Assembly: GCA_965214105.1 (NCBI GenBank) | Contig: OZ243934.1 | Coordinates: 96,374 to 160,373, forward strand | DNA from: Phototrophicaceae bacterium | GTDB taxonomy: Bacteria > Chloroflexota > Anaerolineae > Aggregatilineales > Phototrophicaceae | DNA length: 64,000 nucleotides | Direction: 5' to 3' | Shown here: positions 1-64,000 of the stretch, piece by piece | Layout of the letters: each line of letters begins with the position of its first letter | Position numbering within the stretch: the first letter of the stretch is position 1 | The notes under the pieces: generated by a model | What the model saw: only the letters and a program-made list of their open reading frames with translations | The model's database searches: none | Told to the model about the DNA's origin: nothing | Made by a program: the position numbers and the translations under genes

Positions 1-1065
1 GAGCTTCGCCTGCCACTGCGCCAGCCATTCCGCTTTTAGCGCGCTGATTTCCCCCGCGACGGCGGCTAGGCGCGCTTGGGAGGCGCCTTTGGAACGCTGG
101 CGAACCGCTTCGACCAAGCCCTGCAAGATGAGGCTCGCATCGCCGACCAGCCCGGCGTCGACAGGAACATCTTTATTGATGTCGGCTGGATCCAAGGTCG
201 CGTGAATAACGCGCTTGCCAGCCGGAATCGTGACACCGAAGGCGGTCCGCGTGAAGCTGCAGCCAATGCCAAAAATCAGATCCGCTTTCTGAAGGAAGTG
301 ATGCACCGTTTTGGGGATTGCCCGCCCGCCGGAACCCAATGCCAATGGATGATCTTCCGGGAAGGCGCTCTTGCCGCCCAAGCTCGTCGTGACCGCCGCG
401 CCGAGCAGCTCAGCCAATGTTTTCAGCGGCGCCCAAGCTTGGGCATAATGCACGCCCTGCCCGGCGTAGATTACCGGGCATTCCGCCGCCAGCAGCGCTT
501 CGGCTGCGGCTTCTATCGATGCGCTGTCGGGTCCGTAGCGCAGAACCGGCGCCGGCTGCGGCTCGAAGGAATCTGGGATTTCTTCGGCGAAAATATCGGC
601 CGGGAATTCCACCAGGACGGGGCGGGGCCTGCCATTGCGGACTTGGGTAAAAGCGCGCCGCATCGCTTCTGGCGCCGCTTCTGGCACTGTGACCTGCTCG
701 CAAGATTTCGTCACCGGCCGATAATTCAGCGCCGAGCTGAAATTTGGTTGGATTTGGTTGATGCGCCGCGGGTAGCCAGCCGGCAAGACGACGATCGGCG
801 CCGAATCGCCATACGCTTGGGCGACGCCGCCAAAAGCATTTTCGGAGCCGGGACCGCTCTGCATACAGAATACGCCAATCTTTTCACCGGCCGTCACACG
901 GCTCAGCGCGTCAGCCATGTGCAGCCCGATGCGCTCCTGCCGGACGATAATCGGGCGGATGCCCAGCTTGGCGGCCGCTTCGATAAGCGGGTTTACCGGG
1001 TAGGCAAAAAGGTACTCGACCCCTTCTGCCTTCAGCACTTTGGCGACTGCGTCGGCAACTTTCAT
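1..1065 (-). CDS. thiamine-pyrophosphate-dependent enzyme (acetolactate synthase-like), N-terminal 355 codons; gene runs off the window start
   Basis: Own translation of the minus strand from ATG at 1065-1063 gives MKVADAVAKVLKAEGVEYLFAYPVNPLIEAAAKLGIRPIIVRQERIGLHMADALS..., a typical TPP_enzyme_N start. GGAAGG RBS lies 6 nt upstream. It is absent from the ORF track because no stop falls in the window. The listed + ORF 76..1086 is its antisense shadow. Confidence 0.8.
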   Translation of the reverse strand, partial: MKVADAVAKVLKAEGVEYLFAYPVNPLIEAAAKLGIRPIIVRQERIGLHMADALSRVTAGEKIGVFCMQSGPGSENAFGGVAQAYGDSAPIVVLPAGYPRRINQIQPNFSSALNYRPVTKSCEQVTVPEAAPEAMRRAFTQVRNGRPRPVLVEFPADIFAEEIPDSFEPQPAPVLRYGPDSASIEAAAEALLAAECPVIYAGQGVHYAQAWAPLKTLAELLGAAVTTSLGGKSAFPEDHPLALGSGGRAIPKTVHHFLQKADLIFGIGCSFTRTAFGVTIPAGKRVIHATLDPADINKDVPVDAGLVGDASLILQGLVEAVRQRSKGASQARLAAVAGEISALKAEWLAQWQAKL

Positions 1066-1201
1066 CGTTTGCCTTCCGCTATTTGACCGCTTGCGCAAGT
1101 CTTGAACCTAGTACGATGGTATCATGCCAGCCGCGCCAGGTCAAAATATGGTGACAATGGCAGGCATCAATTCTTTTACGCAGGTTGGGGCGCTTGCGTC
1201 G

Positions 1202-1255
1202 CAGGGCAATCGTTTCAACCTGGTTAGCCAGCGAGCCACCGAGACAGAGAAAGCC
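1202..1255. repeat. diverged solo copy of the C-type terminal repeat (CAATCGYTTCAAC family)
   Basis: CAGGGCAATCGTTTCAACCTGG...GAGACAGAGAAAGC resembles the left terminus of the element at 34569 (CCAGGACAATCGCTTCAACTGT...ACACAGAGAGCGC). Confidence 0.3.
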
Positions 1256-1297
1256 TAGCTAGCGGCGCAGGCGGCTGGCTGACAGGCGCCCAGTTGC

Positions 1298-2236
1298 CTA
1301 CTGGATGCGCCGGCGATTGATTTCAAAGCGGAAGATATCGTCTCTGGCATAGCCGCCGGTGACATCCAGCGTCATCTGTTCTTCGCTGATGCGGCTTAGG
1401 TCCAGGTCGGCATAGAGGATCGTCTCTTCGCCATAAACTGGCTCGACCAGGTATGCGCCATCGGGGGCGATGACCGCGCTGCCGCCATTCAGCAGCAGGG
1501 CATCCGCCGACGCAGACCAGCCAGGCAGCAGGTCCAGCTCGGTGGGAAAGTCAGACGCGGGCATGATGCTGCCGATGGCAAGCACAAAAGTACGCCCCTC
1601 GAAGGCATAATGACGACTGGCGATTTGGTGCATTTCTTTGACGGCGGGCCACAGTGCCAGGTGGATGGCTTCGTTGCTGATGTGCAGCGCCTGGCGGGCA
1701 TGGGGCATCCAGTGTTCCCAGCAGATGAGGCTGCCCACGCGCCCGGCGGCGGTATCGACCGCGCTCAAACCAGCGCCATCGCCCGGCGCCCAAAGCAACT
1801 GCTCGGTGTAAGTGGGGCGGAGCTTGCGGTGGTGGTTGGCGATCGCGCCGTCGGCGTCAATCGTTACGATGCTGTTGTAGAGGCTGCGGTTGCCGCGCCC
1901 GCTGGCGACGCGTTCGTTGAAGCCCAGCACGAGGACGATGCCCTGCTCGCGCGCATGACCCCGAAGCCGATTCAGCTCGGGGCTATCGAGCGCCAGGCTG
2001 TTGCTGGCTAAGCGGGCATAGAGGCGCTTGGTCGGCGGATGATCCCAACGGGCATAATCCAGCGCATAATCCAGCCAAGCCGGGTAGCCGGGGAAGAAAG
2101 TCTCGCCGAATGCAACCAGCTGCGCGCCCCGCCCCGCCGCCTCGCTGATTAGCGAAAGCGCTTTGGCGACCGTTCGCGCCAGGTCATAATAAACAGGGCG
2201 AGCCTGAACCAGGGCGACGCGGACGCATTTGCCCAT
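1298..2236 (-). CDS. nitrilase / carbon-nitrogen hydrolase family protein
   Basis: 312-aa ORF with catalytic triad contexts GETFFPGY (Glu), HRKLRPT (Lys) and LICWEHWMP (Cys). Confidence 0.9.
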   Translation of the reverse strand: MGKCVRVALVQARPVYYDLARTVAKALSLISEAAGRGAQLVAFGETFFPGYPAWLDYALDYARWDHPPTKRLYARLASNSLALDSPELNRLRGHAREQGIVLVLGFNERVASGRGNRSLYNSIVTIDADGAIANHHRKLRPTYTEQLLWAPGDGAGLSAVDTAAGRVGSLICWEHWMPHARQALHISNEAIHLALWPAVKEMHQIASRHYAFEGRTFVLAIGSIMPASDFPTELDLLPGWSASADALLLNGGSAVIAPDGAYLVEPVYGEETILYADLDLSRISEEQMTLDVTGGYARDDIFRFEINRRRIQ

Positions 2237-2254
2237 CGAGACCGAAGCCCGGCG

Positions 2255-2554
2255 CTAGCCGTCGAGCACCGCGCGAACGCGGAACTGCTCGCTGTCGCTA
2301 GCGGGGGCATTGGCGAGCGCCTCGGCGACTGGCAGCGCTGGGCTTGCCTGATCGAGGCGCATCACATTGGTCAAGGGCAGCACGGAGGAAGTGGGGTCGA
2401 TATGCGAGGTATCCAATTCTTCTAGCTTTTGAAAGTAATCCAAGATGGCGGAGAGCTGGCGCTGATAGCGGGCGACATCGCGCTCGCTCAATTCCAGGCG
2501 CGCCAAATCGGCAATGGCGCGGACGTCCGCAGCTGACAGTGTCGATTCCGCCAT
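2255..2554 (-). CDS. gatC: Asp-tRNA(Asn)/Glu-tRNA(Gln) amidotransferase subunit C
   Basis: ORF 2255..2587. The internal ATG at 2554 is preceded by a GAGGTGA RBS. Sequence LARLELSERDVARYQRQLSAILDYFQKLEELDT...PLTNVMRLD fits the GatC pattern. Confidence 0.85.
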   Translation of the reverse strand: MAESTLSAADVRAIADLARLELSERDVARYQRQLSAILDYFQKLEELDTSHIDPTSSVLPLTNVMRLDQASPALPVAEALANAPASDSEQFRVRAVLDG

Positions 2555-2645
2555 GGCTTCACCTCGGCAAGTTTGCTCACTCGGCACCAGTGTAACGCGC
2601 CTCGCCCGCGCTTCACAGGCTCAAGTCGGCGGGGAGCGGGCGGCC

Positions 2646-2679
2646 GGGCAATCGCTTCAACTGTTTTTTCGCCACAGAG
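2646..2679. repeat. solo C-type terminal repeat abutting the IS110 element
   Basis: GGGCAATCGCTTCAACTGTTTTTTCGCCACAGAG is near-identical to the left terminus of the element at 34569-34605. Confidence 0.45.
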
Positions 2680-2738
2680 TTGCTCGCCCGTAATTCGGGG
2701 CAGCCACAAAAACACAACCATGTCGCGAATGCGAGCGT

Positions 2739-3968
2739 TTAGATAGTTTCAGGGAATCGTAACTTCATCCGACTCGGATTATACGGTAAACCGCCGTGGC
2801 GGCCTTGATGATATAAACTGGTCATGGCTTTATTGCAGCACGCGGATACTGATTTGCGAAAGCCTGCTTTAGCTCTATATTGTACTTGCCACTGTTTCAA
2901 TGGGTGCTCATGGTTTCGCAATAACCAATTACGCATTTGCATGAGGAGATGTCGCTTGGCATGATTATTTCCTAAGGCTTTCGAGGTTTTAAGGACTTTC
3001 CCGGCAGAAACAAGAGTGTTCGGGGCGACCCCTAAAGCCTTACACCAAGCTCTTGATGTTGAATATCGTTGCCAAAAGTCCGATCCCATTTCACCAATTA
3101 GTCGTAAAGCTACGAGCCAGTTTACTCCTGGTGTCGTGGACATCCAAGCGATCTGAGGCGCTAGCTCAAAATGTTCGATATGATTTAGTGCTTGTTGTTC
3201 TCGGATTCTAATTCTTTGCTCTTGAACAAGTAGGTCAATTCTTAGCACTTCAAGTTCCTGACGAAGCCAAGTCGGGAGTTCTTCCGTCTTCCCCATTGCC
3301 TCTATCAATCTTGGGCGGCTGCTAGGTGAACCTTTCCAGTGATTCTGAACAATCATTTCCGCCGCGTCCTCTGTCTGAGAAAGCGCTTCCAGAAACGCCC
3401 GGCCTGATTGGGTTCTCAACGTAGTTTCCCGGAAGATATTTATTCCAAACTGCGCAAGTTCTTGATGAACCCGTTGCTTAACTTTAGTTAATGCTTTTCT
3501 GTCGCGGTCATAATTCCGCAAGTTGCTACGAATCTCCATTTGTTGGGCATCTGGAACATTGGAAGTTCTTAGGGGAAAAGTAGCGGCTAGCATGGCTAGA
3601 TTTGTCGCATCCGCCTTATCCGACTTGCCCTCTATTCGAAGTAGTGCCGTGACTTGAGCGGGATTGATGATGTGTACATTCAGACCAAGTTTTCGGCAAG
3701 CGTGATAAAAAGTCAAATGATAATTTGCGGTCGATTCTAGAACTATGAACTCCACTTTGTTCTGTTTGAGCCACTTTGCAGCTGAATTCGCTTTTGCCTG
3801 AGTCTGAGGTATCTGCCGAATTTCCTTTGTCTGTGATTTGAAGTTCAAAAGCGAGACAACGACATAGTCTGCGTCTACATCGCAACCTGCTGTGCAGTCA
3901 TAGCGACCCGCCACAGCGAAATCGCCTTGCGAGATGCGAACGCGGTTATGTTTCGTAGATTGTACCAT
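2739..3968 (-). CDS. IS110 family transposase (DEDD recombinase)
   Basis: 409-aa ORF. N-terminal DEDD-type motifs are GCDVDADYVVV, FIVLESTANYH and GKSDKADA. The C-terminal Transposase_20-like region contains TTPGVNWLVALRLIGEMG. Confidence 0.9.
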   Translation of the reverse strand: MVQSTKHNRVRISQGDFAVAGRYDCTAGCDVDADYVVVSLLNFKSQTKEIRQIPQTQAKANSAAKWLKQNKVEFIVLESTANYHLTFYHACRKLGLNVHIINPAQVTALLRIEGKSDKADATNLAMLAATFPLRTSNVPDAQQMEIRSNLRNYDRDRKALTKVKQRVHQELAQFGINIFRETTLRTQSGRAFLEALSQTEDAAEMIVQNHWKGSPSSRPRLIEAMGKTEELPTWLRQELEVLRIDLLVQEQRIRIREQQALNHIEHFELAPQIAWMSTTPGVNWLVALRLIGEMGSDFWQRYSTSRAWCKALGVAPNTLVSAGKVLKTSKALGNNHAKRHLLMQMRNWLLRNHEHPLKQWQVQYRAKAGFRKSVSACCNKAMTSLYHQGRHGGLPYNPSRMKLRFPETI

Positions 3969-4192
3969 TGAGCCAGTAAAACAGCGGTGCAGAGGCGCTT
4001 TGAGGTTCTAAGACCTACTCTACTTTTGGGCATCAATTAAGTGCCAAGCGGCTCGTCAGTTCGCCTCCGTCCCAAACTCTGTAGGGCATACTTTCTGCCA
4101 AAGACACACGGGGATCGCGCACCGCACCAAAATTCTACAAAAAAACTGCAAGTTGTGCTAGTTTCTGCTTTGATTCATTGAGGGGTTGTGAA
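3969..4192 (-). ncRNA. candidate bridge (guide) RNA region in the IS110 left non-coding end
   Basis: About 224 nt of non-coding sequence lies immediately 5' of the transposase inside the element. In the IS110 subgroup, the bridge RNA is encoded in this position. No fold or covariance model was computed. Confidence 0.25.
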
Positions 4193-4461
4193 AGTAGACA
4201 CAGAGGGTCGCGTAGGGTCGCGGCCCCTTGCCCCAGCAAGCTAGGGAAGGGGAGCTAGGATATTGCAAACTCTATAAACTATGCCAATTCTGCTTGAATC
4301 CAAGTTCACATTAGCGATAATCACGACAAATCAGTGCTCATCCCCCCATTGCAATGGGGGACCGAGGGGGGTAAACCAAAGGGCGATCGCGAATCCTAAA
4401 GTACCGGACAAGCCCTACAACTCAGCACAAGCAAGCCTTATATCATTAATTCACCACTCCC
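4193..4461. repeat. mosaic hairpin-rich MITE-like element, copy A (left part truncated or replaced at the IS110 junction)
   Basis: Contains the 183-bp core (4233-4414), which is 182/183 identical to 39321-39503. It ends with ATTCACCACTCCC (4449-4461), the family terminal repeat. Confidence 0.75.
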
Positions 4462-4539
4462 TACAAAAAGCGTAGCTCGAAACCAAAAAGAGATTTAGGT
4501 ACACTGAAACAAAATATAAACCAATCGGGGGGCGGGAAC

Positions 4540-5082
4540 ATGCGCGCGACAGTCGAGCGGGCAGCAGCCTTGCGCTTGCTGCAGATTGAACATCAGGCGG
4601 TGGCAGCGCTGATCGACGCGCTCACAGACGAAGAAATGACCCGCCGCGACACCATTCAATATGGCATGTACTTCGACCAAGAATGCTCCTTCAAAGATTT
4701 GCTGGCGCATCTCATTTGCTATGAGGTCTATACGGTCGAGGCGATACAAGCATGGCGGAGGGACCGCGCGCATTGGGCGATTGAAGCGGTGCAAGACCCA
4801 CGGCGAGGGCGCGAGATCCATTATGGCGGCATCGCCGACCGCGCCCAGCTCAGCTTAGCGGAGCAGTTGGACGAGTATCGGGCGGTGAGCCAAGCGCTTG
4901 AGCGGGCGCTGGCCACTATGTCGGAGGCGGAATGGCGAGGCGCGCCATCGTTCTCAATCGCCGAAGCGACCGACCTAGGCGGCATGATAGAAGGCATCAT
5001 GGTTTTGCCGCCGCGTCCCATGTATCGTCACCTGCCGGTTCATATCCCTGATGCGGCGCAGTATATTCGCAGCCTGCGCTGA
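4540..5082 (+). CDS. DinB/ClbS(DfsB)-like four-helix-bundle protein (tentative)
   Basis: 180-aa ORF with good coding bias. FKDLLAHLICYEVYTVEAI resembles the conserved helix of the DinB/DfsB superfamily. Family assignment is weak. Confidence 0.45.
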   Translation: MRATVERAAALRLLQIEHQAVAALIDALTDEEMTRRDTIQYGMYFDQECSFKDLLAHLICYEVYTVEAIQAWRRDRAHWAIEAVQDPRRGREIHYGGIADRAQLSLAEQLDEYRAVSQALERALATMSEAEWRGAPSFSIAEATDLGGMIEGIMVLPPRPMYRHLPVHIPDAAQYIRSLR

Positions 5083-5155
5083 GCAAAACGCAGACAAGGC
5101 AGAGGGCGGAATCGGCGCGCTGCCTATGCTATAATGCGCGGCTGTCTGTAGAAAA

Positions 5156-6724
5156 ATGGCGCGGCGAAACGGAGTTCCCTTGCGCGTTTCCGGCTGCTTG
5201 GCGGCATTGATGCTTGTCTTGTCCTTCGCCCTGTTGACCAGCTTATGCTCGCTGACGGGCTTCAGCTGGGCGCAGCAGACCGTCGTCGACTTGAACGGAG
5301 CCGGCATGGCAGTCGATGACCCGCTTTTGACCTTGCGCTGCGTCATCAGCAGCCGCTGCGAGAGCGCGCGCCCCGACGAGCTTGAAGCGCCCCTGCTCAA
5401 ACTAAGCCCCATACGCACGGCGACGCCGACCGCGCCCGCGCGCGCGACGAGCGCCCAAACAGCCACAGTGGCAAGCACGGAAAGCGCAGCCGCCACCGCC
5501 ACCGCAACGGCGGAGCCGACTGCGCCGCCGACAAGCGCGCCACTGGCCGCCCTGCCCCGCGTTACCGACCCGCGTCAGATTCAGATTCTGCTGCTCGGCA
5601 TCGACCAGCGCAGCGCGACCGACGACCCCGGTCCCTTCCGAACCGACACGATGATGCTGCTGAGCGTCAACCCGGCGCGCAAGACCGTGGGCCTCTTGTC
5701 TTTGCCGCGCGACCTGTGGGTGGATATCCCCGGCTTTGAACAAGGCAGAATCAATACGGCGAATTTCATCGGCGATGCCAATGCCTACCCTGGCGGCGGC
5801 GGACCGGCGCTGGCGATGGAGACGGTGGCGGCTAATTTCGGCCTGCGCGTGGACAAATACCTGCTGGTTAATTTTGACGTATTCACCACAATTGTGGATA
5901 TCCTGGCCCCTAATGGCGTCCCAGTAACCGTAACCGAGTGGATCGATGACCCGGATTATCCCGATGATCAATACGGCACGATCCATGTGCAATTCGAGCC
6001 CGGTGAACAGCGAATGGATGCCGAGACATTGCTGCAATATGCCCGTACCCGCGCCACGGAGAATGGCGATTTCGACCGTGCCCGGCGGCAGCAGCAGGCG
6101 CTGGATGCGCTGCGGGCTGAAGTGCTGAACGCGGGCGGCATCATCAATTTTGCGTCGCAGGCTTTCACGCTCTGGGATGCGCTGCAGGGGAATTATCGGA
6201 CGAATCTGGAACTCAACGAGATCATCGCCCTGGGCAATCTGATGAGCGATATCGAAGGCGAGGATATCCGTTATCGCGTCATCGATACGTATTACGCGTA
6301 TCCCGGCTTGAGCCCGCAGGGGGACCAAGTCTTGTATCCCAACTTCGCCGCCATCCGCGATCTGATAATGGAGACCTTCTACGCCCAAGCGCAGTTGACG
6401 CCGGCGGAAATGAAGGCGCGCGCCGATCAAGAGAACCCGCTGGTCTATGTTTACAATGGCACGAATGTGGTCGGCTTGGCCGGCGACATGCGTGATTGGC
6501 TGGTCGCCCAGGGCTTGCGCGTCGATGGCATCGGCAATGATATAACCAACCGGCGCCAACTGACAGAAATCCTCGAATACGGCCGCTATAGCTGGACGGC
6601 GAAGCATCTGGCGCAGTTGATGGGCTTGCCCGAGGCACGGATTTCGCGCAGCGGCGATGGCCGCATCGCGCAGGGTGTGCTGGTCGCGCTGGGCGCAGAC
6701 GCGCCGGCGATCATCGGCGGCTAG
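5156..6724 (+). CDS. LytR-CpsA-Psr (LCP) family cell-envelope phosphotransferase with LytR_C domain
   Basis: N-terminal TM segment. LCP core ILLLGIDQR...RTDTMMLLSVNP...SLPRDLWVDIPG...VDKYLLVNFDVF. C-terminal VYVYNGTNVVGLAGD is LytR_C-like. Confidence 0.9.
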   Translation: MARRNGVPLRVSGCLAALMLVLSFALLTSLCSLTGFSWAQQTVVDLNGAGMAVDDPLLTLRCVISSRCESARPDELEAPLLKLSPIRTATPTAPARATSAQTATVASTESAAATATATAEPTAPPTSAPLAALPRVTDPRQIQILLLGIDQRSATDDPGPFRTDTMMLLSVNPARKTVGLLSLPRDLWVDIPGFEQGRINTANFIGDANAYPGGGGPALAMETVAANFGLRVDKYLLVNFDVFTTIVDILAPNGVPVTVTEWIDDPDYPDDQYGTIHVQFEPGEQRMDAETLLQYARTRATENGDFDRARRQQQALDALRAEVLNAGGIINFASQAFTLWDALQGNYRTNLELNEIIALGNLMSDIEGEDIRYRVIDTYYAYPGLSPQGDQVLYPNFAAIRDLIMETFYAQAQLTPAEMKARADQENPLVYVYNGTNVVGLAGDMRDWLVAQGLRVDGIGNDITNRRQLTEILEYGRYSWTAKHLAQLMGLPEARISRSGDGRIAQGVLVALGADAPAIIGG

Positions 6725-6757
6725 GCGATTGCCCACAGCGCCAGCGAAAGCGCGCCA

Positions 6758-7537
6758 ATGCGAGCCTATGCTACAATACTGGCAGAAAGAATCGTGGTTC
6801 AGGACTGGGCAATGAATGAGCAAAAGAGGGAGCCGCTGGCAAAGCTGGTTTGGCTGGATCCCTTCAGCGGCAAGACCATCGAGTACCCCTTGCACGAGGG
6901 CGACAGCATCAAGATTGGGCGCTCGGCAGTCAACGACATTCAGATCGCCGAAGGGCATGTTTCGCGCGAGCATGCCATCGTCGCCTGCCAAGACGGTGCC
7001 TTCACCGTAGACGATGTCGGCAGCGCCAATGGCACCTTCGTCAACGGCGTACAGATTTATGGCATGAACCCGCTGGCAATTGGCGATGAACTGCACTTGT
7101 TTGTCTCCGTGCTTAAGCTGCGCGAGGCGAATGACGAGGCGCCGCATGATGTCGCCGAGCGCGTATCGGCTGTCAGCGGCGACCGCGCCAGCCTGCGCAT
7201 CACGCGCGGACCACAGCGGGGGCAAATCTTCGCCTTGCTCAAGGAAGAACTGTACATTGGCCGCTCGACGCCCAGCTCCAATTGGGAGATCGCTTTGCAA
7301 GACCCGACGGTTTCCCGCCCCCATGCTTTCTTGGCGAAAGAAGACCAGCAGTGGAAACTCTTTGACCTGGGAAGCATCAACGGCACGGCGGTCAACAGCC
7401 AGCCGATCACCGGCGGCAAGGCGCATTTGCTGCGTGATGGCGATCGCATCATGTTCGGCGGCACTTTGACAGTGTTCCACACCGGGTTCCCCATGCCGCC
7501 TGCCAACGGAGAACGAGACAGAAACGGGAGCTTATGA
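6758..7537 (+). CDS. protein with two FHA domains (start may be ATG at 6812)
   Basis: Two FHA signatures: IKIGRS...VSREHAIV...GSANGTFVNG and LYIGRS...VSRPHAFL...GSINGTAVNS. Confidence 0.85.
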   Translation: MRAYATILAERIVVQDWAMNEQKREPLAKLVWLDPFSGKTIEYPLHEGDSIKIGRSAVNDIQIAEGHVSREHAIVACQDGAFTVDDVGSANGTFVNGVQIYGMNPLAIGDELHLFVSVLKLREANDEAPHDVAERVSAVSGDRASLRITRGPQRGQIFALLKEELYIGRSTPSSNWEIALQDPTVSRPHAFLAKEDQQWKLFDLGSINGTAVNSQPITGGKAHLLRDGDRIMFGGTLTVFHTGFPMPPANGERDRNGSL

Positions 7538-8895
7538 GCCAGCCAAATATCATCCTTATCATCGCCGATGACATGGGTTACGGCGATTTTGGCAGCTTCA
7601 ACAACCAGATTTCTTGCACGCCAGCGCTCGATGCTTTGCTGGGCGAAAGCATCGTGCTGACGCAGCATTACTCGGCGGCGCCGGTATGCGCGCCAGCACG
7701 GGCGGCATTGATGACGGGAAGATACGCCCTTCGCACTGGTAGCCTCGATACGCTGGAAGTGCGCGGGCTCGACCGGCTGCGGCTCGATGAAACGACGATG
7801 GCTGATGTTTTGGGCAGCGCCGGTTATGCGACTGGCTTAGTCGGCAAGTGGCATAATGGCGCGCTCGCCGAGCCTTATCACCCGCGGGCGCGCGGCTTCC
7901 AGGAATTCGTCGGCTTTCAAGGCGGTTGGAATCCCTATTATCGCTATCGGCTGGATCGCAACGGCAGCATCGAATATGGCGGCCGGGACCGCTACTTGAC
8001 CGATGTCTTCAGCGATGCCGCTATCGACTTCATCGAGCGGCACCAGCGCGAGCCATTTTTCTTGCAGCTGGCTTATAATGCGCCGCATTTCCCCTTGGAA
8101 GCGCCCGATTCGATCGCGCAGAAATATGTCGAGCAGGGCTTCAGCTTGGGCGTCAGCCTGCTCTACGCCATGATTGAGGTGATGGATGCGGGCATCGGGC
8201 GTATTATGGAGAAGCTGGACGAGCTGAGCATCGGCGATAATACGATCCTCATATTCACCAGCGACAATGGTCCCGCTTTGGGCGACTGGAATGGCTTTTC
8301 GCAGCGGCGCTTCAATTGCGGCTTCAACGGCGGCAAAGGCAATACTTACGAAGGCGGCATCCGCGTACCCTTGATTATCCGCTGGCGCCACGGGCTGGCG
8401 GGCGGAAGGCGCATCGGCGACATGGCTCACTTCACCGATTGGTTCCCCACCTTGCTGAACATGGCCGGCTTGGACGTGCCGGCGGAACTGGCGCTGGATG
8501 GCTTTGACATCTTGCCGGCGCTGCGTGGCGAAAGCGGTGGCGTCTATCCCCAGCGCTTCTGGCAGTGGAATCGCTATAGCCCGGTCGGCGCTTGCAACGC
8601 CGCCATGCGCGATGGCGACTGGAAGCTGCTGCGCCCAGCCATCTTGGAAGCGATGCAGGTCAGCCAGCAGGATACGGCGCATGACCACGCCGTCAAGTAT
8701 TTCCCCGAGCTTTATGCCGATGTCATCGCCGAGCCGGAACCAGCGCGGACGATTCCGGCTCCGCCGCCTGCCCTACTCTTCAACATCGCTGAAGACCCCT
8801 TCGAGCAGCATGACCTGGCGGCGACGCAGCCGCAGAAAGCCGCGGCGATGGAAGCCGAGCTTGAGCGCTGGTTCATCGATGTGACAGGACTGTGA
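7534..8895 (+). CDS. arylsulfatase (formylglycine-dependent sulfatase family)
   Basis: IIADDMGYGDFG and CAPARAALMTGRY (C-x-P-x-R), plus FTSDNGP. ATGA start/stop overlap with the FHA gene. Confidence 0.9.
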   Translation: MSQPNIILIIADDMGYGDFGSFNNQISCTPALDALLGESIVLTQHYSAAPVCAPARAALMTGRYALRTGSLDTLEVRGLDRLRLDETTMADVLGSAGYATGLVGKWHNGALAEPYHPRARGFQEFVGFQGGWNPYYRYRLDRNGSIEYGGRDRYLTDVFSDAAIDFIERHQREPFFLQLAYNAPHFPLEAPDSIAQKYVEQGFSLGVSLLYAMIEVMDAGIGRIMEKLDELSIGDNTILIFTSDNGPALGDWNGFSQRRFNCGFNGGKGNTYEGGIRVPLIIRWRHGLAGGRRIGDMAHFTDWFPTLLNMAGLDVPAELALDGFDILPALRGESGGVYPQRFWQWNRYSPVGACNAAMRDGDWKLLRPAILEAMQVSQQDTAHDHAVKYFPELYADVIAEPEPARTIPAPPPALLFNIAEDPFEQHDLAATQPQKAAAMEAELERWFIDVTGL

Positions 8896-9144
8896 GTTTA
8901 AACTTTCGGCGCTAGGAACGGCCGGCAATTTGGAGGGCTCGTGTTGACGGAAAAGAGTAAGGGAATAGCAGTGATGATTGGCGTCGGTCTCGCGCTTGGC
9001 GCCTTGTCACTGGCAAACAACATCTAACACCGCCCGTTTATGATTATTATCCGCTGGTATGGTATGAGAAGGTCTTCTATGGGCTGGATTATGATGACGC
9101 CTACAGCTAGCTGAATGGAACATATCTTCCAAGAAAGGAATAGA

Positions 9145-10182
9145 ATGCCAATTATTCAAGCGAAGCAACTAAGCCAATTCATCGCGCAGATCTTGGGCGC
9201 GGGCGGCGCGCGGGCGGATTATGCCGCGATCGTGGCTGAACATCTTGTCGATGCCAACCTGGCTGGGCACGATTCGCATGGCGTTATCCGCACGCCTCAT
9301 TATGTTCGGTCCATCAAAAAAGGCGACTTGCACCCAAGCGCTGAGCCAGACATCGTTGAAGAAACCGCCTCGATGGCGCAGATTTGCGGCAACTGGACTT
9401 TTGGCCAGGTCATCGCCAAAGGGGCAACCGAGCTGGCCATCTCGAAGGCGCGCGACCAGGGGGTTGCTTTGGTCTCCATGTACCATGAGGGGCATACCGG
9501 GCGGCTGGGCAGCTATGCCGAGATGGGCGCGGAAGCCGGCATGGCATCGATGATTTGGGATGGCTGCCTCGGCGGACCGCGCTCGGTGGTTGTGCCATTG
9601 AATGGCACCGGGCGCAAGCTCGGCGCCAACCCGATCGCAATCGGTTTCCCCAGTGAAACCTATGGCACGATTCTGCTTGATTTCGCCACCTCGATTTCGG
9701 CGGCCGGCAAGGTGATGGTGGCGGTGGACAAAGGCGAGCAGCTGCCGGGCGAATGGATCGTCGACGCGGATTGGCAGCCAACCGCTGACCCAACGCAGTT
9801 AGCGAAAGGCGGCGCGCTGCGGCCGATGGGCTTGCCATTCGTCGGGCACAAAGGGTATGCCCTCGCGATGATGGTTGGGCTTTTCAGCCTGATGGCGTCG
9901 CTGCGCTCGGATAATCAGCCGCCGCTGGAAGACCGCTGGGGCACGGTGATTCTGATGATCGATATCTCGCGTTTTGGCGCGCTGGATGTCTTCCGCAGCC
10001 AAGTCGACACGATTATCGACTTTGTGAAGACCGACCCGCTGGCGGGCGAGGTGCTCCACCCGGGCGAAGTTGAAGCCCGCACGCGGCGGGAGCGGCTGGC
10101 GAATGGCATTAACCTGCCGGCGGCGACCTGGCGCGAGATCAAGACCTGCGCCGAAGGCTTGGGGCTTGCCGTCGCCGAGTGA
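9145..10182 (+). CDS. Ldh_2 family (malate/L-lactate/ureidoglycolate-type) dehydrogenase
   Basis: HLVDANLAGHDSHGVIRTPHYV motif. The ATG at 9145 is preceded by AAAGGA. The track ORF starts at 9115. Confidence 0.85.
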   Translation: MPIIQAKQLSQFIAQILGAGGARADYAAIVAEHLVDANLAGHDSHGVIRTPHYVRSIKKGDLHPSAEPDIVEETASMAQICGNWTFGQVIAKGATELAISKARDQGVALVSMYHEGHTGRLGSYAEMGAEAGMASMIWDGCLGGPRSVVVPLNGTGRKLGANPIAIGFPSETYGTILLDFATSISAAGKVMVAVDKGEQLPGEWIVDADWQPTADPTQLAKGGALRPMGLPFVGHKGYALAMMVGLFSLMASLRSDNQPPLEDRWGTVILMIDISRFGALDVFRSQVDTIIDFVKTDPLAGEVLHPGEVEARTRRERLANGINLPAATWREIKTCAEGLGLAVAE

Positions 10183-10284
10183 GGCGTCGGCGCGGGCATC
10201 GGGGCATCTGTCCCCAGCCGCCGACATTGATTATTCAAATCTCCGGCAGGTCCGCGATTCGCTGAAACGGAGGCCGGGCGGCCG

Positions 10285-11229
10285 ATGACAAAGCAAGCGG
10301 ACTTGTACCAGGCGCTAAAGGCAACGAGCAGCCCCGACTCTCGCCGGGACCTCGCCCTGCAGCTGCTGGCAAAGACGCAGCGGCGGCAGTACCTCGACGA
10401 ATGCCTGCGCACGCTTAGGTCGGAGCGGGTAAGAGCCAAGCTGGACGAAAGCCATCGCCCCGTTCTGCGGGAGAAATACCTGGCTTTCCACGCCGATGGC
10501 AAAGGCGATAAAGCCGGCCTGCTGCGTGAGAGCTTGACGCGCCTGCTGGTCCACATCGAGCATCCCGCTGACGCCGACATTTATAAACTGGGCGTCGAAA
10601 CCTATTACCGACAGCCGATTGATGATGTCGCGCAGAACCTGCGGGCAGCCGCGCTGGCTGGCTTGGTGCCGATTGACCGGCGCCTCGCCTGCCTGTATGC
10701 CACCCGCTTTCTAAGCGAGCCAAGCACCTCGGTCTTCAATTGCGAGCCAGCGATGACTGCGGTTGATGTGCTGGTCGCTTCTGATGAGCGGCTGCCTATC
10801 TATCAGTTTTTGCTGCGCGGCGGCTTGGACATGGCGGCGACAGGGCGCGGCGAACTGACCGGCAAAGCGCTGGAATCGCTGGGCGGCGACTTTCCTGTCG
10901 CGCTCTATGAAGACTTAATCGAGCAATACCAAGCGCTGGACCAACCGACGGCGTCGATGGGCATTATCAACAGCATCATCGAGGGACGGTCCGCCGCGCT
11001 TTACGATCGGCTGGAGGAGCTGATTCTTTCGACGCGCGCTGAAGACCTGCGGGCTTACGGGCTGGTGATGATGGCGGCGGCCCGCGTTGATGAATTGGGC
11101 GAGCGCTTGCTGCGGCTGGCGAAGCGGGCGCGGAGGCAGGACCTGCCCCGGTTCATCGAGGCGCTTGAGATCTGTCATCTGCCAGCGCGAGAAGAAACCC
11201 TGGCAAGCTTGCGCCGCCGGCAGGGCTAG
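10285..11229 (+). CDS. hypothetical helical-repeat (HEAT-like) protein
   Basis: 314-aa ORF with consistent high-GC third-position bias. No recognisable catalytic motif. Confidence 0.5.
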   Translation: MTKQADLYQALKATSSPDSRRDLALQLLAKTQRRQYLDECLRTLRSERVRAKLDESHRPVLREKYLAFHADGKGDKAGLLRESLTRLLVHIEHPADADIYKLGVETYYRQPIDDVAQNLRAAALAGLVPIDRRLACLYATRFLSEPSTSVFNCEPAMTAVDVLVASDERLPIYQFLLRGGLDMAATGRGELTGKALESLGGDFPVALYEDLIEQYQALDQPTASMGIINSIIEGRSAALYDRLEELILSTRAEDLRAYGLVMMAAARVDELGERLLRLAKRARRQDLPRFIEALEICHLPAREETLASLRRRQG

Positions 11230-12449
11230 CCGCGCAGCTCGGGCTTATAAATGGCGGCGAAGCCCCCTTCTATCTGGCGCGCCAAATCTGCCAGCACCAG
11301 GTCCATCGATACGCCAGCCTCTTCCAGTATTCGGCTGGCCAGCAGCACATCCAGGCTGACGGCAAAGCGACCAATCCGGTAGCTTGCCAGCCCCTGAATG
11401 CCCGGCTCGCCGGCGCAGGTGGGCGCCTCTCGGCTGTAAATGCTTTCCGCTTTCGCGTAGCCGGCGCTTTCAAGCAGGCGCTGCGTGAACTCGTCATTCA
11501 AAGCTGTCTTCGCGGCTGACGGGCTTTCAAAGACATCGACTTGGTAGCCGAGCGAGCTGAAATAAATCGTGGGCTCGCAGGCGGCATTCTTGAGTTCCAC
11601 GCGATAGCGAAACTGGTGACCGTAGTTTTCGGCGTAGGCGGCGTATTCGTCCTGCAAGTCAGCTGAGAGGGCGTCGGCAATTTGCTCGGCGCTGAAAAGA
11701 CCAGACCGTTCCTCGTTGATTGGGAGCGACGGCGGCATGTTGCTGGCAAAGGCATGCAAAGCTTGAATCACCGCGGCCTGCGGCGCCGGCTCCAGCGCAG
11801 CGATATCGCTGTTATCTACCTGCGCTGGATCGCTGATGATGAGCACCGTATGCAGCGCCTCGCCCGCCTCGCTCGCAGTGCTCGGGTCGCGCTCGCGGAT
11901 GGCTTCGACATTATCTTGCCCGGCGAGCACTTCGCCGAAGATCGTATGCTTGTAATTGAGATGGGGCGTTGGCGCGGTGGTGATGAAGAATTGCCCGCCG
12001 TTGGTGCCTGGTCCCGCATTGGCCATCGCCAGCAGCCCCGGTCCATCGAAGGTGAGGAAGCCGACTGGCTCGTCTTGGAATTGATAACCGGGTCCGCCAC
12101 GCCCGGTGCCGGTGGGGTCGCCGCCTTGCGCCATGAAGTTGGGGATGACGCGATGGAAGGCGCTGCTGTCGTAATAGCCCTGCTGAGCCAGGAAGACGAA
12201 GTTGTTGACGGTGATTGGCGTGAGGGCTTCGTACAGGTCGACATAGATTGCGCCGGCGCTGGTGCAGAAGATGGCGCGGTAATCCAGCTCCGGCTCAAGC
12301 ATCTGTTCCGCCGCCTCGAATTGCATCATCGTCAGCGGGCTCGGCGCAGCCGCATCGCAGAGTGCCTGCGCTGACGGCGCTTCTTGGGCGGCCGCGATCG
12401 AGAGGGCGGCGACTATCATAAATAGCAGAATGGGGCGCAGCTTGTGCAT
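11226..12449 (-). CDS. secreted cyclophilin-type peptidyl-prolyl isomerase with ~200-aa C-terminal extension
   Basis: FHRVIPNFMAQGGDPTGTGRGGPGY and LLAMANAGPGTNGGQFFIT. Signal-like MHKLRPILLFMIVAALSIAAAQ runs from the ATG at 12449, which has a GAGG RBS. Confidence 0.9.
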   Translation of the reverse strand: MHKLRPILLFMIVAALSIAAAQEAPSAQALCDAAAPSPLTMMQFEAAEQMLEPELDYRAIFCTSAGAIYVDLYEALTPITVNNFVFLAQQGYYDSSAFHRVIPNFMAQGGDPTGTGRGGPGYQFQDEPVGFLTFDGPGLLAMANAGPGTNGGQFFITTAPTPHLNYKHTIFGEVLAGQDNVEAIRERDPSTASEAGEALHTVLIISDPAQVDNSDIAALEPAPQAAVIQALHAFASNMPPSLPINEERSGLFSAEQIADALSADLQDEYAAYAENYGHQFRYRVELKNAACEPTIYFSSLGYQVDVFESPSAAKTALNDEFTQRLLESAGYAKAESIYSREAPTCAGEPGIQGLASYRIGRFAVSLDVLLASRILEEAGVSMDLVLADLARQIEGGFAAIYKPELRG

Positions 12450-12685
12450 ATGTTCAGCCTCGGGGTGGGTTGGCGAGCGATGTCCTACACTGCGCGCATT
12501 GTGCCGCATTGCGCCGCGCTTGCATAGGCAAGGATCGCGCGCCCGGGGGCAAGCGCTTAAATCTCGCAGCCCTTGGCGCAGCCAGCGGCGATTGCTCGCT
12601 GCTGTATCGCTTTAGAGCTATATTTTTTGCCTTTCGTTTTCTATAATGCCGCTGAATATTGGTTATTGGTGACATAGCGACAAGA

Positions 12686-15600
12686 ATGCGTTACATTCCG
12701 CGCTTGATGTTGGCGCCGTCTTTGCCATCTGGAGAACCTCAATTGAAGCGACACGCGCTGCGATTCGTCATCGCTCTACTTATACTGTTGCCCTTTGCCG
12801 TCGGCTTCACGCAAGATGAAGCCGGCATCAGCCTCGATATTATCGGCGTTGATTCCACCAATCTTTCGCAAATCGCCATTCAGGCCAGCGTCTTGGATTC
12901 CAGCGGGCAGTTGGTATCGGGCTTGGGCGCAGATAACTTCTCGATTGGCGGCGCCTTGGCGGGTCTAGCCCGTGTAACCGGGGTGGAGAACGTCACCGAT
13001 GATGACCTTGCCTTCGCCAGCGTCCTGGTGATTGACACCAGCAGCAGCATGGCGGGCCAGCCCCTGGCGCAAGCGAAGGGAGCCGCCAGCGCCTACCTAA
13101 ACGCATTAGGTCCAGAGGACCCCGTCGCCCTGGTCGCTTTCAATTACGGCGTCCACTTGGTGGCTGGTTTTACAAAGGACCGCGGGCTGCTGCTCGATGC
13201 GATGGACAATATCGCATTTGGGGGGCCCACAGCCCTCTACGACGCCACCATGCGCGCCATCGAAATCGCCAATGAGGCGCCACTGCCGCGCAAAGCAGTG
13301 GTGATCCTCAGCGACGGCGGCGAATACGGCGGCATCAGCAAGAGCACGCGCGAAGAAAGCATCCGCGCCGCGACCATTCACGGGGTGCCGGTCTACTCAA
13401 TCGGGCTCGGTTGGGATATCGACCAGCGCTTCTTGGAGGCGATTGCCTCTGAATCCAATGCCCAGTTTCACAATGCGCCGCTGGCGGAAGAACTCGAAGA
13501 CATTTACCGCAACCTCGCTTTTCTCTTCCGCAGCCAATATATCGTCACCATGCAGGCGGATGTGCCGGCCGATGGCACGCGTTATGATTTCACGCTTACT
13601 GTCACGCTGGCTGATGGGCAAAGCTCAGCCGGCGCCGCCACCTTGCGCGCGCCGATACCGATTCCCCTGGTCTTCTTGCCCGATGATCTCTTCACCGAAG
13701 CGCTGAGGGAAGATACCCAGATTTTAGTCGAGATCCGCGCCGATCAAGACATCGAGAGCATCGAAGTCGCGCTGGATGGCGAGGTCGTCTCGACCGATGA
13801 GACATTCACAATCGAGCCAGACCGCCAAGCGCCGGGCGAGCATCAGCTTGATATCACCGTCGCCGATGTCGAGGGCGATGTGGGCTTCTTGAGCGCCGAG
13901 TTTGAAGTTGCCGCCCTGCCCCCAACCGTATCCGATGATTTCGTAGCCGCCGCGCAGGAAGACATCGGCGAAGCCGAGGTGATCTCGGTGGACGCCGGCG
14001 GGCAAACCGAGATTACACAGGTCGAATTCATCGTCGATGGCCAGGTGCTGCATACCGATAGCGAGGCGCCTTACGAATTCGATCTCGATCCCTTTGAGCT
14101 GCTGCCGGAAGAGCACAAGCTCAGCATCCGCGCCACCAACGCGGGCGGGCAGACCACCACCGTCGAGAAGACCTTTGAGGTGGAGACGGTGCCGCCGCGC
14201 CTGAACATCGAAGGGCTGACAGCCGAGATGGTGGTCAGCGACCGGGTCAGCGGGCGCATCACGGTCGAGGGGCAATCGCCGATCGTCAGCTTGAGCCTCG
14301 AGCCAGAGCTGGGCACGCTGGTCGAAAGCACGCAACTGGAATTCACCATCGACGCGGCCGATTTTCCGCCGGGCGCCAATTCAATCGCAGTGCGCGCGGT
14401 CGATGAAGCGGGCGCGGAAACGGTCCAGGTAATCAACTTTGAGGTCGCCACGCTGGCGCCAACCGTCGGGCTGAGTGGCGTCGCCGTGAACGCGGTGATT
14501 AGCGAGCCACAAGAAGTCAAGGTCAATGCCGGCGGGCAGACCGAAATCACACGGGTTGAAGTGTCCTTCGACGGCGGACCCGCCGAGGTGCTTGAGGCTG
14601 AAGTCTTCACCATTCCGGCGGCGCAGTTAGGCGATGGCGAGCATGAAGCGCTGGTGACGGTCACCAACCAAGGCGGGCAGAGCTCAACGATCAGTTTGCC
14701 TTTCACCGTGCAGTTGCCGCCGACGCCAACGCTCACGCCAATGCCGACCGATACCGCGACCGCAACCAAGACCAGCGTTCCGACGGCAAGCAACACAGTC
14801 CGCCCAGAATTAAGCGATACACCGTCAGCCGACGAGCAGATGGCGACTAGCCAGGCGGCCGCGGCCTTGACGGCGACCGCTATGCCGACCGAGACGCATA
14901 CGCCGCTGCCTAGCAACACGCCACTGCCCACCGAGACGCATACCCCGCTGCCTAGCAACACACCACTGCCGACCGAGACGCATACGCCGCTGCCTAGCAA
15001 CACGCCACTGCCCACCGAGACGCATACGCCGCTGCCTAGCAACACACCACTGCCCACCGAGACGCACACGCCGCTGCCTAGCAACACGCCATTGCCCACC
15101 GAGACGCATACGCCGTTACCTAGCAACACGCCACTGCCGACCGAGACGCACACGCCGCTGCCTAGCAACACGCCCTTGCCCACCGAGACGCACACGCCGC
15201 TGCCTAGCAACACGCCCGTCCCAACGGATACAGCAACCAACACGCCCGTGCCAACGGATACAGCAACCAACACGCCCGTGCCAACTGACACGCCAACCAA
15301 CACGCCCGTGCCAACTGATACGCCAACCAACACGCCCGTGCCAACTGACACGCCAACCAACACGCCCGTGCCAACTGACACGCCAACCAACACGCCCGTG
15401 CCAACTGATACGCCAACCAACACGCCCGTGCCAACTGACACGCCAACCAACACGCCCGTGCCAACTGACACGCCAACCAACACGCCTGTGCCAACTGACA
15501 CGCCAACCAACACGCCCATCCCAACTGATACGCCAACCAACACGCCCGTGCCAACTGACACGCCAACCAACACGCCCGTGCCAACTGACACGCCAACCAA

Positions 15601-16312
15601 CACACCCGTGCCAACGGACACGCCAACCAACACGCCCGTGCCAACTGACACGCCAACCAACACGCCCGTGCCAACTGACACGCCAACCAACACGCCTGTG
15701 CCAACTGACACGCCAACCAACACGCCCGTGCCAACTGACACGCCAACCAACACGCCCGTGCCAACTGACACGCCAACCAACACACCGGTTCCGACGGACA
15801 CGCCAACCAACACACCGGTTCCGACGGACACGCCTGTGCCAACTGACACGCCTACCAACACACCGGTTCCGACGGACACGCCAACCAACACACCTGTGCC
15901 AACTGAGACGCCTACCGACACGCCGACCGCCACAGCGACATACTCACAGACGCCTAATTCCACCGAGACGGCTGAGGCTGAGTCGAGCCTGACGGCGGTG
16001 GTAGAGAGCGCGCTCAATGCCGAGGCAAGCGAAGAAGCCGCGACAGAAACGGCGACCGCCGAATTGACGGCGACTCATACTCCGACTGACGAGCCAACCG
16101 AGCGCCCCGCCACCGCCACCGATGCGCCGACCGCGACTTCAGCCACCGAGCCGACCGCCCAACCCAGCCTGACGCCGGTGACGATGACCGAGATTGACGC
16201 GCCGACCGCCGATGAGCCGCAGACCCGCGATACCACCATCGCTATCACCGCTGTGCTGGCTGGTTTGGGGCTGCTGCTGCTGCTATTCTTGGTCTCGCGC
16301 CGCCGCCGTTAA
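12686..16312 (+). CDS. giant membrane-anchored surface protein: vWA domain, several Ig-like domains, long PT-rich tandem repeats, C-terminal TM anchor
   Basis: vWA MIDAS context [12 protein letters not shown]...GGPTALYDA...VVILSDGGE. Repeated GGQTEIT(Q/R)VEF Ig-like modules. 8 x [14 protein letters not shown] and ~23 x [11 protein letters not shown]-terminal [22 protein letters not shown]. The track ORF begins at a TTG at 12659. Confidence 0.85.
14888..15223 (+). repeat. 8 x 42-bp near-perfect in-frame tandem repeat ([14 protein letters not shown])
   Basis: Read directly. Units differ only by a few synonymous changes. Confidence 0.9.
15224..15930 (+). repeat. ~23 x 30-bp near-perfect in-frame tandem repeat ([10 protein letters not shown])
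   Basis: Read directly. Most units are identical, apart from GAC/GAT and ACT/ACG wobble changes. Confidence 0.9.
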
Positions 16313-16385
16313 GCCGCAACCAACCGGGCGGACGAGACGTATACTAGCTATAACAATCTGACGCATTCAGCTTTGGGGCGGGCAA

Positions 16386-16799
16386 ATGAAAGAGTTTCTG
16401 ATCCGAGTGTTGATCAATGCGGTGGCAATCGCCGTCACCGCCATGTTGATCCCAAGTATTCACATCGCGAATAACGACATCAGTACGCTGCTGATCATCG
16501 GCTTGATATTCGGGCTGGTGAATTCGCTGCTGAAGCCGCTTCTGCTGCTTTTGACCTGCCCCGCGGTGCTGCTGTCGCTGGGGCTGTTCATCTTCGTCAT
16601 CAACGGCCTCATGCTCATGATCACCGATTCGCTGGCCGGCGACCGGCTGACGATTGAGGGCGGCATCTTGCCGGCTATCCTGGGTGGCATGGTGATGGCG
16701 GCGGTGTCCATCGCGCTGGAATCGGCGCTGAAACTTGAGGACTCCCCGAAGCGCGCCGATGCTGACTTCATCGTCTACAGCGATAAGCGGAAGCAATAG
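16386..16799 (+). CDS. phage holin family IV-like (DUF360) small membrane protein
   Basis: 137 aa with 4 predicted TM segments. LVNSLLKPLLLLLTCPAVLLSLGLFIFVINGLML matches the family core pattern. Confidence 0.65.
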   Translation: MKEFLIRVLINAVAIAVTAMLIPSIHIANNDISTLLIIGLIFGLVNSLLKPLLLLLTCPAVLLSLGLFIFVINGLMLMITDSLAGDRLTIEGGILPAILGGMVMAAVSIALESALKLEDSPKRADADFIVYSDKRKQ

Positions 16800-16894
16800 C
16801 CGGCGCCGTCCGCTCGCCGCCCCTGGCGATAAGCGCCCGCCTGGAGTCTAGACCATTCATATTCACCGCTGCCCAAGCAAACTGGGAAGCCGCC

Positions 16895-18100
16895 GTGCCT
16901 AAAAGCCAGAAGACCATCTGCTGGATAAGCAGCGCGCGCTACAGCAAGCCGCTGGATGCGGCCGCCGCCCGCAAATGGCAATTGATGGCGCGATTGGCTG
17001 AGTATGATATTCGCATCATCGGTTTCTCCATATCGCTGAAGCCCCGTTCCTTTCGGGAAGGGGCGCAATTCTATCTGCTGCCGCAGCCGCCAACATCGCT
17101 GCTGCGCTATGTGACGATATTCAGCTTGGCGCCGCTTCTGCTGGTCTATCTCGCGCTTCGTCATCAAGCGGCCATCATCGTGGCGCAAAGCCCCTTTGAA
17201 GGTGCAATCGGCGCGCTGGCAGCAGCCGTCGCCGGCTGGCTCGGGCGGCGGCCCAAACTCATCATCGAGAATCACAATAACTTCGAAGAAGACCTGTTCT
17301 TGCAGCGCTCGATTCCGCTGCCGGGCTTGTATCGCGCTTTGATGCTGGCTAGCGCGCGCTTCGCATTTCGCCGCGCCGATGCCCTGCGCGTGATATCTTC
17401 ATCGACCGCGGCGCGCGCCCGCCACTATGCGCCAGCGCTGCCGCAAGCCCGCTTTATGACCTTCAGCGATACCGATGTCTTCCGGCAAATGGAGCGCCGC
17501 ATTCCCGTAGCCGCCGCCGTGGATATCGTCTGCGCCGCGGTGCTGATACCGCGCAAAGGCATCCATCATCTGCTGAATGCTTTCGCCGACTTGGATCACC
17601 CACGCGCCCGGCTGCATCTGCTTGGCGGCGCCGAGAATGCCGCCTATGCCAAAACACTGCGGGCACAGGCAGAGCAGCTCGGCATTGATAGCCGGGTACA
17701 GTTTGCCGGCGCGGTCTCCCAACGTGAGCTGGCGGCGCATTTTTCGGGCGCCCGCGTCATGGTCTTGCCATCACTATCGGAAGGCTTGGGGCGGGTGGTG
17801 GTGGAGGCGATGCTGCTGAGCCTGCCCGTCATCGGCAGCCGCGTCGGCGGCATCCCGGATATGATCCGCGATGGCGAAAATGGCTACCTGGTCGAGCCTG
17901 GCAACGAAGCCGAATTGACAGCGGCGCTGCGGCGTATTTTTGACGAGGATGATGTCGCCCTTATGGGCGCGCGGGCGCGCCGCTTCGCCGACGGTTTCTT
18001 TTCGCCGCGGCAGTACGTCGAGGCTTATCGTCAGTTATTTGAGTTGGCTTTAAACGCGGGGGAAGACAAGGCGATGCCAAGGACATCGGCACCACAATGA
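16895..18100 (+). CDS. glycosyltransferase family 4 (GT-B)
   Basis: LPSLSEGLGRVVVEAMLLSLPVIGSRVGGIPDMIRDGENGYLV is the EX7E region. GTG start preceded by GGGAAG. Confidence 0.85.
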   Translation: MPKSQKTICWISSARYSKPLDAAAARKWQLMARLAEYDIRIIGFSISLKPRSFREGAQFYLLPQPPTSLLRYVTIFSLAPLLLVYLALRHQAAIIVAQSPFEGAIGALAAAVAGWLGRRPKLIIENHNNFEEDLFLQRSIPLPGLYRALMLASARFAFRRADALRVISSSTAARARHYAPALPQARFMTFSDTDVFRQMERRIPVAAAVDIVCAAVLIPRKGIHHLLNAFADLDHPRARLHLLGGAENAAYAKTLRAQAEQLGIDSRVQFAGAVSQRELAAHFSGARVMVLPSLSEGLGRVVVEAMLLSLPVIGSRVGGIPDMIRDGENGYLVEPGNEAELTAALRRIFDEDDVALMGARARRFADGFFSPRQYVEAYRQLFELALNAGEDKAMPRTSAPQ

Positions 18101-18414
18101 GCATGAAGCGCGCAAAGCTCGTCCGCTGCGCCTCCTGCGATGGCTTCGGCTGGTTCGAGGCGGCTTTCAGCGGCGAAAGCGAAGAGTGCGATTGGTGCGC
18201 GGGCGCGGGCTATGTCTACCGCGATGCGGCTGGGCGCGATGCCCCGATCCCGCCGGCGGATTACGCCTCGCTGGCGCTGGAGCTGGAGCAGTTGGATCTG
18301 GAGCGGCTGCGGGAGATGGGTTACCAAGGCAGCGCCAAGAAACCATGGCAGCAGGCAATCCGCAAAGACAGCCAGCTGGGCCGCAACCCCTATCAAGATG
18401 ATGAAGAGACTTGA
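18097..18414 (+). CDS. small DnaJ-type zinc-finger protein (two CxxCxGxG motifs)
   Basis: CASCDGFG and CDWCAGAG. ATGA overlap with the GT4 stop. Confidence 0.5.
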   Translation: MSMKRAKLVRCASCDGFGWFEAAFSGESEECDWCAGAGYVYRDAAGRDAPIPPADYASLALELEQLDLERLREMGYQGSAKKPWQQAIRKDSQLGRNPYQDDEET

Positions 18415-18477
18415 GCCGCAGGCCGATTTCAACGCGGCTTAAGACTCTTCATTCACTGCTTTCTCTGCCCCGTCGGC

Positions 18478-18927
18478 TTATGCTCGTCTAACGCGGATTT
18501 CCACAGCGCCACTGGCGAAGTTGCCGCGAAGCCGATACATGAAAATGAGGTAGTGAGCCGGGCTCGCCTTGCCTAAAGTCAGCGAGCAAGCGCCATCCGC
18601 CACGTCCAGCGCGCCGCTTCGATAGGCTTCACCCGCGCGCAGCACCAGATAGCCCAGCTGCTCATCGGCGGCGATCTGTTCATCATGACAGCTAAGAACC
18701 GGATCGGCCGCGCCGGCGACCAGCTTGCCCTCCGACGCCCGCAGCGCCAACAGGCCGAAGTTGTTCAGCACATCGCTGGCTCGCTGCTGCTCGGGCCGGT
18801 TCTTGGCGAGCAGATGGATCCGCGAGGCAGAGCCGGTCGAGACGCCGCAAGTCGCATTGCCCAGCGCCGCCCGCGCCACCACATCAAGCAGGCGCGCGTC
18901 GTAAATTTTGGGATTGACGATATCCAT
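18478..18927 (-). CDS. hypothetical protein (downstream partner of the tail-fibre-like gene)
   Basis: 149-aa ORF lying 3 nt downstream of 18931..19440. Good coding bias. No recognised motif. Confidence 0.5.
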   Translation of the reverse strand: MDIVNPKIYDARLLDVVARAALGNATCGVSTGSASRIHLLAKNRPEQQRASDVLNNFGLLALRASEGKLVAGAADPVLSCHDEQIAADEQLGYLVLRAGEAYRSGALDVADGACSLTLGKASPAHYLIFMYRLRGNFASGAVEIRVRRA

Positions 18928-18930
18928 CGG

Positions 18931-19440
18931 CTAAATCTCCTTCGCCCAGAATTGCGGATGCAAGTCGACCACATCCATGCTCGCGGTATTGCCGTTCGAA
19001 GTCTTCCAGCGCAGCCGAAAGCTGTGGCTGCCGGCGCTGAGCCCGGTGATCAGCACAACAAAGGAAACGGGTTTGCTTGTCTTGACATCGCGCGAGCTTC
19101 CATTGGTGACGCCGATAAAACCGTCATCGCCGACGTAATCCACGTCATCAATTGCCACGTTGAAGCTGGTAGTGGCCGTGTTCCATTGGTGCCGCACTGT
19201 ACCAGTAAAGCCCAGCAGCACATCGCCGCCATGGGTCGTCAAGGTCAGCGCCAATTTTGTCGCGTCAATATCGACGAAATCGTTTGCCGTGGTCGTGAGC
19301 AGCGCCCCGCTGCTGACTAGCCGACTGGCGCTGGCGTCCAGCCGGTCTTTCAAATGATTCTGATTGTCCCGCACATAGGTATTCAGGTCGATCGATGTCA
19401 GCGGTTCGCTCGACCAAGTTTTGGGCGTCGTCCAAGCCAT
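18931..19440 (-). CDS. hypothetical protein with phage tail-fibre-like N-terminal motif and beta-rich body
   Basis: The ATG at 19440 is preceded by GAGAGGA. MAWTTPKTWSSEPLTSIDLNTYVRDNQNHLKDRL resembles the N-terminal motif recurring in phage tail-fibre or minor-tail proteins (from memory, not searched). Confidence 0.55.
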   Translation of the reverse strand: MAWTTPKTWSSEPLTSIDLNTYVRDNQNHLKDRLDASASRLVSSGALLTTTANDFVDIDATKLALTLTTHGGDVLLGFTGTVRHQWNTATTSFNVAIDDVDYVGDDGFIGVTNGSSRDVKTSKPVSFVVLITGLSAGSHSFRLRWKTSNGNTASMDVVDLHPQFWAKEI

Positions 19441-19523
19441 CGCAAATCCTCTCGCTACCATTGATATGGCTTGGATATTAGAACATATTTTCTAAGAACA
19501 AGCGTCCAAATTGTCACTCCTTA

Positions 19524-20741
19524 TTAGAATGGCGCGCCTTGGTGTATTTGCCCATTTTTGACCTGGTAAACCTTCGCCCGCCCCAAGAAGTCGGGGCTAA
19601 AAATCTCGAGTTCGGTGCTGGTCACCAGTGTCTGCGCCGCGCCATCGAGCCGCTCTAGCAGATAGGCGCGCCGGCTGCTATCCAATTCGGCGACCACTTC
19701 GTCAAGCAAGAAGAGTGGGTACTCGCCGAGCTGATCGCGCATCCACTGCAACTCGGCGAACTTCAGCGCCAAGACGGCGGTGCGCGCCTGCCCGCGGCTG
19801 CCATACAAGCCACAGTCGCGCTCATTGATGAAGAGGCGAAGTTCGTCGCGATGCGGTCCGGCGCTGGTGATGCCCCGCCCGATTGCCTCCTGCCGCTGCG
19901 CCAGCAAGCGCTCGAGGAATTGCGGCCGTATCTCCGCCGCCGTCAGTTGGCGCTGCAGGTCTAGCCCGCTGATATCAAATGCGAGCTGCCGCCCCTGCCC
20001 AGCCGCGCTGGGTAGGATGCTGGGCCGATAATGCAGGCTCAAGGTTTCGCGCCCGCCAGTCAAGGCAAGATGGGTGGCGCGGGCTTTTAATTCCAGCTCG
20101 CGCAGGAAGCGCTGACGCCTGGCGATGATGATGGCGCCGCTGGCAGCCAACTGCTCGTCCCAGAATTCCAGCTCAACCGCGTCGGCGCGTCTTTCGCCGA
20201 TCCGTTTGAGGAGCGCGTTGCGCTGTGGCAGCAGCTTTTCATACTCCTGCAGCGCCAGCAGGTATTCAAGATCCACCTGCCGCAGCGTCCCGTCCATGAA
20301 GCGGCGGCGATCGCTGGGCGAGCCTTCCACCAGGGATAGATCCCGCGGCAGGAAGAGCACAACATTCAGCAAGCCGATGACATCCATGACTCGCTTCTCG
20401 ATATTATTGAGCTTGACCGCTTTCTTGAAGCGCGGCTTGCCCGCCGTCATATCCAGCAGCAGCGTGACATCCAGTTTGTGATAGGCGCCATTCGCGCCGC
20501 CGATTTCAGCCGACAAGCGGGCAAAGGGAATCGGGTCCTTTTCGGTGCGCCAGTGGATGAGCTGCCGGTCGCTGCTGGTATAGGGTGAAGTCGAGGTTGC
20601 TAGGTAGAAGATCGCTTCCAGCGCGCTAGTTTTGCCCTGGGCATTATCGCCAACCAGCACCACCGGGCGATCGGCTGGCGGGCTGAATTCCAGCCGCGCG
20701 TAATTGCGGAAGTTCGTCAGCGAGAGATGGTCAATCTGCAT
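19524..20741 (-). CDS. recF: DNA replication and repair protein RecF
   Basis: MQIDHLSLTNFRNY...LVGDNAQGKTSALEAI (Walker A), LLLDEVVAELD (Walker B). Confidence 0.95.
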   Translation of the reverse strand: MQIDHLSLTNFRNYARLEFSPPADRPVVLVGDNAQGKTSALEAIFYLATSTSPYTSSDRQLIHWRTEKDPIPFARLSAEIGGANGAYHKLDVTLLLDMTAGKPRFKKAVKLNNIEKRVMDVIGLLNVVLFLPRDLSLVEGSPSDRRRFMDGTLRQVDLEYLLALQEYEKLLPQRNALLKRIGERRADAVELEFWDEQLAASGAIIIARRQRFLRELELKARATHLALTGGRETLSLHYRPSILPSAAGQGRQLAFDISGLDLQRQLTAAEIRPQFLERLLAQRQEAIGRGITSAGPHRDELRLFINERDCGLYGSRGQARTAVLALKFAELQWMRDQLGEYPLFLLDEVVAELDSSRRAYLLERLDGAAQTLVTSTELEIFSPDFLGRAKVYQVKNGQIHQGAPF

Positions 20742-20869
20742 GGCGCGCCCGTCGGCTATTGCTAGCTGCGCGAAATTCTCGTCACAGTTGCCTCAAGTGT
20801 AGGCAAAGTCGCCGCCTATTGCTATGGGAGGGGGGAAGATTTTGAGGGCTTGCCAAAGACGCCAGCCGC

Positions 20870-22009
20870 TCAAGCGCCCACCCATTGCGGCAAGAAGGCA
20901 TCTTCGGCGACTTTAAAGTTTAAACCAGTGTCGAGATTGTGCAGCCAGATTTCGGGCAGTGCCGGACCAGCGCCGCTTGTTTCGTCCCGCACCAGGGGGA
21001 AGCGCTGCGACACCAGTTGATCTCCCTTGAGATTCCAGCGGAAATACGATGTCGTATAGCGTGGTTCATAGGCGATTGGCTTCAAGGCTGCTGCGGGCGC
21101 GGAAACTTGCTTCAGATAGAGCTGATGCCCGGGCGTCCAGCGCTCATCCGTATAGCGCCGGGCGAGGGCGACCGTCTCCCCATCCGGGCTCCACTGGGCG
21201 GTGGCGTCATCGGTTGGTCCCTGCGGGTCGGTGAAAGCGGCGAAGGTCTTCGCCCCCAGGTCGGCGATGCGCAGGTGAGTGAAGAATTGTTCGCCGCGGC
21301 GAATAAGCTCGGGGAATATCAGCTGGGTGCCATTGGGCGCGAGTGTGCCCATCGTGCCATGCGACGACGGGATGAAGCGGAGCTGAACATCGTCATTGCC
21401 ACGCGGGATGAAATCGTAGATCAACATGCCCGGCTGCGTCACATCGGCGCTGTAGAAGGCGACCGTATTGCTATCAGCCGACCAGATTGGGCTATGCCCC
21501 AGCACTTGCTTATCGGCGATGAGCGGGGCGCTGTCATAGCTGGCGCTATTCATATTGACGAGCCAGATGCGCGGCAGCCCATAGCGCCCGCCAATCGACT
21601 CGGCGCGTTGATAAACCAGCCATTTGCCATCGGGGCTGAAAACGGGGCTGGCGCAATTCGCTTGCAGAGCCACACAATCCACCAGGTCAGCCAAGCGGTC
21701 GCTGGCGAGATCGAGCAGGCGCAGCGTGACGGCGCCGACTTTGCTCCGCTCGGCAAATGCCAGCCAGCGGCCATCGGCGCTGAAGTCGTAGTCAAAGACC
21801 CCATATTCGCTGAAGCTGAGCTGCCGCTGCTTTGCGGGATCGTCGATATCAGCCAGCCAGACATTCTGCGTGCCGCCGGTAGCGGGCTGAAGAAAGGCGA
21901 TATACGTGGGCTGCCGCGCTGGATCCATCAGCCAAGCAGCCCCGCCCACGCCCAGCAAACAGACGCAGACGATTATAAGAGCAGCGATATCAAGCTTGTC
22001 TGGTTTCAT
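20870..22009 (-). CDS. membrane-anchored TolB-like (PD40) beta-propeller protein
   Basis: N-terminal TM segment. Repeated FSPDGKWLVY / WSADSNTVAF / WSPDGETVAL blades. Confidence 0.7.
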   Translation of the reverse strand: MKPDKLDIAALIIVCVCLLGVGGAAWLMDPARQPTYIAFLQPATGGTQNVWLADIDDPAKQRQLSFSEYGVFDYDFSADGRWLAFAERSKVGAVTLRLLDLASDRLADLVDCVALQANCASPVFSPDGKWLVYQRAESIGGRYGLPRIWLVNMNSASYDSAPLIADKQVLGHSPIWSADSNTVAFYSADVTQPGMLIYDFIPRGNDDVQLRFIPSSHGTMGTLAPNGTQLIFPELIRRGEQFFTHLRIADLGAKTFAAFTDPQGPTDDATAQWSPDGETVALARRYTDERWTPGHQLYLKQVSAPAAALKPIAYEPRYTTSYFRWNLKGDQLVSQRFPLVRDETSGAGPALPEIWLHNLDTGLNFKVAEDAFLPQWVGA

Positions 22010-22031
22010 GTCGCATCAATCGCTCAGGCGC

Positions 22032-22784
22032 TCAGGGATATAAATACGGTTGGCGCGGTTCATCGACCCGCTCGATCGCTTCGGCGAAGACGACGGGCAA
22101 GCGGTCCGCGCCGAAGCTTGATGCTTTTAATTGCCCCTGCACGCGCAGCCATTCGCCGGCGGCATAACCCGCCGCGCCAGTGCCGATCACCGGCATGCCG
22201 ATAGGAAAGGCATCGGCGACGCAGCAGCTCATCGTGAAGCGCGCGAGCATGAAGCCATCTTGCGGATGCGCCGGCTCGCGATAGACAAAGCCAATCACAT
22301 CCACCGGGCTGCCGTTGAATTGCGCAGGGCTAGCGGCGCGGTCGAATTCGCGCAGCCAATCCAGTATATTGCGATCCAGCGGGCTGCGCGCCAAGCCAGC
22401 GACGCCCACCGGGCTCAAGCTGACGCCGCCGTTCACCGCCTCGATGCCCAGGGACCGCGACGGAATTACAATCGCTATCAGCAGCGGAAAAGCCAGCACC
22501 AGCAGCATATCGGCTGTGATATGGTAATGATGATGATCGTGATGATGATGATCGTGGTGTGCCTGCTTTTGCGAGTTTAGGCTGTGGTATAGGCTGGTGA
22601 GCCCAAGGACGAAGAAGAGCAGCGCACCCACGGCAACCAGCCAAGCAAAGCGCTGATTGATGTAATTATCGAGATTGCCGGTCACTATCAGCAGCGCCAG
22701 GTAAATGCCCATGCCAAAAAGGATGAGGGACTTCGCCCAAGCGCTTCGGTCCACTGGGGCATGTTCTTGGTCGGGCGCCGTCAT
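22032..22784 (-). CDS. DUF1980/TIGR03943-type membrane protein with His-rich loop (partner of the upstream permease)
   Basis: Two N-terminal TM segments, HHDHHHHDHHHYH, and C-terminal RFTMSCCVADAFPIGMPV. Confidence 0.75.
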   Translation of the reverse strand: MTAPDQEHAPVDRSAWAKSLILFGMGIYLALLIVTGNLDNYINQRFAWLVAVGALLFFVLGLTSLYHSLNSQKQAHHDHHHHDHHHYHITADMLLVLAFPLLIAIVIPSRSLGIEAVNGGVSLSPVGVAGLARSPLDRNILDWLREFDRAASPAQFNGSPVDVIGFVYREPAHPQDGFMLARFTMSCCVADAFPIGMPVIGTGAAGYAAGEWLRVQGQLKASSFGADRLPVVFAEAIERVDEPRQPYLYP

Positions 22785-22812
22785 TGCTTCAGCCTCGCTC
22801 TAAATCCCAGCA

Positions 22813-23871
22813 TCAGAAATAAGCCAAAATGAGATTGATCACGGTCCCCGCCAGCAGGTTCATCACGAAGGGCAGCAGAACCAGGTAAAACACGATGCGG
22901 CGGCGGAAGACGCCGGTGAACATCAAGGTGCTTTTGATATCGACCATCGGCCCAAAGCTGAGGAAGCTGACGATAGCGCCGGTGGTGAAGGTGTTGACGA
23001 ATGCCAGCGCCAAGAAACTATCGACGGTTGAGCAGACGCTGAGCACATAGGCGAGAATCTGCATGAATACGACCGAGAGCACCGGTCCCGTGCCCAGTGC
23101 GAGCAGGCTTTCTTGTGGCACCAGCGTTTGCATCAGCGCCGCCAGAATCGAGCCGAAGATGAGAAAGCGCCCCATCTCGAAGAATTCGTCGCCAGCGATG
23201 CCCAGCGCCGCCATCAGCTTGGCGCGCGTCGATGGCTCGGGCTGGTCGCAATGCGCGTCATCGTCCTTGCCCGCGCCCAGCGCAATCGGCTTTAGCGCTG
23301 CCGACCGTTTCGTCAAGCTGCCAATAACCGTGCCGACGATGACAGCGACTAAGATGGTGACGATGATGCGGCCGATGAAGACGGGACCAAAGCCAAAGGC
23401 GATATAGGTGCTGGCGAAAACGATGGGATTCATGAATGGCGCCGCCAACAGGAAAGCCAGCCCCAGCGAAATCGGTGTGCCTTTGCTGAAGAGCCGGCGC
23501 GCCACCGGCACCACCCCACACTCGCAAACGGGAAACACCAAACCCAGAAAAGCGCCGCCAAGCGCCGCGCCCAGCGGATTCCGCGGCAGATGACGCATGA
23601 TGTCCTCCGATTTGATGAAGGTTTCGATCAAGCCGGAAGTAATCGAGCCTAGCAGCAGAAATGGCACCGCCTCAACGAAGATGCCCAGGAAGCGCGTGGC
23701 AAAGACGCTAAAGACCAGCATAAAGTCCCGGCTGGCGCTGTATGCCTGATAACCGATGGCAGCCAGCAAAAGCGCCATCAGCAGCGCCAAGCCGATGAAT
23801 TTTGCCTGCTGAGAGGAATTGAGGGAGCGAAGGCGGCGACGGGTCATTGCCTGCTCTGTTCCATAGCGCAC
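22813..23871 (-). CDS. permease (DUF318/ArsP-like) with CxCG motif; start may be ATG at 23847
   Basis: Polytopic. VFPVCECGVVPVARRL is characteristic of this permease family. Confidence 0.8.
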   Translation of the reverse strand: MRYGTEQAMTRRRLRSLNSSQQAKFIGLALLMALLLAAIGYQAYSASRDFMLVFSVFATRFLGIFVEAVPFLLLGSITSGLIETFIKSEDIMRHLPRNPLGAALGGAFLGLVFPVCECGVVPVARRLFSKGTPISLGLAFLLAAPFMNPIVFASTYIAFGFGPVFIGRIIVTILVAVIVGTVIGSLTKRSAALKPIALGAGKDDDAHCDQPEPSTRAKLMAALGIAGDEFFEMGRFLIFGSILAALMQTLVPQESLLALGTGPVLSVVFMQILAYVLSVCSTVDSFLALAFVNTFTTGAIVSFLSFGPMVDIKSTLMFTGVFRRRIVFYLVLLPFVMNLLAGTVINLILAYF

Positions 23872-23944
23872 CGAGCGGACGGCGCGGCTCTATGTAAATC
23901 GCTCAATATCATGGCTAGGCGCTGCCTCTGCCAAGAGCATCCCC

Positions 23945-25723
23945 TTAATCAGACGCGCCCGGCGCCCCATTGGCGGGCCGGCGGCGCGGGAGGACGCGGT
24001 AGATGGTGTCAATCGCTTCGAAGCCGGCTTTGGCTTTTCGCGTGGGCAGCGGCTCGGCTGGGATAGAATCTTTGACCAAGGCATAAGTCTCGGCGCTGAT
24101 AATAATCTCGCCCGGTTCCGCGTTTTCCTGCAAGAATTTGCCCACATCGGGCGCTTCGCCAAGGGCGGCGAACTCGATGCGGTCGGCGCCACCCACCATG
24201 CCCAGCACCGCATGCCCCGTGTGGATGCCGATGCAAAAACGCAGCGCCTGCTCCTTAGCGACGACTTCATGCAGCGATTCAACCTCCTCCAGAATCGCTA
24301 GCGCCGTCTGCACCGCCCGCTGCGCATGATCATCTTGCTGGTTCAATTGCGAATTCCAGAGCGCCTTGATCGCATCGCCGAGATACTGATCGACAATGCC
24401 GTCGTGGTCGTTGATGACATCGCTGGCTGCGCCTAGGTAGCGGTTGATGATGCGCATCAAATCTTCGGGCTGCAAATACTCGCTGAAGGCGGTGAAGCCA
24501 TCGACATCGGCGAACATTGCCGAGATCGTGCGCTCGGCTGGGCTGGTATCCAGCTCGCTGATCGAGCCGATATTTTGCAGCAACACGTCGGGCACGAAGG
24601 TGCCAAGCAGGCGGCGCTGTTCTTCTTGCTCTTTGCGCTCGGTCAAGTCGTCAATAACGAGGGCGACACCGTGATAGACGTGGTCATCGCTGCGCAGGGG
24701 GCTGGCAACCACCTGCCAATAGCGCTGCCGGCCCTGCCGCTCAAAACGCTCCGCCCAGATATGCTGCGTCTGCTCGCGCCGGACACGCTCGATAGAGTCA
24801 TAGAAATCATCGGTGACCGGGGGCAGCACCTCCTGCAAGCGCAAGCCCCGTGCCGTCTCGTTGCTGGCACCGGTGATTGCTTCCGCCGCTTCGTTGCAGA
24901 CCAGGACGCGATTATCGCCGTTGATGGTAATGACGCCAGAGCCGATGGAGGCGAAGATATTCGACAGGCGCGCTTGCATCTCTTCGATCAATGCCATTTG
25001 CGCGCGTATATCTTCGAAGAGGCGCGCATTCTCGATAGCGACGGCCGCCTGCTGGCCGAAGCTGGTCAGCAAGCCCAATTCGTTTTCCTTGAACAAACCA
25101 GCCATGATGCGATTATCACAATAGGCGACGCCGATCACTTCATCGCGCGCGATCAAGGGCACCGCCAAGATGCTGAGAAGGCTGAACCCGGCGATGCTCT
25201 CGCTGTGGCTGAATTGCTCATCAGCGCCAGCGTCGACCGTCAGCAGCGGCTCGCCGCTTTCCGCCACCATATTGATGACAGACCAACTGACGATACGCCC
25301 GCCCGCCGCCGTTTCTTCGGCGCTAAGCCCACGGGCGACAGCAAATTCCAGCGCGCCGCTTTCGCGATTCTTCAGCACGATATAACCGCGTTCCGCCTGC
25401 GTCAGTTGAATGACCGTCTCCATCACTTCATTGAGGACGGCGTCGGTTTCTTGCGCTGAATTGACCAGGGCGGTCGTCTCCGCCAGGCGCCGCAGCTGCT
25501 GCAGCTGCAGATGGGTATCCACCAAGCCAACAGAGAGCTTGTCAAAGCGGGAGCGGATGGTCCATAAGCGGTCGATAGCATTGGCCGGCAGGCTAATGCC
25601 GCGGCGGCGCAGCAATTCCCCCTGCTGCTCTAGCATCGTCTTCACTTCGTCAGCGCGCGTCTTCAAGCTCTTAAGCTGGGATTGAATCGCGCTGAATCCA
25701 CTTGCGCTTGCCAGCTCGCTCAT
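23945..25723 (-). CDS. coiled-coil/GAF/PAS class III nucleotidyl cyclase, C1-like (metal-binding half-site)
   Basis: FADVDGFT and DQYLGDAIKALW keep both metal Asp residues. The canonical G..VN.A.R is GEAPDVGKF (Asn->Asp, Arg->Phe). The ATG at 25723 forms an ATGA overlap with the upstream paralog stop. The track start is 25729. Confidence 0.9.
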   Translation of the reverse strand: MSELASASGFSAIQSQLKSLKTRADEVKTMLEQQGELLRRRGISLPANAIDRLWTIRSRFDKLSVGLVDTHLQLQQLRRLAETTALVNSAQETDAVLNEVMETVIQLTQAERGYIVLKNRESGALEFAVARGLSAEETAAGGRIVSWSVINMVAESGEPLLTVDAGADEQFSHSESIAGFSLLSILAVPLIARDEVIGVAYCDNRIMAGLFKENELGLLTSFGQQAAVAIENARLFEDIRAQMALIEEMQARLSNIFASIGSGVITINGDNRVLVCNEAAEAITGASNETARGLRLQEVLPPVTDDFYDSIERVRREQTQHIWAERFERQGRQRYWQVVASPLRSDDHVYHGVALVIDDLTERKEQEEQRRLLGTFVPDVLLQNIGSISELDTSPAERTISAMFADVDGFTAFSEYLQPEDLMRIINRYLGAASDVINDHDGIVDQYLGDAIKALWNSQLNQQDDHAQRAVQTALAILEEVESLHEVVAKEQALRFCIGIHTGHAVLGMVGGADRIEFAALGEAPDVGKFLQENAEPGEIIISAETYALVKDSIPAEPLPTRKAKAGFEAIDTIYRVLPRRRPANGAPGASD

Positions 25724-27519
25724 TCGCATCGACTCACTTCATAAGCCCGCATCGCGACCGAAAGCCCTTTGCCAGAGATGGGCGCGCGCGGGCGAAAGTC
25801 ATAGCGCTGCGGACCCTGGTGGCGCGCCAGGATATGCTCCAGCGTTTGCTGCACAATCGTGATCGTGCCGCGGGCGGCATTTTCTTGGATGCGTTTGGCG
25901 GTGTTGATGCTGTTGCCAAGCGCCGTGAATTCGCGCCGCTGGAAGCTGCCCACATTGCCCAAAGTCGCCTCGCCGGTGAACATGCCGATGATATAGAAGT
26001 GCGGCTCGGGGTCGATACCCATTTGCCGATAGAGTTCGACAAAGCGCTCGCGCATCAGCAAGCCGCATTCAAGCGCCATCTGCGCGTGATTGCGCTGGGG
26101 ATTAAGCTGGGTATTGAAGAGCGCCATCACCTCATTGCCCATGTACTTGTCGATGATCCCGCCGCTGCTATGGATGCAGGCGGTAGCGATCGACTGGTAT
26201 TGGTTCAAAAGCCGAAGTTTCTCGCTGGCGGCGACATCGGGCAGCGTGGCCCAGGGGCGGACGTCGGCGAAGAGGCAAGTCACCTCGCGCCGCAAGCCGC
26301 CTAGCCCGATATTGGCGATCTCGCTGATCTGGTCGACCATGCCTTCGGGCAAGATCCGCTTCATGGCGTTGATGGTGCTTTCATGCTCGTGCAAATGCGT
26401 GACATCATCCATGACCAGGGCAACGCCCTGCGTCATGTCGTTGCTGTCCTTTAGCGGCGACAGCGAAAGCGCCAAGGCAACCGGGCCGCGGCTCGGCAGC
26501 TCGGCGCTTAATTCAAGCGAGTGATCGATGTCATTCAATTTGACATGGTCCAAGTGGTCTTGCAGCTCAAGCGCCGCGTTCCGCATCACCTGGGCGACAT
26601 CGTAGCCGACCGCCACCTCAGGCGACATATCGAGAATCTCGGAGGCGGCGCGGTTGAAGGTGTGCACCAAGTCATTCGAATCGATGGCGATGATGCCGCT
26701 GCCCACCGATGAAAAGATATTGTCCATCAACTCCTTGACTTGGGTAAGCTCAGCCAAGACCAGCTCAGCGCGCATATACATGCGGGCATTGGCAATGGCG
26801 ACCGCAGCCGTATTGGCGAAAGCCATCATCAGGTTCAGTTCGCGCTCGGTAAAAATGCCAGCCACTAAGCGATTATCCACATAGACAACGCCGATGACCC
26901 GCTCTTTGTAGCGCAGCGGCACACACAAGACAGAGCGCAGCGTAAAATTGATGATGCTCTGATTCTCTGAAAGCCGCTCGTCCTGGTAGGCGTTATCCGC
27001 CAGCAAAGGATTGCCGGTTCTCATCACTTCGTGGACGACCGTCAGGCTGATTTGCGGTCTGTCGCTGGTGTTCATGCTGGCGCCCATCAGCCCGCCTTCG
27101 CTGCTAATGCGGAATTCCAGCTCGCCGGTCTCCTCGTTGGATAAGACGATGTAACCGCGCTCGGCATTCGTCAGCACGATGACCAGTTCCATCGTTTCTT
27201 GCAGGACGGTATCCACATTCAGCGAATTGGTAATGCGGGTGGACATCTCCGAGAGGGCGCGCAGCTGCTGCAGCTCGGTCTGCTCCTCAAGCACGTTGTT
27301 TTCCAAGCGTTTAAAATCTTGCTTGAGCTGCTCGATGCTGCTGATGATGGCGGCTGGCATGGCGATGCGCCGGCGCCGCAGCAATTCCCGCTGCGCTTCC
27401 AGCGTCTTAGTCACCTCGTCCAACTGTTCTTCCAGCTGTCTCAGCTCGCTTATCAAATTGCTCGCTGCCGCTTGCGCTTCCGACATGCGATCGCTCGCCT
27501 CTCTCAATCCAAGCCGCAT
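25720..27519 (-). CDS. coiled-coil/GAF/PAS class III nucleotidyl cyclase, C2-like (substrate/transition-state half-site)
   Basis: FADVRPWAT. DKYMGNEVMALF has the second metal Asp replaced by Asn and keeps the Lys. GNSINTAKRIQ keeps Asn and Arg. Confidence 0.9.
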   Translation of the reverse strand: MRLGLREASDRMSEAQAAASNLISELRQLEEQLDEVTKTLEAQRELLRRRRIAMPAAIISSIEQLKQDFKRLENNVLEEQTELQQLRALSEMSTRITNSLNVDTVLQETMELVIVLTNAERGYIVLSNEETGELEFRISSEGGLMGASMNTSDRPQISLTVVHEVMRTGNPLLADNAYQDERLSENQSIINFTLRSVLCVPLRYKERVIGVVYVDNRLVAGIFTERELNLMMAFANTAAVAIANARMYMRAELVLAELTQVKELMDNIFSSVGSGIIAIDSNDLVHTFNRAASEILDMSPEVAVGYDVAQVMRNAALELQDHLDHVKLNDIDHSLELSAELPSRGPVALALSLSPLKDSNDMTQGVALVMDDVTHLHEHESTINAMKRILPEGMVDQISEIANIGLGGLRREVTCLFADVRPWATLPDVAASEKLRLLNQYQSIATACIHSSGGIIDKYMGNEVMALFNTQLNPQRNHAQMALECGLLMRERFVELYRQMGIDPEPHFYIIGMFTGEATLGNVGSFQRREFTALGNSINTAKRIQENAARGTITIVQQTLEHILARHQGPQRYDFRPRAPISGKGLSVAMRAYEVSRCE

Positions 27520-27595
27520 TCCTTACGCGGGCGCAGATCTTAACTGGCTTAAATTATACTTCATATGACGCTGATAGCCTATGCTGCGCCAGCGC

Positions 27596-27929
27596 GGGAG
27601 TGGTGAATATCGTGGATATGCCCATTTCACAAACCCCACCCCCGGCCCCTCCCGACGGGTCAGTGTCGGCGGGCTGTGTCTACGCGCCCTACGCGACCCC
27701 GATGAATCAGGGAGGGGAGCATTGCTAGCAAATCCTGAGTCCGAGCCTTTACAAACTCCGAAAAAGATACATAGCTCCCCTTCCCTAGCTCGCTGGGGAA
27801 GGGGCTGCGCCGCGTGGACACTGGCCGGTCGGGGATGGGGTCGAAAAACCGAAGACGATCGACCAGTAGCGGACAAGTCTTACAATTCAGCGTGAGCAGG
27901 CTTTATATCCACCGAATTCACCACTCCCC
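27596..27929. repeat. mosaic hairpin-rich MITE-like element, copy B
   Basis: Bounded by GGGAGTGGTGAAT (27596-27608) and ATTCACCACTCCCC (27916-27929). The interior shares the CCCCTTCCCTAGCTNGCTGGGGAAGGGG hairpin and GGTCGGGGATGGGGT modules with the other copies. Confidence 0.75.
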
Positions 27930-27952
27930 CGGCGCGGGCCGGGCAATCGCGC

Positions 27953-29263
27953 CTATTTCTTCATGGCGAGGCGGGCGGCCCGCCGGCCAATCTCGATGGC
28001 GTAATTGGTGCCGCGGTCCCAGGGGTAGACCTGCGACATGCTAGCCCAGTACAGCCCCGGCAGCGGCGTCTGAATGTCTGGGATTTTTTGGCTGTGATTG
28101 AGCTCGGGCACGGGCTGGGCGTAGGGCGCGCGCCAAACCCACCACTTGCGAATCCAGTCTGGCTGGAAGGCTGGGTTCACCTTTTTCAGCGCCGGCATAA
28201 AACGCTCGACCAGCGCCGCCGGGCTCAGCTGAAAGTATTCGTGGCTGGGCGGCACGTAATCGCCACAGTAGACGATATGGTCGCCGCCGTAATGCTCGCG
28301 CGAGATGTAGTTGGTATGCTCGACCAGCGCCAGAAAGGGAAAAGCCGACTGCGACTTATCGGCGGTGGCCGCCGGTAGGTTGAGCCAATAGCTGTCGTCT
28401 GGCATGAGGGACCGCTTCAAAGCAAAAACGACGCATAAGCCGCCGATGCTGCGCAGCGCCGCCACTCGCTTGCCGTACTCTGTATCAGCCAAGCCGCTAG
28501 CCATTTGCAGCAGCAAGCGCGGCGAGGTTGTGCTCAAGACTTGGTCGCAGCTCTGTCGCTGGCCATCAATGGTGAGCGTCGGCTTGCCCTCATGCTGGCT
28601 GATGCTTTCGACGCGCGCGTTCAGCCGAATCCTTACGCCTTGCGCCCGCAGCTGGCGCGCCAGTTCATCAAGGAACGCTTGAAAGCCGCCCTCATACGTG
28701 CCCAGCTCCAGCGAGCGCTTGACAATCCGCGCCCACATGAAAGACATCGGCACTTGATCGTATTGTTCGGCGAATTTGCCTATCAGCAGCGGCTTGAAGA
28801 ATTTCTCGTAGGCTTCGCGCCCCATCCAGCGGCGCATCCACTGGTCGGCGGTGACGCGCTCGAATGGCTGCCAGCGCGGCGTCAGCTTGATGAAGCTGCC
28901 AGCCAGCGCCATACGCAATGTCGATGCCAGCGAGAGCGGCAGGAAGAGCGCCGAGGGCGAAATCTCGCTGCGAACCGGTTTCCCATCGAGCCAATAGCTG
29001 GTCTTCGGGCGCTGAAAGATGATGCGGTCGCGCGTGCCCATCTCCTCCGCGAGCGCGAAGATATCCGTATCGCTGGCGAACCAATGATGATAAAACTTTT
29101 CCAGCGTCCAGTCCCAACTCTCATCCTTGAAGCCGGCCGCCAGCCCGCCGACGCGCTGGTCCGCTTCGTAAATTGTGACCTGGCAGCCCGCTTTGGCGAA
29201 ATCCCAGGCGGCTGCCAGCCCGGCCGCGCCGGCGCCGATGATGCCGATTCTCGTTCTGTTCAT
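27953..29263 (-). CDS. FAD-dependent oxidoreductase (amine oxidase/phytoene desaturase-like)
   Basis: N-terminal dinucleotide fold IGIIGAGAAGLAAAWDFAKAGCQVTIYEADQRVGG. Confidence 0.85.
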   Translation of the reverse strand: MNRTRIGIIGAGAAGLAAAWDFAKAGCQVTIYEADQRVGGLAAGFKDESWDWTLEKFYHHWFASDTDIFALAEEMGTRDRIIFQRPKTSYWLDGKPVRSEISPSALFLPLSLASTLRMALAGSFIKLTPRWQPFERVTADQWMRRWMGREAYEKFFKPLLIGKFAEQYDQVPMSFMWARIVKRSLELGTYEGGFQAFLDELARQLRAQGVRIRLNARVESISQHEGKPTLTIDGQRQSCDQVLSTTSPRLLLQMASGLADTEYGKRVAALRSIGGLCVVFALKRSLMPDDSYWLNLPAATADKSQSAFPFLALVEHTNYISREHYGGDHIVYCGDYVPPSHEYFQLSPAALVERFMPALKKVNPAFQPDWIRKWWVWRAPYAQPVPELNHSQKIPDIQTPLPGLYWASMSQVYPWDRGTNYAIEIGRRAARLAMKK

Positions 29264-29405
29264 GCAGTTTCTCGGCTGCTTATCATATCATAGGCCGCCT
29301 ATTCTACATTTGCCGCAATATGCCCGCGCGCGCCAGCACAGGGAATCGCCCCCGCCATAGCTCCCCCAAGCGCCTAAGCGCCGATTGGAACAGGCGGCTG
29401 GGCAG

Positions 29406-30476
29406 TCAATCGGAATAGACCGCCTCGCTCAAGCGCCAGCTGGCGCGCGCCTCGATATCAAGCGGGCTGCGATGCCCCATCAAATAGCGGACATGAGCCG
29501 CCGCGCCAATCATAGCGGCGTTGTCCGTGCAGAGAAATAGGGGCGGAAAACATACTGGCACACTGAGGCGGTCCCGAAGCTTCTGGCGCAACATCGCATT
29601 CGCGCTAACGCCGCCTGCCAGATACAGGGCATTCACAGCGAAATCCCGCGCGGCGCGGCTGGCGCTGTTCACCAGAGCGTCGGTAAGCGCATCCTGAAAG
29701 GCCGCCGCGACATCGCTGATATTCAGGCCAGCGCGCAATTGCGCCCGTTTCTCGGCGCGGCGCAATCGTTTGCCGCGCTGGCGAGCGCTGGGCTGGATGG
29801 TCGATGCGCGCATCACCGCCGTCTTCAAGCCGCTGAAGCTGAAGTCATAGGCGCCTTTGGTCTTGGCGCGCGGGAAGTGATAGCGCCCGATAGCGCCAGT
29901 TTTCGCCGCCTCTTCGATGGCCGGCCCGCCGGGGAAGGGCAAGCCTAGCAGGCGGCCAACCTTGTCAAAAGCCTCGCCAGCCGCGTCATCTATCGTCCCG
30001 CCGATGCGCTCATAGACCCCGTGCGCAGGCATGACCAGCAGCTCGCTGTGCCCACCCGAGACGATCAAAGCCAGAACGGGGAATGCAAGCTCGCGAAAGT
30101 CTGGCGCCAGCCAAAGCGAATAGACATGCCCTTCCAGGTGGTTGATGCCAAGCAGCGGCAGACCCGTCGCCAGCGCCAGCCCCTTGGCGAAGTTGAGGCC
30201 CACAAGCAGCGAGCCGACCAAGCCAGGACCTTGCGTGACGGCGATGGCATCGAGCTCGGCATAAGTCATATCGGCTTCCGTCATCGCCTGCGCCGCCACC
30301 GCGCTGATGGTTTCGGCATGGGCGCGCGAGGCGACCTCGGGGAAGACGCCCCCATATTGGGCGTGCAGGTCAATCTGCGAAGCGACAATGTTCGAGCGGA
30401 TCTTCGCCCCATCGCTGAGGACAGCGGCGGCGGTTTCATCGCAGGACGTTTCAATAGCGAGGATGGTGGGCATGGT
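29406..30476 (-). CDS. tsaD: tRNA N6-adenosine threonylcarbamoyltransferase
   Basis: ILAIETSCDETAAAV, GINHLEGH, SGGHSEL. ATG at 30476 (MPTILAIE). Confidence 0.95.
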   Translation of the reverse strand, partial: TMPTILAIETSCDETAAAVLSDGAKIRSNIVASQIDLHAQYGGVFPEVASRAHAETISAVAAQAMTEADMTYAELDAIAVTQGPGLVGSLLVGLNFAKGLALATGLPLLGINHLEGHVYSLWLAPDFRELAFPVLALIVSGGHSELLVMPAHGVYERIGGTIDDAAGEAFDKVGRLLGLPFPGGPAIEEAAKTGAIGRYHFPRAKTKGAYDFSFSGLKTAVMRASTIQPSARQRGKRLRRAEKRAQLRAGLNISDVAAAFQDALTDALVNSASRAARDFAVNALYLAGGVSANAMLRQKLRDRLSVPVCFPPLFLCTDNAAMIGAAAHVRYLMGHRSPLDIEARASWRLSEAVYSD

Positions 30477-30510
30477 CGGGCATTGTAGCACTGAAATTGA
30501 TGGGCGCGGA

Positions 30511-30518
30511 TGTATAAT
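30511..30518 (+). promoter_or_regulatory. extended -10 promoter candidate (TGTATAAT) for the ATPase/TOPRIM cassette
   Basis: TGTATAAT lies 39 nt upstream of the ATG at 30557. No convincing -35. Prediction is from hexamer match only. Confidence 0.25.
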
Positions 30519-30556
30519 ACGGGGCGAGTGAGAGGCTCCGCGTGGGAAGGTGCGCT

Positions 30557-31651
30557 ATGTACAAGTCATTTCGGGTGAAGAATTTCCGCTGCTTCAAGGA
30601 CTTGCAGATCAGCGATTTGGGACGGGTGAACCTGATTGCGGGCAAGAACAACACGGGCAAGACGGCCTTGATGGAGGCGATGTATATACTTACCAAGCCA
30701 TTAATACCTCAAACACTTTTCGACCTGTTGAGGATTCGCGGCATTGAAGTCGGAACCAATCGCAAAGAGGCTTGGTCACTATATTTCCACAGACGCGATA
30801 AAAGCCATGCTATCGAACTAATAGCAGACCAGAACATTCCGACAACACTCAGCAAATCTTTGTTGCTCAGTGAAGTTCCAACTGATGATGAATATACAGA
30901 ACATCTCAATAAGTATCTACTCAAGGCGAGAGAACTGGGATTTCTTCAAGATAATAGTTCATTCACTCTAGGATTTGACGATGCTCTGCTGAAGTTCTTG
31001 CTGACGCACTGCAAAGATATGACGGAGATATATTTGCCATCACGATCTGAATTGCCTATCTATGCTAAATCTCTTGGACAATTTGAGTCATATTTTAGTC
31101 CAGCAACAGGCGGCCAATCCAATCAAGAATTAGCGGATGTTTTCAGCATGTCGGTCAGTGAGAACAGAATAGATGAGCTAATAGAGTTGCTCAATATTTT
31201 CGAGCCAAAACTAAACAATCTATGGCTGCTCACTATTCCCGGCGGCTTGACAATTTGGGCTCATGTAAATGGAAATCGTTTTCCCCTTCAATCTATGGGG
31301 GGGGCAACAAATCGTATTGCCCAGATTTATATGACACTTGTGGCGAGGCGGCCGCAAGTCATCTTCATCGACGAAATCGAAAACGGCATCCACCACAGTG
31401 TACAAAAGCAAGTCTGGCAAGCCATCGGGCAGCTAGCTCGTGAACAAAACATCCAGGTCTTCGCAACAACACATAGTTACGAAATGATAGAAGCTGCTCA
31501 CGAAGCTTTCAAAGGCGACGACCCGTATGATTTCCGCTTTCACCGCCTAGATAGAGACATCGAAACCGGGAATGTCAAAGCAGTGACTTACAACGATTTC
31601 GGTATGAAGGCGCTGGCAAACTTTGACTTCGACCATGAGGTACGCGGATGA
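30557..31651 (+). CDS. ABC-type (AAA_21/AAA_15-like, RecF/SMC-fold) ATPase
   Basis: Walker A AGKNNTGKT, signature-like QSMGGATNR, Walker B VIFIDEIENGIH, H-loop FATTHS. GGAAGG RBS lies 6 nt before the ATG at 30557. Markedly AT-richer than the flanks. Confidence 0.85.
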   Translation: MYKSFRVKNFRCFKDLQISDLGRVNLIAGKNNTGKTALMEAMYILTKPLIPQTLFDLLRIRGIEVGTNRKEAWSLYFHRRDKSHAIELIADQNIPTTLSKSLLLSEVPTDDEYTEHLNKYLLKARELGFLQDNSSFTLGFDDALLKFLLTHCKDMTEIYLPSRSELPIYAKSLGQFESYFSPATGGQSNQELADVFSMSVSENRIDELIELLNIFEPKLNNLWLLTIPGGLTIWAHVNGNRFPLQSMGGATNRIAQIYMTLVARRPQVIFIDEIENGIHHSVQKQVWQAIGQLAREQNIQVFATTHSYEMIEAAHEAFKGDDPYDFRFHRLDRDIETGNVKAVTYNDFGMKALANFDFDHEVRG

Positions 31652-32328
31652 CGCAGTTGATCCCGGCCGGGAAGACCCGACTACTGTTAGTAGAGGGACG
31701 AGACGACAAAGCGTTCTTCATCCAGCTAGGTAAGCATCTTGGTTTCGATGACGCGACACCAATCCACATTCTAGAATACGGTGGCAAAGATGGAATCGCC
31801 CAGCGCTTATTCCAGTTGACTCAACTGCAAGAATTTGGCAAGGTTTCCGACATTGGTGTGGTACGCGACGCGGATTATGAGACTGACGCCTTCCAGAGTA
31901 TTCAAGACGCAATACGCACCTGCAATCGCAACAGCCCCTTAGAGTTGCCCGTCCCGCGATTTGCGATTGAGCCCACATGTGGGCAGCCAGCAATTTCTGC
32001 GTTATTGCTACCGGCAATCGGCCGCGAAGGCATGCTGGAAGATTTGGTGCTTGAGGCGCTAAGCGACGACCCTGTGATCACTTGCGTCGACGAATTCTTT
32101 GCATGTTTACAGCGATCCGACATCCAAGTCGCCAAACATCGCCTGCCCAAAGCCAAAGCCCGAGTCTTCATCAGCGGTAAGAACGCATCCGATACGGCAG
32201 TGGGCGATGACATCAGCAGAAAATACTTCTCCGATATCTACCGAATGAGTTGGTGGAAACCAGAATATTGGGACCACCCCGCCTTCGACGACGCCAAAGC
32301 CTTCCTCAGCCAACTCCTCGCCGACTAG
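31648..32328 (+). CDS. TOPRIM-like protein (DUF3226/DUF4276/RloB/DUF4435 class; exact family unresolved)
   Basis: N-terminal RLLLVEGRDDKAFF (conserved Glu16), VVRDADYE (D74-x-D76), downstream acidic GMLEDLVLE. ATGA overlap with the ATPase stop. Confidence 0.7.
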   Translation: MTQLIPAGKTRLLLVEGRDDKAFFIQLGKHLGFDDATPIHILEYGGKDGIAQRLFQLTQLQEFGKVSDIGVVRDADYETDAFQSIQDAIRTCNRNSPLELPVPRFAIEPTCGQPAISALLLPAIGREGMLEDLVLEALSDDPVITCVDEFFACLQRSDIQVAKHRLPKAKARVFISGKNASDTAVGDDISRKYFSDIYRMSWWKPEYWDHPAFDDAKAFLSQLLAD

Positions 32329-32389
32329 ACCCGCCACCGCCAATTGTGGTAAGCTGATAATAAGCAAAAACGTTCCCGCCGGAGCGCCT

Positions 32390-33766
32390 ATGACCACCCT
32401 CAACCACCGCCACGGCTGGCTGCTTAGCGCAGTGGCGGGCGTTCTCATATTTGTCGCTTTCACCGCTTGGGGCGGCTCCCCAGCCGAGACGAACCTCGGC
32501 TTATTTTGGCTGCAGGCGGGGCTTTTCTTGCTGGTCATCTGCGCCTTCGTTCTGGCATTTTGGCATCTGCTGCTGCGCCCCCTCGCGCCGAACCTGCGCC
32601 AGCCCTACCCCGATAGCCTGTCGCTGCAAGCGCGCCAGGCACTTTCCTTGATTCTGGCAAGCGGCGGCATCGCGACTTACATTGGCGGCGTCTGGGATGA
32701 ATTGTGGCACCGCAGCTATGGCATCCCCTTCGGCGAGGATCTGTTCTGGCGTCCTCATCTGCTGATGTATTTTGGCTTTGCCACGGCGGCCCTCGCCGGC
32801 TTTTGGGCGCTGCGCTATCTAAATCGCCAGCTGCGCGGCAGTTTTCAGCAGCGCTTCCGCTCGAACAAGCTGGTTGGGCTGCTGATTTTGAATGCCGCCT
32901 TCTTGCTTTACGCCCTGCCAGCCGACCCACTGTGGCACTGGATTTTCGGCGAAGACATCACCGCCTGGAGCATTCCGCATCTGATTCTCTTGCTGAGCTT
33001 CATCCTGACCCAATTCCTGGCTTTCTGTTTATACGTATCGACAAGCCCGCTTGAGCCCTGGCGGACGATTCTCTCGCTGCGGGCTCCTGATTTGTTTTCC
33101 CTGCTGATCCTGGCTGGCATTCAATTGCTCTGGCTGCAGCTGATGCTCATCGATTGGGACGCGACCTTGGCGGGCCTCCGCTTTGAGTGGCTCGGATTGT
33201 ATCGTCCCGAGTGGCTGCTGGCGGCGAATCTGCTGGCTTGCCTTGCCTTCATCGGCGTCCTCGCCACCCGTGTCTTGCGCTGCGCCGGCGCGGCGACGGC
33301 TGTGGGATTGCTCGCCCTGGTCATTCGCGTCGGCTTGATTGAGCTCTTCGATGCGGACATGCTGCAATTCGTCGCCTGGGTTGCGGCGCTGCTGCCTTTG
33401 CTCGCCATCGACATCTGGGCCTATTACTGCAGCGCTATCCGCCAGCGCGAGCCGGGCTGGCGCGGCACCGCGCTGGTCCTCATCGCCGCCATGGCGATCA
33501 ATGCCCTGGTCATCCGCAGCCTCTACAACCTGGGCGATTCGGACAATCTGAGCTATGCCGCGGCGGTCATCGTCACCAGCATCGGCATGAGCTGGTTCGC
33601 CAATCGGGTGGCGCAGGCTTTGCTGCGCCAGCGCGAACCAGCCAGCGCCGCCATTGGCTCCATTGGCCCAGCCAAGAACATCCAGCCGGCGCTATCCTTC
33701 GGCATAATGGCTGCTTTTCTCGCCTTCATTTTCTTCTTCATCACGACGGCGGCGCCGCCCCTTTGA
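32390..33766 (+). CDS. polytopic membrane protein of unknown function (~12 TM)
   Basis: 458-aa hydrophobic ORF. Internally repeated motif: DELWHRSYGIPFGEDLFWRPHLLMYFGF and DPLWHWIFGEDITAWSIPHLILLLSF. Confidence 0.6.
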   Translation: MTTLNHRHGWLLSAVAGVLIFVAFTAWGGSPAETNLGLFWLQAGLFLLVICAFVLAFWHLLLRPLAPNLRQPYPDSLSLQARQALSLILASGGIATYIGGVWDELWHRSYGIPFGEDLFWRPHLLMYFGFATAALAGFWALRYLNRQLRGSFQQRFRSNKLVGLLILNAAFLLYALPADPLWHWIFGEDITAWSIPHLILLLSFILTQFLAFCLYVSTSPLEPWRTILSLRAPDLFSLLILAGIQLLWLQLMLIDWDATLAGLRFEWLGLYRPEWLLAANLLACLAFIGVLATRVLRCAGAATAVGLLALVIRVGLIELFDADMLQFVAWVAALLPLLAIDIWAYYCSAIRQREPGWRGTALVLIAAMAINALVIRSLYNLGDSDNLSYAAAVIVTSIGMSWFANRVAQALLRQREPASAAIGSIGPAKNIQPALSFGIMAAFLAFIFFFITTAAPPL

Positions 33767-34548
33767 GCTGGCGCAAAAGCGGTATACTTAGGCGCGTGAC
33801 CCCAAAAGAGAGAGGTACCCGCCCCGCGCGTATCGCCGCTGCTGTGACCTGGCTCATGCTGGTCCTCTTGGCCGGGGCTGGCTGCAGCGCGGTTGAGCTG
33901 TACCGGGGCAATGCCAGCGCCACCGCCGCCGAAGCTGAAGCCGCCGCAACGGAGAACCCAACCATCTCGGCGCTGGCAGGTGCCCTGCTCTCGGCCGAAG
34001 CGACGCGGCAAGCGCTATCGAACAGCGCCACCGCCTCAGCCGCGCTGCCGGAGTTGACGCCGGCGCCACCGCCCGCTATCGAAGAAGCGAACTTCTTTCC
34101 CGCTTCAGCCGAGAGCCGGCTTTATGGCAAGGTACCCATCGACAGCGACCGCCTGAATATCATTGCCGCGCTCGCCATTGACGCTGACGGGCAGCTGCTG
34201 GCCGCCACCCGCGCCGGTGAGATATACGCCCTGCCCGATAGCGATGGCGATGGCACCGCCGATGAAACGCGCCAGATTTTTGCCGATGAGGCGCAGGACC
34301 TGGGGCAAGTTGCCGGCATGATCGTCCGCGGCGAGGGGCTGATTCTGCTAAATGGCGAGCGGCTCAGCCTGCTGCGCGACCTGGACGGCGATGGCATAGT
34401 CGACAGCGTGACGCATCTCAGCGAGGGGCTGCCGGCCGATCAAAGCCCGCTGCAGGCGAGCAACGGCATCCTGCAAGCGCCGGATGGACGGCTCTTCAGC
34501 GTCGATATTAGCGCCGGCGAGATTTTTCAAATTGTCCTGCGCGAGTAA
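33763..34548 (+). CDS. putative lipoprotein with beta-propeller-like DGDG repeats (start uncertain)
   Basis: Lipobox-like LLAGAGCS. Repeats include DADGQLLAAT, DSDGDGTADE and DLDGDGIVDS. A TTG start overlaps the upstream stop. Confidence 0.5.
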   Translation: MSWRKSGILRRVTPKERGTRPARIAAAVTWLMLVLLAGAGCSAVELYRGNASATAAEAEAAATENPTISALAGALLSAEATRQALSNSATASAALPELTPAPPPAIEEANFFPASAESRLYGKVPIDSDRLNIIAALAIDADGQLLAATRAGEIYALPDSDGDGTADETRQIFADEAQDLGQVAGMIVRGEGLILLNGERLSLLRDLDGDGIVDSVTHLSEGLPADQSPLQASNGILQAPDGRLFSVDISAGEIFQIVLRE

Positions 34549-34568
34549 GCGAGTAGCGCCCTATGCCC

Positions 34569-34859
34569 CCAGGACAATCGCTTCAACTGTTTTTCGCCAC
34601 AGAAACACAGAGAGCGCAGAGATTAATGTCTTTTGTTGGCGATTGTCACATCAATCTTGAAGATGTAGGGGCGACATTGAGTAGAACCAAGTTAGTCATG
34701 CAAATAACAATTCCGCAAGAAAACTCCCCTTCTCTAGCTTGCTGGGGAAGGGACCGGGGGATGGGGTAGAAAAGCGACATTTCTTTACTTGCATGACTTA
34801 CTTATAAGTACTTCTCTGTCTTTGTGGCGAAAAAATTTTGAGGAGATTGCACTGCCTGG
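34569..34859. repeat. C-type MITE-like element with ~45-bp imperfect terminal inverted repeats
   Basis: The left end is CCAGGACAATCGCTTCAACTGTTTTTCGCCACAGAAACACAGAGAG. The reverse complement of the right end is CCAGGCAGTGCAATCTCCTCAAAATTTTTTCGCCACAAAGACAGAGAAG. An internal long dyad (AGTCATGCAA / TTGCATGACT) encloses the CCCCTTC...GGGGAAGGG hairpin. Confidence 0.7.
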
Positions 34860-34924
34860 GGCAGCTAGGAGCGAGCTGACGCTTGAAAATGGCGCGGGAA
34901 GCTGGCATACTGGCGCGCGCTCAA

Positions 34925-34996
34925 GGGCGCGTGGCGCAATGGCAGCGCAGTTGACTTTTAATCAATTGGTTGCAGGTTCGAATCCTGCCGCGCTCA
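34925..34996 (+). tRNA. tRNA-Lys (anticodon UUU)
   Basis: Hand-folded cloverleaf. Acceptor GGGCGCG/CGCGCTC (one G-U). D stem GCGC/GCGC. Anticodon stem GTTGA/TCAAT with loop CTTTTAA. T arm GCAGG-TTCGAAT-CCTGC. Discriminator A. CCA is not encoded. Confidence 0.9.
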
Positions 34997-35081
34997 TTCA
35001 TGACTATACTATCGTGTGAATCCGCATCATCTTGGCTTAGCTAAACGCATGTTTCCCACGCAGGAGGAAAGCTGAAAGAAA

Positions 35082-37295
35082 ATGACGAGCAAACATTGTC
35101 GCCTTCACGTGCCTATGACTCCGTCCCCCCGCCCGCAAATATGTTCTCATTTCAGCTTTCTCGCCCTCTGCCTGATCGCGCTCGCCACAGTCTTCGGCGC
35201 GCCCAGACCGGCCCAAGCCCAAAAGCCGGCTGCCCCCAGCAATTTTCGCCTGCTGGAATTGAGCGCCGACAGCATCGTTCTCGCCTATGATACTGTGGAC
35301 GGCGAAACACTCTCCGGCTTAACCAGACGCAATCCAGATAGTATCTCCTCTTGGTTTGCGGTTTCGTATACAACAGCGAGAAGCTCCGGAACGACAAAAT
35401 TAACGCTAGGCAGCACGGAACGGCAAGCTGTCCATGTGGCGGGTCGTACCTCAGAATATCGATTGCAGGTATATACGAATAGTCAATTGACTGTATACAC
35501 TGAATACGCGTACTTGTCCATATATGTGCCGCCGGCTGCGCCTAGCAGCTTGAGTGCGACCGCCGCCCAAACCAGCCTCACGCTCAGCTGGACCAACCCA
35601 AGCAGCGACAGCGCGGTCAGCGCCCAAGTAATGATCCGCCCGGATAGCGGCAGCTGGCCCTCATCCTGGACCGTCGCCGGCAGCGCTACCAGCCATACCT
35701 TCAACGGCTTGACGGCCGATACCAATTACGAGATGCGCGTCCGCGCCACCAACTCCGCCGCTGACGCCGGTCCCGCCGCTTCGCTCAGCAAGCGCACGCT
35801 GGCTGCGCTGGGTGCGCCTTCAGCTACACCGACGTCTACGTCTACACCGACGTCTAGTCCTACGCCGACGCCCACGTCTACGCCTACACCGACGTCTGTG
35901 CCGGCGCCGTCCGCGCCGACGGGCTTGAGCGCCAGCGGCATCACGCAGACCAGCATCACCCTCAATTGGACGAAATCCAGCGGGGCGACCTATTATGAAG
36001 TCCGCCGCGGCACAACTGGCAACTTCACGCGCCTGGGCGATGTGGCGTCGCACATTTTCACCGGCTTGAACGCGGGCACGAGCTATACGCTGCAAGTGCG
36101 CGCTGGCAACACCGGCGGCACCTCTGCCAGCGTGCAGACAACCGCCAGCACCAACAATGTCCCAGCGCCGTCCAAGCCAGCCGCGCCGACGGGCTTGAGC
36201 ACCAGCGGCAGCACGCAGTCCAGCATCACCCTCAGTTGGACGAAATCCAGCGGGGCGACCTTCTATGAAGTGCGCCCTGGTACAACTGGCAGCTTCACGC
36301 GCCTGGGCGATGTGGCGACTTACACTTTCACGGGCTTGAGCGCGGACACGAGCTATACGCTGCAAGTGCGCGCCGGCAACACCGGCGGCACCTCTGCCAC
36401 CGCGCAGACGACCGCCAGCACCAGCAACGGCGATGCCTTGCCGGCAGATATTGTGCAGCCGACAATCGACCCACCACCAACCAATCCGCCACCAACCAAC
36501 CCACCGCCAACCAATCCGCCGCCAACCAATCCACCACCAACCGACCCGCCGCCAACCGATCCACCACCAACCGACCCACCGCCAACCGATCCACCGCCAA
36601 TCAACCCAACGCCAACCGACCCGCCGCCAACCGACCCACCAGCGGTTGAGGACTCGCCAGCGCAAACTTCACAAGATTCGGGAGAGGAGCGCCAAGCCAG
36701 CGACTCCAGCCAACAGACAGCGCCAACAGCACAAGCGACGCAGAGCCTCACCCAAACTTTGAACAACCTGCCGCCGGGCATCGAGGTCAACAATTGGGCA
36801 ATGGGCACGCAAGGCAAGCGCGTTGACGCCCGGGGCGTCGGCAACCAGGCAATCATCGAACAAGGGCTGCTGGATGCGATTGATATGTGGGGTTATATCT
36901 CGCCAGGCACCGAGGTCTGCTTCGCGCAGCATGGCAAGCTGGTGCTGCTGGACGCCGCTTATTCGCCGCGGCTGGCAATGCCGCTGGCTGCTTATCAGCG
37001 CGATGGCATGACCTGCGCCACCATCGACCGCGCCGGCACCGTCGTGCTGCTGCAAAGCGCCGCGCCCTTGCCAGCCAGCCAGGACCTGGCGCCGCCGATG
37101 GGCAATTGCATGGTGCAGCTGCTGTATCCGCTGAACTTCCGCGCCAGGCCGGCCGGGCAGATCATGCAAGTCTTGCCGGCCAGCATCCGGCTAAGCGTTT
37201 TGGACTATCGCGAGGGCTGGTACCAGGTTGATTTTTATGGTCAGCAGGGTTGGCTCAGCGCCAATTATGTACAAGCGCAGGGCGACTGCGGCTGA
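35082..37295 (+). CDS. secreted protein with multiple fibronectin type III domains, PT/PPTNP linkers and C-terminal SH3b domain
   Basis: Signal-like N-terminus. Repeated PSAPTGLSASGITQTSITLNWTKSSGATYYEVR FN3 modules. The C-terminal end LSVLDYREGWYQVDFYGQQGWLSANYV is bacterial SH3-like. Confidence 0.8.
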   Translation: MTSKHCRLHVPMTPSPRPQICSHFSFLALCLIALATVFGAPRPAQAQKPAAPSNFRLLELSADSIVLAYDTVDGETLSGLTRRNPDSISSWFAVSYTTARSSGTTKLTLGSTERQAVHVAGRTSEYRLQVYTNSQLTVYTEYAYLSIYVPPAAPSSLSATAAQTSLTLSWTNPSSDSAVSAQVMIRPDSGSWPSSWTVAGSATSHTFNGLTADTNYEMRVRATNSAADAGPAASLSKRTLAALGAPSATPTSTSTPTSSPTPTPTSTPTPTSVPAPSAPTGLSASGITQTSITLNWTKSSGATYYEVRRGTTGNFTRLGDVASHIFTGLNAGTSYTLQVRAGNTGGTSASVQTTASTNNVPAPSKPAAPTGLSTSGSTQSSITLSWTKSSGATFYEVRPGTTGSFTRLGDVATYTFTGLSADTSYTLQVRAGNTGGTSATAQTTASTSNGDALPADIVQPTIDPPPTNPPPTNPPPTNPPPTNPPPTDPPPTDPPPTDPPPTDPPPINPTPTDPPPTDPPAVEDSPAQTSQDSGEERQASDSSQQTAPTAQATQSLTQTLNNLPPGIEVNNWAMGTQGKRVDARGVGNQAIIEQGLLDAIDMWGYISPGTEVCFAQHGKLVLLDAAYSPRLAMPLAAYQRDGMTCATIDRAGTVVLLQSAAPLPASQDLAPPMGNCMVQLLYPLNFRARPAGQIMQVLPASIRLSVLDYREGWYQVDFYGQQGWLSANYVQAQGDCG
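36471..36640 (+). repeat. ~11 x 15-bp in-frame tandem repeat (PPTNP/PPTDP)
   Basis: Read directly from CCACCACCAACCAAT/CCGCCACCAACCGAC units. Confidence 0.85.
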
Positions 37296-37297
37296 AA

Positions 37298-38980
37298 TTA
37301 GCCCGGCGAGCCCGGCGTCCAGGCTCTGGGCGCGATGCCTTCGATGCTCGTCTTCACATCAATCAGGGCGGGGCGATTCGCCGCCAAGGCTTGTTCCAGG
37401 GCGGGTCCCAGCTCGCTTGGCTTCGTCACCGTCAAGCCCAGGCAGCCAAAAGAGTCGGCAATCGCGGCGAAGTCGGTATCGTCGAAGAGCCACAATTCAT
37501 CCGAGCCGGTCGTCGCCCCGCCGTAGATGGCTTCGACGCCATCGCGCTCTTGATTGAGCGAGTGATTGTTGTTCACGACCGTTACGGTATGGATGCCGCA
37601 GCGCAATGCCGTCTCCAGCTCGGCGATGTGATACCAGATGCCGCCATCGCCGGTGAAGCAGAGCACGGGGCGGGCTGGCGCCGCGCACTTGGCGCCCAGT
37701 GCCGCGGGCAGCCCCCAGCCCAGCGAGCCCGAGCAGCGGATGTACGATTGTTCGGGCTGGCGCAAATCGAGCATGGTGCCGGTCCAGACGCCAGAATGCC
37801 CGGTATCGGATACGAGAATGGCATCGGCGGGCAGGCGCTCGCTCAATTCTTTGCAGAGGCGCTCGGGGCGCATGGGCGCCTCGTCCGAGCTATAGTGCGC
37901 GTCTGCCTCTTGCCACCAGGCGGCGACGCGCTCCCGCACCCATGTCAGCCAAGAGTCGCGCGGCGGGGCTGCGTCGGCCTGGGCTAGCATCTGGCGCAGC
38001 GTGGCGCGGGCATCGCCGTGCAAGCCAGCGGAAATGGCATAGTTGCGCCCGATCTCTTCGGGGTTGATATCAAGCTGGATGACTTTGGCGCCCGGGGGCG
38101 GGATGGTGTAATTGTTGGTGAGCTGCCCGCCGCCGTGGCTGCCGATGAAAAAGAGCAGATCGGCTTGGCAGACAATTTGATTGGAGCAGGCGCGCGAGTA
38201 GGAGCCAGGCACACCAACCGCCAAGGGATGATCGGCCGGGAACATCGCTTTGGCATTGAGCGCGGTGGCGACCGGGATCGAGAGCGCCTCCGCCAGCGCG
38301 ATGAGTTCGGCGCGGGCCCCCGACGCGGTGACGCCGCCGCCAGCGATAATCAGCGGGCGCTCGGCGGCATTGAGCAGCGTCAGCGCCTGGTCAATCGATG
38401 CGTAGTCGGCGATTGGGCGAAAGGGGGGCAGGGTCGCGAACTGCTCTTCCACCACGACTTCCAGGTCGGCTTCGGCATCGATCACCCCCGCCCCGTCGAT
38501 GCCTTGCAGGTCGAGATGCGTCGGGCGCGGCGTGCCGCTGGTGGCGGCGCGAAATGCCTGCCGCAGATGATGAGACAGCTCTTCCGGCTTGGCGACATAG
38601 GCGCTGTAATCGGTCACTGCCGAAAATGGTGCCATGTGATCGACTTCTTGATAGGCGTGGCGCAGTTGATGCGCCTGCCACTCGCGCCCCGTAATGGCGA
38701 CCACCGGCGAGCAGGAGAGCCAGGCATCTTGCAAGCCAGCCGCCAAGTTAACCGCCCCCACCGACTGTGCCATACACAAGCCCGGCGCGCGCTTGACGCG
38801 GGCATAGGCGTCCGCCATGTAGGCAGCCGCTTTTTCACCGTGGGTCTGCACGCGTTTGATGCCTAGATATTCCATTTCCATCAAGGCGCGCGGCGCGATA
38901 TACGGCATAAAAAAGACATGGCTGATGCCATATCCATGCACAGTATCGGCCAGCAGCTTGGCACCTGTCATCCTCGGCAT
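37298..38980 (-). CDS. thiamine-pyrophosphate-dependent enzyme (acetolactate synthase large-subunit-like)
   Basis: N-terminal GAKLLADTVHGYGISHVFFMP...THGEKAAAYMADAYAR. C-terminal TPP-binding FTGDGGIWYHIAELETA...VVNNNHSL. The start is among three nearby Met codons. Confidence 0.85.
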   Translation of the reverse strand: MPRMTGAKLLADTVHGYGISHVFFMPYIAPRALMEMEYLGIKRVQTHGEKAAAYMADAYARVKRAPGLCMAQSVGAVNLAAGLQDAWLSCSPVVAITGREWQAHQLRHAYQEVDHMAPFSAVTDYSAYVAKPEELSHHLRQAFRAATSGTPRPTHLDLQGIDGAGVIDAEADLEVVVEEQFATLPPFRPIADYASIDQALTLLNAAERPLIIAGGGVTASGARAELIALAEALSIPVATALNAKAMFPADHPLAVGVPGSYSRACSNQIVCQADLLFFIGSHGGGQLTNNYTIPPPGAKVIQLDINPEEIGRNYAISAGLHGDARATLRQMLAQADAAPPRDSWLTWVRERVAAWWQEADAHYSSDEAPMRPERLCKELSERLPADAILVSDTGHSGVWTGTMLDLRQPEQSYIRCSGSLGWGLPAALGAKCAAPARPVLCFTGDGGIWYHIAELETALRCGIHTVTVVNNNHSLNQERDGVEAIYGGATTGSDELWLFDDTDFAAIADSFGCLGLTVTKPSELGPALEQALAANRPALIDVKTSIEGIAPRAWTPGSPG

Positions 38981-39057
38981 TTTGCACTCTCCCAATTCAA
39001 TGCAATCATCCGCCGAGAATAGCGCGTCGGCTGGATTATCGCTAGCAGAAAATGGAA

Positions 39058-39564
39058 GGGGAGTGCTGAATTATCGATATAAGGCTTGCTCGCGCTGAGT
39101 CGTAGGGGCGATCCTTGGATCGCCCAAAACCCGCTTCTGCAACTGTGGGCGACACAAGTGTCGCCCCTACAAGGCTTGTCCGCTACTGAGTTTTTAATGC
39201 GCATTTCTACCCCATCCCCGACCGCCAGTGTCGGCGGGTCAGTGTCGGCGGGCTGTGTCTACGCGCCCTACGCGACCCCACGCGGCGCAGCCCCTTGCCG
39301 GCGGTCAGTGTCTACGCGACCCAGCAAGCTAGGGAAGGGGAGCTAGGATATTGCAAACTCTATAAACTATGCCAATTCTGCTTGAATCCAAGTTCACATT
39401 AGCGATAATCACGACAAATCAGTGCTCATCCCCCCATTGCAATGGGGGGACCGAGGGGGGTAAACCAAAGGGCGATCGCGAATCCTAAAGTACCGGACAA
39501 GCCTTACATCTAGGTTATCCATATACAGAATTTCGGTCTGCATATCCTCGCATTCACCACTCCC
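39058..39564. repeat. mosaic hairpin-rich MITE-like element, copy D
   Basis: Bounded by GGGGAGTGCTGAAT (39058-39071) and ATTCACCACTCCC (39552-39564). The inner segment 39171-39505 is flanked by AAGGCTTGTCCG/CGGACAAGCCTT. It contains the 183-bp core (39321-39503). Confidence 0.8.
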
Positions 39565-39726
39565 ATGGAAGGGGAGTGGGTTTGTGAAATGGGCATATCA
39601 ATGAAATTCAGCACTGCCCTCAAGTTTCGCAGCCTGCCATTACTTAGCGAGGCTGATACAATGGGGCGCGCGCCAGCCCAACAGGCTGGACCTTGTGATG
39701 AGTTTAAGCCGTGAAAGGATAGCGAA

Positions 39727-41181
39727 ATGGGCAATCTGGCGGATATTGGATTAATTGGCTTAGCGGTGATGGGCCAGAACCTCGCCCTAAATATCCAAGA
39801 CCAGGGCTATCGCGTCGCTGTTTTCAATCGCACAACTTCGAAGGTCAGCCGCTTTTTGGAAAATGAAGCGAAAGACAGCGGCATCATCGGCGCCTATACG
39901 CCGGCAGCATTCATCGCCAGCATCAAGCAGCCGCGCAAGATCATCTTGATGATTCAAGCGGGCGAGGCGGTGGACAAGTCGATCGCGCAATTAGCGCCGC
40001 TGCTCGATGAGGGCGATATCATCATCGACGGCGGCAATTCCAATTTCAGCGATACCATTCGCCGCACGCAGCAAGTCGAGGCGCAGGGGCTGCTCTTCGT
40101 TGGGGCGGGCATCAGCGGCGGCGAGGAAGGCGCGCGTTACGGTCCCTCAATTATGCCGGGCGGCTCGCCGGCGGCTTGGGCGGCGGTCAAACCGATATTG
40201 CAGGCGGTGGCAGCCAAAGCGCCGGACGGCCGCCCTTGCTGCGATTGGGTAGGCGAAGGCGGCGCCGGGCACTTCGTCAAAATGGTGCATAACGGCATCG
40301 AATATGGCGACATGCAATTGATCTGCGAAGCCTACCATCTGATGTCGGCTGTGCTGGGCTTGGACGAAGGCGAGATTAGCGAGGTCTTTCAGCGCTGGAA
40401 TCGCGGCTTGCTCGAGTCTTTTCTGATCGAGATCACAGCCAATATCCTGGCTTACCAAGCTGAAGACGGGGCGCCGCTCCTACGCCAGATCCTGGATGTC
40501 GCCAGCCAAAAAGGCACCGGCAAATGGACGGCGATCACGGCATTGCAAGAGGGCACGCCCCTGACGCTCATCGGCGAGGCGGTCTTCGCGCGCTTCCTAT
40601 CGGCGATTAAGGAGCAGCGCGTCGCCGCGGCAAAAGTTCTGCCCGGTCCGCAAGCCGAATTCCAGGGCGACCCGGGGCAGTTCATCGACGATTTGGAGCA
40701 AGCGGTATACGCCGCCAAGATCATCAGCTACACCCAGGGCTATATGCTGATGCAAGACGCGGCGCGCAGCTACCACTGGAATTTGAATTATGGCGGGGTG
40801 GCGCTGATGTGGCGCGAAGGCTGCATCATCCGCTCGGCATTTTTGAGCAAGATACAGGAAGCCTACGCCAAGAAGCCCTCACTGGCGAACCTGCTGCTGG
40901 ATGATTATTTCAGCAATGCCGTCATCGGGGCGCAATCGGCTTGGCGCGGCGCGGTGACAAGGGGCATCCAGCATGGCATTCCGCTGCCCATCATGAGCGG
41001 GGCGCTGGCTTTCTATGATGGCTATCGCTCGGCGAATTTGCCGGCGAACCTGCTGCAAGCCCAGCGCGATTACTTCGGCGCGCATACTTACGAGCGGGTC
41101 GATCGCCCGCGCGGGGAATATTTTCACACCAATTGGACGGGCACGGGCGGCGATGTCACGGCTGGGAGTTATGATGCGTAG
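39727..41181 (+). CDS. gnd: 6-phosphogluconate dehydrogenase, decarboxylating
   Basis: IGLIGLAVMGQNLALNIQDQGYRVAVFNRT, GAGHFVKMVHNGIEYGDMQLI. Confidence 0.95.
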   Translation: MGNLADIGLIGLAVMGQNLALNIQDQGYRVAVFNRTTSKVSRFLENEAKDSGIIGAYTPAAFIASIKQPRKIILMIQAGEAVDKSIAQLAPLLDEGDIIIDGGNSNFSDTIRRTQQVEAQGLLFVGAGISGGEEGARYGPSIMPGGSPAAWAAVKPILQAVAAKAPDGRPCCDWVGEGGAGHFVKMVHNGIEYGDMQLICEAYHLMSAVLGLDEGEISEVFQRWNRGLLESFLIEITANILAYQAEDGAPLLRQILDVASQKGTGKWTAITALQEGTPLTLIGEAVFARFLSAIKEQRVAAAKVLPGPQAEFQGDPGQFIDDLEQAVYAAKIISYTQGYMLMQDAARSYHWNLNYGGVALMWREGCIIRSAFLSKIQEAYAKKPSLANLLLDDYFSNAVIGAQSAWRGAVTRGIQHGIPLPIMSGALAFYDGYRSANLPANLLQAQRDYFGAHTYERVDRPRGEYFHTNWTGTGGDVTAGSYDA

Positions 41182-41262
41182 GGCGCGTTCTTCCATGGCC
41201 TGCGCTAAAGCCTAAACGCGCTCCCCCGCCCACCGCATTTGAATGGCGGACAAGGAGAATTC

Positions 41263-42639
41263 ATGCCCAGGCAAGCGGCATCCAACCGATTGTACTTTGG
41301 CGATTGCCTAGAAATTATGACGGAGTATATCCCCGACGAATCGGTCGATTTGATATACCTGGACCCGCCTTTCAATTCTAAGCGAATCTATAACGCCTTC
41401 ATCGGCGGCGCACAATGGGTCGCTTTTGACGATACCTGGCGCTGGTACGAGGCGATTGACGATTTCCATGCGGTCGCCAGCGATGTGTCGCTCGCCCCGA
41501 CAATGGAGGGCTTGCGCCGCATCTTGGGCGAAGGCGGAGAGCTGGCTTACCTGTCTTATATGGCGAACCGCCTGCGCGAGTGTCGCCGTGTATTGAAGCC
41601 GACTGGCAGCATCTACCTGCACTGCGACCCGACGATGAGTCATTTTTTGAAAATCGTCATGGATGGGGTATTTGGAAAGAAAAACTTCCGCAACGAGGTC
41701 ATTTGGCATTATCGAAAATGGTCGACCGGAAAATACGCCTTTCAGCGGAATCATGATGTGCTGTTCTTTTATTCACGGTCACGCTCCCGCGAGCGGGCAT
41801 TCAATCAATTATTCATGCCGAGGAGCGCAGCCACGATAAAGCGATTTGGCGCCAAGCGGATCATCTCGGGCTATGATGAAGCGGGCCAGCGAATGCCATC
41901 GCAAGTATCAGAAGAAGACTCGGAAGGCGTTCGGCTGGATGATGTCTGGGACATTGCTCGCGTTCCGCCTATCAAACAGCTATATCCGACGGAGAAGCCC
42001 TTAGCGCTTTTGGAGCGGATAATTCAAGCCAGCAGCGATGAAGGCGCTGTTGTCTTCGACCCCTTCTGCGGCTGCGGCACGACGATTCACGCGGCGCAGA
42101 ATCTGGGGCGGCGCTGGATCGGCATTGATGTCTGCGTCCAAGCCTGCAAAGTGATTCAGAAGCGCATCGAGGGCCACTTCGACAGCCTCTGGGACGATAT
42201 CGAATTCGTCGGCATGCCCAAGACCCTCGAAGATGCTAGAGCGCTGGCGGCTTATGACCCATTCAAATTTGAGCGCTGGGCGGCGTCTCTTGTGCCGGGC
42301 ATGGAAGCCAACAAAAAACAGCGCGGCGATAAAGGCATTGATGGGCGCGGTCGGCTGCCGATTCGCAAGGGGCAGTTCCTTGATGTGGTCGCCCAGGTGA
42401 AAGCGGGCAATACGAACCCAAGCCAGGTGCAAGCCTTCAATGAGGCGCGGCGGCAGGCGGGCGCGGAGCTAGGGGTATTCACCTGTTTTGAAGACCGGGT
42501 AACAAGCGGCATGCGCAACGCGGCTGCCAACACTGGCAAGTACCGGGACCAATGGCCCCTGATTCAAATCTATACCATCGAAGACTACTTCGCTGGCCGG
42601 CTGCCAGATCTGCCAATAGCGAATATCAGCCTGCCCTAG
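41263..42639 (+). CDS. beta-class N4/N6 DNA methyltransferase fused to a C-terminal Mrr-cat-type (PD-(D/E)xK) nuclease domain
   Basis: Motif IV DPPFN comes early and motif I FDPFCGCGTT comes late (beta-class order). The C-terminus has GDKGIDGRG...VVAQVKAG (D...QxK). AAGGAG RBS before the ATG at 41263. Confidence 0.85.
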   Translation: MPRQAASNRLYFGDCLEIMTEYIPDESVDLIYLDPPFNSKRIYNAFIGGAQWVAFDDTWRWYEAIDDFHAVASDVSLAPTMEGLRRILGEGGELAYLSYMANRLRECRRVLKPTGSIYLHCDPTMSHFLKIVMDGVFGKKNFRNEVIWHYRKWSTGKYAFQRNHDVLFFYSRSRSRERAFNQLFMPRSAATIKRFGAKRIISGYDEAGQRMPSQVSEEDSEGVRLDDVWDIARVPPIKQLYPTEKPLALLERIIQASSDEGAVVFDPFCGCGTTIHAAQNLGRRWIGIDVCVQACKVIQKRIEGHFDSLWDDIEFVGMPKTLEDARALAAYDPFKFERWAASLVPGMEANKKQRGDKGIDGRGRLPIRKGQFLDVVAQVKAGNTNPSQVQAFNEARRQAGAELGVFTCFEDRVTSGMRNAAANTGKYRDQWPLIQIYTIEDYFAGRLPDLPIANISLP

Positions 42640-42708
42640 GCTTTCTTGGCGGCTCCGCCAAGCAGCATGACATAGCCGCCCGGCGGCCCTATGTGGCTGA
42701 AATGTGAA

Positions 42709-43707
42709 CTAAGGCAGCTCGGGCAGAAACATATAGTCCGGCTCGCGCTTCTGCCGCCGCAGGATCGGAATGATCTGCCGCCAAGTGCCGATGATGCCCC
42801 GGCCCGGCAGGGGCGTATCGTCCCGCACCAGGCGATGCAATTCGGGCAGGTTGTAAAAGGGCACCGCCGCGTACATATGGTGCTCGATGTGGTAATTCAT
42901 CTGCCAATAGAGCATTGCCAGCAGCGGATTCAGCAAGATGGTGCGCGTATTGAGCCGGTAATCGTCCACGCGGTCGGTCAAGCCGATATGCTGGGCTTCG
43001 TTGAGCAGATATTGGAAGCCGCCGCCATAAAAGGGCGCCAGGGTGACGAGCACGATTAACATCCACCAGCCCTGCGCCAAGGAAAGCGCCACAAGCAGCA
43101 GCTGCCCAAGCAGCATGAAACGCGCCCAATTGAAGAGCTTGCGCCGCTGCTCCAGCGCTTCCGGCGGGAAGAGCGCCCGCTCCCAGTCGCTGCCGATGAC
43201 GCCGAAGCACAGTTGCAGCACCTGTTTCAGGCGCAGCGCGAAGCCGCGCGGGTTGACGAAGGCGAAGCCCAGATAAGACTTCAGCGTCAGCTGCACCGGC
43301 AAGACAACCTCCAGATCATCCGGCGGGTGCAGGGTATAGCGGTGATGCGCCTGATGGCTAGCCCAGAAGGAAACGTGGTTATACCAGCCGAAAAAACTAT
43401 AGATGTTGCGAAACAGGCTGTTAAGCGCCGGCGTCTTGAAGACAGTTTTGTGGCAGAGCTCGTGGAAGCCGTTGACCATAAATGCCCAGAGCGAACCATG
43501 CAGGTAGACGAGGGCGACGACCACCAGCCAGTGCGCCCGGCTGAGAGCATACCAGGCAATGCCGCCACTGCAAAGGAGCAGCGCCAGAAAACCCACCGTC
43601 TGCAGCAAGCCCTTGAAATCACTGCGTTGGTTGAGCCGCGCCAGATCGGCCGCTGATACCGGCGTGCGATACCACTTGATTTGTCGGCTGCGCCGCTTAT
43701 CGCTCAT
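42709..43707 (-). CDS. membrane fatty-acid desaturase family protein
   Basis: His boxes HELCH, HQAHHRYTLH and HIEHHMY. The ATG at 43707 avoids overlap with the upstream gene. The track ORF extends to 43857. Confidence 0.85.
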   Translation of the reverse strand: MSDKRRSRQIKWYRTPVSAADLARLNQRSDFKGLLQTVGFLALLLCSGGIAWYALSRAHWLVVVALVYLHGSLWAFMVNGFHELCHKTVFKTPALNSLFRNIYSFFGWYNHVSFWASHQAHHRYTLHPPDDLEVVLPVQLTLKSYLGFAFVNPRGFALRLKQVLQLCFGVIGSDWERALFPPEALEQRRKLFNWARFMLLGQLLLVALSLAQGWWMLIVLVTLAPFYGGGFQYLLNEAQHIGLTDRVDDYRLNTRTILLNPLLAMLYWQMNYHIEHHMYAAVPFYNLPELHRLVRDDTPLPGRGIIGTWRQIIPILRRQKREPDYMFLPELP

Positions 43708-43721
43708 GTCGCCCGCCCAGT

Positions 43722-44747
43722 CTAATCGAAGCTCAGCATCGCTTTTATCACGCCAGTCGCCGGATCCAGCCAAGTGGGAAAATCGGGAACGATGCTTGCG
43801 GGCGTCGCCTGATGCGTGATCCAAGGTGCCAGGTTGATAGCGCCAGCGCGCAGGCAATCGATAACCCAGCTGAAATCCGCCGGGGTGGCGTTGCGGCTGG
43901 CTAGCAGCGTCATTTCATGCGAATGAAAATGGGGATCGCTGAAGTGGATATCGCCGGTGATATGCCCGACAAGAACCAGTGAACCGCCATGCGCCACGTA
44001 ATCAAAAGCCGCCTGCATCGAATTAGCATTGCCAGTGCAATCGAAGACGAGCGTGGGCAATTCGCCACCGAGCAAGGCTTTCACCTGCCCCATCGCGTCG
44101 CCGCGGGCATCGACCAGCTTATTGATGCCCAAGACCTCGGCGCAGAAACCGAGCCTTGTCTCGTTGACTTCCATCACCATCACGTCGGCGCCGGCGATTT
44201 TGGCGAATTGGGCGGTCGCCAAGCCGATGGGTCCAGCGCCAATCACCAGCGCCGCCTCGCCCGGGCTGACGCGGGCGCGTTTGGCAGCGTGCGCGCCGAT
44301 GCAGAGCATCTCGACCAGCGCCAGCTGCTCGATAGCGACGCCATCCGCTTTGAGCAGCTTGTCGCTGGGCAGGGTGAATTGTTCGCGCATGCCGCCATCG
44401 ACATGCACACCGAGCACCTGCATACCCGTGCAGCAATTGGTCTTGCCGCGGCGGCAGGCGATGCAAGCCCCGCAATTCAAATACGGGATGACGCAGCATT
44501 GATCGCCAACGGCGACGCCCAATTCAGCCTCAGTGGCGCCAATATCGAGGACTTCGACCGCCAGCTCGTGCCCCATGATGCGCGGGTAACTGAAGAAATT
44601 CTGCTTGCCGCCATACGCATGCAGGTCGGTGCCACAGATGCCGACGCGCCGAACCCGCGCCAATGCCTCGCCAGGACCTGGCGGCGCGGGCGGGTGCCGC
44701 TCCTGCAAGCATAGCCTTCCCGGCTCTTCCAGGACGATTGCTCTCAC
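43722..44747 (-). CDS. zinc-dependent alcohol/polyol dehydrogenase (MDR family)
   Basis: GICGTDLHAY, GHELAVEV, structural-zinc CGACIACRRGKTNCC, GAGPIGL. Confidence 0.9.
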   Translation of the reverse strand: MRAIVLEEPGRLCLQERHPPAPPGPGEALARVRRVGICGTDLHAYGGKQNFFSYPRIMGHELAVEVLDIGATEAELGVAVGDQCCVIPYLNCGACIACRRGKTNCCTGMQVLGVHVDGGMREQFTLPSDKLLKADGVAIEQLALVEMLCIGAHAAKRARVSPGEAALVIGAGPIGLATAQFAKIAGADVMVMEVNETRLGFCAEVLGINKLVDARGDAMGQVKALLGGELPTLVFDCTGNANSMQAAFDYVAHGGSLVLVGHITGDIHFSDPHFHSHEMTLLASRNATPADFSWVIDCLRAGAINLAPWITHQATPASIVPDFPTWLDPATGVIKAMLSFD

Positions 44748-44829
44748 GCCTTGTCTCCTTGACTATAGGCGAGCGACAGCCTGCGCCGAGCGCGAGGCAG
44801 CGCCCGCTGGAAGCAATTGGCGACGCAGA

Positions 44830-45615
44830 TTATGTCAGCGCCAATACGCGGCAGGGACCGCCAGAACCTTCCTTCCAGCGCGGTATGCCCACCACCACTG
44901 TCGCCTTACGATCTTTGATGGCAGCCAGATTGCGCACATTTTCGACGCAGTACAAGCCGGCCCCCAATGTGCTGTAGTGGGCGGGCAAGGTCGTCGAATT
45001 GCCAGCGTCCAGGCTAGGTGTATCCACCGCCAGGCCGTGAATGTCCCGCTCCTCCACCAAGAAGGCGGCGGCTTCTTCGCCGAAACCGGGGAAATGCGCG
45101 ACGTTTTCCTCATCGCGGTTGATGTACGCTGGCGGGTTATCCCAGTGCGCTTCCCAGCCCGAATGCATGCAGACCAAGGCACCTGGCGGCACTTCGCCAT
45201 TCATGCTCTCCCAAGCGCGGATATCTTCCGCCGTAACGAAGGCGTCGGCGTCTTCCGCGGCGCGGTCGCTGATATCGATCACCACCGCTGGGCTGACCAG
45301 CAGGTTCGGGTCATAGGTATCGATATTCTCGCCACCATCTTTGATGAAATGCGAGGGGGCATCCACATGGGTGCTGGAATGTTCGTTTAAGTTCCACTGC
45401 TGCCAATAGATCACTTGCGATGCGAACTCAATCACTTCGCGGCTGGGCGCAAAATTGGGACCAAAAATGTGAGGCGATTCCTCGCCAAGCACATGCGAAA
45501 GATCAACAACCTCGCCCATCATATCTTGCCCGAGCACCGGCAGGGGACGGCTAGCCATGGCAGCTGCGCCCGCAGCCAGCCCCCCGCCGAGCCTGAGCAG
45601 ACGGCGCCGGCTCAT
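44830..45615 (-). CDS. Tat-exported cyclase-family (kynurenine formamidase-like) hydrolase
   Basis: MSRRRLLRLGGGLAAGAAAMA twin-arginine signal from the ATG at 45615 (RBS GAAGGA). HVDAPSHF motif. Confidence 0.8.
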   Translation of the reverse strand: MSRRRLLRLGGGLAAGAAAMASRPLPVLGQDMMGEVVDLSHVLGEESPHIFGPNFAPSREVIEFASQVIYWQQWNLNEHSSTHVDAPSHFIKDGGENIDTYDPNLLVSPAVVIDISDRAAEDADAFVTAEDIRAWESMNGEVPPGALVCMHSGWEAHWDNPPAYINRDEENVAHFPGFGEEAAAFLVEERDIHGLAVDTPSLDAGNSTTLPAHYSTLGAGLYCVENVRNLAAIKDRKATVVVGIPRWKEGSGGPCRVLALT

Positions 45616-45798
45616 GGCGGGCGGTCCTTCTTTCTCTAGACGTTCTTTTACAACTTCCATAATTCTTGGCGAACACATGGTGTTTTCTCCTAGTTATGGA
45701 TTATTGACAACTCAGCCCCAGGCATAGCACCCGCTGGCTGATAAGGAATCCTAGCGCAATTGGCGCGCGGCGGCAAATAGCCCGCGGCGCTGCTCCGC

Positions 45799-46635
45799 TC
45801 AGGGGAGGCGATAAAATTGCCTGGCATTGCCGCCCATGACCGCTGCCTGTTCATCAGCCGAGAGCGCGGCAATATAATGCTCAACGATGCCGACCACATC
45901 GCTGTAACTGCCGGCTAGGGTACAGACGGGCCAATCGCTGCCGAACATCAGCCGCTCGACGCCGAAGCAATCGAAGACAATATCGAGGTAAGGCTCAAAG
46001 TCCGCTTGCGTCCAGCTGCCCCAAGCCGCCTCCGTCACCAAGCCGGAGACCTTGCAGCAAACGTTGTCAAAGGAAGCCAGGCTGCGGATGTCCGCTTCCC
46101 AAGCGCCGATGAGGCTGTCTTTGATGAAGGGTTTGGCGATATGGTCCAGCACGAAGGGCTGCTGCGGGAATTGTTTGACGACATCGATGGCGACGGGGAT
46201 ATGCCGGGGGTAGAGCAGCAAATCATAGCGAAGGTCATAGGCTTGGAGCGCCGCCAGCCCCTGCAGGAAATTGCCGCCGAGCATGAAGCGGTCATCGGCT
46301 TCGTCGTGCACAATATGGCGGAGGCCAACCAAGCGCGGCTGCGAGGCGAAACGTTCAAGCTGCGCTTCGACATCGTCGGCGCGCATATCCACCCAGCCGA
46401 CCACACCGCGGATTAAGTCGTATTGATCGGCGAGATCGAGCAAGAATTCGGTCTCGCGCAAGGTCTGCCGCGCCTGCACCGCGACGGTGCCATCCATGCC
46501 GCTGGAGGCCAGCAAGGGCTGCAGCTGCGGCGGCAGGTAATCGATTTGCAGCGGACTGCGGTCGCCCGCCATCCAGCCATAATCGGCGGCATTGTAGCGC
46601 CAGAAGTGTTGATGCGAATCTATGCGAGCCGTCAT
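45799..46635 (-). CDS. amidohydrolase-2 family lactonase (L-fucono-1,5-lactonase-like)
   Basis: IDSHQHFW start motif, GLRHIVHDE, FGSDWPV. Neighbouring GH29 fucosidase. Confidence 0.8.
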   Translation of the reverse strand: MTARIDSHQHFWRYNAADYGWMAGDRSPLQIDYLPPQLQPLLASSGMDGTVAVQARQTLRETEFLLDLADQYDLIRGVVGWVDMRADDVEAQLERFASQPRLVGLRHIVHDEADDRFMLGGNFLQGLAALQAYDLRYDLLLYPRHIPVAIDVVKQFPQQPFVLDHIAKPFIKDSLIGAWEADIRSLASFDNVCCKVSGLVTEAAWGSWTQADFEPYLDIVFDCFGVERLMFGSDWPVCTLAGSYSDVVGIVEHYIAALSADEQAAVMGGNARQFYRLP

Positions 46636-46744
46636 GAATGATTCCTGTATCGGTCCATTGTGCATCCATTCTAACGCAGGCAGTGGCGACGCGAAAGTGG
46701 CGCAGACAAAGCCAGGAGTGGCAAATCAAATTAAACAAAGGCGG

Positions 46745-48199
46745 TCAATAGCGCTCGTTGCGCGTGATTTTGAAGGCATAGACATGATCGCAGGGTTTGT
46801 GATCGGGGCGCTCGATCTTGATGCCGCCGCGGGTCATCTCCCACTTCAATTCGCCAGCCGCGCCCAGCAGCTCGACAGAGCGCAGCTCGCCGGGATAGAG
46901 CGCGCGCGTCGACTCGATGATGAATTCTTTCTGGGGCCAGCCGAAGGTCAGGGCGTAGAGGATGTTGTCGCGCACGGTGAAACGGATATCCTGCGCGCTG
47001 TATTCGAGTTTCTCTTTGGTATCGCTAAAGGCGCCGACGTGGGTCATCCGCGTTGGTCCCTCGCCATAGGTATTCCAAGGCACGGTGTCGTAGATCGCCT
47101 CGCCGTTGATGCGCAGCCACTCGCCGATGCCTTCGAGGATTGCTTTGGATTCCTCGGGGATTGTCCCATCCGGTTTGGGACCCACATTGAGCAGCATGAA
47201 ACCATTCTTGCTGACGTTATCCACCAGATACTGGACCATCTCGGTAACCGATTTGTATTCGGTCTCTTTGATATAGCCCCAGCCTTGCCCGTCATCGACG
47301 GTGGTATCGGTGATCCATTCGTAATGAGTCAGCTCGGCTGTCTTGCCCAGCTCAAAATCCAGCAGGGCGGCGCCAGGCGGGATATCGTGCCATTTGTAAG
47401 TGGCAACCACCTCCCGCCCCCATTCGGCTTCCTTATTGTAGTAATAGGCGAGGAAGTCTTGCTTGGTTTGGTCGTGCACGAAGCGCAGCCCAAAATCGAA
47501 CCAGATGTAATCCGGCTCATAGCGATCGACCACTTCGACCAAGCGATTGTACCAGCGGCGGAGGAAAGCGGGGCTGGGTTTGTCTTGCGCCAGCCACTCC
47601 GCCATATCGTGCCCCTGGTCGGCCCGGTCAAAGTCGAAATCGAGATTGTGCGGCTCGCCATAGAGCCCGGCATAGCGCGGGTCTGAGGTGTCGTATTCTT
47701 TCTTCCAGTGCGGGAAGAACCACCAATTCTCGGCGTGGTGCATGGCGACCATGAAGCGCATGCCCTGGGCGCGGATTGCCTGCTCGAGCTCGCCGACGAC
47801 ATCGCGCTTTGGTCCCATCTTGCTGGCGCACCAGTCGGTATCGCTGGCGTCCCACATGGGGAAGCCGTCATGATGCTCGGCGACGGGACCGGCGAATTTG
47901 GCGCCCGCCCGCTGGAAGAGCGCCGCCCACTCGGCGGGGTCGAACTTCTCGGCGGTGAACATGGGGATAAAGTCTTTGTAGCCGAACTTCGAGGGATGCC
48001 CATAGGTCCGGCAGTGATAGTCGTATTGGGGGCTGCCTTCGCGGTACATATTGTAGGGGTACCAGGTAACGTTGGGTCCGGTGGCTGGCACGCAGTAGAT
48101 GCCCCAATGGGTATAGATGCCGAACTTGGCTTGGCGCATCCATTCGGCGGTAGGGTGGGTCTTCAGGGATGCCCAGGTGGCTTGGTAGCGTTTGCTCAT
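46745..48199 (-). CDS. alpha-L-fucosidase (GH29)
   Basis: AKFGIYTHWGIYCVPA, AGAKFAGPVAEHHDGFPMWD. Confidence 0.9.
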   Translation of the reverse strand: MSKRYQATWASLKTHPTAEWMRQAKFGIYTHWGIYCVPATGPNVTWYPYNMYREGSPQYDYHCRTYGHPSKFGYKDFIPMFTAEKFDPAEWAALFQRAGAKFAGPVAEHHDGFPMWDASDTDWCASKMGPKRDVVGELEQAIRAQGMRFMVAMHHAENWWFFPHWKKEYDTSDPRYAGLYGEPHNLDFDFDRADQGHDMAEWLAQDKPSPAFLRRWYNRLVEVVDRYEPDYIWFDFGLRFVHDQTKQDFLAYYYNKEAEWGREVVATYKWHDIPPGAALLDFELGKTAELTHYEWITDTTVDDGQGWGYIKETEYKSVTEMVQYLVDNVSKNGFMLLNVGPKPDGTIPEESKAILEGIGEWLRINGEAIYDTVPWNTYGEGPTRMTHVGAFSDTKEKLEYSAQDIRFTVRDNILYALTFGWPQKEFIIESTRALYPGELRSVELLGAAGELKWEMTRGGIKIERPDHKPCDHVYAFKITRNERY

Positions 48200-48305
48200 T
48201 GCCTGTCTCCGTATGATATCTGCGGTATCGATTCAGTTGGGCGGGCGCCCCGCCCCATAGAGATAATAAAGCATATTGAGGACTCAATTCCGAGCCGCCA
48301 TCGCT

Positions 48306-49301
48306 TCAGCAGGATTGCCGCCTGACCAGCTGACAATTGAAGAGCGCCGATGGGATTTCAGCCTCAACGTCATTGAGTGCTTTGAGCAGCTTGCGGGCGG
48401 CGGTTTGGCCGATCGCATTGGTTGGCTGGCGCACAACGGTGAGTGGCGGGTCCGAGACTTGCGCCCAGGGATGGTCGTCAAAGCCGACGATGGCGACATC
48501 GCGCGGGCAGCTGAGAGTCATCTCGCGCAAGCCCATCAAAGCGCCTAAGCTCAGCAGATTGTTGGAGCTGAAGACGGCGCGGGGCCGCTCCACCCGGGAC
48601 ATCAAGCGCTGCATGGCTTCTTTGCCGTCATTGATGCGCAGCGGGCTATCGATGCACCAGTCTTCCCGCAGTGGCAGATTGGCTTCAGCCAATGCCTGTT
48701 CGAAACCGGCGAGCCGCTCCCGCATGGTCGACAGGCGCTGGAAGCCGGCTAAGATGCCGATTTCGCGATAGCCGCGCTCGACCAGGTGGCGGGCGCCGAG
48801 GTAGGCGCCATGCCTGTTATTGACGCCGACGTACGGTGAACCGGCATTTTCAAAGGTGCGGTCGAGCATGACGATGGGGATATTGAGCTTGGCTGCTTCG
48901 TTGAGCGCATCCCAATCTTGGCTGGTGGCGGCGGCGATGATGCCATCGACGCCCTGCTGCAGCATGATATCGATGTAATACTCTTCTCGTTCCAGCACTT
49001 CATTGGTATTGCAGACCATCAAGCTGTAATCGTTGGCGACGAGAACATCTTCAATGCCACGCATGAGCTCGGCGAAAAAGGTGTTGGTGACATCCGATAC
49101 AATCAGCCCGATGATGCGAGTGCGCTGGGTGGTTAAGCTGCGGGCAGCCACATTGGGGCGATAGCCGAGCGTGCCAATCGCCTCGCGGACGCGGTCTTTG
49201 GTCGCCTCTTCGACAAAGCGGGTTTCGTTAATCACATGCGAAACCGTCGCTTTGGAGACGCCTGCGCGCGCCGCTACATCCGCCATCGTAATTCGTTTCA
49301 T
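48306..49301 (-). CDS. LacI family transcriptional regulator
   Basis: HTH MKRITMADVAARAGVSKATVSHVINE...GYRPNVAARSL from the ATG at 49301. The track ORF extends to 49421. Confidence 0.9.
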   Translation of the reverse strand: MKRITMADVAARAGVSKATVSHVINETRFVEEATKDRVREAIGTLGYRPNVAARSLTTQRTRIIGLIVSDVTNTFFAELMRGIEDVLVANDYSLMVCNTNEVLEREEYYIDIMLQQGVDGIIAAATSQDWDALNEAAKLNIPIVMLDRTFENAGSPYVGVNNRHGAYLGARHLVERGYREIGILAGFQRLSTMRERLAGFEQALAEANLPLREDWCIDSPLRINDGKEAMQRLMSRVERPRAVFSSNNLLSLGALMGLREMTLSCPRDVAIVGFDDHPWAQVSDPPLTVVRQPTNAIGQTAARKLLKALNDVEAEIPSALFNCQLVRRQSC

Positions 49302-49326
49302 CTGTCCCTCGCGCGGGCAAGGCAAC

Positions 49327-49340
49327 CCGTTGCGCAACCG
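49327..49340. promoter_or_regulatory. candidate LacI-family operator (CCGTTGCGCAACCG; perfect 10-bp palindrome GTTGCGCAAC)
   Basis: Palindrome lies 26 nt upstream of the lacI-family start, in the divergent region. A related site is at 59956-59969. Confidence 0.35.
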
Positions 49341-49392
49341 ATTGGTTGAATGGTATCCCAAGCGGGCGGCTTCGTCAAATCTGCCGCGGCCA

Positions 49393-49426
49393 GGAGTGGT
49401 GAATACGAGGATATTCCCCACTCCCC
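49393..49426. repeat. minimal hairpin copy of the mosaic-element termini
   Basis: GGAGTGGTGAATACGAGGATATTCCCCACTCCCC consists of the two family termini (GGAGTGGTGAAT / CCACTCC) with only 15 nt between them. Confidence 0.5.
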
Positions 49427-49540
49427 GCTGCCGTCCTTATTGCGGCGCTTATGCGCCTGTGTTATAGTCCGAAGCCGTCGTCAGATAAGCGATTGTGCGC
49501 CAGTAGCGAGCGGTGCCGCCGGCGGCAAGCTGGAGCGCGA

Positions 49541-50575
49541 ATGAAACAAATCACCGTAACGGGAAAAAAGAAAGCCAGCCTCATCACGGTCGAAGTGCCG
49601 CGGGCAAAGGACAACTGGGCGCTTGTCAAAGTCCTGGCGGCGCCGATGTGCACCGAATACAAAGCCTTCGCCGCTGGCACCAATCATCCGCTGTGGGGGC
49701 ACGAAGCGGCTGGCGAAGTCGTCGATGTGGCGCAGCCGGCGCGGGTGAAAGTGGGCGACCGCGTGGTTGTCATGCCGATGAACGCCTGCGGGCAGTGCGC
49801 GCTTTGCTTGGATGGCGAGTATATTCATTGCCAGAACGGGCATGATTTCGCGGCCCTACATGGCAGCACAAATGGCTTGAGCACCATGGCGCAATACCTG
49901 CTCAAAGAAGATTGGATGCTGGTGCCGATACCCGATGGCATGTCTTATGCCCATGCGTCGATGGCTTGCTGCGGTTTGGGTCCGACATTTGGCGCGATGC
50001 AGCGGATGAATGTCGACCGCCACGATACCGTATTGGTCACTGGATTGGGACCCGTCGGTTTGGGCGGGGTCGTCAATGGCCTCTATCGCGGCGCCCGTGT
50101 GATTGGCGTAGACAGCGTCGATTATCGCGCGGCGAAGGCGCTGGAATTGGGGGCGGCGGCGGTGGTCAACCCGATGGCTGAGGACGCGCTGCAGCAGATA
50201 CTCGCCCTGACAGAAGGCGGGCGCGGCGTGGACAAAGCTATCGATTGCTCCGGCGTGGTGGCGGCGCATCGCCTGTGCATCGACGCGGCGCGGCGCCAGG
50301 GGATGGTGGCTTTCGTCGGCGAGTGCAGCGACGATACGCCGCTGCGCATCAGCCCCGACATGATCCGCAAGGGGCTGCGCTTGGTCGGCTCTTGGCATTT
50401 TAATATGGCGGATACGCCACGGATGATGAAGATGATCAGCGAGGTTGGCGAGCAATTAGATAAGCTAATCACGCATCGATTTTCGATTGATAATATTCAA
50501 AGCGCTTGGGAGACGCAGCTCTCCGGGCAATGCGGCAAAGTGATCTTAGAGCCTTGGGAGGGCAGCGATGTATAA
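49541..50575 (+). CDS. zinc-dependent alcohol/sugar dehydrogenase (MDR family)
   Basis: GHEAAGEVV, CGQCALCLDGEYIHC, GLGPVGLG. ATG at 49541 (MKQITVTG). Confidence 0.85.
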   Translation: MKQITVTGKKKASLITVEVPRAKDNWALVKVLAAPMCTEYKAFAAGTNHPLWGHEAAGEVVDVAQPARVKVGDRVVVMPMNACGQCALCLDGEYIHCQNGHDFAALHGSTNGLSTMAQYLLKEDWMLVPIPDGMSYAHASMACCGLGPTFGAMQRMNVDRHDTVLVTGLGPVGLGGVVNGLYRGARVIGVDSVDYRAAKALELGAAAVVNPMAEDALQQILALTEGGRGVDKAIDCSGVVAAHRLCIDAARRQGMVAFVGECSDDTPLRISPDMIRKGLRLVGSWHFNMADTPRMMKMISEVGEQLDKLITHRFSIDNIQSAWETQLSGQCGKVILEPWEGSDV

Positions 50576-51593
50576 ATCGGTCATCATCGGCGTCGGCGGC
50601 GGGCGGGCGCATGGACATGCGGATGCCTACCAGCACGTGACGCGCGGCCGCATGGTGGCGGTCTGTGATTTGCGCACCGAGCCGATGGACGAATTCGGCG
50701 ACAAGTTTGACCTGAGCGCGCGCTATACCGATTACCGCGAGATGTTCGAGAAAGAAAAGCCCGAGCTGGTCCAAGTCAGCACGCCGCCCAATGTTCGGCT
50801 CGCTATCCTCGAAGCGGCGGAGGCAGCTGGCATACCCTTGGCAATTGTAGAAAAACCACTGGCGATACAGGGTGAAGATTATGTGGCGCTGCGGGAATTT
50901 GTCGCGCGGAAGCCGAAAATCAAGATCGCCATCAATCATCAGCTGCAGTTTCACCCTTGCCGGCAGCGTTTGCAGGCATTGGTGGCGGATGGCGCTATCG
51001 GCGACTTGCGTTTCATCGAAGCCAGCTCTGGCATGAACCTCGCCTACCAGGGCACCCATTCCCTGCAGGCAATCGGCGCCTTCAACCCGGCGAACCCGAC
51101 CACAGTCTTCGGGCAGGTGGCAGGCGCGGCTGGCTTGCAGCCCAACATCAAAGAGCATTACGCGCCCGATCAAAGCTTGGCGGCGGTGGAGTACGACAAT
51201 GGCTTGCAAGCAACCTTGCGCTGTGGCGAGAACGCGCCACGAGTGCCACGAGGCGACGCCATCTACCAGCACAAGCGCATCGCCGTCTATGGCATGAAAG
51301 GTTATGTGCATTGGACGATGTGGGGCTGGGAAACCTTCATCGACAATGTCTATGAAAGCGGCGAGCACGAATACCCCGCTGAAGATCTGCTGGGGCAGGC
51401 CGGGCTCTGCGAGGCGATGTTCGATTGGCTGGAAGACGACAGCAAGCTGCATCCGCTGAACCTGGAGCGCGCCCTGGTAGACTTCAACGTGATCCTGGCG
51501 CTCTATGCCAGCTCGCTCAAGCACGAAGTCATCTCGCTGCCCTACGAGCCAGAAGCGGATCTGGTGCCGAAGCTGCGGCGCGCCCTAGCCTGA
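50568..51593 (+). CDS. Gfo/Idh/MocA family oxidoreductase
   Basis: N-terminal Rossmann VIIGVGGGRAHGHADAY...VAVCD. 8-nt overlap with the upstream gene. Confidence 0.8.
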   Translation: MYKSVIIGVGGGRAHGHADAYQHVTRGRMVAVCDLRTEPMDEFGDKFDLSARYTDYREMFEKEKPELVQVSTPPNVRLAILEAAEAAGIPLAIVEKPLAIQGEDYVALREFVARKPKIKIAINHQLQFHPCRQRLQALVADGAIGDLRFIEASSGMNLAYQGTHSLQAIGAFNPANPTTVFGQVAGAAGLQPNIKEHYAPDQSLAAVEYDNGLQATLRCGENAPRVPRGDAIYQHKRIAVYGMKGYVHWTMWGWETFIDNVYESGEHEYPAEDLLGQAGLCEAMFDWLEDDSKLHPLNLERALVDFNVILALYASSLKHEVISLPYEPEADLVPKLRRALA

Positions 51594-51653
51594 TGCCAAA
51601 GCCCAGCCCCCTCAAGGCAGCATGGCGGGGGCTTTCAAACCAAGGAGACAGCA

Positions 51654-52664
51654 ATGGCGACAGACCGACCGAAGATCTTGATCGCCCTGCGCGCGCCGCT
51701 TTTCGACCTGTTATTCTCGGCGGAACAGCAAGCGCGGCTGCGCCAAATGGGCGCAGTGACGGGTCCGGCACCTGAGGGCAATCTCAGCGAGGCGCAGCTG
51801 GCGGCGCGTATCGGCGGGCAGGATATCGTCATCACAAGCTGGGGCAGCCCGAGTTTTTCCGCGCCGGTGCTAGCTAGGGCGGACCGCTTGCAGTTAATCG
51901 CCCATGCGGCTGGCTCGGTCAAGCGATTGCTGCCGCCGCCCGTCTTCGCTGCTGGGCGGCGCGTTACGCATGTCGCCTATTCGATGTCGATACCAGTGGC
52001 GGAAACAACCCTGGCGCTCATCCTGCTCTGTTTGCGCAATTATCACAAGATTGATGGCCGCTTCAAAGCGGAAGGCTGGTCCGCGGCGAGAGCCTTGCCG
52101 CCCGGCGCTGAACTGGCGGGCAACCGCGTTGGCGTCATTGGCGCGGGCTACACCGGGCGCGCCGTCATAAGCCGCCTGCTGGCGCTGGCTGCCGACGTCT
52201 GGCTCTACGATCCTTACGTCAGCGACGCGAGCGCGGCTGAAATGGGCGTCGAAAAAGCGACGCTGGAGCAAGTCCTGCGCGGGTGCCCAATCGTAACCCT
52301 GCAGGCAGCCGCCACCGCCGAAACGTATCGCATGATTGGCGCCGAGCAATTGAGCTGGCTCCGGGATGGTGCCATCTTCATCAATACCGCCCGCGCCCAT
52401 CTCATCGACGAGGCGGCGCTGCTGGCTGAGCTGCAGACGGGGCGTATCAGCGCGGCGCTGGATGTCTTTGATATGGAGCCGCTGCCGGACGACAGCCCCT
52501 TCCGCCGCCTGGACAACCTCATCATCACGCCGCATATCGCCGCCGTCACCCACCAAGCCTACAAGCGGCAAGGGGAAATCACCGTCGATGAGCTGGCAAG
52601 CTTCCTCGACGCGGGCAAATTGCGCTATGAAGTGACGCGCGATAAGCTCGACACAATGGCTTAA
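51654..52664 (+). CDS. D-isomer-specific 2-hydroxyacid dehydrogenase family protein
   Basis: VGVIGAGYTGRAV, FINTARAHLIDEAAL, ITPHIA. Confidence 0.85.
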   Translation: MATDRPKILIALRAPLFDLLFSAEQQARLRQMGAVTGPAPEGNLSEAQLAARIGGQDIVITSWGSPSFSAPVLARADRLQLIAHAAGSVKRLLPPPVFAAGRRVTHVAYSMSIPVAETTLALILLCLRNYHKIDGRFKAEGWSAARALPPGAELAGNRVGVIGAGYTGRAVISRLLALAADVWLYDPYVSDASAAEMGVEKATLEQVLRGCPIVTLQAAATAETYRMIGAEQLSWLRDGAIFINTARAHLIDEAALLAELQTGRISAALDVFDMEPLPDDSPFRRLDNLIITPHIAAVTHQAYKRQGEITVDELASFLDAGKLRYEVTRDKLDTMA

Positions 52665-52671
52665 GCGAAGC

Positions 52672-53412
52672 ATGGAGGCAGCGATGGGCACATTAGCTGG
52701 TAAGACAATGATCGTAACTGGCGCAAGCAGCGGCTTCGGCGAGGCAATTGCGCTTGCCTGCGCCGAAGCGGGCGCCAAGGTCAGCCTAGTGGCAAGGCGG
52801 AAAGACCAACTGGACGCAGTTGCGGCGGCGGCGCGGGCACAGGGGGGGCAAGCTCTGGTCTGCCCGGCTGATGTCAGCGATGACGCGCAAATCCATAGCG
52901 CCCTGGAAATGACGCGGGCGGCTTTTGGTCCCATTGATGTGCTGGTGAACAATGCCGGCTACAACATTACCGAGCGCTCGATCGCCGATACTTCCGCCGA
53001 GCAATGGCGGGCGCTGTTGGAGGTGAACCTGACGAGCGCCTTCGTCTTCACCAAGGCGGTCTTGCCCGAGATGAAAGAACGCGGCACTGGGCTGATCATC
53101 AATCTGGCGTCGCGGGCTGGCATGTACCCTAGGCTGGTCGCCGGCGTCGGCTACAGCACCTCGAAGATTGGCATGGAAGCGCTCAATACGGTCACCAACG
53201 AGGAGGGCAATCCGCACGGCGTGCGCGCCTGCCTCTTCAACCCGGGCGCGGGCAATACACCTATCATTGACCGGCGGCCCGTCAAGTTCAGCGCCGAGGC
53301 AAAGGCGAAGATGATCCAATCCGAAGATATCGCGGCCACGGTTGTCTTCCTCGCGAGCTTGCCGGCGCGCGTCCATATCGACGTCCTGTCTATGATGCCA
53401 ACCAAGAGCTAA
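52672..53412 (+). CDS. short-chain dehydrogenase/reductase (SDR)
   Basis: TGASSGFGEA, NNAG, YSTSK catalytic Tyr-x3-Lys. Confidence 0.9.
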   Translation: MEAAMGTLAGKTMIVTGASSGFGEAIALACAEAGAKVSLVARRKDQLDAVAAAARAQGGQALVCPADVSDDAQIHSALEMTRAAFGPIDVLVNNAGYNITERSIADTSAEQWRALLEVNLTSAFVFTKAVLPEMKERGTGLIINLASRAGMYPRLVAGVGYSTSKIGMEALNTVTNEEGNPHGVRACLFNPGAGNTPIIDRRPVKFSAEAKAKMIQSEDIAATVVFLASLPARVHIDVLSMMPTKS

Positions 53413-53426
53413 AGGCACGCGAAGCG

Positions 53427-54221
53427 ATGAATGAACTGGCTCTCTTCACCAAGCCCTGGAAAGCGCTTTCCCTGCTCGGCTTGGCGCAGCATATCCAGTC
53501 GCTCGGCTTCGGCTTGATTGAGCTGCCCGTGCGCCCGGGCTTCCAAGTCGAGCCGGACAATATCGAGCGAGATTTGCCAGCCGCGGTAAAGCTGCTGGGC
53601 GAGCATGGCATCCGCGTTTTGAATGTAACCGCCGACCTGCCGCTGGCTGATGAACGGCTGTATAGCGCCTGCGCCGCCGCCGGTATCGGTATGAACCGCG
53701 TCATGTTCTGGCAGCGCAATTTGGATTACTGGTCCGCCGAAGCAGAAGCGCGCCGCCAACTGGATGCCGCCCTGCCCTACTGCCAGCAATACAAGATTCA
53801 GCTTGGCATCCAAAATCATTCCGGGCGCTTTGTGCCGGTCAATGCGATGGGCGCGCACCGCTTAGTCAAAGACTATGATCCGCGTTATGTGGCGGCGATA
53901 TGGGACCCGGCGCACAACGCCTTAGAGGGCATGAATAGCGATTCGGCGCTTGATGTGCTGGCGCCGCATCTCTGCGTGGTCAACTTGAAGAATGCCTATT
54001 GGCGGCGGGTCAGCGGACCTGAAGCTGAAGTCGCCCAATGGAAGGTTTACTGGACTTCTGGCGCGCAGGGTCGAGCGTCATGGGCGGCTGTTATCGCCAA
54101 GCTGCGCGAAATCGCTTATCGAGGACCGCTCTGCTTCTCGGCTGAATACAGCGACGAAGCGCGGGTCGACGACTTGATCGTCAAAGACTTGGCATTCGCG
54201 CGCAGGCTGCTGAGCGCATAG
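53427..54221 (+). CDS. sugar phosphate isomerase/epimerase (xylose isomerase-like TIM barrel)
   Basis: 264 aa. IELPVRPG, LGIQNHSG, WDPAHN pattern typical of AP_endonuc_2/XylI-like barrels. Confidence 0.75.
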   Translation: MNELALFTKPWKALSLLGLAQHIQSLGFGLIELPVRPGFQVEPDNIERDLPAAVKLLGEHGIRVLNVTADLPLADERLYSACAAAGIGMNRVMFWQRNLDYWSAEAEARRQLDAALPYCQQYKIQLGIQNHSGRFVPVNAMGAHRLVKDYDPRYVAAIWDPAHNALEGMNSDSALDVLAPHLCVVNLKNAYWRRVSGPEAEVAQWKVYWTSGAQGRASWAAVIAKLREIAYRGPLCFSAEYSDEARVDDLIVKDLAFARRLLSA

Positions 54222-54245
54222 GACCATCAATTCCATTTCATAATC

Positions 54246-54709
54246 GGGGAGTGGTGAATTACTGATATAAAGCCTGCTCGCGCTGAGTCGTAGGGGCGAT
54301 CCTTGGATCGCCCAAAATCTGCTTCTGCACTGTGGGCGACACAAGTGTCGCCCCTACAAGGCTTGTCCGGTACTTTAGGATTCGCGATCGCCCTTTGGTT
54401 TACCCCCCTCGGTCCCCCCATTGAAATGGGCGGATGACCACTGATTTGTCGTGATTATCGCTAATGTGAACTTGGATTCAAGCCGAATTGGCATAGTTTA
54501 TAGAGTTTGCAATATCCTAGCTCCCCTTCCCTAGCTTGCTGGGGCAAGGGGCTGCGCCGCGTGGGGTCGCGTAGACACTGACCCGCCGACACTGGCGGTC
54601 GGGGATGGGGTAGAAATGCGCATTAAAAACTCAGTAGCGGACAAGCCTTACATCTAGGTAATCCATATACAGAATTTCGGCCTGCATATCCTCGCATTCA
54701 CCACTCCCC
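54246..54709. repeat. mosaic hairpin-rich MITE-like element, copy E
   Basis: Perfect 14-bp termini GGGGAGTGGTGAAT (54246-54259) and ATTCACCACTCCCC (54696-54709). The inner segment 54358-54649 is flanked by AAGGCTTGTCCG/CGGACAAGCCTT and is inverted relative to copy D. The core is at 54360-54542 (reverse orientation, 4 mismatches vs copy D). Confidence 0.85.
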
Positions 54710-54806
54710 GATAGCAGTTCAAGCCGGACCTGGAGAAAACAAAAACAGGCGAGCCAAGGGACTCGCCTGCCTGTTTCGATGCTGCAATGCTGCTGGCGCG
54801 CTACAT

Positions 54807-56153
54807 CTAGCCGCCCAGAAGCTCGTTGGTTTGATCGTGGGCGCGTTGCACCACGACCGCGGCGTCACGTTCTTCGCCGGTCCAGAGCAGATCCATATTG
54901 GCGATCCAGACCGAGGTCTCCCATTCCAAGAATTGCGGATGGTAGGCTGGGTGCACGCCATCGCGCGCGCCAATGACGGAGAAGACTTCGTGGTAGGCGT
55001 CGGCGTAAGGCGCGTCATCGGGGGCGGCGCAATCGTGGAATTCGGATTGGCTGACCAGCGCGGCGCCCATCGCGGCGGTGCGGCAGAGGTGATCGGGATT
55101 GGCCAGCGTATAGCGAATCAGCTCATAAGCCAGCTCCGGATGCGCGGCTGAAGCCGGAATCGAAAAGGCAGAGCCGCCGATGAAGTTGTAGCGGCCCGCG
55201 GGACCGGTCGGCGTTGGCACGACGGTCCATTCGAAATCGTCGCCAATCAGCTCCCACATGCGGGAAGCGGCGTCGTTCAGCGCGTAGTGCATGGCGATGT
55301 TGCCATTGGCGAAGAGGAACTCGGAGCCGAAGCCGGTGGCGGCGATGGCGTCTGCCGTCGGGTGCGCGCCATGCTCCCAGATCATATCAGACACCCACTG
55401 CAGAGCCGCGATCGTCTCTGGCGAATTCATTTCCGAGGCGGTGTTGGTTTCGTTGAACAGCTCGCCGCCGAAGCTCTTGATAATCCAGTACAGCCAGCCA
55501 GCGCCGCTGCCCGGGCTAGCCATATTGCTAACGCCCCAGACATCATTGCTGCCATCGCCATCGGTATCTTGGGTCAAAGCCAGCGCCAATTCGGTAAATT
55601 CTTCGAACGTTGTGTCCTCGCCTGGCAATTCCAAGCCAGCTTCTTCAAAGAGATCGAGGTTGACGAAGAGGCCCCCCGGCGCCAAGTCATAGGGAATGGC
55701 GTATTGGCTGCCCTGATAGTTGAAGGCATTGACCTGCGAGGTGACGAACATCTCGGGCCAGCCAGGGATCGGGCAAGCTTCCAGGTAACTATCGAGGTTC
55801 AAGAGCCAGCCGTTAGCGGCGAAGGTATCGTTGCGCGTATCGTGCATCCAAGCCATATCGATCTCGGCGCCGCCAGCCAACTGCGCCGGCAGGGTCGTCC
55901 AATAATCGCCCCAGGCGACGCCCGTGTTGAGAACCTGTTCCACGTTGGGGTAATATTCGCCGAAGAATTCATCAAAGGCGAGCAAGAACTTGTCAACCTC
56001 GCCGGGACCTTCCCAGCCAGTGATAGTGATGGCACCGGCGGCGTCGCCATCGACCATGCCGCAGGTCCAATCCGTCATATCTTGTGCTGACGAGATGAAG
56101 CCGAAGCTCAACAGCGCCAGAACAGTGGCAAGCAGCGCGAATTTGCGAATCAT
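54807..56153 (-). CDS. ABC transporter sugar-binding protein (extracellular solute-binding family 1)
   Basis: N-terminal signal/anchor MIRKFALLATVLALLSFGFISSAQ. Typical SBP_bac_1 length and composition. Upstream of two permease genes. Confidence 0.85.
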   Translation of the reverse strand: MIRKFALLATVLALLSFGFISSAQDMTDWTCGMVDGDAAGAITITGWEGPGEVDKFLLAFDEFFGEYYPNVEQVLNTGVAWGDYWTTLPAQLAGGAEIDMAWMHDTRNDTFAANGWLLNLDSYLEACPIPGWPEMFVTSQVNAFNYQGSQYAIPYDLAPGGLFVNLDLFEEAGLELPGEDTTFEEFTELALALTQDTDGDGSNDVWGVSNMASPGSGAGWLYWIIKSFGGELFNETNTASEMNSPETIAALQWVSDMIWEHGAHPTADAIAATGFGSEFLFANGNIAMHYALNDAASRMWELIGDDFEWTVVPTPTGPAGRYNFIGGSAFSIPASAAHPELAYELIRYTLANPDHLCRTAAMGAALVSQSEFHDCAAPDDAPYADAYHEVFSVIGARDGVHPAYHPQFLEWETSVWIANMDLLWTGEERDAAVVVQRAHDQTNELLGG

Positions 56154-56211
56154 GTGCTTATCCTTTCGAAAATTGATTTACGATTTCGAGACGAAAGAAA
56201 TTGTTCGGTCC

Positions 56212-57090
56212 TTAGCCACCTCCTTTGATGCCGCTAGTAACAATGCCGCGGACGTAATACTTCTGCCCTACGATGAACGCAATAAGCACGGGTATGACCA
56301 CAAAAGTAGAGGCAGCCATGATGAGATGCCAAGGCGTGCGCATGCCGGATTGGTTCTGAAAAGAAGCCAGCAGCAGCGGCAGCGTCTTGACCTTGGGCTT
56401 GCCCAGCACGATTAGGGGCCACTGGAAACTGTTCCAGGTGTTGACGAAGGTGAAAATAGCGAGGGTGGCCAGGGCTGGCTTGGTTAATGGCAGGATAATC
56501 AGCCAATACGTGCGGAAGAAGCCACAGCCGTCAATGCGGGCGGCGTCTTCCAGCTCACGGGGAATCGTAACCATGAATTGCCGCATCATAAACGTGCCCC
56601 AGGGCGTGAAGAGGAAAGGTATGATGACCGCTTGCAATGTGCTGACCCAGCCGAAGGCGCGCATCTGCACGTAAAGCGGAATCAGCAAAACGGTAAAGGG
56701 CACCATCATCAGCGAAATATAAAGCAGGAAAATCTTATCTCGCCCAGGGAAGCGCAGCCGCGCAAAAGCATAGCCAGCCAAGCTGGCGGTGAACAACTGC
56801 CCGAGCACGACCGCCGCAGCGACGATCGCGCTGTTGAGGAAGCCGAGATCGAAACTTGTCATCGTCCAGGCTTGGGTGTAATTCTCGAAATGCCAGACCT
56901 CTGGGATGAACTCCGGCGGGTACTTGTAGATGCCGCGGATGTCTTTGAAGGAATTGGCGACCATGAAGGCGAAGGGCATGATGAAGATGACGCCGACCAC
57001 AGACAAGACGACATAGACCAGCAAATCCATCAGGAGTTTGGTCTGCTTCTGCCCGAGGAGGCTGTCTCTCGTCTTCTGAAGGCTGGCCAT
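56212..57090 (-). CDS. carbohydrate ABC transporter permease (MalG-like)
   Basis: 6 TM segments. EAA-loop region ELEDAARIDGCGFFRTYWLIILPL. Confidence 0.9.
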   Translation of the reverse strand: MASLQKTRDSLLGQKQTKLLMDLLVYVVLSVVGVIFIMPFAFMVANSFKDIRGIYKYPPEFIPEVWHFENYTQAWTMTSFDLGFLNSAIVAAAVVLGQLFTASLAGYAFARLRFPGRDKIFLLYISLMMVPFTVLLIPLYVQMRAFGWVSTLQAVIIPFLFTPWGTFMMRQFMVTIPRELEDAARIDGCGFFRTYWLIILPLTKPALATLAIFTFVNTWNSFQWPLIVLGKPKVKTLPLLLASFQNQSGMRTPWHLIMAASTFVVIPVLIAFIVGQKYYVRGIVTSGIKGGG

Positions 57091-57114
57091 CGGCTCTACC
57101 TGTTGCTATATGAT

Positions 57115-58080
57115 TTAGTCGTCGTCGTCAAAACCAATCACCCAGCGGCGTGCGAGCTGCCATTGAATGATGGTGATAATGAGAATGATGACAAACAAGA
57201 CCGCCGCCAGCGCCGCGCCATAACCCATCTTGAAGAAGCTGAAGGCATTCTGGAAGATGTATAGCGTTAAGGGCGTGGTGGCTTGGGCGGGTCCCCCTTG
57301 CGTCAAGACAAAGAATTGATCGAAGGCTTGAAAGGCGCCAATCAGCGATGTGACCACCACAAAAAACAGCGCCGGCGTGAGCATGGGCAGGGTGACGAAG
57401 CGCATGCGCTGCCAGCCGCTCGCCCCATCAATAGAGGCTGCTTCATAGTATTCTTCTGGTATGCCCTGCAAACCAGCCAGCAGAATCAGCATCGCGAAGC
57501 CAATGCCCTGCCAGTTGCTCATGATGATGACGCTGGGCATCGCCCATCTCGTATCGTGAATCCACTTGGGTCCATCGATGCCGAATATCTCTAGCAGGTG
57601 GTTGATCATGCCGATTTCGGGTTGGTAAATCCAGCGCCAGATTGTCGCCGCGGCGACGGTCAAGGTAATCTGTGGCAAGAAATAGACAGTGCGGAAGAAG
57701 ATGATGCCGCGCATCTTGCGATTGAGAGCCAGCGCCAGCCAGAAGGCGATGAAGATGCCGGTGGGCACGGCGATAAAGGTATAATAAAAGCTGTTGCCCA
57801 GCGACTTCCAAAAGATCCGATCGTTGATCATCGTGTCGAAATTCTTGAGCCCGATGAACTCCGGCGGTTTTGCCAGGCTCCAATCGGTGAGCATGATATA
57901 GAAGGCGAAACAAATCGGGAACAGCATGAAGATAACAAAGCCGATGAAATTCGGCGCGAGGAAAAGATAGCCGGCGATCGTCTCGCCCCGGCGCAAGCCG
58001 GTGAAAGCGCGTTTGAAATCAGCCAGCGCGCTGGCTTTACGAGCTTGGCTGCCGCTGGTCGGAGCGAGATCAGCCGCCAC
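57115..58080 (-). CDS. carbohydrate ABC transporter permease (MalF-like)
   Basis: 6 TM segments. EAA-loop EEYYEAASIDGASGWQRMRFVTLPML. Confidence 0.9.
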   Translation of the reverse strand: MAADLAPTSGSQARKASALADFKRAFTGLRRGETIAGYLFLAPNFIGFVIFMLFPICFAFYIMLTDWSLAKPPEFIGLKNFDTMINDRIFWKSLGNSFYYTFIAVPTGIFIAFWLALALNRKMRGIIFFRTVYFLPQITLTVAAATIWRWIYQPEIGMINHLLEIFGIDGPKWIHDTRWAMPSVIIMSNWQGIGFAMLILLAGLQGIPEEYYEAASIDGASGWQRMRFVTLPMLTPALFFVVVTSLIGAFQAFDQFFVLTQGGPAQATTPLTLYIFQNAFSFFKMGYGAALAAVLFVIILIITIIQWQLARRWVIGFDDDD

Positions 58081-58281
58081 GAAAGACCTCCGCCGCCGCT
58101 CTAGTTTTACTGCTCATCAAAGTACAAGCCTCAAGAATCATAGACAAACCAGGTAGGACGCTTTGCTGTAAATCGGTCGGGCGATACACTTAGCGTCGAA
58201 GCTAGGAAACCGATTACCTGAACGATACCGTACTTTATAGCACGGCGCATTGCGAATGTCAAAGAAAAGTTGAATTGCCCT

Positions 58282-59904
58282 TTAGCTTCGCCGAACCGAA
58301 ATGAGAGAATTGGCGCTAAGCCCGTCAACTTCGCTGTATTCGCCATCGTTCCAGCGGATCGTCAACAGCCAAAGCCTGGCGTCGGCTGGGAAGCCGAAAT
58401 GTACGCGGCTGGCATCGCCAGAGAGATAACCGCTGACGGCAGTGATATCACGGGTGTAGACGCCAGAATCGGTGTACAGCGTCAAGCGCGCGCCGATGCC
58501 CCCGCCATTGCCGCCGGGCTGATGCAGCTCGACGGCGATGCTGTCGCCGCCACACAATTGATTCTCAAACAGCATTGCCGGGCGCAGCAGATTATTGACG
58601 ACGATATCCAAATCGCCATCGTTATCGAGGTCGGCCATCGTCATGCCTCGTCCGCTGGCGCGGTCGTTCAGCGCCCAGCCCGCTGCCGCTTCAAAGCCGG
58701 CGCCAGCCAGATTTCGGTAAGCCTGGTTCTCTTCGATAAGCTCATTGTTCGGCAGATGCGAAAACAGCTCGCGCGAAATCATGCCATTGACGACGTACAA
58801 ATCTTGGAAGCCATCATTATCCAAATCGCCAAACTTCGCCGACCAGCTCCAGCCGGTGCCATCGAGCTGTGCGGAGCGCGCGATGTTAAGTGGCTGCCCG
58901 GCCTCATCAAAATCGTAAAGCACATTTTCCATAATCTGCGGGTCGCCCTCGACATGGGGCAGGTCCATCATCATGTCCATCACGGGTCCCCACTGCGCCA
59001 TCGTCGCGTCGTCATCGGCGTAGGGCTTCATGTCCACCGCGAAGATTTCGGGCGCGCCATCGTTATCGAAGTCGGCTGCGTCGTAGCTCATTGTGCTGTG
59101 CGGCATCACGGCGAGGGGCGCGGTCTCTTGCCAGGCGCCGTCGCGGAAGGTGAAGTATTTGTCTTCGACAGCGAAGTCGTTGCCGATGATGATTTCCTGT
59201 TCGCCGGCTTGGCTGAAGCCCGCCCAGATTGCCAGCGTATTCGAACGGTCGGCTATGCGCGTCGCGTGGAAGCGATCGCCGCGGTTTTCATAATAGATCA
59301 CGCCGGATTTCGGCGCCGTCTGCCCGAGGATCTTTTCGTTCTCAGCATCGTAAGAACCAGTGAGCAGATCAAGGTCGCCGTCTCGATCGGCATCCAGCCA
59401 ATTCATGGCATAGCCGATATAGATTACGCCGTCCAGCACTTCGCGCTGGAAGCGTCTCCCGCCCAGGTTGCGCCAGAAAAGGGGCGCCGCCGCCTGCTGC
59501 GTGAAGACGATATCCAGCCGCCCGTCGGCATCGACATCCACGATCGCTGCGCCGCGCGCCGGCGTCGCCGATGGCAGCGCTTGCCGCTCGAACTTCAGAT
59601 TGCCCCGATTCCATAGAATGGCATTATCGCCGGCTAGGTTTGCCAAGACGATATCGAGCCGGCTGTCGCCATCTAAATCGTTAATGGCGAGGCCCGCGCC
59701 ATTGCTGTCATAAAAGCCAACCGGCAGCTTGGTCGCGGTTGTGCTATGGTCTAATTCCTGGGCGATAAAGGCGGCGCTGCAGCTGGCTCGCGAGTTAAGC
59801 GGGCTTTCCAGCACTGTTACTGGCGCGTGGATGCGGAGGGCGAATGCCGCCGGCGCAACGAAGAACAATGAGAGAAACAACAGCATGATGCAGCGAAAGC
59901 GCAT
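58282..59904 (-). CDS. secreted FG-GAP/VCBS repeat protein with ASPIC/UnbV domain (CRTAC1-like)
   Basis: Signal peptide. Repeated DxDxDG blades (DLDGDSRLDIV, DVDADGRLDIV, DLDNDGDLDIVV). C-terminal GARLTLYTDSGVYTRDITAVSGYLSGDASRVHFG. Confidence 0.8.
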   Translation of the reverse strand: MRFRCIMLLFLSLFFVAPAAFALRIHAPVTVLESPLNSRASCSAAFIAQELDHSTTATKLPVGFYDSNGAGLAINDLDGDSRLDIVLANLAGDNAILWNRGNLKFERQALPSATPARGAAIVDVDADGRLDIVFTQQAAAPLFWRNLGGRRFQREVLDGVIYIGYAMNWLDADRDGDLDLLTGSYDAENEKILGQTAPKSGVIYYENRGDRFHATRIADRSNTLAIWAGFSQAGEQEIIIGNDFAVEDKYFTFRDGAWQETAPLAVMPHSTMSYDAADFDNDGAPEIFAVDMKPYADDDATMAQWGPVMDMMMDLPHVEGDPQIMENVLYDFDEAGQPLNIARSAQLDGTGWSWSAKFGDLDNDGFQDLYVVNGMISRELFSHLPNNELIEENQAYRNLAGAGFEAAAGWALNDRASGRGMTMADLDNDGDLDIVVNNLLRPAMLFENQLCGGDSIAVELHQPGGNGGGIGARLTLYTDSGVYTRDITAVSGYLSGDASRVHFGFPADARLWLLTIRWNDGEYSEVDGLSANSLISVRRS

Positions 59905-59955
59905 TGAAGAGCCTCAAACCGGCAGTTGAATGCCATGACGATACCACTAGGCAAT

Positions 59956-59969
59956 CGGTTGCGCAATCG
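59956..59969. promoter_or_regulatory. candidate LacI-family operator (CGGTTGCGCAATCG)
   Basis: Near-palindrome sharing the GTTGCGCAA core with 49327-49340. It lies 52 nt upstream of the start of the 59904->54807 operon. Confidence 0.3.
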
Positions 59970-60077
59970 CTTTTGAGTGGTCTGCGGCTCGAAAACTGAA
60001 GCGGCCGCCAAAGGCAGAAGAGCCACCCGCTGGGTCGCCCTTTGCCTGTTTAGAATACGATGCGGCGGCAAATGAAG

Positions 60078-60482
60078 TTAAACCGCGCCTTCTGGCTCGG
60101 GTGGCGCTTTGCCCATCACGCCTCTTCCCTCAAGGAAGCCTAACATGCGCGCCTGTTCAAGCCCCAACTTCTGAATGTCGACTCTAAGATCTTGGATGTT
60201 TTGATCGACCCGTTCTTCAAGCTGGTCAATACGGGTCTCCATTTGGTCAAGGCGCTGCTCCACGCGGTCAAAGCGATCGTCGACACGGTTGAAGCGCTCA
60301 TCCACACGGTTGAAACGCTCATCCACGCGCGCTTGCTCATTCTCGACGTTTTGCAACCGGGCATCGAGGCGTGTCAGCTGATCGCCAATACGATTGAACT
60401 GCCGCGTGATATAGGCAAGCAGCGCGACGCTAGCGCCTATTACTGATGCGATAGTCGCAATTGTTTGCGTCCAATCGCCCAT
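60078..60482 (-). CDS. N-terminally membrane-anchored coiled-coil protein with ERFNRVD heptad repeats
   Basis: TM segment IATIASVIGASVALLAYI followed by DERFNRVDERFNRVDDRFDRVEQRLDQMETRIDQLEERVDQ. Confidence 0.6.
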   Translation of the reverse strand: MGDWTQTIATIASVIGASVALLAYITRQFNRIGDQLTRLDARLQNVENEQARVDERFNRVDERFNRVDDRFDRVEQRLDQMETRIDQLEERVDQNIQDLRVDIQKLGLEQARMLGFLEGRGVMGKAPPEPEGAV

Positions 60483-60576
60483 GGCTCCTCAAGCTCCTTC
60501 AAAGCCGCTCTCTGCAGAACAAGTGTAAACAGCCGCCGCCAATTCGTCAAGCAGGCGGCCGCCAATCAGCCGCAAC

Positions 60577-62295
60577 CTAGCCCCTGGCTTCGGTCTCTGG
60601 CTCGGGCGGATTCTCCAGGGCGGCCAGCGTGGGCATGTTCGCCTTCTTGGCGTGGACGCCGGTCGCGCCATCGGGGCGGGTGCCGCGGCTATCCAAGCTT
60701 TGCATATGCCCATCGGCATCAAAGGTGCGGACTTCAAAGCGATATTCGCCTTCCTGGAAGCGCCAGTCATAACGCCAGACGACCCATGTCAGCTCGGAAA
60801 GCGGCTGACGCAGCTGCGCTTCTTCCCAGTCGCCACCGTTGACGCTGACTTCGACCTTGGAAATCATCTTGGCGCCAGCGTAGGCGATGCCGCCTACCGG
60901 CACAATGTAGCCGTCATCATCTTTTAAGATAGAATCCGTTGACACCGCATCGACGACTGAGGTCCGGTTCACGATGGCGTCGACGCTCCAACCGCGGCGC
61001 ACCCAATACCCCTCAGCCCAGGCATCGACGAATTCGATGCTCTTGATCCACTTAGGCTGCTTCATGCCATAGCGATCTGGGAGATAGATACGCAGCGGGA
61101 AACCGTGCTTCTGCTTCAGCGGCTGGTCATCCCATTCGTAGGCGAACATGACGCGCTCTTCCGCTTCGACCAAATCAAGCATGACATACTCGTCAAAGTT
61201 ATCGGCGCCGGTGATTTTCATCGCGACCGCATTCGCTTGCGGCTTGACGAAATCGAGGAAATCCTTCATGCGGAAGCCAGACCATTTGGTGGTGCTGATC
61301 AGCGTGCCGCCAATGCGATTGCTGATGCAAGACAAGGTGATGAAGCGGTCAATACGCTCGAACTTGTCGTGCAGGTCTTGCAGCGAGAGGCTAGCCGGAT
61401 TATCGACCAGCCCGCTGACCTCAAGCCGCCACTCGTTGGAATCGATGACCGGCGGGCGCGAGCTGATGTCGATGCGGTAGTGGTCGTCCAGCGGCGTATA
61501 CTCGGGGCGGGTGCCAGGGGCCGGCTCCAGGCGGTCAGCCGCATTCGGCAAGACATTGCCAGCGCCATCGGTCGCGGCGTCGGCGGGGATCGCCGAGACG
61601 ACGCCCCCCTCGCCCGGCTGGCGGCCCAGGAGCGTGCCCAAGCCGGCGCCAATAACCGTCAGCACCGCGCTGGCGCCACCGACGCGCACCATGAATTGAC
61701 GGCGATTGAGCGGCTGGACGGTGACAGTCTCGCCTGTTGCTTCGTCTGTCTTGGTTTTGCCGTCGCTATGCGCCAGGTCGTTGTAAATCCAGTTTGCCGC
61801 CATCCCCCACAGCGCGAAAGCCAGCAGCACCCAAACCATCTGCACCGGTACTGGCGCGCTCGCCGTCAGATTCACCTGCGCCGAAATTAGCATCATGGCC
61901 GCGCCAACTGCCAAGCCCAGAAGCAAGCCCGGGAAGAGATTGCGCGCGCTTGTTTTGCTGCGGTTCATCAGCCAATAAAGGAGCGTGATGGCAAGCGCGC
62001 CCAGAGCGAGGAAGGCGCCCAAGCCCATCAGCTGCTCGGCAGTTTTTGCCGCGGCTGATGTCTCGCCCAAGTTGAAGGCGATGATCAACTCGACCATCAT
62101 GTCGATGCCAAAGGTCAGCAAGGCGCCAGGCAGTAGGCGCGATACAAAATCAAAGACGTCAAAGGGAATAAAGGGCAAGCCAGCGATTTGGTCAGCCAAA
62201 AACAGCAGAGACGTTAGCGCCATCGTCAGCAAGCCGCCAGACAAAAAGCCGAGCCGCAGTGAAGGTTTTCGTATCGTATCCATATTCTTCAACAA
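60577..62295 (-). CDS. molybdopterin-dependent oxidoreductase (sulfite oxidase/YedY fold) fused to an N-terminal polytopic membrane domain
   Basis: Oxidored_molyb-like ITLSCISNRIGGTLISTTKWSGFRMKDFL. ~5 N-terminal TM segments. Internal Tat-like NRRQFMVRVGGASAVLTVIGAG. Confidence 0.8.
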   Translation of the reverse strand: MLKNMDTIRKPSLRLGFLSGGLLTMALTSLLFLADQIAGLPFIPFDVFDFVSRLLPGALLTFGIDMMVELIIAFNLGETSAAAKTAEQLMGLGAFLALGALAITLLYWLMNRSKTSARNLFPGLLLGLAVGAAMMLISAQVNLTASAPVPVQMVWVLLAFALWGMAANWIYNDLAHSDGKTKTDEATGETVTVQPLNRRQFMVRVGGASAVLTVIGAGLGTLLGRQPGEGGVVSAIPADAATDGAGNVLPNAADRLEPAPGTRPEYTPLDDHYRIDISSRPPVIDSNEWRLEVSGLVDNPASLSLQDLHDKFERIDRFITLSCISNRIGGTLISTTKWSGFRMKDFLDFVKPQANAVAMKITGADNFDEYVMLDLVEAEERVMFAYEWDDQPLKQKHGFPLRIYLPDRYGMKQPKWIKSIEFVDAWAEGYWVRRGWSVDAIVNRTSVVDAVSTDSILKDDDGYIVPVGGIAYAGAKMISKVEVSVNGGDWEEAQLRQPLSELTWVVWRYDWRFQEGEYRFEVRTFDADGHMQSLDSRGTRPDGATGVHAKKANMPTLAALENPPEPETEARG

Positions 62296-62408
62296 TCTCC
62301 ATCACAATTGATGCCCACATTATATATGAGCTTTGCTGTCATTTCTATTTCCGACAGATTACAGACCGATTACAATCCAGCGGGCGGACTGTTGAAAGCG
62401 CGCCACCG

Positions 62409-63833
62409 ATGAAGGGATATGACATGGCAAAAGCGAACCCGCTGCAGGACCAGCTCCACCAAGAGCATGTGGACCAAGGCATTTACCGGCAGGCGCTGGA
62501 TTACGCCTGCCAATACCTGGCAAAGCAAGCGGCGCGCCCCCCGTTCCCGCCAGCCAGGGCGCTAGCGGACCTGGATCAATTTGACGAGGCGCTGCCCGAG
62601 AGCCAAACAGGGGCTGGCGCTGTGCTGGCGCAGCTGCATGCAATTGGCTCGCCCGCCACCACCGCCCTTAACGGCGGACGGTACTTCGGCTTCGTCAATG
62701 GCGGCGCTTTGCCAGCGGCATTGGCGGCGCGGCTGCTGGCTGATGTCTGGGATCAGAACGCTGGGCTAGCGGTCATGTCGCCGATTGCGGCAAAACTAGA
62801 GGCGGTCTGCGAGGCTTGGCTGGTCGACCTATTTGGCTTGCCAGCGGGCACGGCGCTGGGGCTGGTCAGCGGGACATCGCTGGCGTCGCTCTGTGGCTTG
62901 CTGGCGGCGCGGAATGCGGTTCTGCAGCGTCAAGGCTGGGAGCTAAGCGAAAGCGGGCTCTTCAATGCGCCGCCACCCCGCGTCGTGATGAGCAGCGCCG
63001 CCCATGTAACGGTGCGGAAAGCGCTGGCGATACTCGGCATTGGCTCGGCCCAGCTTGAGCTGGTGCCAGCCGATGAGCAAGGGCGCCTCGACGCTGGCCG
63101 GCTTCCGCCGCTGGACGAGCGCACGATCTTGATTCTGCAGGCTGGCAACGTCAATTCGGGCGCTTTCGATCCCTTCGCGGTCCTGTGCCGGGCGGCAAAG
63201 GAAGCCGGCGCCTGGGTGCATATCGATGGCGCTTTTGGCTTATGGGCGCGGGCTTGCGCCGCCACCGCGCATCTGACGGCTGGCATCGAACTCGCCGATT
63301 CCTGGTCAGTCGATGCGCACAAGACCCTGAACGCGCCCTACGACTGCGGCATCGCGCTTTGCCGGGACCGAGCGGCGCTGGTGACTGCGCTGCAAGCCAG
63401 CGACAGCTATCTGCAGCTGGGCGGCGGGCGCGATGGCATGCTGTACACGCCGGAGATGTCGCGCCGGGCGCGGGGCATCGAGCTTTGGGCGGCGCTGAAA
63501 TCACTCGGGCGCGCTGGCATCGACCAGTTGGTGGCGCAACTATGCCAAAGGGCGCGGCAATTCTCGGCTGAGCTTGAAGCGGCGGGCTTTCGCATTCTGA
63601 ATGAGGTCGTATTCAATCAAACGCTGGTCGCCTGCGAGACGCCAGCCTTGACAGCGCGGGCGCTGGCTGAGCTTCAAGCGAGCGGCGAATGCTGGTGCAG
63701 CGGGACGGAATGGCGGGGCGAAGGCGCGATACGCATCAGCCTCTGTTCCTGGGTGACGACTGAAGCCGATGTCTCGCGCTCGGTCGCTGCCTTTGTCCAA
63801 GCGAGGGAGCGCGCCCGCGCCGCCATTGCCTAA
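62409..63833 (+). CDS. pyridoxal-phosphate-dependent decarboxylase (group II fold-type I)
   Basis: SWSVDAHKTLNAPYDCG is the PLP-lysine motif. The start is among Met codons at 62409/62424. The track ORF begins at 62259 inside the divergent promoter region. Confidence 0.85.
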   Translation: MKGYDMAKANPLQDQLHQEHVDQGIYRQALDYACQYLAKQAARPPFPPARALADLDQFDEALPESQTGAGAVLAQLHAIGSPATTALNGGRYFGFVNGGALPAALAARLLADVWDQNAGLAVMSPIAAKLEAVCEAWLVDLFGLPAGTALGLVSGTSLASLCGLLAARNAVLQRQGWELSESGLFNAPPPRVVMSSAAHVTVRKALAILGIGSAQLELVPADEQGRLDAGRLPPLDERTILILQAGNVNSGAFDPFAVLCRAAKEAGAWVHIDGAFGLWARACAATAHLTAGIELADSWSVDAHKTLNAPYDCGIALCRDRAALVTALQASDSYLQLGGGRDGMLYTPEMSRRARGIELWAALKSLGRAGIDQLVAQLCQRARQFSAELEAAGFRILNEVVFNQTLVACETPALTARALAELQASGECWCSGTEWRGEGAIRISLCSWVTTEADVSRSVAAFVQARERARAAIA

Positions 63834-64000
63834 GTGGCGAACAAGCCCGCGATGGCGCCGCGCCGAGGTGCCGCCTCGCGCAGGTCCGTGTTGTCGCTGA
63901 AGAGATCGACGCTGCCGATTAGGGCATGATTGCAGAGTGCCTGCGCCTCGCCATCGCTTATCGTGTCGCGCAGCTTGTCGACGTAACGCCAAGCATTGCT
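63830..64000 (-). CDS. C-terminal 56 codons of an unidentified gene entering from the window end
   Basis: Own translation of the minus strand gives ...SNAWRYVDKLRDTISDGEAQALCNHALIGSVDLFSDNTDLREAAPRRGAIAGLFAT*. The frame is open with high GC3. The stop overlaps the decarboxylase stop. Confidence 0.35.
   Translation of the reverse strand, partial: SNAWRYVDKLRDTISDGEAQALCNHALIGSVDLFSDNTDLREAAPRRGAIAGLFAT

Follow-up and report, generated by a model that had tools for sequence, protein, structure and literature searches.

Complementary loss of catalytic residues in two overlapping class III cyclase genes of a Phototrophicaceae bacterium points to a probable obligate heterodimeric adenylyl cyclase

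Results

The stretch of DNA analysed here (the window, 64,000 nucleotides) carries on its minus strand two overlapping genes: an upstream gene (25720..27519), coding for a 599 aa protein referred to as the 'C2-like' subunit, and a downstream one (23945..25723), coding for the 592 aa 'C1-like' subunit. The stop codon of the former and the start codon of the latter share an ATGA overlap (25720..25723, minus strand). The junction between both ORFs reads ATGCGAATGA, so that in-frame ATGs for the downstream gene occur at two positions, 25729 and 25723. A start at 25729 was ruled out because orthologues start with the ATG located in the overlap with the upstream stop codon, here the one at 25723, which agrees with the overlap originally proposed. 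Residue numbers of the downstream protein are those of the 594-aa version that begins at the alternative ATG at 25729 (ORF 23945-25729, minus strand). The ATGA overlap suggests translational coupling of the pair; a -4 or -1 overlap was present in all 23 of the same-genus pairs retrieved and also in most pairs from the other families of the order. Promoter and terminator scans around the pair gave no signal above chance. A functional link to the gene neighbours was considered and dropped, since amine oxidase, pair and ArsP permease follow one another in this order only inside the genus.

GAF, PAS and Guanylate_cyc domains were detected by Pfam in both proteins, which share 37% identity across 554 residues. 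In AlphaFold2 single-chain models both have a common layout of two long N-terminal helices, GAF, long helix, PAS, short helix and cyclase domain. In this sense, the identical architecture of the original prediction holds for the three domains, but its 'coiled coil' corresponds only to a predicted helical pair, the two long N-terminal helices of the models (27226-27516, minus strand, in the upstream protein). The GAF (residues 102-245) and PAS (275-372) domains of the upstream protein, with the long helix between them, are encoded at 26404..27216, and those of the downstream protein (GAF, 95-235; PAS, 265-361) at 24647..25447, both on the minus strand (Pfam, AlphaFold2). The class III cyclase domains, delimited with Pfam, HMMER and AlphaFold2, occupy residues 409-597 of the upstream protein (25729..26295, minus strand) and 398-579 of the downstream one (23993..24538, minus strand). 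The top solved matches of the upstream GAF were the GAF domains of PDE5, PDE10 and PDE2 (E 1e-12 to 1e-10), and its motif read by eye, N-R-x5-F-x3-E-L, is only a partial match to the NKFDE of cNMP-binding GAF domains (PDE2/5/10, CyaB1 type).

Both cyclase domains scored above the PF00211 cut-off of 21.9 bits (upstream 37.3, downstream 64.1) and were modelled with a pLDDT of about 85-94; the downstream model matched CyaC, CyaB, Cya2, RhGC and VC1 with TM 0.75-0.88. We derived residue equivalences from HMMER alignments to CyaC (1wc0/1wc1) and Cya2 (2w01), and CyaC D1017, K1057, D1061, T1139, N1146 and R1150 match the structure-chain numbering with a single offset of 983. Every motif cited in the original prediction was found in the two proteins, and each substitution falls on a catalytic position of the CyaC and Cya2 structures. 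At the six canonical positions the upstream protein has D419 (codon 26263-26265), K458 (26146-26148), N462 (26134-26136), T532 (25924-25926), N539 (25903-25905) and R543 (25891-25893), all on the minus strand; it retains Lys, Thr, Asn, Arg and the first metal Asp, and the second metal Asp is replaced by Asn462. The downstream protein has D408 (24506-24508), Q448 (24386-24388), D452 (24374-24376), A521 (24167-24169), D528 (24146-24148) and F532 (24134-24136), also on the minus strand; here both metal Asp (408, 452) are retained, and Lys, Thr, Asn and Arg are replaced by Gln448, Ala521, Asp528 and Phe532. The retained first metal Asp of the upstream protein and the loss of the second base-specifying residue of the downstream one (Thr to Ala) had not been noticed originally. 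Thus, the six-residue catalytic set is incomplete in either chain and complete only across both chains. Upstream K458/T532 align with CyaC K1057/T1139, and Thr, not Asp, at the second substrate-specifying position, together with Lys, assigns the pair to class IIIb.

The tandem and its complementary active-site degeneracy are conserved in relatives, with the identical split in 43 pairs compared within one order. In the upstream type (n=43), K, T or S, N and R were each present in 43/43 and the second metal Asp in 0/43; relatives have Ser, Thr or His at this second position, and the first Asp is changed to Glu or Asn in 12/43. In the downstream type, both Asp were retained in 41/41, while Arg was found in 0/40 and Asn in 5/40. 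Single-copy orthologues that bear the cyclase domain were intact, with D-K-D-T/S-N-R in 20/20; they constitute a natural control, with the pattern predicted by a transition from homodimer to heterodimer. These counts speak against a chance origin of the split. Two losses are common to all pairs: the upstream type always lacks the second metal Asp, and the downstream type always lacks the transition-state Arg. An unbiased scan of columns invariant among single-copy proteins found that G422, F423, S427, E428, D462 and A463, of the metal/phosphate loop, were lost in the upstream type only, and T532, N539 and R543, plus K458 and K584 partly, in the downstream type only. The loss therefore extends over entire functional halves, beyond the six named residues. 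No fusion protein uniting both halves was found among the 43 pairs.

In the trees, the upstream, downstream and solo types each formed one side of a branch (98-99). When outgroups were included, upstream and downstream types were sister clades (99) nested among the solos. All 43 pairs go back to one duplication and so count as a single origin. Judged from the trees, this origin is independent of that of mammalian C1/C2 and lies within the Anaerolineae. For the two genes, and likewise for their cyclase domains, dN/dS was 0.09-0.22, a rough figure because dS is near saturation (0.6-1.8). Both genes are under purifying selection, and a pseudogene or drift reading was ruled out by the low dN/dS together with the invariant complementary residues.

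The genome (97% complete) contains no PF00211 domains other than these two. It encodes cNMP-binding proteins, and its sole recognisable cNMP receptors are two SulP-STAS-cNMP anion transporters. For cAMP signalling in Chloroflexota, the pair matters as the genome's sole class III cyclase.

Discussion

We propose that the two gene products probably form an obligate heterodimer of C1/C2-like design, which would make cAMP at a single ATP site. The residue equivalences, the order-wide complementary loss, the purifying selection and the conserved stop/start overlap lead to this reading, and the original split-site heterodimer interpretation is thereby supported at the sequence level. As each gene retains one half of the active site, cAMP would most likely be made only by the mixed pair. 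The pair arose when a canonical homodimeric GAF-PAS cyclase was duplicated once in tandem and the two copies then degenerated in complementary ways. They would be the two subunits of a single soluble, sensor-coupled class IIIb adenylyl cyclase, and the ATGA overlap probably keeps their translation at similar levels. The subunits would pair in parallel through the N-terminal helices, the GAF-PAS linker helix, the pre-catalytic helix and the cyclase domains, and the head-to-tail catalytic interface would hold one complete pocket out of two. To this pocket the downstream subunit would supply the metal-binding Asp 408/452 and an intact FADxxGFT phosphate/metal loop, and the upstream one Lys458/Thr532 to specify adenine and Asn539/Arg543 for the transition state, so converting ATP to cAMP. 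No catalysis would take place in the mirror pocket, composed of upstream D419/N462 and downstream Q448/A521/D528/F532, and either homodimer would have crippled pockets only, leaving each protein inactive alone. Activity would be set by two non-identical GAF-PAS modules, with integration of two different inputs.

It may be argued that the heterodimer is not obligatory and that one homodimer, most plausibly the upstream one, is usefully active while the other paralogue is mainly regulatory or inhibitory. The upstream protein of this genome has five of the six canonical residues and Mg2+ can be ligated by Asn, so Asn at the second metal position with the first Asp retained might give residual homodimer activity. 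Also, loss of Arg or Asn in mammalian C2 mutants reportedly lowers catalysis and does not abolish it, a further point against an obligate pair. However, we consider this reading improbable, as Ser, Thr or His stand at the second Asp position in relatives, 12 of 43 carry Glu or Asn in place of the first Asp, and the upstream-type phosphate/metal loop is degenerate throughout. In addition, Rv1625c D300A is inactive by itself (PMC4821796). Both metal Asp, strictly retained by the partner (41/41), would not be needed by a purely regulatory protein.

Canonical catalytic residues are missing from each protein, and degenerate cyclase domains with non-catalytic roles occur in other families, so both could be pseudo-enzymes whose cyclase-like domains serve for dimerisation or ligand binding and make no cyclic nucleotide. 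This is highly improbable given that exactly complementary halves are invariant across order-level divergence (35-45% identity), that both cyclase domains show a low dN/dS, and that the genome has cNMP-binding proteins yet no further class III cyclase. Equally remote is a heterodimer whose product is cGMP or another nucleotide: the class III fold is compatible with several specificities and the guanylyl cyclase Cya2 is among the closest structures, but the base-specifying Lys/Thr is that of the adenylyl cyclase CyaC (K1057/T1139) and is invariant in kind in the upstream type, while Cya2 aligns Glu/Gly at these positions.

If the obligate heterodimer is true, the pair would offer a soluble, tractable model of how such heterodimers arise by duplication and complementary loss, with intact single-copy relatives alongside, and a test bed for the control of one catalytic site by two different sensor modules. 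It would also be a warning for annotation, since each gene singly resembles a dead cyclase or receives a generic cyclase name. A wider and rather unlikely reading is that the lineage records the transition from homodimer to C1/C2-type heterodimer, that the dead pocket may now be allosteric, and that, with the two SulP-STAS-cNMP transporters as sole recognisable receptors, the two-input sensor could act through cAMP directly on the transport of an anion, possibly bicarbonate or sulfate, without a CRP-type regulator. The stages of this transition would be the intact single-copy relatives, early pairs that lost only the second Asp and Arg, and late pairs that lost Lys/Thr/Asn too, all in one bacterial class. 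Allosteric takeover has precedents in the sites for forskolin in mammalian cyclases and for bicarbonate in soluble adenylyl cyclase.

Bacterial class III cyclases are described as working through homodimerisation, and the heterodimeric design with one active site is treated as eukaryotic, derived from the bacterial homodimer (PMC4821796, PMC9552081). Our full-text literature search found no description of a naturally occurring class III heterodimer encoded by two bacterial genes; heterodimers are mentioned in a 2004 actinobacterial survey (PMC2447327).

The mammalian membrane adenylyl cyclases (VC1/IIC2 core 1AZS, AC8) resemble the proposed heterodimer in having one complete and one degenerate pocket between homologous class III domains, one domain with two metal Asp and the other with Lys, Asn, Arg and the second base-specifying residue. 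VC1 (1azs_A) was matched by the downstream model with TM 0.83, and AC8 by the downstream sequence at residues 414-558, in its first cyclase domain (C1). However, the mammalian enzymes are one fused chain with 6TM bundles and of class IIIa (Asp), whereas here there are separate polypeptides of two overlapping genes, soluble, with GAF-PAS sensors and of class IIIb (Thr). Soluble guanylyl cyclase alpha/beta is active only as a heterodimer of two separately encoded sensor-cyclase subunits, as proposed for the pair; its beta-1 subunit was matched by the C-terminal half of the upstream protein, and the top-ranked structural matches of the downstream model were sGC A chains, which we take to be the alpha subunit. 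In chytrids, the rhodopsin-guanylyl cyclase RGC1/2 with NeoR also consists of separately encoded sensor-cyclase subunits, active only as a heterodimer (PMC7655827). Unlike the pair described here, sGC and RGC/NeoR are eukaryotic, produce cGMP and use other sensors (H-NOX/PAS or rhodopsin).

Of the known systems, the closest in sequence and fold is the homodimeric class IIIb CyaC of Spirulina (1WC0; E 1e-23; TM 0.75-0.79), and cyclases of this kind share with the pair the Lys/Thr adenine pair and a similar sensor-then-cyclase order. Anabaena CyaB1, a GAF-GAF-PAS cyclase, is another homodimeric bacterial class IIIb enzyme, and the single-copy orthologues from Anaerolineae belong to this type. 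These enzymes have six residues per chain and two equivalent sites, whereas here each chain has one half. From motif spacing and the Rv1625c numbering, D300 and R376 of Rv1625c are presumably the second metal Asp and the transition-state Arg universally lost in the pairs. The D300A and R376A mutants of Rv1625c are inactive singly, and their co-expression restores activity (PMC4821796). Those mutants are a laboratory construct from one gene, while the pair reported here is natural, fixed, encoded by two genes and further degenerated.

Gene organization and domain architecture

The upstream gene of the pair (P0001, 25720-27519, minus strand) encodes 599 aa, and the longest form of the downstream one (P0002, 23945-25729, minus strand) 594 aa. 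Their junction reads ...CGATGCGAATGA..., and the downstream ORF has in-frame ATGs at 25729 and 25723, the latter making the ATGA overlap that had been read from the sequence. We consider 25723 the supported start, since the downstream genes of the orthologues begin at an ATG overlapping the upstream stop. Indeed, this overlap, of 4 bases (ATGA) or 1 (TGATG/TAATG), is kept in 23/23 same-genus pairs fetched, and in the order's other families most pairs overlap likewise or leave gaps of 1-35 nt. The stop/start overlap suggests a coupled, near-equimolar synthesis of both subunits. Downstream residue numbers refer here to the 594-aa form (minus 2 for the 25723 start).

Immediately upstream of the pair, a MITE-like element (27596-27928) with inverted GGGAGTGGTGAAT termini occupies most of the 433-nt gap and may carry or disturb the promoter of the pair. 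The window contains 9 copies of the terminal motif where 0.04 are expected, arranged as four inverted pairs and one solo terminus. An ArsP_1-type permease and a DUF1980 protein (22032-23871) follow directly downstream on the same strand; they are probably without functional link to the pair, because this gene order is conserved within the genus only. Further away, an AT-rich stretch at 30542-32328 (GC 0.45-0.48, about 0.60 around), beside tsaD, contains an AAA_15/AAA_21 ATPase gene and a DUF3226 gene, and looks like a defence-type island.

The common architecture proposed for both paralogues was borne out: Pfam finds GAF, PAS and Guanylate_cyc in the two proteins, which share 37% identity over 554 residues, and AlphaFold2 models built from orthologue alignments give both the same layout of two long N-terminal helices, GAF, a helix of ~48 residues, PAS, a short helix and the cyclase domain. 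The latter reaches pLDDT of about 85-94 in both models, and a pTM of 0.37 makes the relative placement of domains unreliable. The downstream cyclase domain resembles those of CyaC, P. aeruginosa CyaB, Cya2, rhodopsin-GC and VC1 (1azs_A), with TM 0.75-0.88. The best solved matches of the upstream GAF are the cNMP-binding GAFs of PDE5, PDE10 and PDE2, its NKFDE motif being only partial.

Complementary loss of catalytic residues

In HMMER alignments, the regions around the motifs match CyaC (1wc0/1wc1; E 1e-22 to 1e-23 with the downstream protein) as well as Cya2 (2w01) without gaps. The aligned Asp, Lys, Asp, Thr, Asn and Arg correspond to 1wc0 chain indices 34, 74, 78, 156, 163 and 167, which a single offset of 983 turns into D1017, K1057, D1061, T1139, N1146 and R1150, the catalytic residues of CyaC. 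Their spacing is that of the class III signature, with the second Asp four residues after the Lys, the Asn seven after the Thr and the Arg four after the Asn. In the upstream protein, the first metal Asp (D419, in FADV), the base-specifying residues K458 and T532 and the transition-state N539 and R543 are present, and the second metal Asp is N462. The downstream protein has both metal Asp (D408 and D452), with Q448 and A521 at the base-specifying positions, and D528 and F532 at those of the transition-state Asn and Arg. The codons of the six positions were verified in both genes. The complementary substitutions of the original prediction are thus placed by the CyaC/Cya2 alignment at catalytic, and not at non-catalytic, positions.

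In addition, downstream residues 408-410 (24500-24508) lie in FADVDGFT, where Asp replaces the conserved Arg of FADxRGFT after the first metal Asp. This change is found in the window and its closest relatives, the Arg being invariant in single-copy proteins (unduplicated orthologues).

All 20 single-copy proteins with a cyclase domain are canonical at the first Asp, Lys, second Asp, Asn and Arg, and have Thr (19) or Ser (1) at the remaining position. The upstream type (n=43) keeps Lys, Asn and Arg in 43, Thr in 42 (Ser in 1) and the first Asp in 31 (E 7, N 5), and the second metal Asp in 0/43 (N 31, T 7, S 4, H 1). Among the 41 downstream-type proteins with a cyclase domain, of which 40 could be scored at Asn and Arg, both metal Asp are present in 41/41, Arg in 0/40 (F 27, L 6, Y 3, K 3, Q 1), Asn in 5/40, Lys in 21/41 and Thr or Ser in 13/41. 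Two losses are universal, that of the second metal Asp among upstream-type proteins and that of the Arg among downstream-type ones; in the latter, Lys and Thr are lost in the lineage of the window itself (its genus and the nearest relatives).

When all columns with at least 90% conservation among single-copy proteins were scanned without bias, degeneration proved to follow functional halves beyond six hand-picked residues. Losses specific to the upstream type fall in the FADxRGFTxxSE metal/phosphate loop (G422P, F423W, S427, E428), at D462 and A463 and in a few other columns, and those specific to the downstream type at T532, N539 and R543, partly at K458 and the C-terminal GKG lysine (K584), and at G407, G408, M465 and E594.

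Occurrence and history of the pair

Conservation as a tandem, a check suggested with the original prediction, was examined in 40 relatives. In each of the 24 same-genus genomes the downstream protein has two matches, which are neighbours on a single contig in 23/23 with loci fetched and lie on two different contigs in the remaining one (G014); six other families of the order also have adjacent pairs, and one family of this order, f4, carries only one copy. GTDB species genomes contributed 7 further pairs (one downstream copy truncated by the contig end) and 18 further single-copy genes, 17 of which encode a cyclase domain; all come from MAGs of Anaerolineae or Chloroflexota. An orthologue is present in 74 of 300 genomes sampled evenly from the class, with adjacent pairs in the window's family only and one copy or unlinked copies in the other matching families.

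In an IQ-TREE tree of 69 full-length proteins, upstream, downstream and single-copy proteins each occupy one side of a branch (SH-aLRT 99, 98 and 99). When rooted with four distant GAF/PAS-cyclases, whose very long branches make the rooting tentative, the upstream and downstream types are sister clades (99) nested among single-copy proteins, and the f4 singles are nearer to the pairs than the remaining singles are (96). The most parsimonious scenario is that an intact homodimeric enzyme was duplicated once in tandem and that the copies then underwent complementary loss; with a single origin, the 43 pairs represent retention and not repeated invention. The fully canonical f4 single copies (L047, L048 and L049, from G027, G033 and G039) are probably near the pre-duplication state and constitute a handy natural control for the pairs. 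Neither cyclase domain is drifting: pairwise dN/dS of the window genes against 22 of 23 same-genus orthologue pairs (dS was saturated in the 23rd, which gave no value) is 0.09-0.22, whether computed over the whole genes or over either cyclase domain, rough values given dS of 0.6-1.8.

A putative heterodimeric cyclase

Class III pockets lie at the dimer interface (VC1/IIC2, CyaC), with two Asp and the phosphate loop from one subunit and Lys, Asp/Thr, Asn and Arg from the other. A heterodimer would have one complete pocket, made of downstream D408/D452 and upstream K458/T532/N539/R543, and its other pocket would be dead; both homodimers would have defective pockets only. ATP as substrate and cAMP as product (class IIIb) are predicted because the base-specifying pair is Lys/Thr. 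Sensor-cyclases usually dimerise in parallel through their helical segments, and those of the pair would favour hetero pairing. The strong comparative evidence supports reading the pair as a predicted obligate heterodimer.

Regarding the possible targets of cAMP, no PF00211 domains other than the two of the pair occur in the window's genome (97% complete; 3.87 Mb in 2 contigs), which has only two cNMP-binding domains, both C-terminal on SulP (Sulfate_transp)-STAS proteins (G000:C2:437745-439400, L131:2346-4001; G000:C1:510772-512400, L132:2373-4001). These anion transporters are the probable cAMP receptors of the pair; the genome yielded no CRP-type regulator with PF00027. It also encodes one CYTH protein that may be a class IV cyclase.

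By motif spacing and residue numbering, D300 and R376 of the cyclase Rv1625c presumably correspond to the two universally lost positions of the natural pairs. A direct precedent from the laboratory is that the D300A and R376A mutants are each inactive, and that their co-expression brings activity back (PMC4821796). Bacterial class III cyclases are described as requiring homodimerisation, the pseudo-heterodimer being the mammalian condition, derived from a bacterial monomer (PMC4821796; PMC9552081; PMC9433096). Obligate heterodimers with separately encoded subunits have been described in sGC and in chytrid RGC/NeoR (PMC7655827). A full-text literature search, whose coverage excluded most subscription papers, found no natural bacterial two-gene class III heterodimer. 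The pair would be a class III cyclase of C1/C2 design in a form that is encoded by two genes, soluble, coupled to GAF-PAS and bacterial.

Follow-up and report, generated by a model that had tools for sequence, protein, structure and literature searches.

Two short co-directional genes, one for an ABC ATPase and one for a small TOPRIM-like protein, lie between tsaD and a membrane-protein gene on contig OZ243934.1 of a Phototrophicaceae bacterium (assembly GCA_965214105.1), and they raise the question of whether such a pair is an immune module and, if so, whether it is a visitor or a resident of its locus. Modules that combine an ABC ATPase with TOPRIM (OLD, Gabija, PARIS, AbiL, MADS3-4 and retron effectors) belong to the most common architectures of bacterial immunity. 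An earlier note, made from the letters of the DNA, had proposed a horizontally acquired abortive-infection cassette of PARIS, AbiL or OLD type. Here, we follow up that proposal for the window, by which we mean the whole stretch of 64,000 nucleotides that was analysed. The two open reading frames run on the + strand from 30542 or 30557 to 31651 and from 31648 to 32328, and the features in and around them, numbered from the first letter of the window, are as follows.

29406–30491, − strand: tsaD, the conserved left flank, divergent from the pair (Pfam TsaD, 3.4e-91)
30491–30518, + strand: sigma-70-like promoter candidate, CTGAAA-16-TATAAT (10/12 consensus matches, no TGn spacing)
30557–31651, + strand: ABC ATPase of 364 aa, AAA_15/AAA_21, AbiLi/PDC-M38A type; presumed sensor/regulator
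30557–30688, + strand: conserved ATPase N-terminus, codons 1–44, with Walker A GKNNTGKT at 30641–30664; putative left recombination anchor
30689–31363, + strand: hypervariable central ATPase cassette, codons about 45–269, with the signature motif at 31289–31315; the most AT-rich segment
31364–31651, + strand: conserved ATPase C-terminus; Walker B VIFIDEIE (31358–31381) straddles the cassette boundary, H-loop ATTHS at 31463–31477
31648–31651, + strand: ATGA stop/start overlap, read from the sequence as translational coupling
31648–32328, + strand: DUF3226 protein of 226 aa, TOPRIM-type, presumed metal-dependent nuclease effector
31693–31695, 31867–31875, 32038–32040 and 32083–32106, within the DUF3226 gene: key sites E16, D74-x-D76, E131 and C146/C153, respectively
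30650–32250, + strand: segment replaced relative to the near-conspecific locus L062 (allelic cassette), delimited by nucleotide identity
32390–33766, + strand: clade-specific polytopic membrane protein of 458 aa, the conserved right flank (no Pfam match)

The ATPase start at ATG 30557 is preceded by GGAAGG and gives a length that agrees with the database copy (P0106), correcting the 365 aa of the earlier note; from the alternative GTG at 30542 the protein would have 369 aa. The ATGA overlap had been read correctly, and a Shine-Dalgarno-like GAGG lies 7 nt 5′ of it; the same abutting gene arrangement recurs in relatives and on Klebsiella plasmids. The claim that the cassette has its own extended −10 had to be dropped: the site is not a canonical TGnTATAAT because TG directly abuts TATAAT. 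Position 30511 is within the −10 box, outside the coding sequence. No mobility gene was found near the pair in the window, as the note had said, and a tRNA was the sole match of an Rfam scan.

Both motifs and profile scores above threshold assign the first protein to the ABC ATPases of the AAA_15/AAA_21 (OLD/AbiLi/AriA/PtuA) group. It matches Pfam AAA_15 at 9.2e-25 (88.5 bits against a threshold of 32.1) and AAA_21 at 1.8e-16 (61.5 bits against 27), and among PADLOC models it matches PDC-M38A at 2.9e-53 (profile positions 1–378 of 383) and the AbiLi model PDLC02336 at 3.9e-52 (positions 1–326 of 340). The full motif set that had been recognised by eye is present, and across 45 homologues no change occurs at its key residues: G29, K35 and T36 of Walker A, G248 and N252 of the signature, D272 and E273 of Walker B, and H306 of the H-loop. 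Foldseek matched an AF2 model of the protein (pLDDT 87) to SMC/Rad50 heads, PtuA, OLD (6p74), GajA and retron Eco8 at E about 1e-12. A RecF model also matches the N-terminus at 1.2e-10, in the Walker A region only.

The partner had been placed in the DUF3226 class, and it is indeed matched by Pfam DUF3226 (PF11536) with 90.6 bits against a gathering threshold of 27 (1.5e-25; residues 11–224, profile 2–207 of 208). The same annotation is carried by all 105 of its homologues, and PADLOC PDC-M38B matches at 4.2e-10 (profile positions 4–179 of 219). As profile comparisons, the family matches of the pair (9e-25, 1.5e-25 and 2.9e-53) are far beyond chance. The glutamate and DxD pattern that had suggested a TOPRIM metal site is borne out by conservation: across 36 homologues at 26–83% identity, E16, G17, D74, G128, C146 and C153 are invariant, and conservation is at least 90% at D76 and E131. 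An AF2 model (pLDDT 92) has its strands in the TOPRIM order and its motifs at the expected places, with E16 after strand 11–15 and D74-x-D76 closing strand 68–75, and the best five Foldseek matches of this model in the PDB are class 2 OLD C-terminal regions (probability 1.0, E 3e-3, with modest TM of 0.44–0.50). Pfam OLD-like_TOPRIM scores 17.5 bits, under its cut-off of 23.2. A profile of the family reached 2p62 in the PDB at 2.6e-7 over the shared LVEGxxD and VVRDxD motifs; this entry is PH0156 of Pyrococcus horikoshii, the DUF3226 member solved by structural genomics, and carries no assigned function. It was reached by the profile search only: a single-sequence PDB search returned no match, and 2p62 is absent among the best 50 Foldseek matches of the model. 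The family profile also aligns weakly with AriB (8ux9, E 0.59) at the Glu, DxD and CVDxFF motifs. Going by motifs and predicted model, the protein is presumed to be a metal-dependent nuclease of TOPRIM type. Clustered at 50% identity, its family falls into about 6,000 groups, and every homologue examined has an ATPase gene immediately upstream of DUF3226. PHROG and phage-genome searches for DUF3226 gave no match and no phage-borne homologue, and an exact-sequence look-up of the window protein gave no database record.

Among named systems, the pair falls in PDC-M38 of PADLOC: both proteins match its models, and the genes are adjacent and co-directional with a 4-nt overlap. The pairs of L062 and of the Klebsiella plasmids match these models too, and the Klebsiella ATPase matches the AbiLi model at 1.9e-58; the two proteins of the Klebsiella pair are WP_012579087 and WP_012579086. 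PDC-M38 is a computational candidate only, for which neither polymorphism at a fixed locus nor a swappable central domain is recorded. Calling the pair an uncharacterised subtype was therefore fair, since PADLOC lists just this candidate and literature searches for DUF3226, PDC-M38 and PF11536 found no publication or experimental report.

The better-known relatives differ in partner, size or setting. PARIS is typically carried on phage satellites with a patchy distribution, its AriA is a protein of about 55 kDa with IS1/IS2 coiled-coil insertions, and AbiL is plasmid-borne. PARIS, like our pair, divides an AAA_15/21 ATPase and a TOPRIM nuclease between two genes, and work on its mechanism found the trigger-facing residues of AriA to be variable and poorly conserved as well (PMC11464382). 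On the effector side, however, DUF4435 reaches 19.4 bits against 27 and PADLOC AriB matches residues 11–80 only (1.6e-4), and on the ATPase side AriA models match the 364-aa protein in two stretches only (3.1e-24). AriA is about 120 residues longer, and the window ATPase has no predicted long coiled-coil; because it lacks the size and the insertions of AriA, the assembly may differ from that of PARIS. AriA and AriB also co-evolve and are rarely swapped (PMC11464382), whereas here the modules reassort and the locus is chromosomal and fixed. AbiL of Lactococcus likewise consists of two genes, for the ATPase AbiLi and the RloB-type TOPRIM protein AbiLii (PMC13064643); the AbiLi model covers our ATPase near full length, but the partner has no AbiLii or RloB match in PADLOC or Pfam at E up to 1. 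In MADS of P. aeruginosa, defence depends on both an ABC ATPase (Mad3) and a small split TOPRIM protein (Mad4) (10.1101/2023.03.30.534895). A weak mad4 match (1.2e-4) adds to that likeness, but the MAD3 equivalog scores 46.4 bits against 420, the partner is DUF3226 with no DUF4276 match, and the pair is bordered by tsaD and a membrane-protein gene, with no methyltransferase or other mad genes nearby. Class 1/2 OLD and Gabija GajA appear from the predicted models to be the closest structural matches of the ATPase head and the TOPRIM region (6nk8, 6njw, 6p74, 8sm3), but ATPase and TOPRIM are fused there in a single chain and form two ORFs here. Gabija also has a UvrD-like helicase, GajB; no helicase was found near the pair in the window. 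What survives of the PARIS/AbiL/OLD-type label is thus the AAA_15/AAA_21, AbiLi-like ATPase and the OLD-like predicted TOPRIM fold, while the partner domains place the pair outside PARIS, AbiL and MADS proper.

Whether the pair is a visitor can be judged from related genomes. It sits between tsaD and the same membrane-protein gene in 37/37 related Chloroflexota loci (Aggregatilineales/Phototrophicaceae). The genome scan used a close alignment set (A2), which biased its loci to one DUF3226 subgroup, and loci seeded by the membrane protein were added to compensate: six of the 37 were sampled with that gene as an independent seed, ignoring the pair, and all six are occupied. A metagenome scan contributed three close loci only. 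Of the flanking proteins, tsaD has 96% amino acid identity to L062 and 67–80% to other relatives, and the membrane protein has 95% and 53–77%, respectively. A second conserved slot carries a paralogous pair. A DUF2326/ABC-3C-like insert adjoins tsaD in 9–10 of the 37 relatives, and downstream OLD or PARIS-like genes occur in some relatives. Only housekeeping neighbours were seen in the window and at several distant loci. Possible decayed copies of the pair were seen in L037, L038 and L060.

No significant direct or inverted repeats or att-like sites were found flanking the pair, and an island insertion at the tsaD slot was rejected on that ground. With every locus occupied, no mobility genes and no significant repeats, composition alone gives the pair the look of a recent island. 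Throughout the sampled Aggregatilineales/Phototrophicaceae clade, the module has a fixed place between tsaD and the membrane-protein gene, and the earlier idea of an acquired cassette holds in a narrower sense, for alleles that move horizontally within this fixed locus. Defence systems are normally patchy and often lie in mobile islands; one that occupies a core locus in every genome would be atypical, which counts against a defence reading.

The composition itself is as the earlier note had described, AT-richer than the flanks: sliding GC is 0.42–0.49 across the pair against 0.60–0.65 on either side, and 0.43 in the central ATPase cassette. GC3 is 0.49 in the ATPase and 0.61 in the DUF3226 gene against 0.74–0.79 in tsaD, an amine oxidase and the membrane protein, and it lies 15–30 points below the flanks, the pair being AT-rich in all 30 loci measured. 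The note had held that synteny with tsaD across the clade at native GC would indicate a housekeeping role; we found the synteny, and we found low GC at every locus measured. Persistent AT-richness at an ancestral locus also weighs against the defence reading.

A gene pair kept clade-wide beside tsaD might instead serve housekeeping nucleic-acid repair or RNA processing, in the manner of RecF/RecR or RNase M5. Its constant presence at the same core position (unbiased samples included), the paralogous pair in the second slot and the distant family members that lie among housekeeping genes all fit such a role, as does the RecF match; RecR, too, contains a TOPRIM domain. That match is confined to the Walker A region, however, the best profile matches are defence families, GC3 is foreign-like in 30/30 loci, and the possible decayed copies speak against such a role. 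Near-conspecific genomes moreover differ by about 58% in protein at the pair locus alone, and the genealogy of the pair is uncoupled from that of its flanks, which together make a housekeeping role very unlikely in our judgement.

This divergence is clearest against L062, where flank DNA is 96–100% identical (0.94–1.00 on both sides of the replaced segment) and nucleotide identity inside the pair drops to 0.28–0.64; at the protein level, the ATPase is 43% and the DUF3226 protein 41% identical, against 95–97% in the flanks. The boundaries of the replacement are sharp and intragenic (about 30640–30680 and 32230–32265). The divergent promoter region between tsaD and the ATPase is 97–99% identical to that of L062 (about 80% to that of L020), and 43/44 residues of the ATPase N-terminus are the same (K3 versus Q3) before identity collapses abruptly. 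Four further close genome pairs have the same boundaries, and the left breakpoint, at codons 1–44, recurs in five pairs. Between L020 and L023 the central ATPase segment alone is replaced, and nucleotide identity to L002 rises to 0.78–0.88 from about 31400 on. Judged from these identities, the horizontally moving unit is the allele within a fixed locus, and the middle of the ATPase is exchanged as a cassette of its own.

Across 31 locus copies, the modules of the pair behave differently. Mean pairwise identity of the ATPase N-terminus is 0.82–0.89, whereas that of the central cassette has a median of 21% (range 13–92%), with 25 classes at 60% among the 31 loci, and shows no correlation with any other module (r about 0.1). 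Identity in the ATPase C-terminus (0.54–0.89) tracks that of the N-terminus (r 0.66) and that of DUF3226 (r 0.56), and because it co-varies with DUF3226 the C-terminus is a candidate partner interface. Similarity of the flanks between genomes is no guide to similarity of the pair (r −0.06 to 0.12), and simple vertical inheritance with fast evolution was rejected on this basis. Runaway positive selection was rejected as well: dN/dS within allele classes is 0.02–0.27 (0.03–0.22 in the central cassette), similar to tsaD and indicative of functional constraint, and therefore the diversity points to exchange of old alleles, not rapid change in place. The dS of shared alleles is below that of tsaD. 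While the exchange pattern and its breakpoints can be read directly from the alignments, homologous recombination would be the mechanism, and frequency-dependent selection on immune specificity would be expected to leave such a pattern.

An always-occupied, extremely polymorphic locus with alleles common to several species is also the signature of balanced recognition loci, and the alleles could conceivably act as a self/non-self or gene-flow barrier, recognising incoming DNA or cytoplasm from cells with another allele and limiting recombination or fusion, not phage. The system is intracellular and nuclease-based, as such a barrier could be. Yet there is no precedent in the DUF3226/PDC-M38 family and no surface or transfer component in the operon, and gene flow at the locus is evidently not blocked, because alleles are often replaced by recombination; we regard this explanation as highly improbable.

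Outside the clade, 131 small non-mobilizable ColRNAI plasmids of Klebsiella and E. coli carry the pair and no other cargo, a setting that would suit a selfish toxin-antitoxin module with no antiviral role, in which a DUF3226 toxin is held by an ATPase antitoxin, loss kills the cell and allele diversity reflects competition and exclusion of incompatible variants. Pairs of an AAA antitoxin and a TOPRIM_OLD toxin have been validated as toxin-antitoxin systems in E. coli (PMC10440598), and full occupancy of the 37 loci and translational coupling of the two genes would also follow. Addiction alone, however, gives no reason to expect a discrete hypervariable domain whose dozens of old classes are each under purifying selection, and the resident pair can be displaced, as whole-allele replacement by recombination shows. 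We think pure addiction unlikely; it is in any case not exclusive of defence, as PARIS displays both.

The pair is probably best explained as a PARIS-like sensor/effector system with a swappable sensor domain, that is, a split module of the OLD superfamily. The conserved N- and C-terminal halves of the ATPase would form the nucleotide-binding head, the central segment of about 225 residues would be the specificity domain that senses the trigger, and the translationally coupled second gene would supply the DUF3226 TOPRIM nuclease as effector. In favour are the autonomy of the pair, seen in the constant upstream ATPase and in the plasmids that carry nothing else, and a conflict-type context of low GC3 and, in some relatives, variable DUF2326/ABC-3C, OLD and PARIS-like genes beside the slot. 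Against it are the absence of any other defence gene next to the pair in the window, the housekeeping neighbours of distant family members, the co-evolution of AriA and AriB that contrasts with the reassortment here, and the phage searches that gave no homologue. If it works like PARIS and like AAA-antitoxin/TOPRIM-toxin pairs, the ATPase may keep the nuclease inactive until a phage cue is bound by the variable domain and ATP binding or hydrolysis frees or activates it; the nuclease might then arrest the infected cell by cleaving tRNA or DNA that it cannot do without. Many old, well-conserved alleles of this system would be swapped between lineages by homologous recombination, with the first ~44 codons of the ATPase, the region around Walker B and the last ~20 codons of DUF3226 as exchange anchors. 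A more far-reaching version, which we put forward tentatively and consider doubtful, is that the slot is a core, always-occupied immune-specificity locus of the whole order, where the sensor of about 225 residues, and less often the nuclease, is drawn from dozens of ancient alleles passed between species by cassette recombination at intragenic anchors and kept by balancing selection, as at MHC or fungal het genes.

For the family, these results concern a branch of a major immune architecture, DUF3226, that is without an experimental record, and the pair on the ColRNAI plasmids of Klebsiella and E. coli offers a tractable homologue. For the order, the population pattern is unusual, with a system that appears to be a constant part of the core genome and whose alleles are nevertheless replaced even between genomes about 97–99% identical in the flanks. 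Dozens of alleles in an identical genomic and protein scaffold amount to a natural experiment on specificity and, since they differ mainly in one delimited domain, would point to the site of trigger specificity.

Reading of the open reading frames gives two genes between tsaD and the gene for a 458-aa membrane protein:

30542/30557-31651, same strand as the DUF3226 ORF: ATPase ORF
31648-32328, same strand as the ATPase ORF: DUF3226 ORF

The likely ATPase start is the ATG at 30557, which is preceded by GGAAGG and yields a protein of 364 aa, not the 365 aa first claimed, equal in length to its database copy (P0106). The ATPase stop and DUF3226 start overlap in an ATGA at 31648-31651, with GAGG 7 nt upstream, as the earlier note had read for a two-gene ATPase/TOPRIM-type cassette. 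Its AT-richness relative to the flanks was also borne out: sliding GC is 0.42–0.49 over 30500-31750 and 0.60–0.65 on either side, while GC3 is 0.49 (ATPase) and 0.61 (DUF3226) compared to 0.74–0.79 for tsaD, amine oxidase and the membrane protein. A putative promoter, CTGAAA-16-TATAAT, is present at 30491-30518, but because its TG directly touches the hexamer it is not the canonical extended −10 that had been proposed. No repeats suggestive of insertion were found in the flanks of the pair.

The partner falls clearly within DUF3226 (90.6 bits versus 27, Pfam), narrowing an earlier guess of DUF3226 or DUF4276, while its matches to DUF4435 and OLD-like_TOPRIM in Pfam fall under threshold; it also matches the PADLOC model PDC-M38B at 4.2e-10. 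In 36 homologues, the most distant at 26% identity, E16, G17, D74, G128, C146 and C153 are invariant and D76, E131 and K168 nearly so, in agreement with the TOPRIM Glu plus DxD site proposed for this 226-aa protein. In the AF2 model (pLDDT 92), E16 is placed right behind strand 1 and D74-x-D76 closes strand 3, the same placement as in TOPRIM nucleases (PMC12065111). The suggested structure search returned class 2 OLD nuclease C-terminal TOPRIM regions as the best five PDB matches, with probability 1.0 but TM of just 0.44–0.50. The DUF3226 family (6,249 clusters at 50% identity, E up to 1e-3) has a profile that picks up 2p62 (PH0156), an uncharacterised archaeal structure, at 2.6e-7 and AriB weakly. 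As expected of a possibly uncharacterised subtype, it is covered in PADLOC only by the candidate system PDC-M38, and no paper found in our literature search for DUF3226 and PDC-M38 mentions either.

The ATPase exceeds the Pfam thresholds for AAA_15 (88.5 bits versus 32.1) and AAA_21 and matches PADLOC PDC-M38A (2.9e-53) and AbiLi (3.9e-52), both over nearly the full length, while NCBIfam gave sub-threshold matches only (for example, MAD3, 46 bits versus 420). Its Walker A, signature, Walker B and H-loop residues, noted previously as a full ABC-type set, do not vary across 45 homologues. The folds nearest to its AF2 model (pLDDT 87) are SMC/Rad50 heads and the defence ATPases PtuA, OLD, GajA and retron Eco8 (E ~1e-12). 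The pair consists of an ABC ATPase translationally coupled to a TOPRIM-type protein, both with conserved predicted catalytic residues. By profile matches, it belongs to the broad split ABC-ATPase/TOPRIM group and to the candidate system PDC-M38, and the earlier assignment to a PARIS/AbiL/OLD-type module survives at this level only. PARIS is defined by a DUF4435 partner, for which ours is under threshold, AbiL by RloB and MADS by DUF4276 and MAD3, and the pair fails each of these tests; OLD and Gabija are ATPase–TOPRIM fusions, whereas this pair is unfused.

A DUF3226 scan with one genome per species gave 38 loci, all from Chloroflexota MAGs (labelled Anaerolineae, Aggregatilineales or Phototrophicaceae), 30 of which keep the gene order of the window:

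Window and 30 loci: two GAF-cyclases, amine oxidase, tsaD (minus), ATPase, DUF3226, membrane protein

Because this sample was selected on DUF3226, the locus was also sampled through the membrane protein alone. All loci seeded in this way have the pair, comprising three close metagenome loci and three further look-ups, two of them picked since their contigs were missing from the ATPase/DUF3226 match lists. Two additional loci came in through other proteins and, in total, 37 distinct loci are occupied and 0 are empty. The pair is thus fixed at the tsaD/membrane-protein locus across this clade. It is AT-rich in each locus measured (GC 0.43–0.53; GC3 0.44–0.69, flanks 0.67–0.86), so that of synteny with tsaD at native GC, raised earlier as a sign of a housekeeping role, the synteny was found (37/37 loci) but not the native GC. 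At a locus resident since the clade's ancestor, lasting AT-richness may reflect either alleles still arriving from a gene pool of lower GC or selection acting on composition.

The ever-present pair stands in contrast to a variable ~3-kb DUF2326/CTD10 (ABC-3C-like) insert between amine oxidase and tsaD, found in only 9–10 of 37 relatives, as in these loci (DUF2326 ABC ATPase with CTD10/MC6-MC7 or HNH_2 partners):

L001: 5276-7688
L057: 4981-7732
L058: 4082-6833

In the window this junction (29264-29405) is a gap of just 143 bp, lacking the DUF2326 insert. Further OLD-type genes lie a few kb downstream of the locus in some relatives (L057 12432-15364; L058 15997-17095; L063 12713-13368). Among them are an AAA_15 gene broken by an IS and accompanied by a separate OLD-like_TOPRIM gene, and long AAA_15/AAA_21 ATPases (~630 aa, ended by the locus edge), of which that of L058 also has an OLD-like_TOPRIM domain; an N6_N4_Mtase/Mrr_cat fusion occurs there as well. 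On whether homologous pairs sit in defence islands, the neighbourhoods inspected give a mixed answer, with defence-type genes nearby in some relatives and often housekeeping genes elsewhere. A lone Phage_portal-domain gene beside an FHA-domain gene occurs a few kb from the locus in several relatives (L001 18981-20414; L057 15412-16824; L064 11013-12455), with no further phage genes visible around it. In the window, the stretch 34500-35250, of lower GC, holds a tRNA-Lys(UUU) gene (34925-34996, +) 2.6 kb downstream of the pair. The PARIS nuclease AriB cleaves tRNA-Lys (PMC11464382), but this proximity is probably a coincidence. The tRNA gene is followed at 35082-37295 (+), in a region of strong strand composition skews, by an ORF whose 737-aa product looks secreted and combines three fn3 domains with long PPTNPPPT repeats rich in Pro and Thr.

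Within the fixed slot, the pair exchanges alleles module by module. Pairwise identities of tsaD and amine oxidase rise together (r 0.70) but predict neither ATPase (r ~0) nor DUF3226 identity (r 0.07–0.15). Loci L006 and L017 have flank proteins 95% identical, yet the two proteins of the pair reach 41% and 63%, while L003 and L004 share an ATPase at 93% though tsaD is just 71% identical. The near-conspecific L062 matches the flanking DNA of the window at 96–100% over ~5 kb to the left and 2 kb to the right, and falls to 0.28–0.64 over ~30650-32250; in protein, L062 and the window agree at 96% for tsaD, 97% for amine oxidase and 95% for the membrane protein, compared to 43% for the ATPase and 41% for DUF3226. 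The first 44 ATPase residues still match at 43/44 positions (K3 versus Q3) and the C-terminal 16 residues of DUF3226 (PAFDDAKAFLSQLLAD) are identical, so the breakpoints are intragenic. In four more close genome pairs the left boundary is again at codons ~25–45 and identity returns near Walker B, and between L020 and L023 replacement is limited to the central ATPase segment. L062 also lacks ~350 bp of intergenic DNA in the GAF-cyclase/amine-oxidase gap (window 27547-27897), a segment with no Rfam match and single-copy within the window. The horizontally acquired cassette first proposed is too simple a picture: with the slot occupied in 37/37 loci, horizontal movement concerns the alleles carried there. 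A housekeeping pair for repair or RNA processing would fit universal presence at the locus, but allele turnover and composition argue against it and we consider it improbable.

Among 31 locus copies of the ATPase, mean pairwise identity is 0.82–0.89 for residues 1–45, 0.11–0.45 for 46–270 and 0.54–0.89 for 271–364; for the central segment the median is 21%, and at 60% identity it falls into 25 classes. Variation in the N-terminal part tracks that in the C-terminal part (r 0.66), and the C-terminal part likewise tracks DUF3226 (r 0.56), while the central segment co-varies with no other module. Inside allele classes, dN/dS is 0.02–0.22 (ATPase) and 0.18–0.27 (DUF3226), close to that of tsaD (0.13–0.24), indicating that alleles are functional and old, not fast-evolving. 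The DUF3226 allele common to the window and L002 has dS of 0.51, compared to 1.05 for tsaD of the same two. A self/non-self barrier locus is a very remote reading of this polymorphism.

Elsewhere, an AAA_15/AAA_21 ATPase lies directly upstream of each DUF3226 gene inspected, and some genomes have a paralogous pair in a second conserved slot (PIG-L, MFS, glycosyltransferase / pair / PLP decarboxylase, DAHP synthase). On 131 small ColRNAI plasmids from Klebsiella and E. coli, all non-mobilizable, the pair is the sole cargo beyond replication-control genes:

L055/L024, L027, L056, at ~8930-10700: second-slot pairs (one of these genomes also has the pair in the tsaD slot)
L065 (NZ_CP024435.1, 4167 bp), 1984-3731: plasmid pair
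L066 (NZ_CP082125.1), 635-2382: plasmid pair

The plasmid proteins match the same PADLOC models, and the plasmid ATPase aligns with ours over its full length at 26% identity. The pair is thus an autonomous two-gene unit. Upstream of the PLP-decarboxylase homologue of the window (62259-63833) is a molybdopterin oxidoreductase and no pair, and a search of phage genomes found no homologue. Possible decayed copies include DUF3226 in two frames (L037 10001-10671; L038 6774-8569) and an ATPase broken into 135- and 154-aa ORFs (L060 6949-8000), though some come from long-read MAGs and their frameshifts may be assembly errors. A purely selfish toxin–antitoxin module seems unlikely.

We moderately favour a PARIS-like working of the pair, which would also resemble AAA-antitoxin/TOPRIM-toxin pairs (PMC10440598). 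In PARIS, the ATPase detects a viral protein and frees the TOPRIM nuclease AriB, which cuts tRNA-Lys (PMC11464382). By analogy, the hypervariable central ATPase domain would act as the sensor and the ATPase C-terminus as the surface binding the nuclease, which would be freed once a viral protein is sensed. PARIS genes co-evolve without swapping (PMC11464382), whereas the modules of this pair reassort. The ColRNAI-plasmid pair offers a tractable homologue of the DUF3226 family. The interest of the system lies less in its family assignment than in a fixed, always-occupied and hyperpolymorphic locus and, secondly, in an exchangeable ATPase domain so sharply delimited that its specificity is open to direct testing.

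Follow-up and report, generated by a model that had tools for sequence, protein, structure and literature searches.

MITEs nested in other repeats are known from bacteria, as in the case of Nezha and related cyanobacterial MITEs, and from plants, as in the nested MITEs of rice and maize. Short segments lying between inverted repeats are also found in invertons, the invertible promoter switches of which fimS and hin are examples and others of which have been found by PhaseFinder. Among insertion sequences, the members of the IS982 family have ends with a conserved 5'-AC-3' and a direct repeat whose length varies within the family (PMC7335449). The terms 'MITE' and 'palindrom' are absent from that review, which does not cover MITE derivatives or hairpin-adjacent targets, and our literature searches brought up no account of MITEs derived from IS982 or of hairpin targeting. 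REP palindromes are targeted by IS1397, ISKpn1, IS621, ISPpu9/10 and ISRm22, and the families reported for REP-targeting IS in a 2006 survey are IS3, IS110, IS4, IS256 and IS5 (PMC1525189). In ISPsy8, an example given there, the insertion interrupts the REP, whose sequence can be reconstituted by joining its two flanking pieces (PMC1525189).

The window, that is the whole stretch of 64,000 nucleotides analyzed here, contains two copies (D and E) of an outer repeat, called O-type, which agree in the order and direction of their outer arms but carry the inner segment in opposite directions. The features of these two copies are:

39059-39564, no strand assigned: copy D, outer O-type repeat, with a 7-bp direct repeat ATGGAAG on both sides
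39172-39504, + strand: inner segment of D, a 333-bp MITE, with TACA at 39168-39171 and 39505-39508; missing at the orthologous locus of sister strain 2
54247-54708, no strand assigned: copy E, outer O-type repeat and host of the nested element, with terminal repeats GGGAGTGGTGAAT at 54247-54259 and 54696-54708
54290-54357, no strand assigned: GC-rich double hairpin in the left arm of E, REP/REPIN-like, GTAGGGGCGA…TCGCCCCTAC, whose 3' edge bears the TACA target
54355-54358, no strand assigned: left copy of the TACA duplication of E, a direct 4-bp repeat
54359-54648, - strand: inner segment of E, a 290-bp MITE with ends AGGCTTGTCCGGTACT… / …AGTAGCGGACAAGCCT, inverted relative to D
54649-54652, no strand assigned: right copy of the TACA duplication of E, a direct 4-bp repeat

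A BLAST search of E against the window, together with direct reading, bore out the colinear arms and the flipped interior reported in the preliminary description. The left arm (E 1-129) aligned with 39058-39187 at 93.1% identity and the right arm (E 388-463) with 39489-39564 at 96.1% identity. The interior aligned in the inverted sense, E 113-298 with 39505-39320 (97.8% identity) and E 329-404 with 39246-39171 (100% identity). Copy A (4219-4461) has the E orientation with respect to its remaining arm, as had been claimed. D and E have a 12-bp inverted repeat, AAGGCTTGTCCG / CGGACAAGCCTT, at each of their two junctions, and the end motif GGCTTGTCCGSTACT occurs eight times in the window with up to 2 mismatches (chance expectation 0.09). 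The 12 bp first described are thus present, but the perfect repeat of the mobile unit measures 11 bp, the twelfth base being part of the TACA duplication.

The ends of the inner segment are near-symmetrical, AGGCTTGTCCG(G/C)TACT. All 11 bp of AGGCTTGTCCG match, and on extension 16 of 17 bp agree, the exception being a G/C difference at position 12. No ORF of at least 100 aa lies inside the inner segment of either D or E, and tblastn gave no match within the window for the IS982-like transposase described below. The segment has the properties of a MITE, being small and without a transposase gene and having terminal inverted repeats, a target duplication with an empty site, multiple dispersed copies and, within its lineage, an autonomous element that shares its ends. 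In the window the dispersed copies are A, D, E and the fragment B; sister strain 2 adds F and G, and relatives are present in many Chloroflexota MAGs. With the known nesting MITEs this element has in common its small size, the absence of coding sequence, the terminal inverted repeats, the short target duplication, the many copies, the presence/absence differences between strains, the insertion in either direction and the ends shared with a transposase-bearing IS. It differs from them in its IS982-like partner, in its occurrence in MAGs of Anaerolineae-type Chloroflexota and in a strong preference for TACA at the edge of a GC-rich hairpin.

The interior of the MITE contains GC-rich short repeats of about 21-22 nt in varying number (GTCGCGTAGACAC… / CGGCGGGTCAGTGTC…; window 39237-39300 versus 54540-54590). 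The inner segment of D is 43 bp longer than that of E, and copy G of strain 2 (L126 8450-8600) has several additional GGGTCGCGTAG units. The fold of the inner segment transcript is only mildly better than those of shuffles (z = -2.3), and an Rfam scan of the window returned one tRNA and no match in the repeats. Exact-pattern scans for TTGCAAACTCTATAAACTATGCC in genome contigs and for TACTTTAGGATTCGCGATCGCCC in genome and metagenome contigs gave no match. The repeat relatives and the protein neighbours belong to Chloroflexota MAGs labelled Anaerolineae, Phototrophicaceae or Aggregatilineales, which ruled out the cyanobacterial origin first suspected from GCGATCGC.

Two sister strains with about 97% DNA identity to the window, both from ENA analysis ERZ24894576, were reached via protein clusters: strain 2 (contig ctg49675c, 2.90 Mb; loci L120, L122, L124 and L126) and strain 3 (contig ctg49636l, 1.01 Mb; loci L123, L125, L127 and L128). 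At the D locus of strain 2 (L120), with flanks 97-98% identical to those of the window, the outer element is present and the inner segment is absent. The empty site reads …GTCGCCCCTACATCTAGG… (also given as …GTGTCGCCCCTACATCTAGG…, …CCCCTACATCTAGG… and …GGGCGACACAAGTGTCGCCCCTACATCTAGGTTATCC…), and the window at the same place reads …GTCGCCCC-TACA-[333 bp]-TACA-TCTAGG…. Since a single 4-mer stands at the empty site, the inner segment is a self-contained unit, spanning 39172-39504 in D and 54359-54648 in E; for an invertible segment there is no reason for an empty site with one copy of the flanking 4-mer. The difference at the D locus probably reflects an insertion in the window strain, although a precise excision in strain 2 would leave an identical empty site. 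A 2-bp duplication (TA or AC) combined with a 12-bp repeat was considered for D and rejected, as the survey of paired copies described below favours a 4-bp TNNA.

The duplicated TACA overlaps the final three bases of a double hairpin placed in the left arm of both D and E (GTAGGGGCGATCC…GTGTCGCCCCTAC), which resembles a REP doublet (DNA fold of -22.7 kcal/mol, z = -6.85). The hairpin motif TCGCCCCTACA was found six times in the window with up to 1 mismatch, against 0.78 expected, and the palindrome is GC-rich, extragenic and repeated and forms a stable hairpin, as REP/REPIN-like palindromes do. The target was surveyed at 75 non-redundant element ends from fetched Chloroflexota loci. The outward 4-mer was TGTA at 29 ends, TACA at 27 and TATA at 6; TACA and TGTA, which are one duplication seen from opposite ends, together account for 56 of the 75. 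Fourteen pairs were listed, two of which (L120 and L122) represent the same place in strain 2, leaving 13 distinct paired copies, and direct 4-bp TNNA repeats (TACA, TGTA, TATA or TAGA) flank 12 of these 13. About 28 of the 75 ends adjoin a hairpin of the form GGGCGA-N(8-10)-TCGCCCC, and the same type of hairpin lies beside insertions in many genomes.

With respect to this hairpin the element is found in both directions. For one type of MITE end, 8 lie next to a hairpin versus 9 that do not, and for the other type the numbers are 4 versus 5; in the full IS either end may adjoin the hairpin (L128 versus L020). The hairpin-proximal end is the 'C-end' in D, the 'G-end' in E and the G-end again in copy G of strain 2. 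No orientation bias exists across genomes. Two-way insertion at one preferred site is normal for this element and fully accounts for D and E. Copies with target duplications also occur elsewhere: 4-bp TNNA repeats flank a dozen paired copies in other genomes, and in L126 of strain 2 the MITE (copy G) occupies another kind of host repeat, one with GGGCAATCGC as terminal repeats, where it is inserted at GTCGCCCTTACA between duplicated TACA. L123 shows the copy G site without an insert. The transposase would sense the hairpin itself, by its structure or by its sequence alone. Like the REP-targeting IS, this element uses GC-rich extragenic palindromes as target and takes part in IS/repeat mosaics. 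It differs from them in being IS982-like, in leaving the palindrome intact with the insertion at its outer edge, and in that a MITE derivative uses the same target.

An autonomous partner was found outside the window. Two loci (L060 and L097) contain 1.1-kb elements with the ends of the MITE, each encoding one transposase of 336 aa, and a third full copy is present in strain 3 (L128). The full IS copies, with one 336-aa ORF each, are:

L128 2905-4025: full IS, 1,121 bp
L060 4021-5140: full IS, 1,120 bp
L097 4799-5919: full IS, 1,121 bp

The 336-aa transposase matches Pfam DDE_Tnp_1 and DDE_Tnp_1_3, and its best NCBIfam match is IS982 (NF033520, E = 5.4e-34) with 117.9 bits, which is just below the 130-bit cut-off. 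As in the IS982 family (PMC7335449), the element is about 1 kb long, has a single DDE transposase gene between terminal inverted repeats and is flanked by a short direct repeat. It differs from the family in the score (117.9 versus 130 bits) and in its ends, which start AGG… as delimited by the empty site in place of the conserved 5'-AC-3'; an AC is placed just outside the IS ends, within the TACA duplication, and the delimitation could matter here.

In strain 3 (L128) the full IS is located inside an O-type element, at …GTGTCGCCCCTACA / AGGCTTGTCCGGTACT…AGTAGCGGACAAGCCT / TACA / TCTAGG… (junctions also written …GTGTCGCCCCTACA / AGGCTTGTCCGGTACTGG…AGTAGCGGACAAGCCT / TACA / TCTAGGTTATGC…). Site, duplication and end sequences are all identical to those of D and E, down to the G/C asymmetry at repeat position 12. 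The shared ends, target and duplication suggest that the IS982-like transposase moves this MITE. The transposase cluster (at least 90% identity) is represented on three contigs, of 2,851,834 bp, 2,897,227 bp (strain 2, with five variants) and 1,013,262 bp (strain 3). The first of these lengths is also the one on record for the proteins of the window, and a cluster-mate (P0411, 95% to P0286) is the putative copy of the source genome. The preliminary description had offered two alternatives, and the nesting of a smaller element into the larger one is the one that gained support, from the orthologous D locus of a sister strain, where the site is empty and a 4-bp duplication can be recognized, and from this autonomous IS, which shares the MITE ends and occupies the same position in an outer element of the same type.

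Another candidate for the autonomous partner, an IS481-like ORF between two matching ends in L056, was rejected because it belongs to a second IS nested in a MITE relative. This relative (L056 2883-4134, from a Phototrophicaceae MAG) has a TGTA duplication and a hairpin on one side, and the IS481-like element nested in it encodes a 315-aa transposase with an rve domain; several nesting levels are seen in this clade.

The inner segment is, with high probability, a MITE inserted in either direction by an IS982-like transposase at a hairpin-adjacent TACA, and D and E are two separate insertions and not two states of a switch. The ends, the duplication, the empty site and the autonomous partner at the same site are direct observations. 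An IS982-like DDE transposase, whose gene lies at another place in the genome, would mobilise the MITE in trans. This enzyme would recognize AGGCTTGTCCG(G/C)TACT ends, and the insertion would make a 4-bp duplication, usually TACA. The preferred target would be the TACA that borders a GC-rich REP-like hairpin on the outside, GGGCGA…TCGCCCC-TACA, and the hairpin being part of the O-type repeat, every copy of this repeat would offer an equal hot spot. The symmetrical ends make insertion possible both ways, so that D and E would represent independent insertions at equivalent sites.

It is conceivable, though very unlikely, that the composite of outer element, hairpin and inner segment spread by means of its outer ends and that the inner part was later reversed in one copy, either because the transposase cut it out and put it back into the same site or because its terminal repeats recombined with each other. 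O-type composites do move as units, as seen for copy B, a clean strain-specific insertion with a MITE fragment, and the junctions are common to D and E. However, the D locus of strain 2 has the outer element and the hairpin without the inner segment, and the inner segment was therefore gained or lost at D separately from the outer element. In addition, divergence is lower in the inner parts than in the arms: the inner segments of D and E differ at 4 of 290 aligned positions (1.4%), plus indels of 22 and 21 bp in the internal short repeats, and the arms differ at 9 of 173 positions (5.2%; Fisher p = 0.02 versus the inner segments). This makes the inner copies younger than the repeats that host them, which agrees with young copies entering older hosts and disagrees with a single composite that spread and then flipped. 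Independent insertions in either direction at this target are, furthermore, directly documented.

The distribution of the copies among the three strains was also compared. Every inner copy examined is strain-specific, with D, E, A and B present only in the window and F and G only in strain 2, and at any given locus the inner segment is found in one strain at most. The further features of the window that enter this comparison are:

4219-4415, + strand: copy A, a truncated MITE with the 'G-end' terminal repeat alone left, followed by TACA at 4416-4419 and then by a 42-nt O-type arm to 4461
27596-27928, no strand assigned: copy B, an O-type composite with a MITE fragment that has one terminal repeat, at 27865-27880
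49392-49425, no strand assigned: 34-bp stub of two O-type terminal repeats (AGGAGTGGTGAAT…ATTCCCCACTCCC), flanked by CGCKGCC

Copy B is absent from both sister strains (L124 and L125, ~7326-7335), which show a clean empty site with a duplication of about 7 bp (CCRGCGC). Given this insertion and the ATGGAAG repeats around D, the outer O-type repeat is itself a recently mobile MITE. The locus of the stub (49392-49425) differs in the three strains, which have the stub (window), a full O-type element with the MITE (strain 2) and two other repeats (strain 3), respectively. At the E locus (window 54222-54806), strain 2 (L122 10796-11646) has a Uma2-family gene of 193 aa at the exact boundaries of E, and in strain 3 (L123 10796-10948) the last 42 nt of the right arm alone remain. 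No obvious target duplication was seen at the boundaries of the outer element E.

Copy F (L122 5649-5990, which is the same as L120 19622-19975) has the flanks TGTA…TACA, inverted instead of direct, and no hairpin between them. These flanks do not fit a simple 4-bp duplication. In copies A (4400-4461) and B (27865-27928) a short arm is joined straight to the MITE after TTGTA. Copies with TGTA…TACA flanks possibly arose by a transposase-mediated adjacent deletion, in which the element would insert beside the hairpin, one of its ends would attack the TACA on the far side and the hairpin would be lost.

The second alternative of the preliminary description, an inverton-like switch in which a site-specific recombinase would flip the segment between the 12-bp repeats and thereby redirect an internal promoter, is a shade less probable than the spread of a composite. 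The likeness to invertons lies in the short segment, its inverted-repeat bounds, the two directions found among the copies and a promoter-like motif inside the segment:

39382-39409, + strand: promoter-like TTGAAT-16-GATAAT in the MITE of D, pointing towards gnd (39727, +)
54454-54481, - strand: the same promoter-like motif in the MITE of E, 9/12 consensus; putative

The motif first described is indeed present in both copies, but a match at 9 of 12 consensus positions is weak and no commoner than in shuffled sequence (1 site versus a shuffle mean of 0.6). The opposite orientations are found at different loci and not at one locus, and the target duplication, the empty site in a sister strain and the autonomous relative at the same site are not expected of an inverton. 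The analysis gave no support to the switch, which is also not required. No invertase gene lies nearby: serine or tyrosine recombinases were absent among the window genes, as judged by Pfam scans and by Pfam lists of orthologues covering most of the remaining genes. The search for an invertase that had been proposed, made here on the window genes, returned solely an IS110-family DEDD transposase (2739-3968, - strand; 147 bits versus a cut-off of 140). This gene is placed beside copy A, and its family is related to the Piv invertase (PMC1525189); it belongs, however, to a multi-copy IS within another repeat type and does not flank the MITE repeats.

The IS110-family ('RNA-guided') IS (2678-4217) is located in a third repeat type (GGGCAATCGC ends), right after CGCCACAGAG, with its other end at …GTAGACACAGAG, and it may target the GGGCAATCGC-type repeat motif. 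At this locus it is shared with strain 3 (L127) and absent in strain 2 (L126), and an identical protein is encoded on 7 contigs. Its place is taken in strain 2 (L126 3797-5476) by two genes, one for an IS1595-type transposase and one for an N6/N4 DNA methylase. The genome is very variable in this region. Another GGGCAATCGC-type mosaic is seen at window 34580-34860, near the tRNA at 34925-34996, with a hairpin whose TGTA/TACA site is unoccupied (34664-34674) and a fragment similar to the MITE interior (34724-34752).

A flip in situ, brought about by cut-and-reinsert of the transposase at the same TACA or by recombination between the terminal repeats and working as a stochastic promoter switch towards, for instance, gnd, is given the same slight chance as the inverton-like switch. 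If it were true, single copies would switch a read-out promoter towards neighbours such as gnd. The least credible explanation is an assembly artefact in which the repeat interior of one locus was assembled in the wrong direction: inverted-end repeats are classic sites of assembly error, but each junction is as in a genuine insertion with identical TACA on both sides, both directions with respect to the hairpin occur in independent assemblies and genomes, and the source contig is 2.85 Mb long. A 15-kb inversion by recombination between D and E was ruled out by the gene order between them, which is colinear in the sister strains.

The novelty of these two separate MITE insertions is modest: it consists of an IS982-like IS and its MITE that aim at the edges of REP-like hairpins, and nested transposition itself is ordinary. 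For genome scans, this locus is a worked example of a false inverton, in which a segment bounded by inverted repeats and found in both directions is a MITE inserted twice; the target duplication and the empty site in a close relative resolve it. The elements are very active, strains of about 97% identity differing by at least five insertions over about 64 kb, and this insertion activity explains the assembly of the mosaic repeats of this genome. To the mobile elements of Anaerolineae-type Chloroflexota are thus added an IS982-like IS and its MITE, with the edge of a REP-like hairpin as their target.
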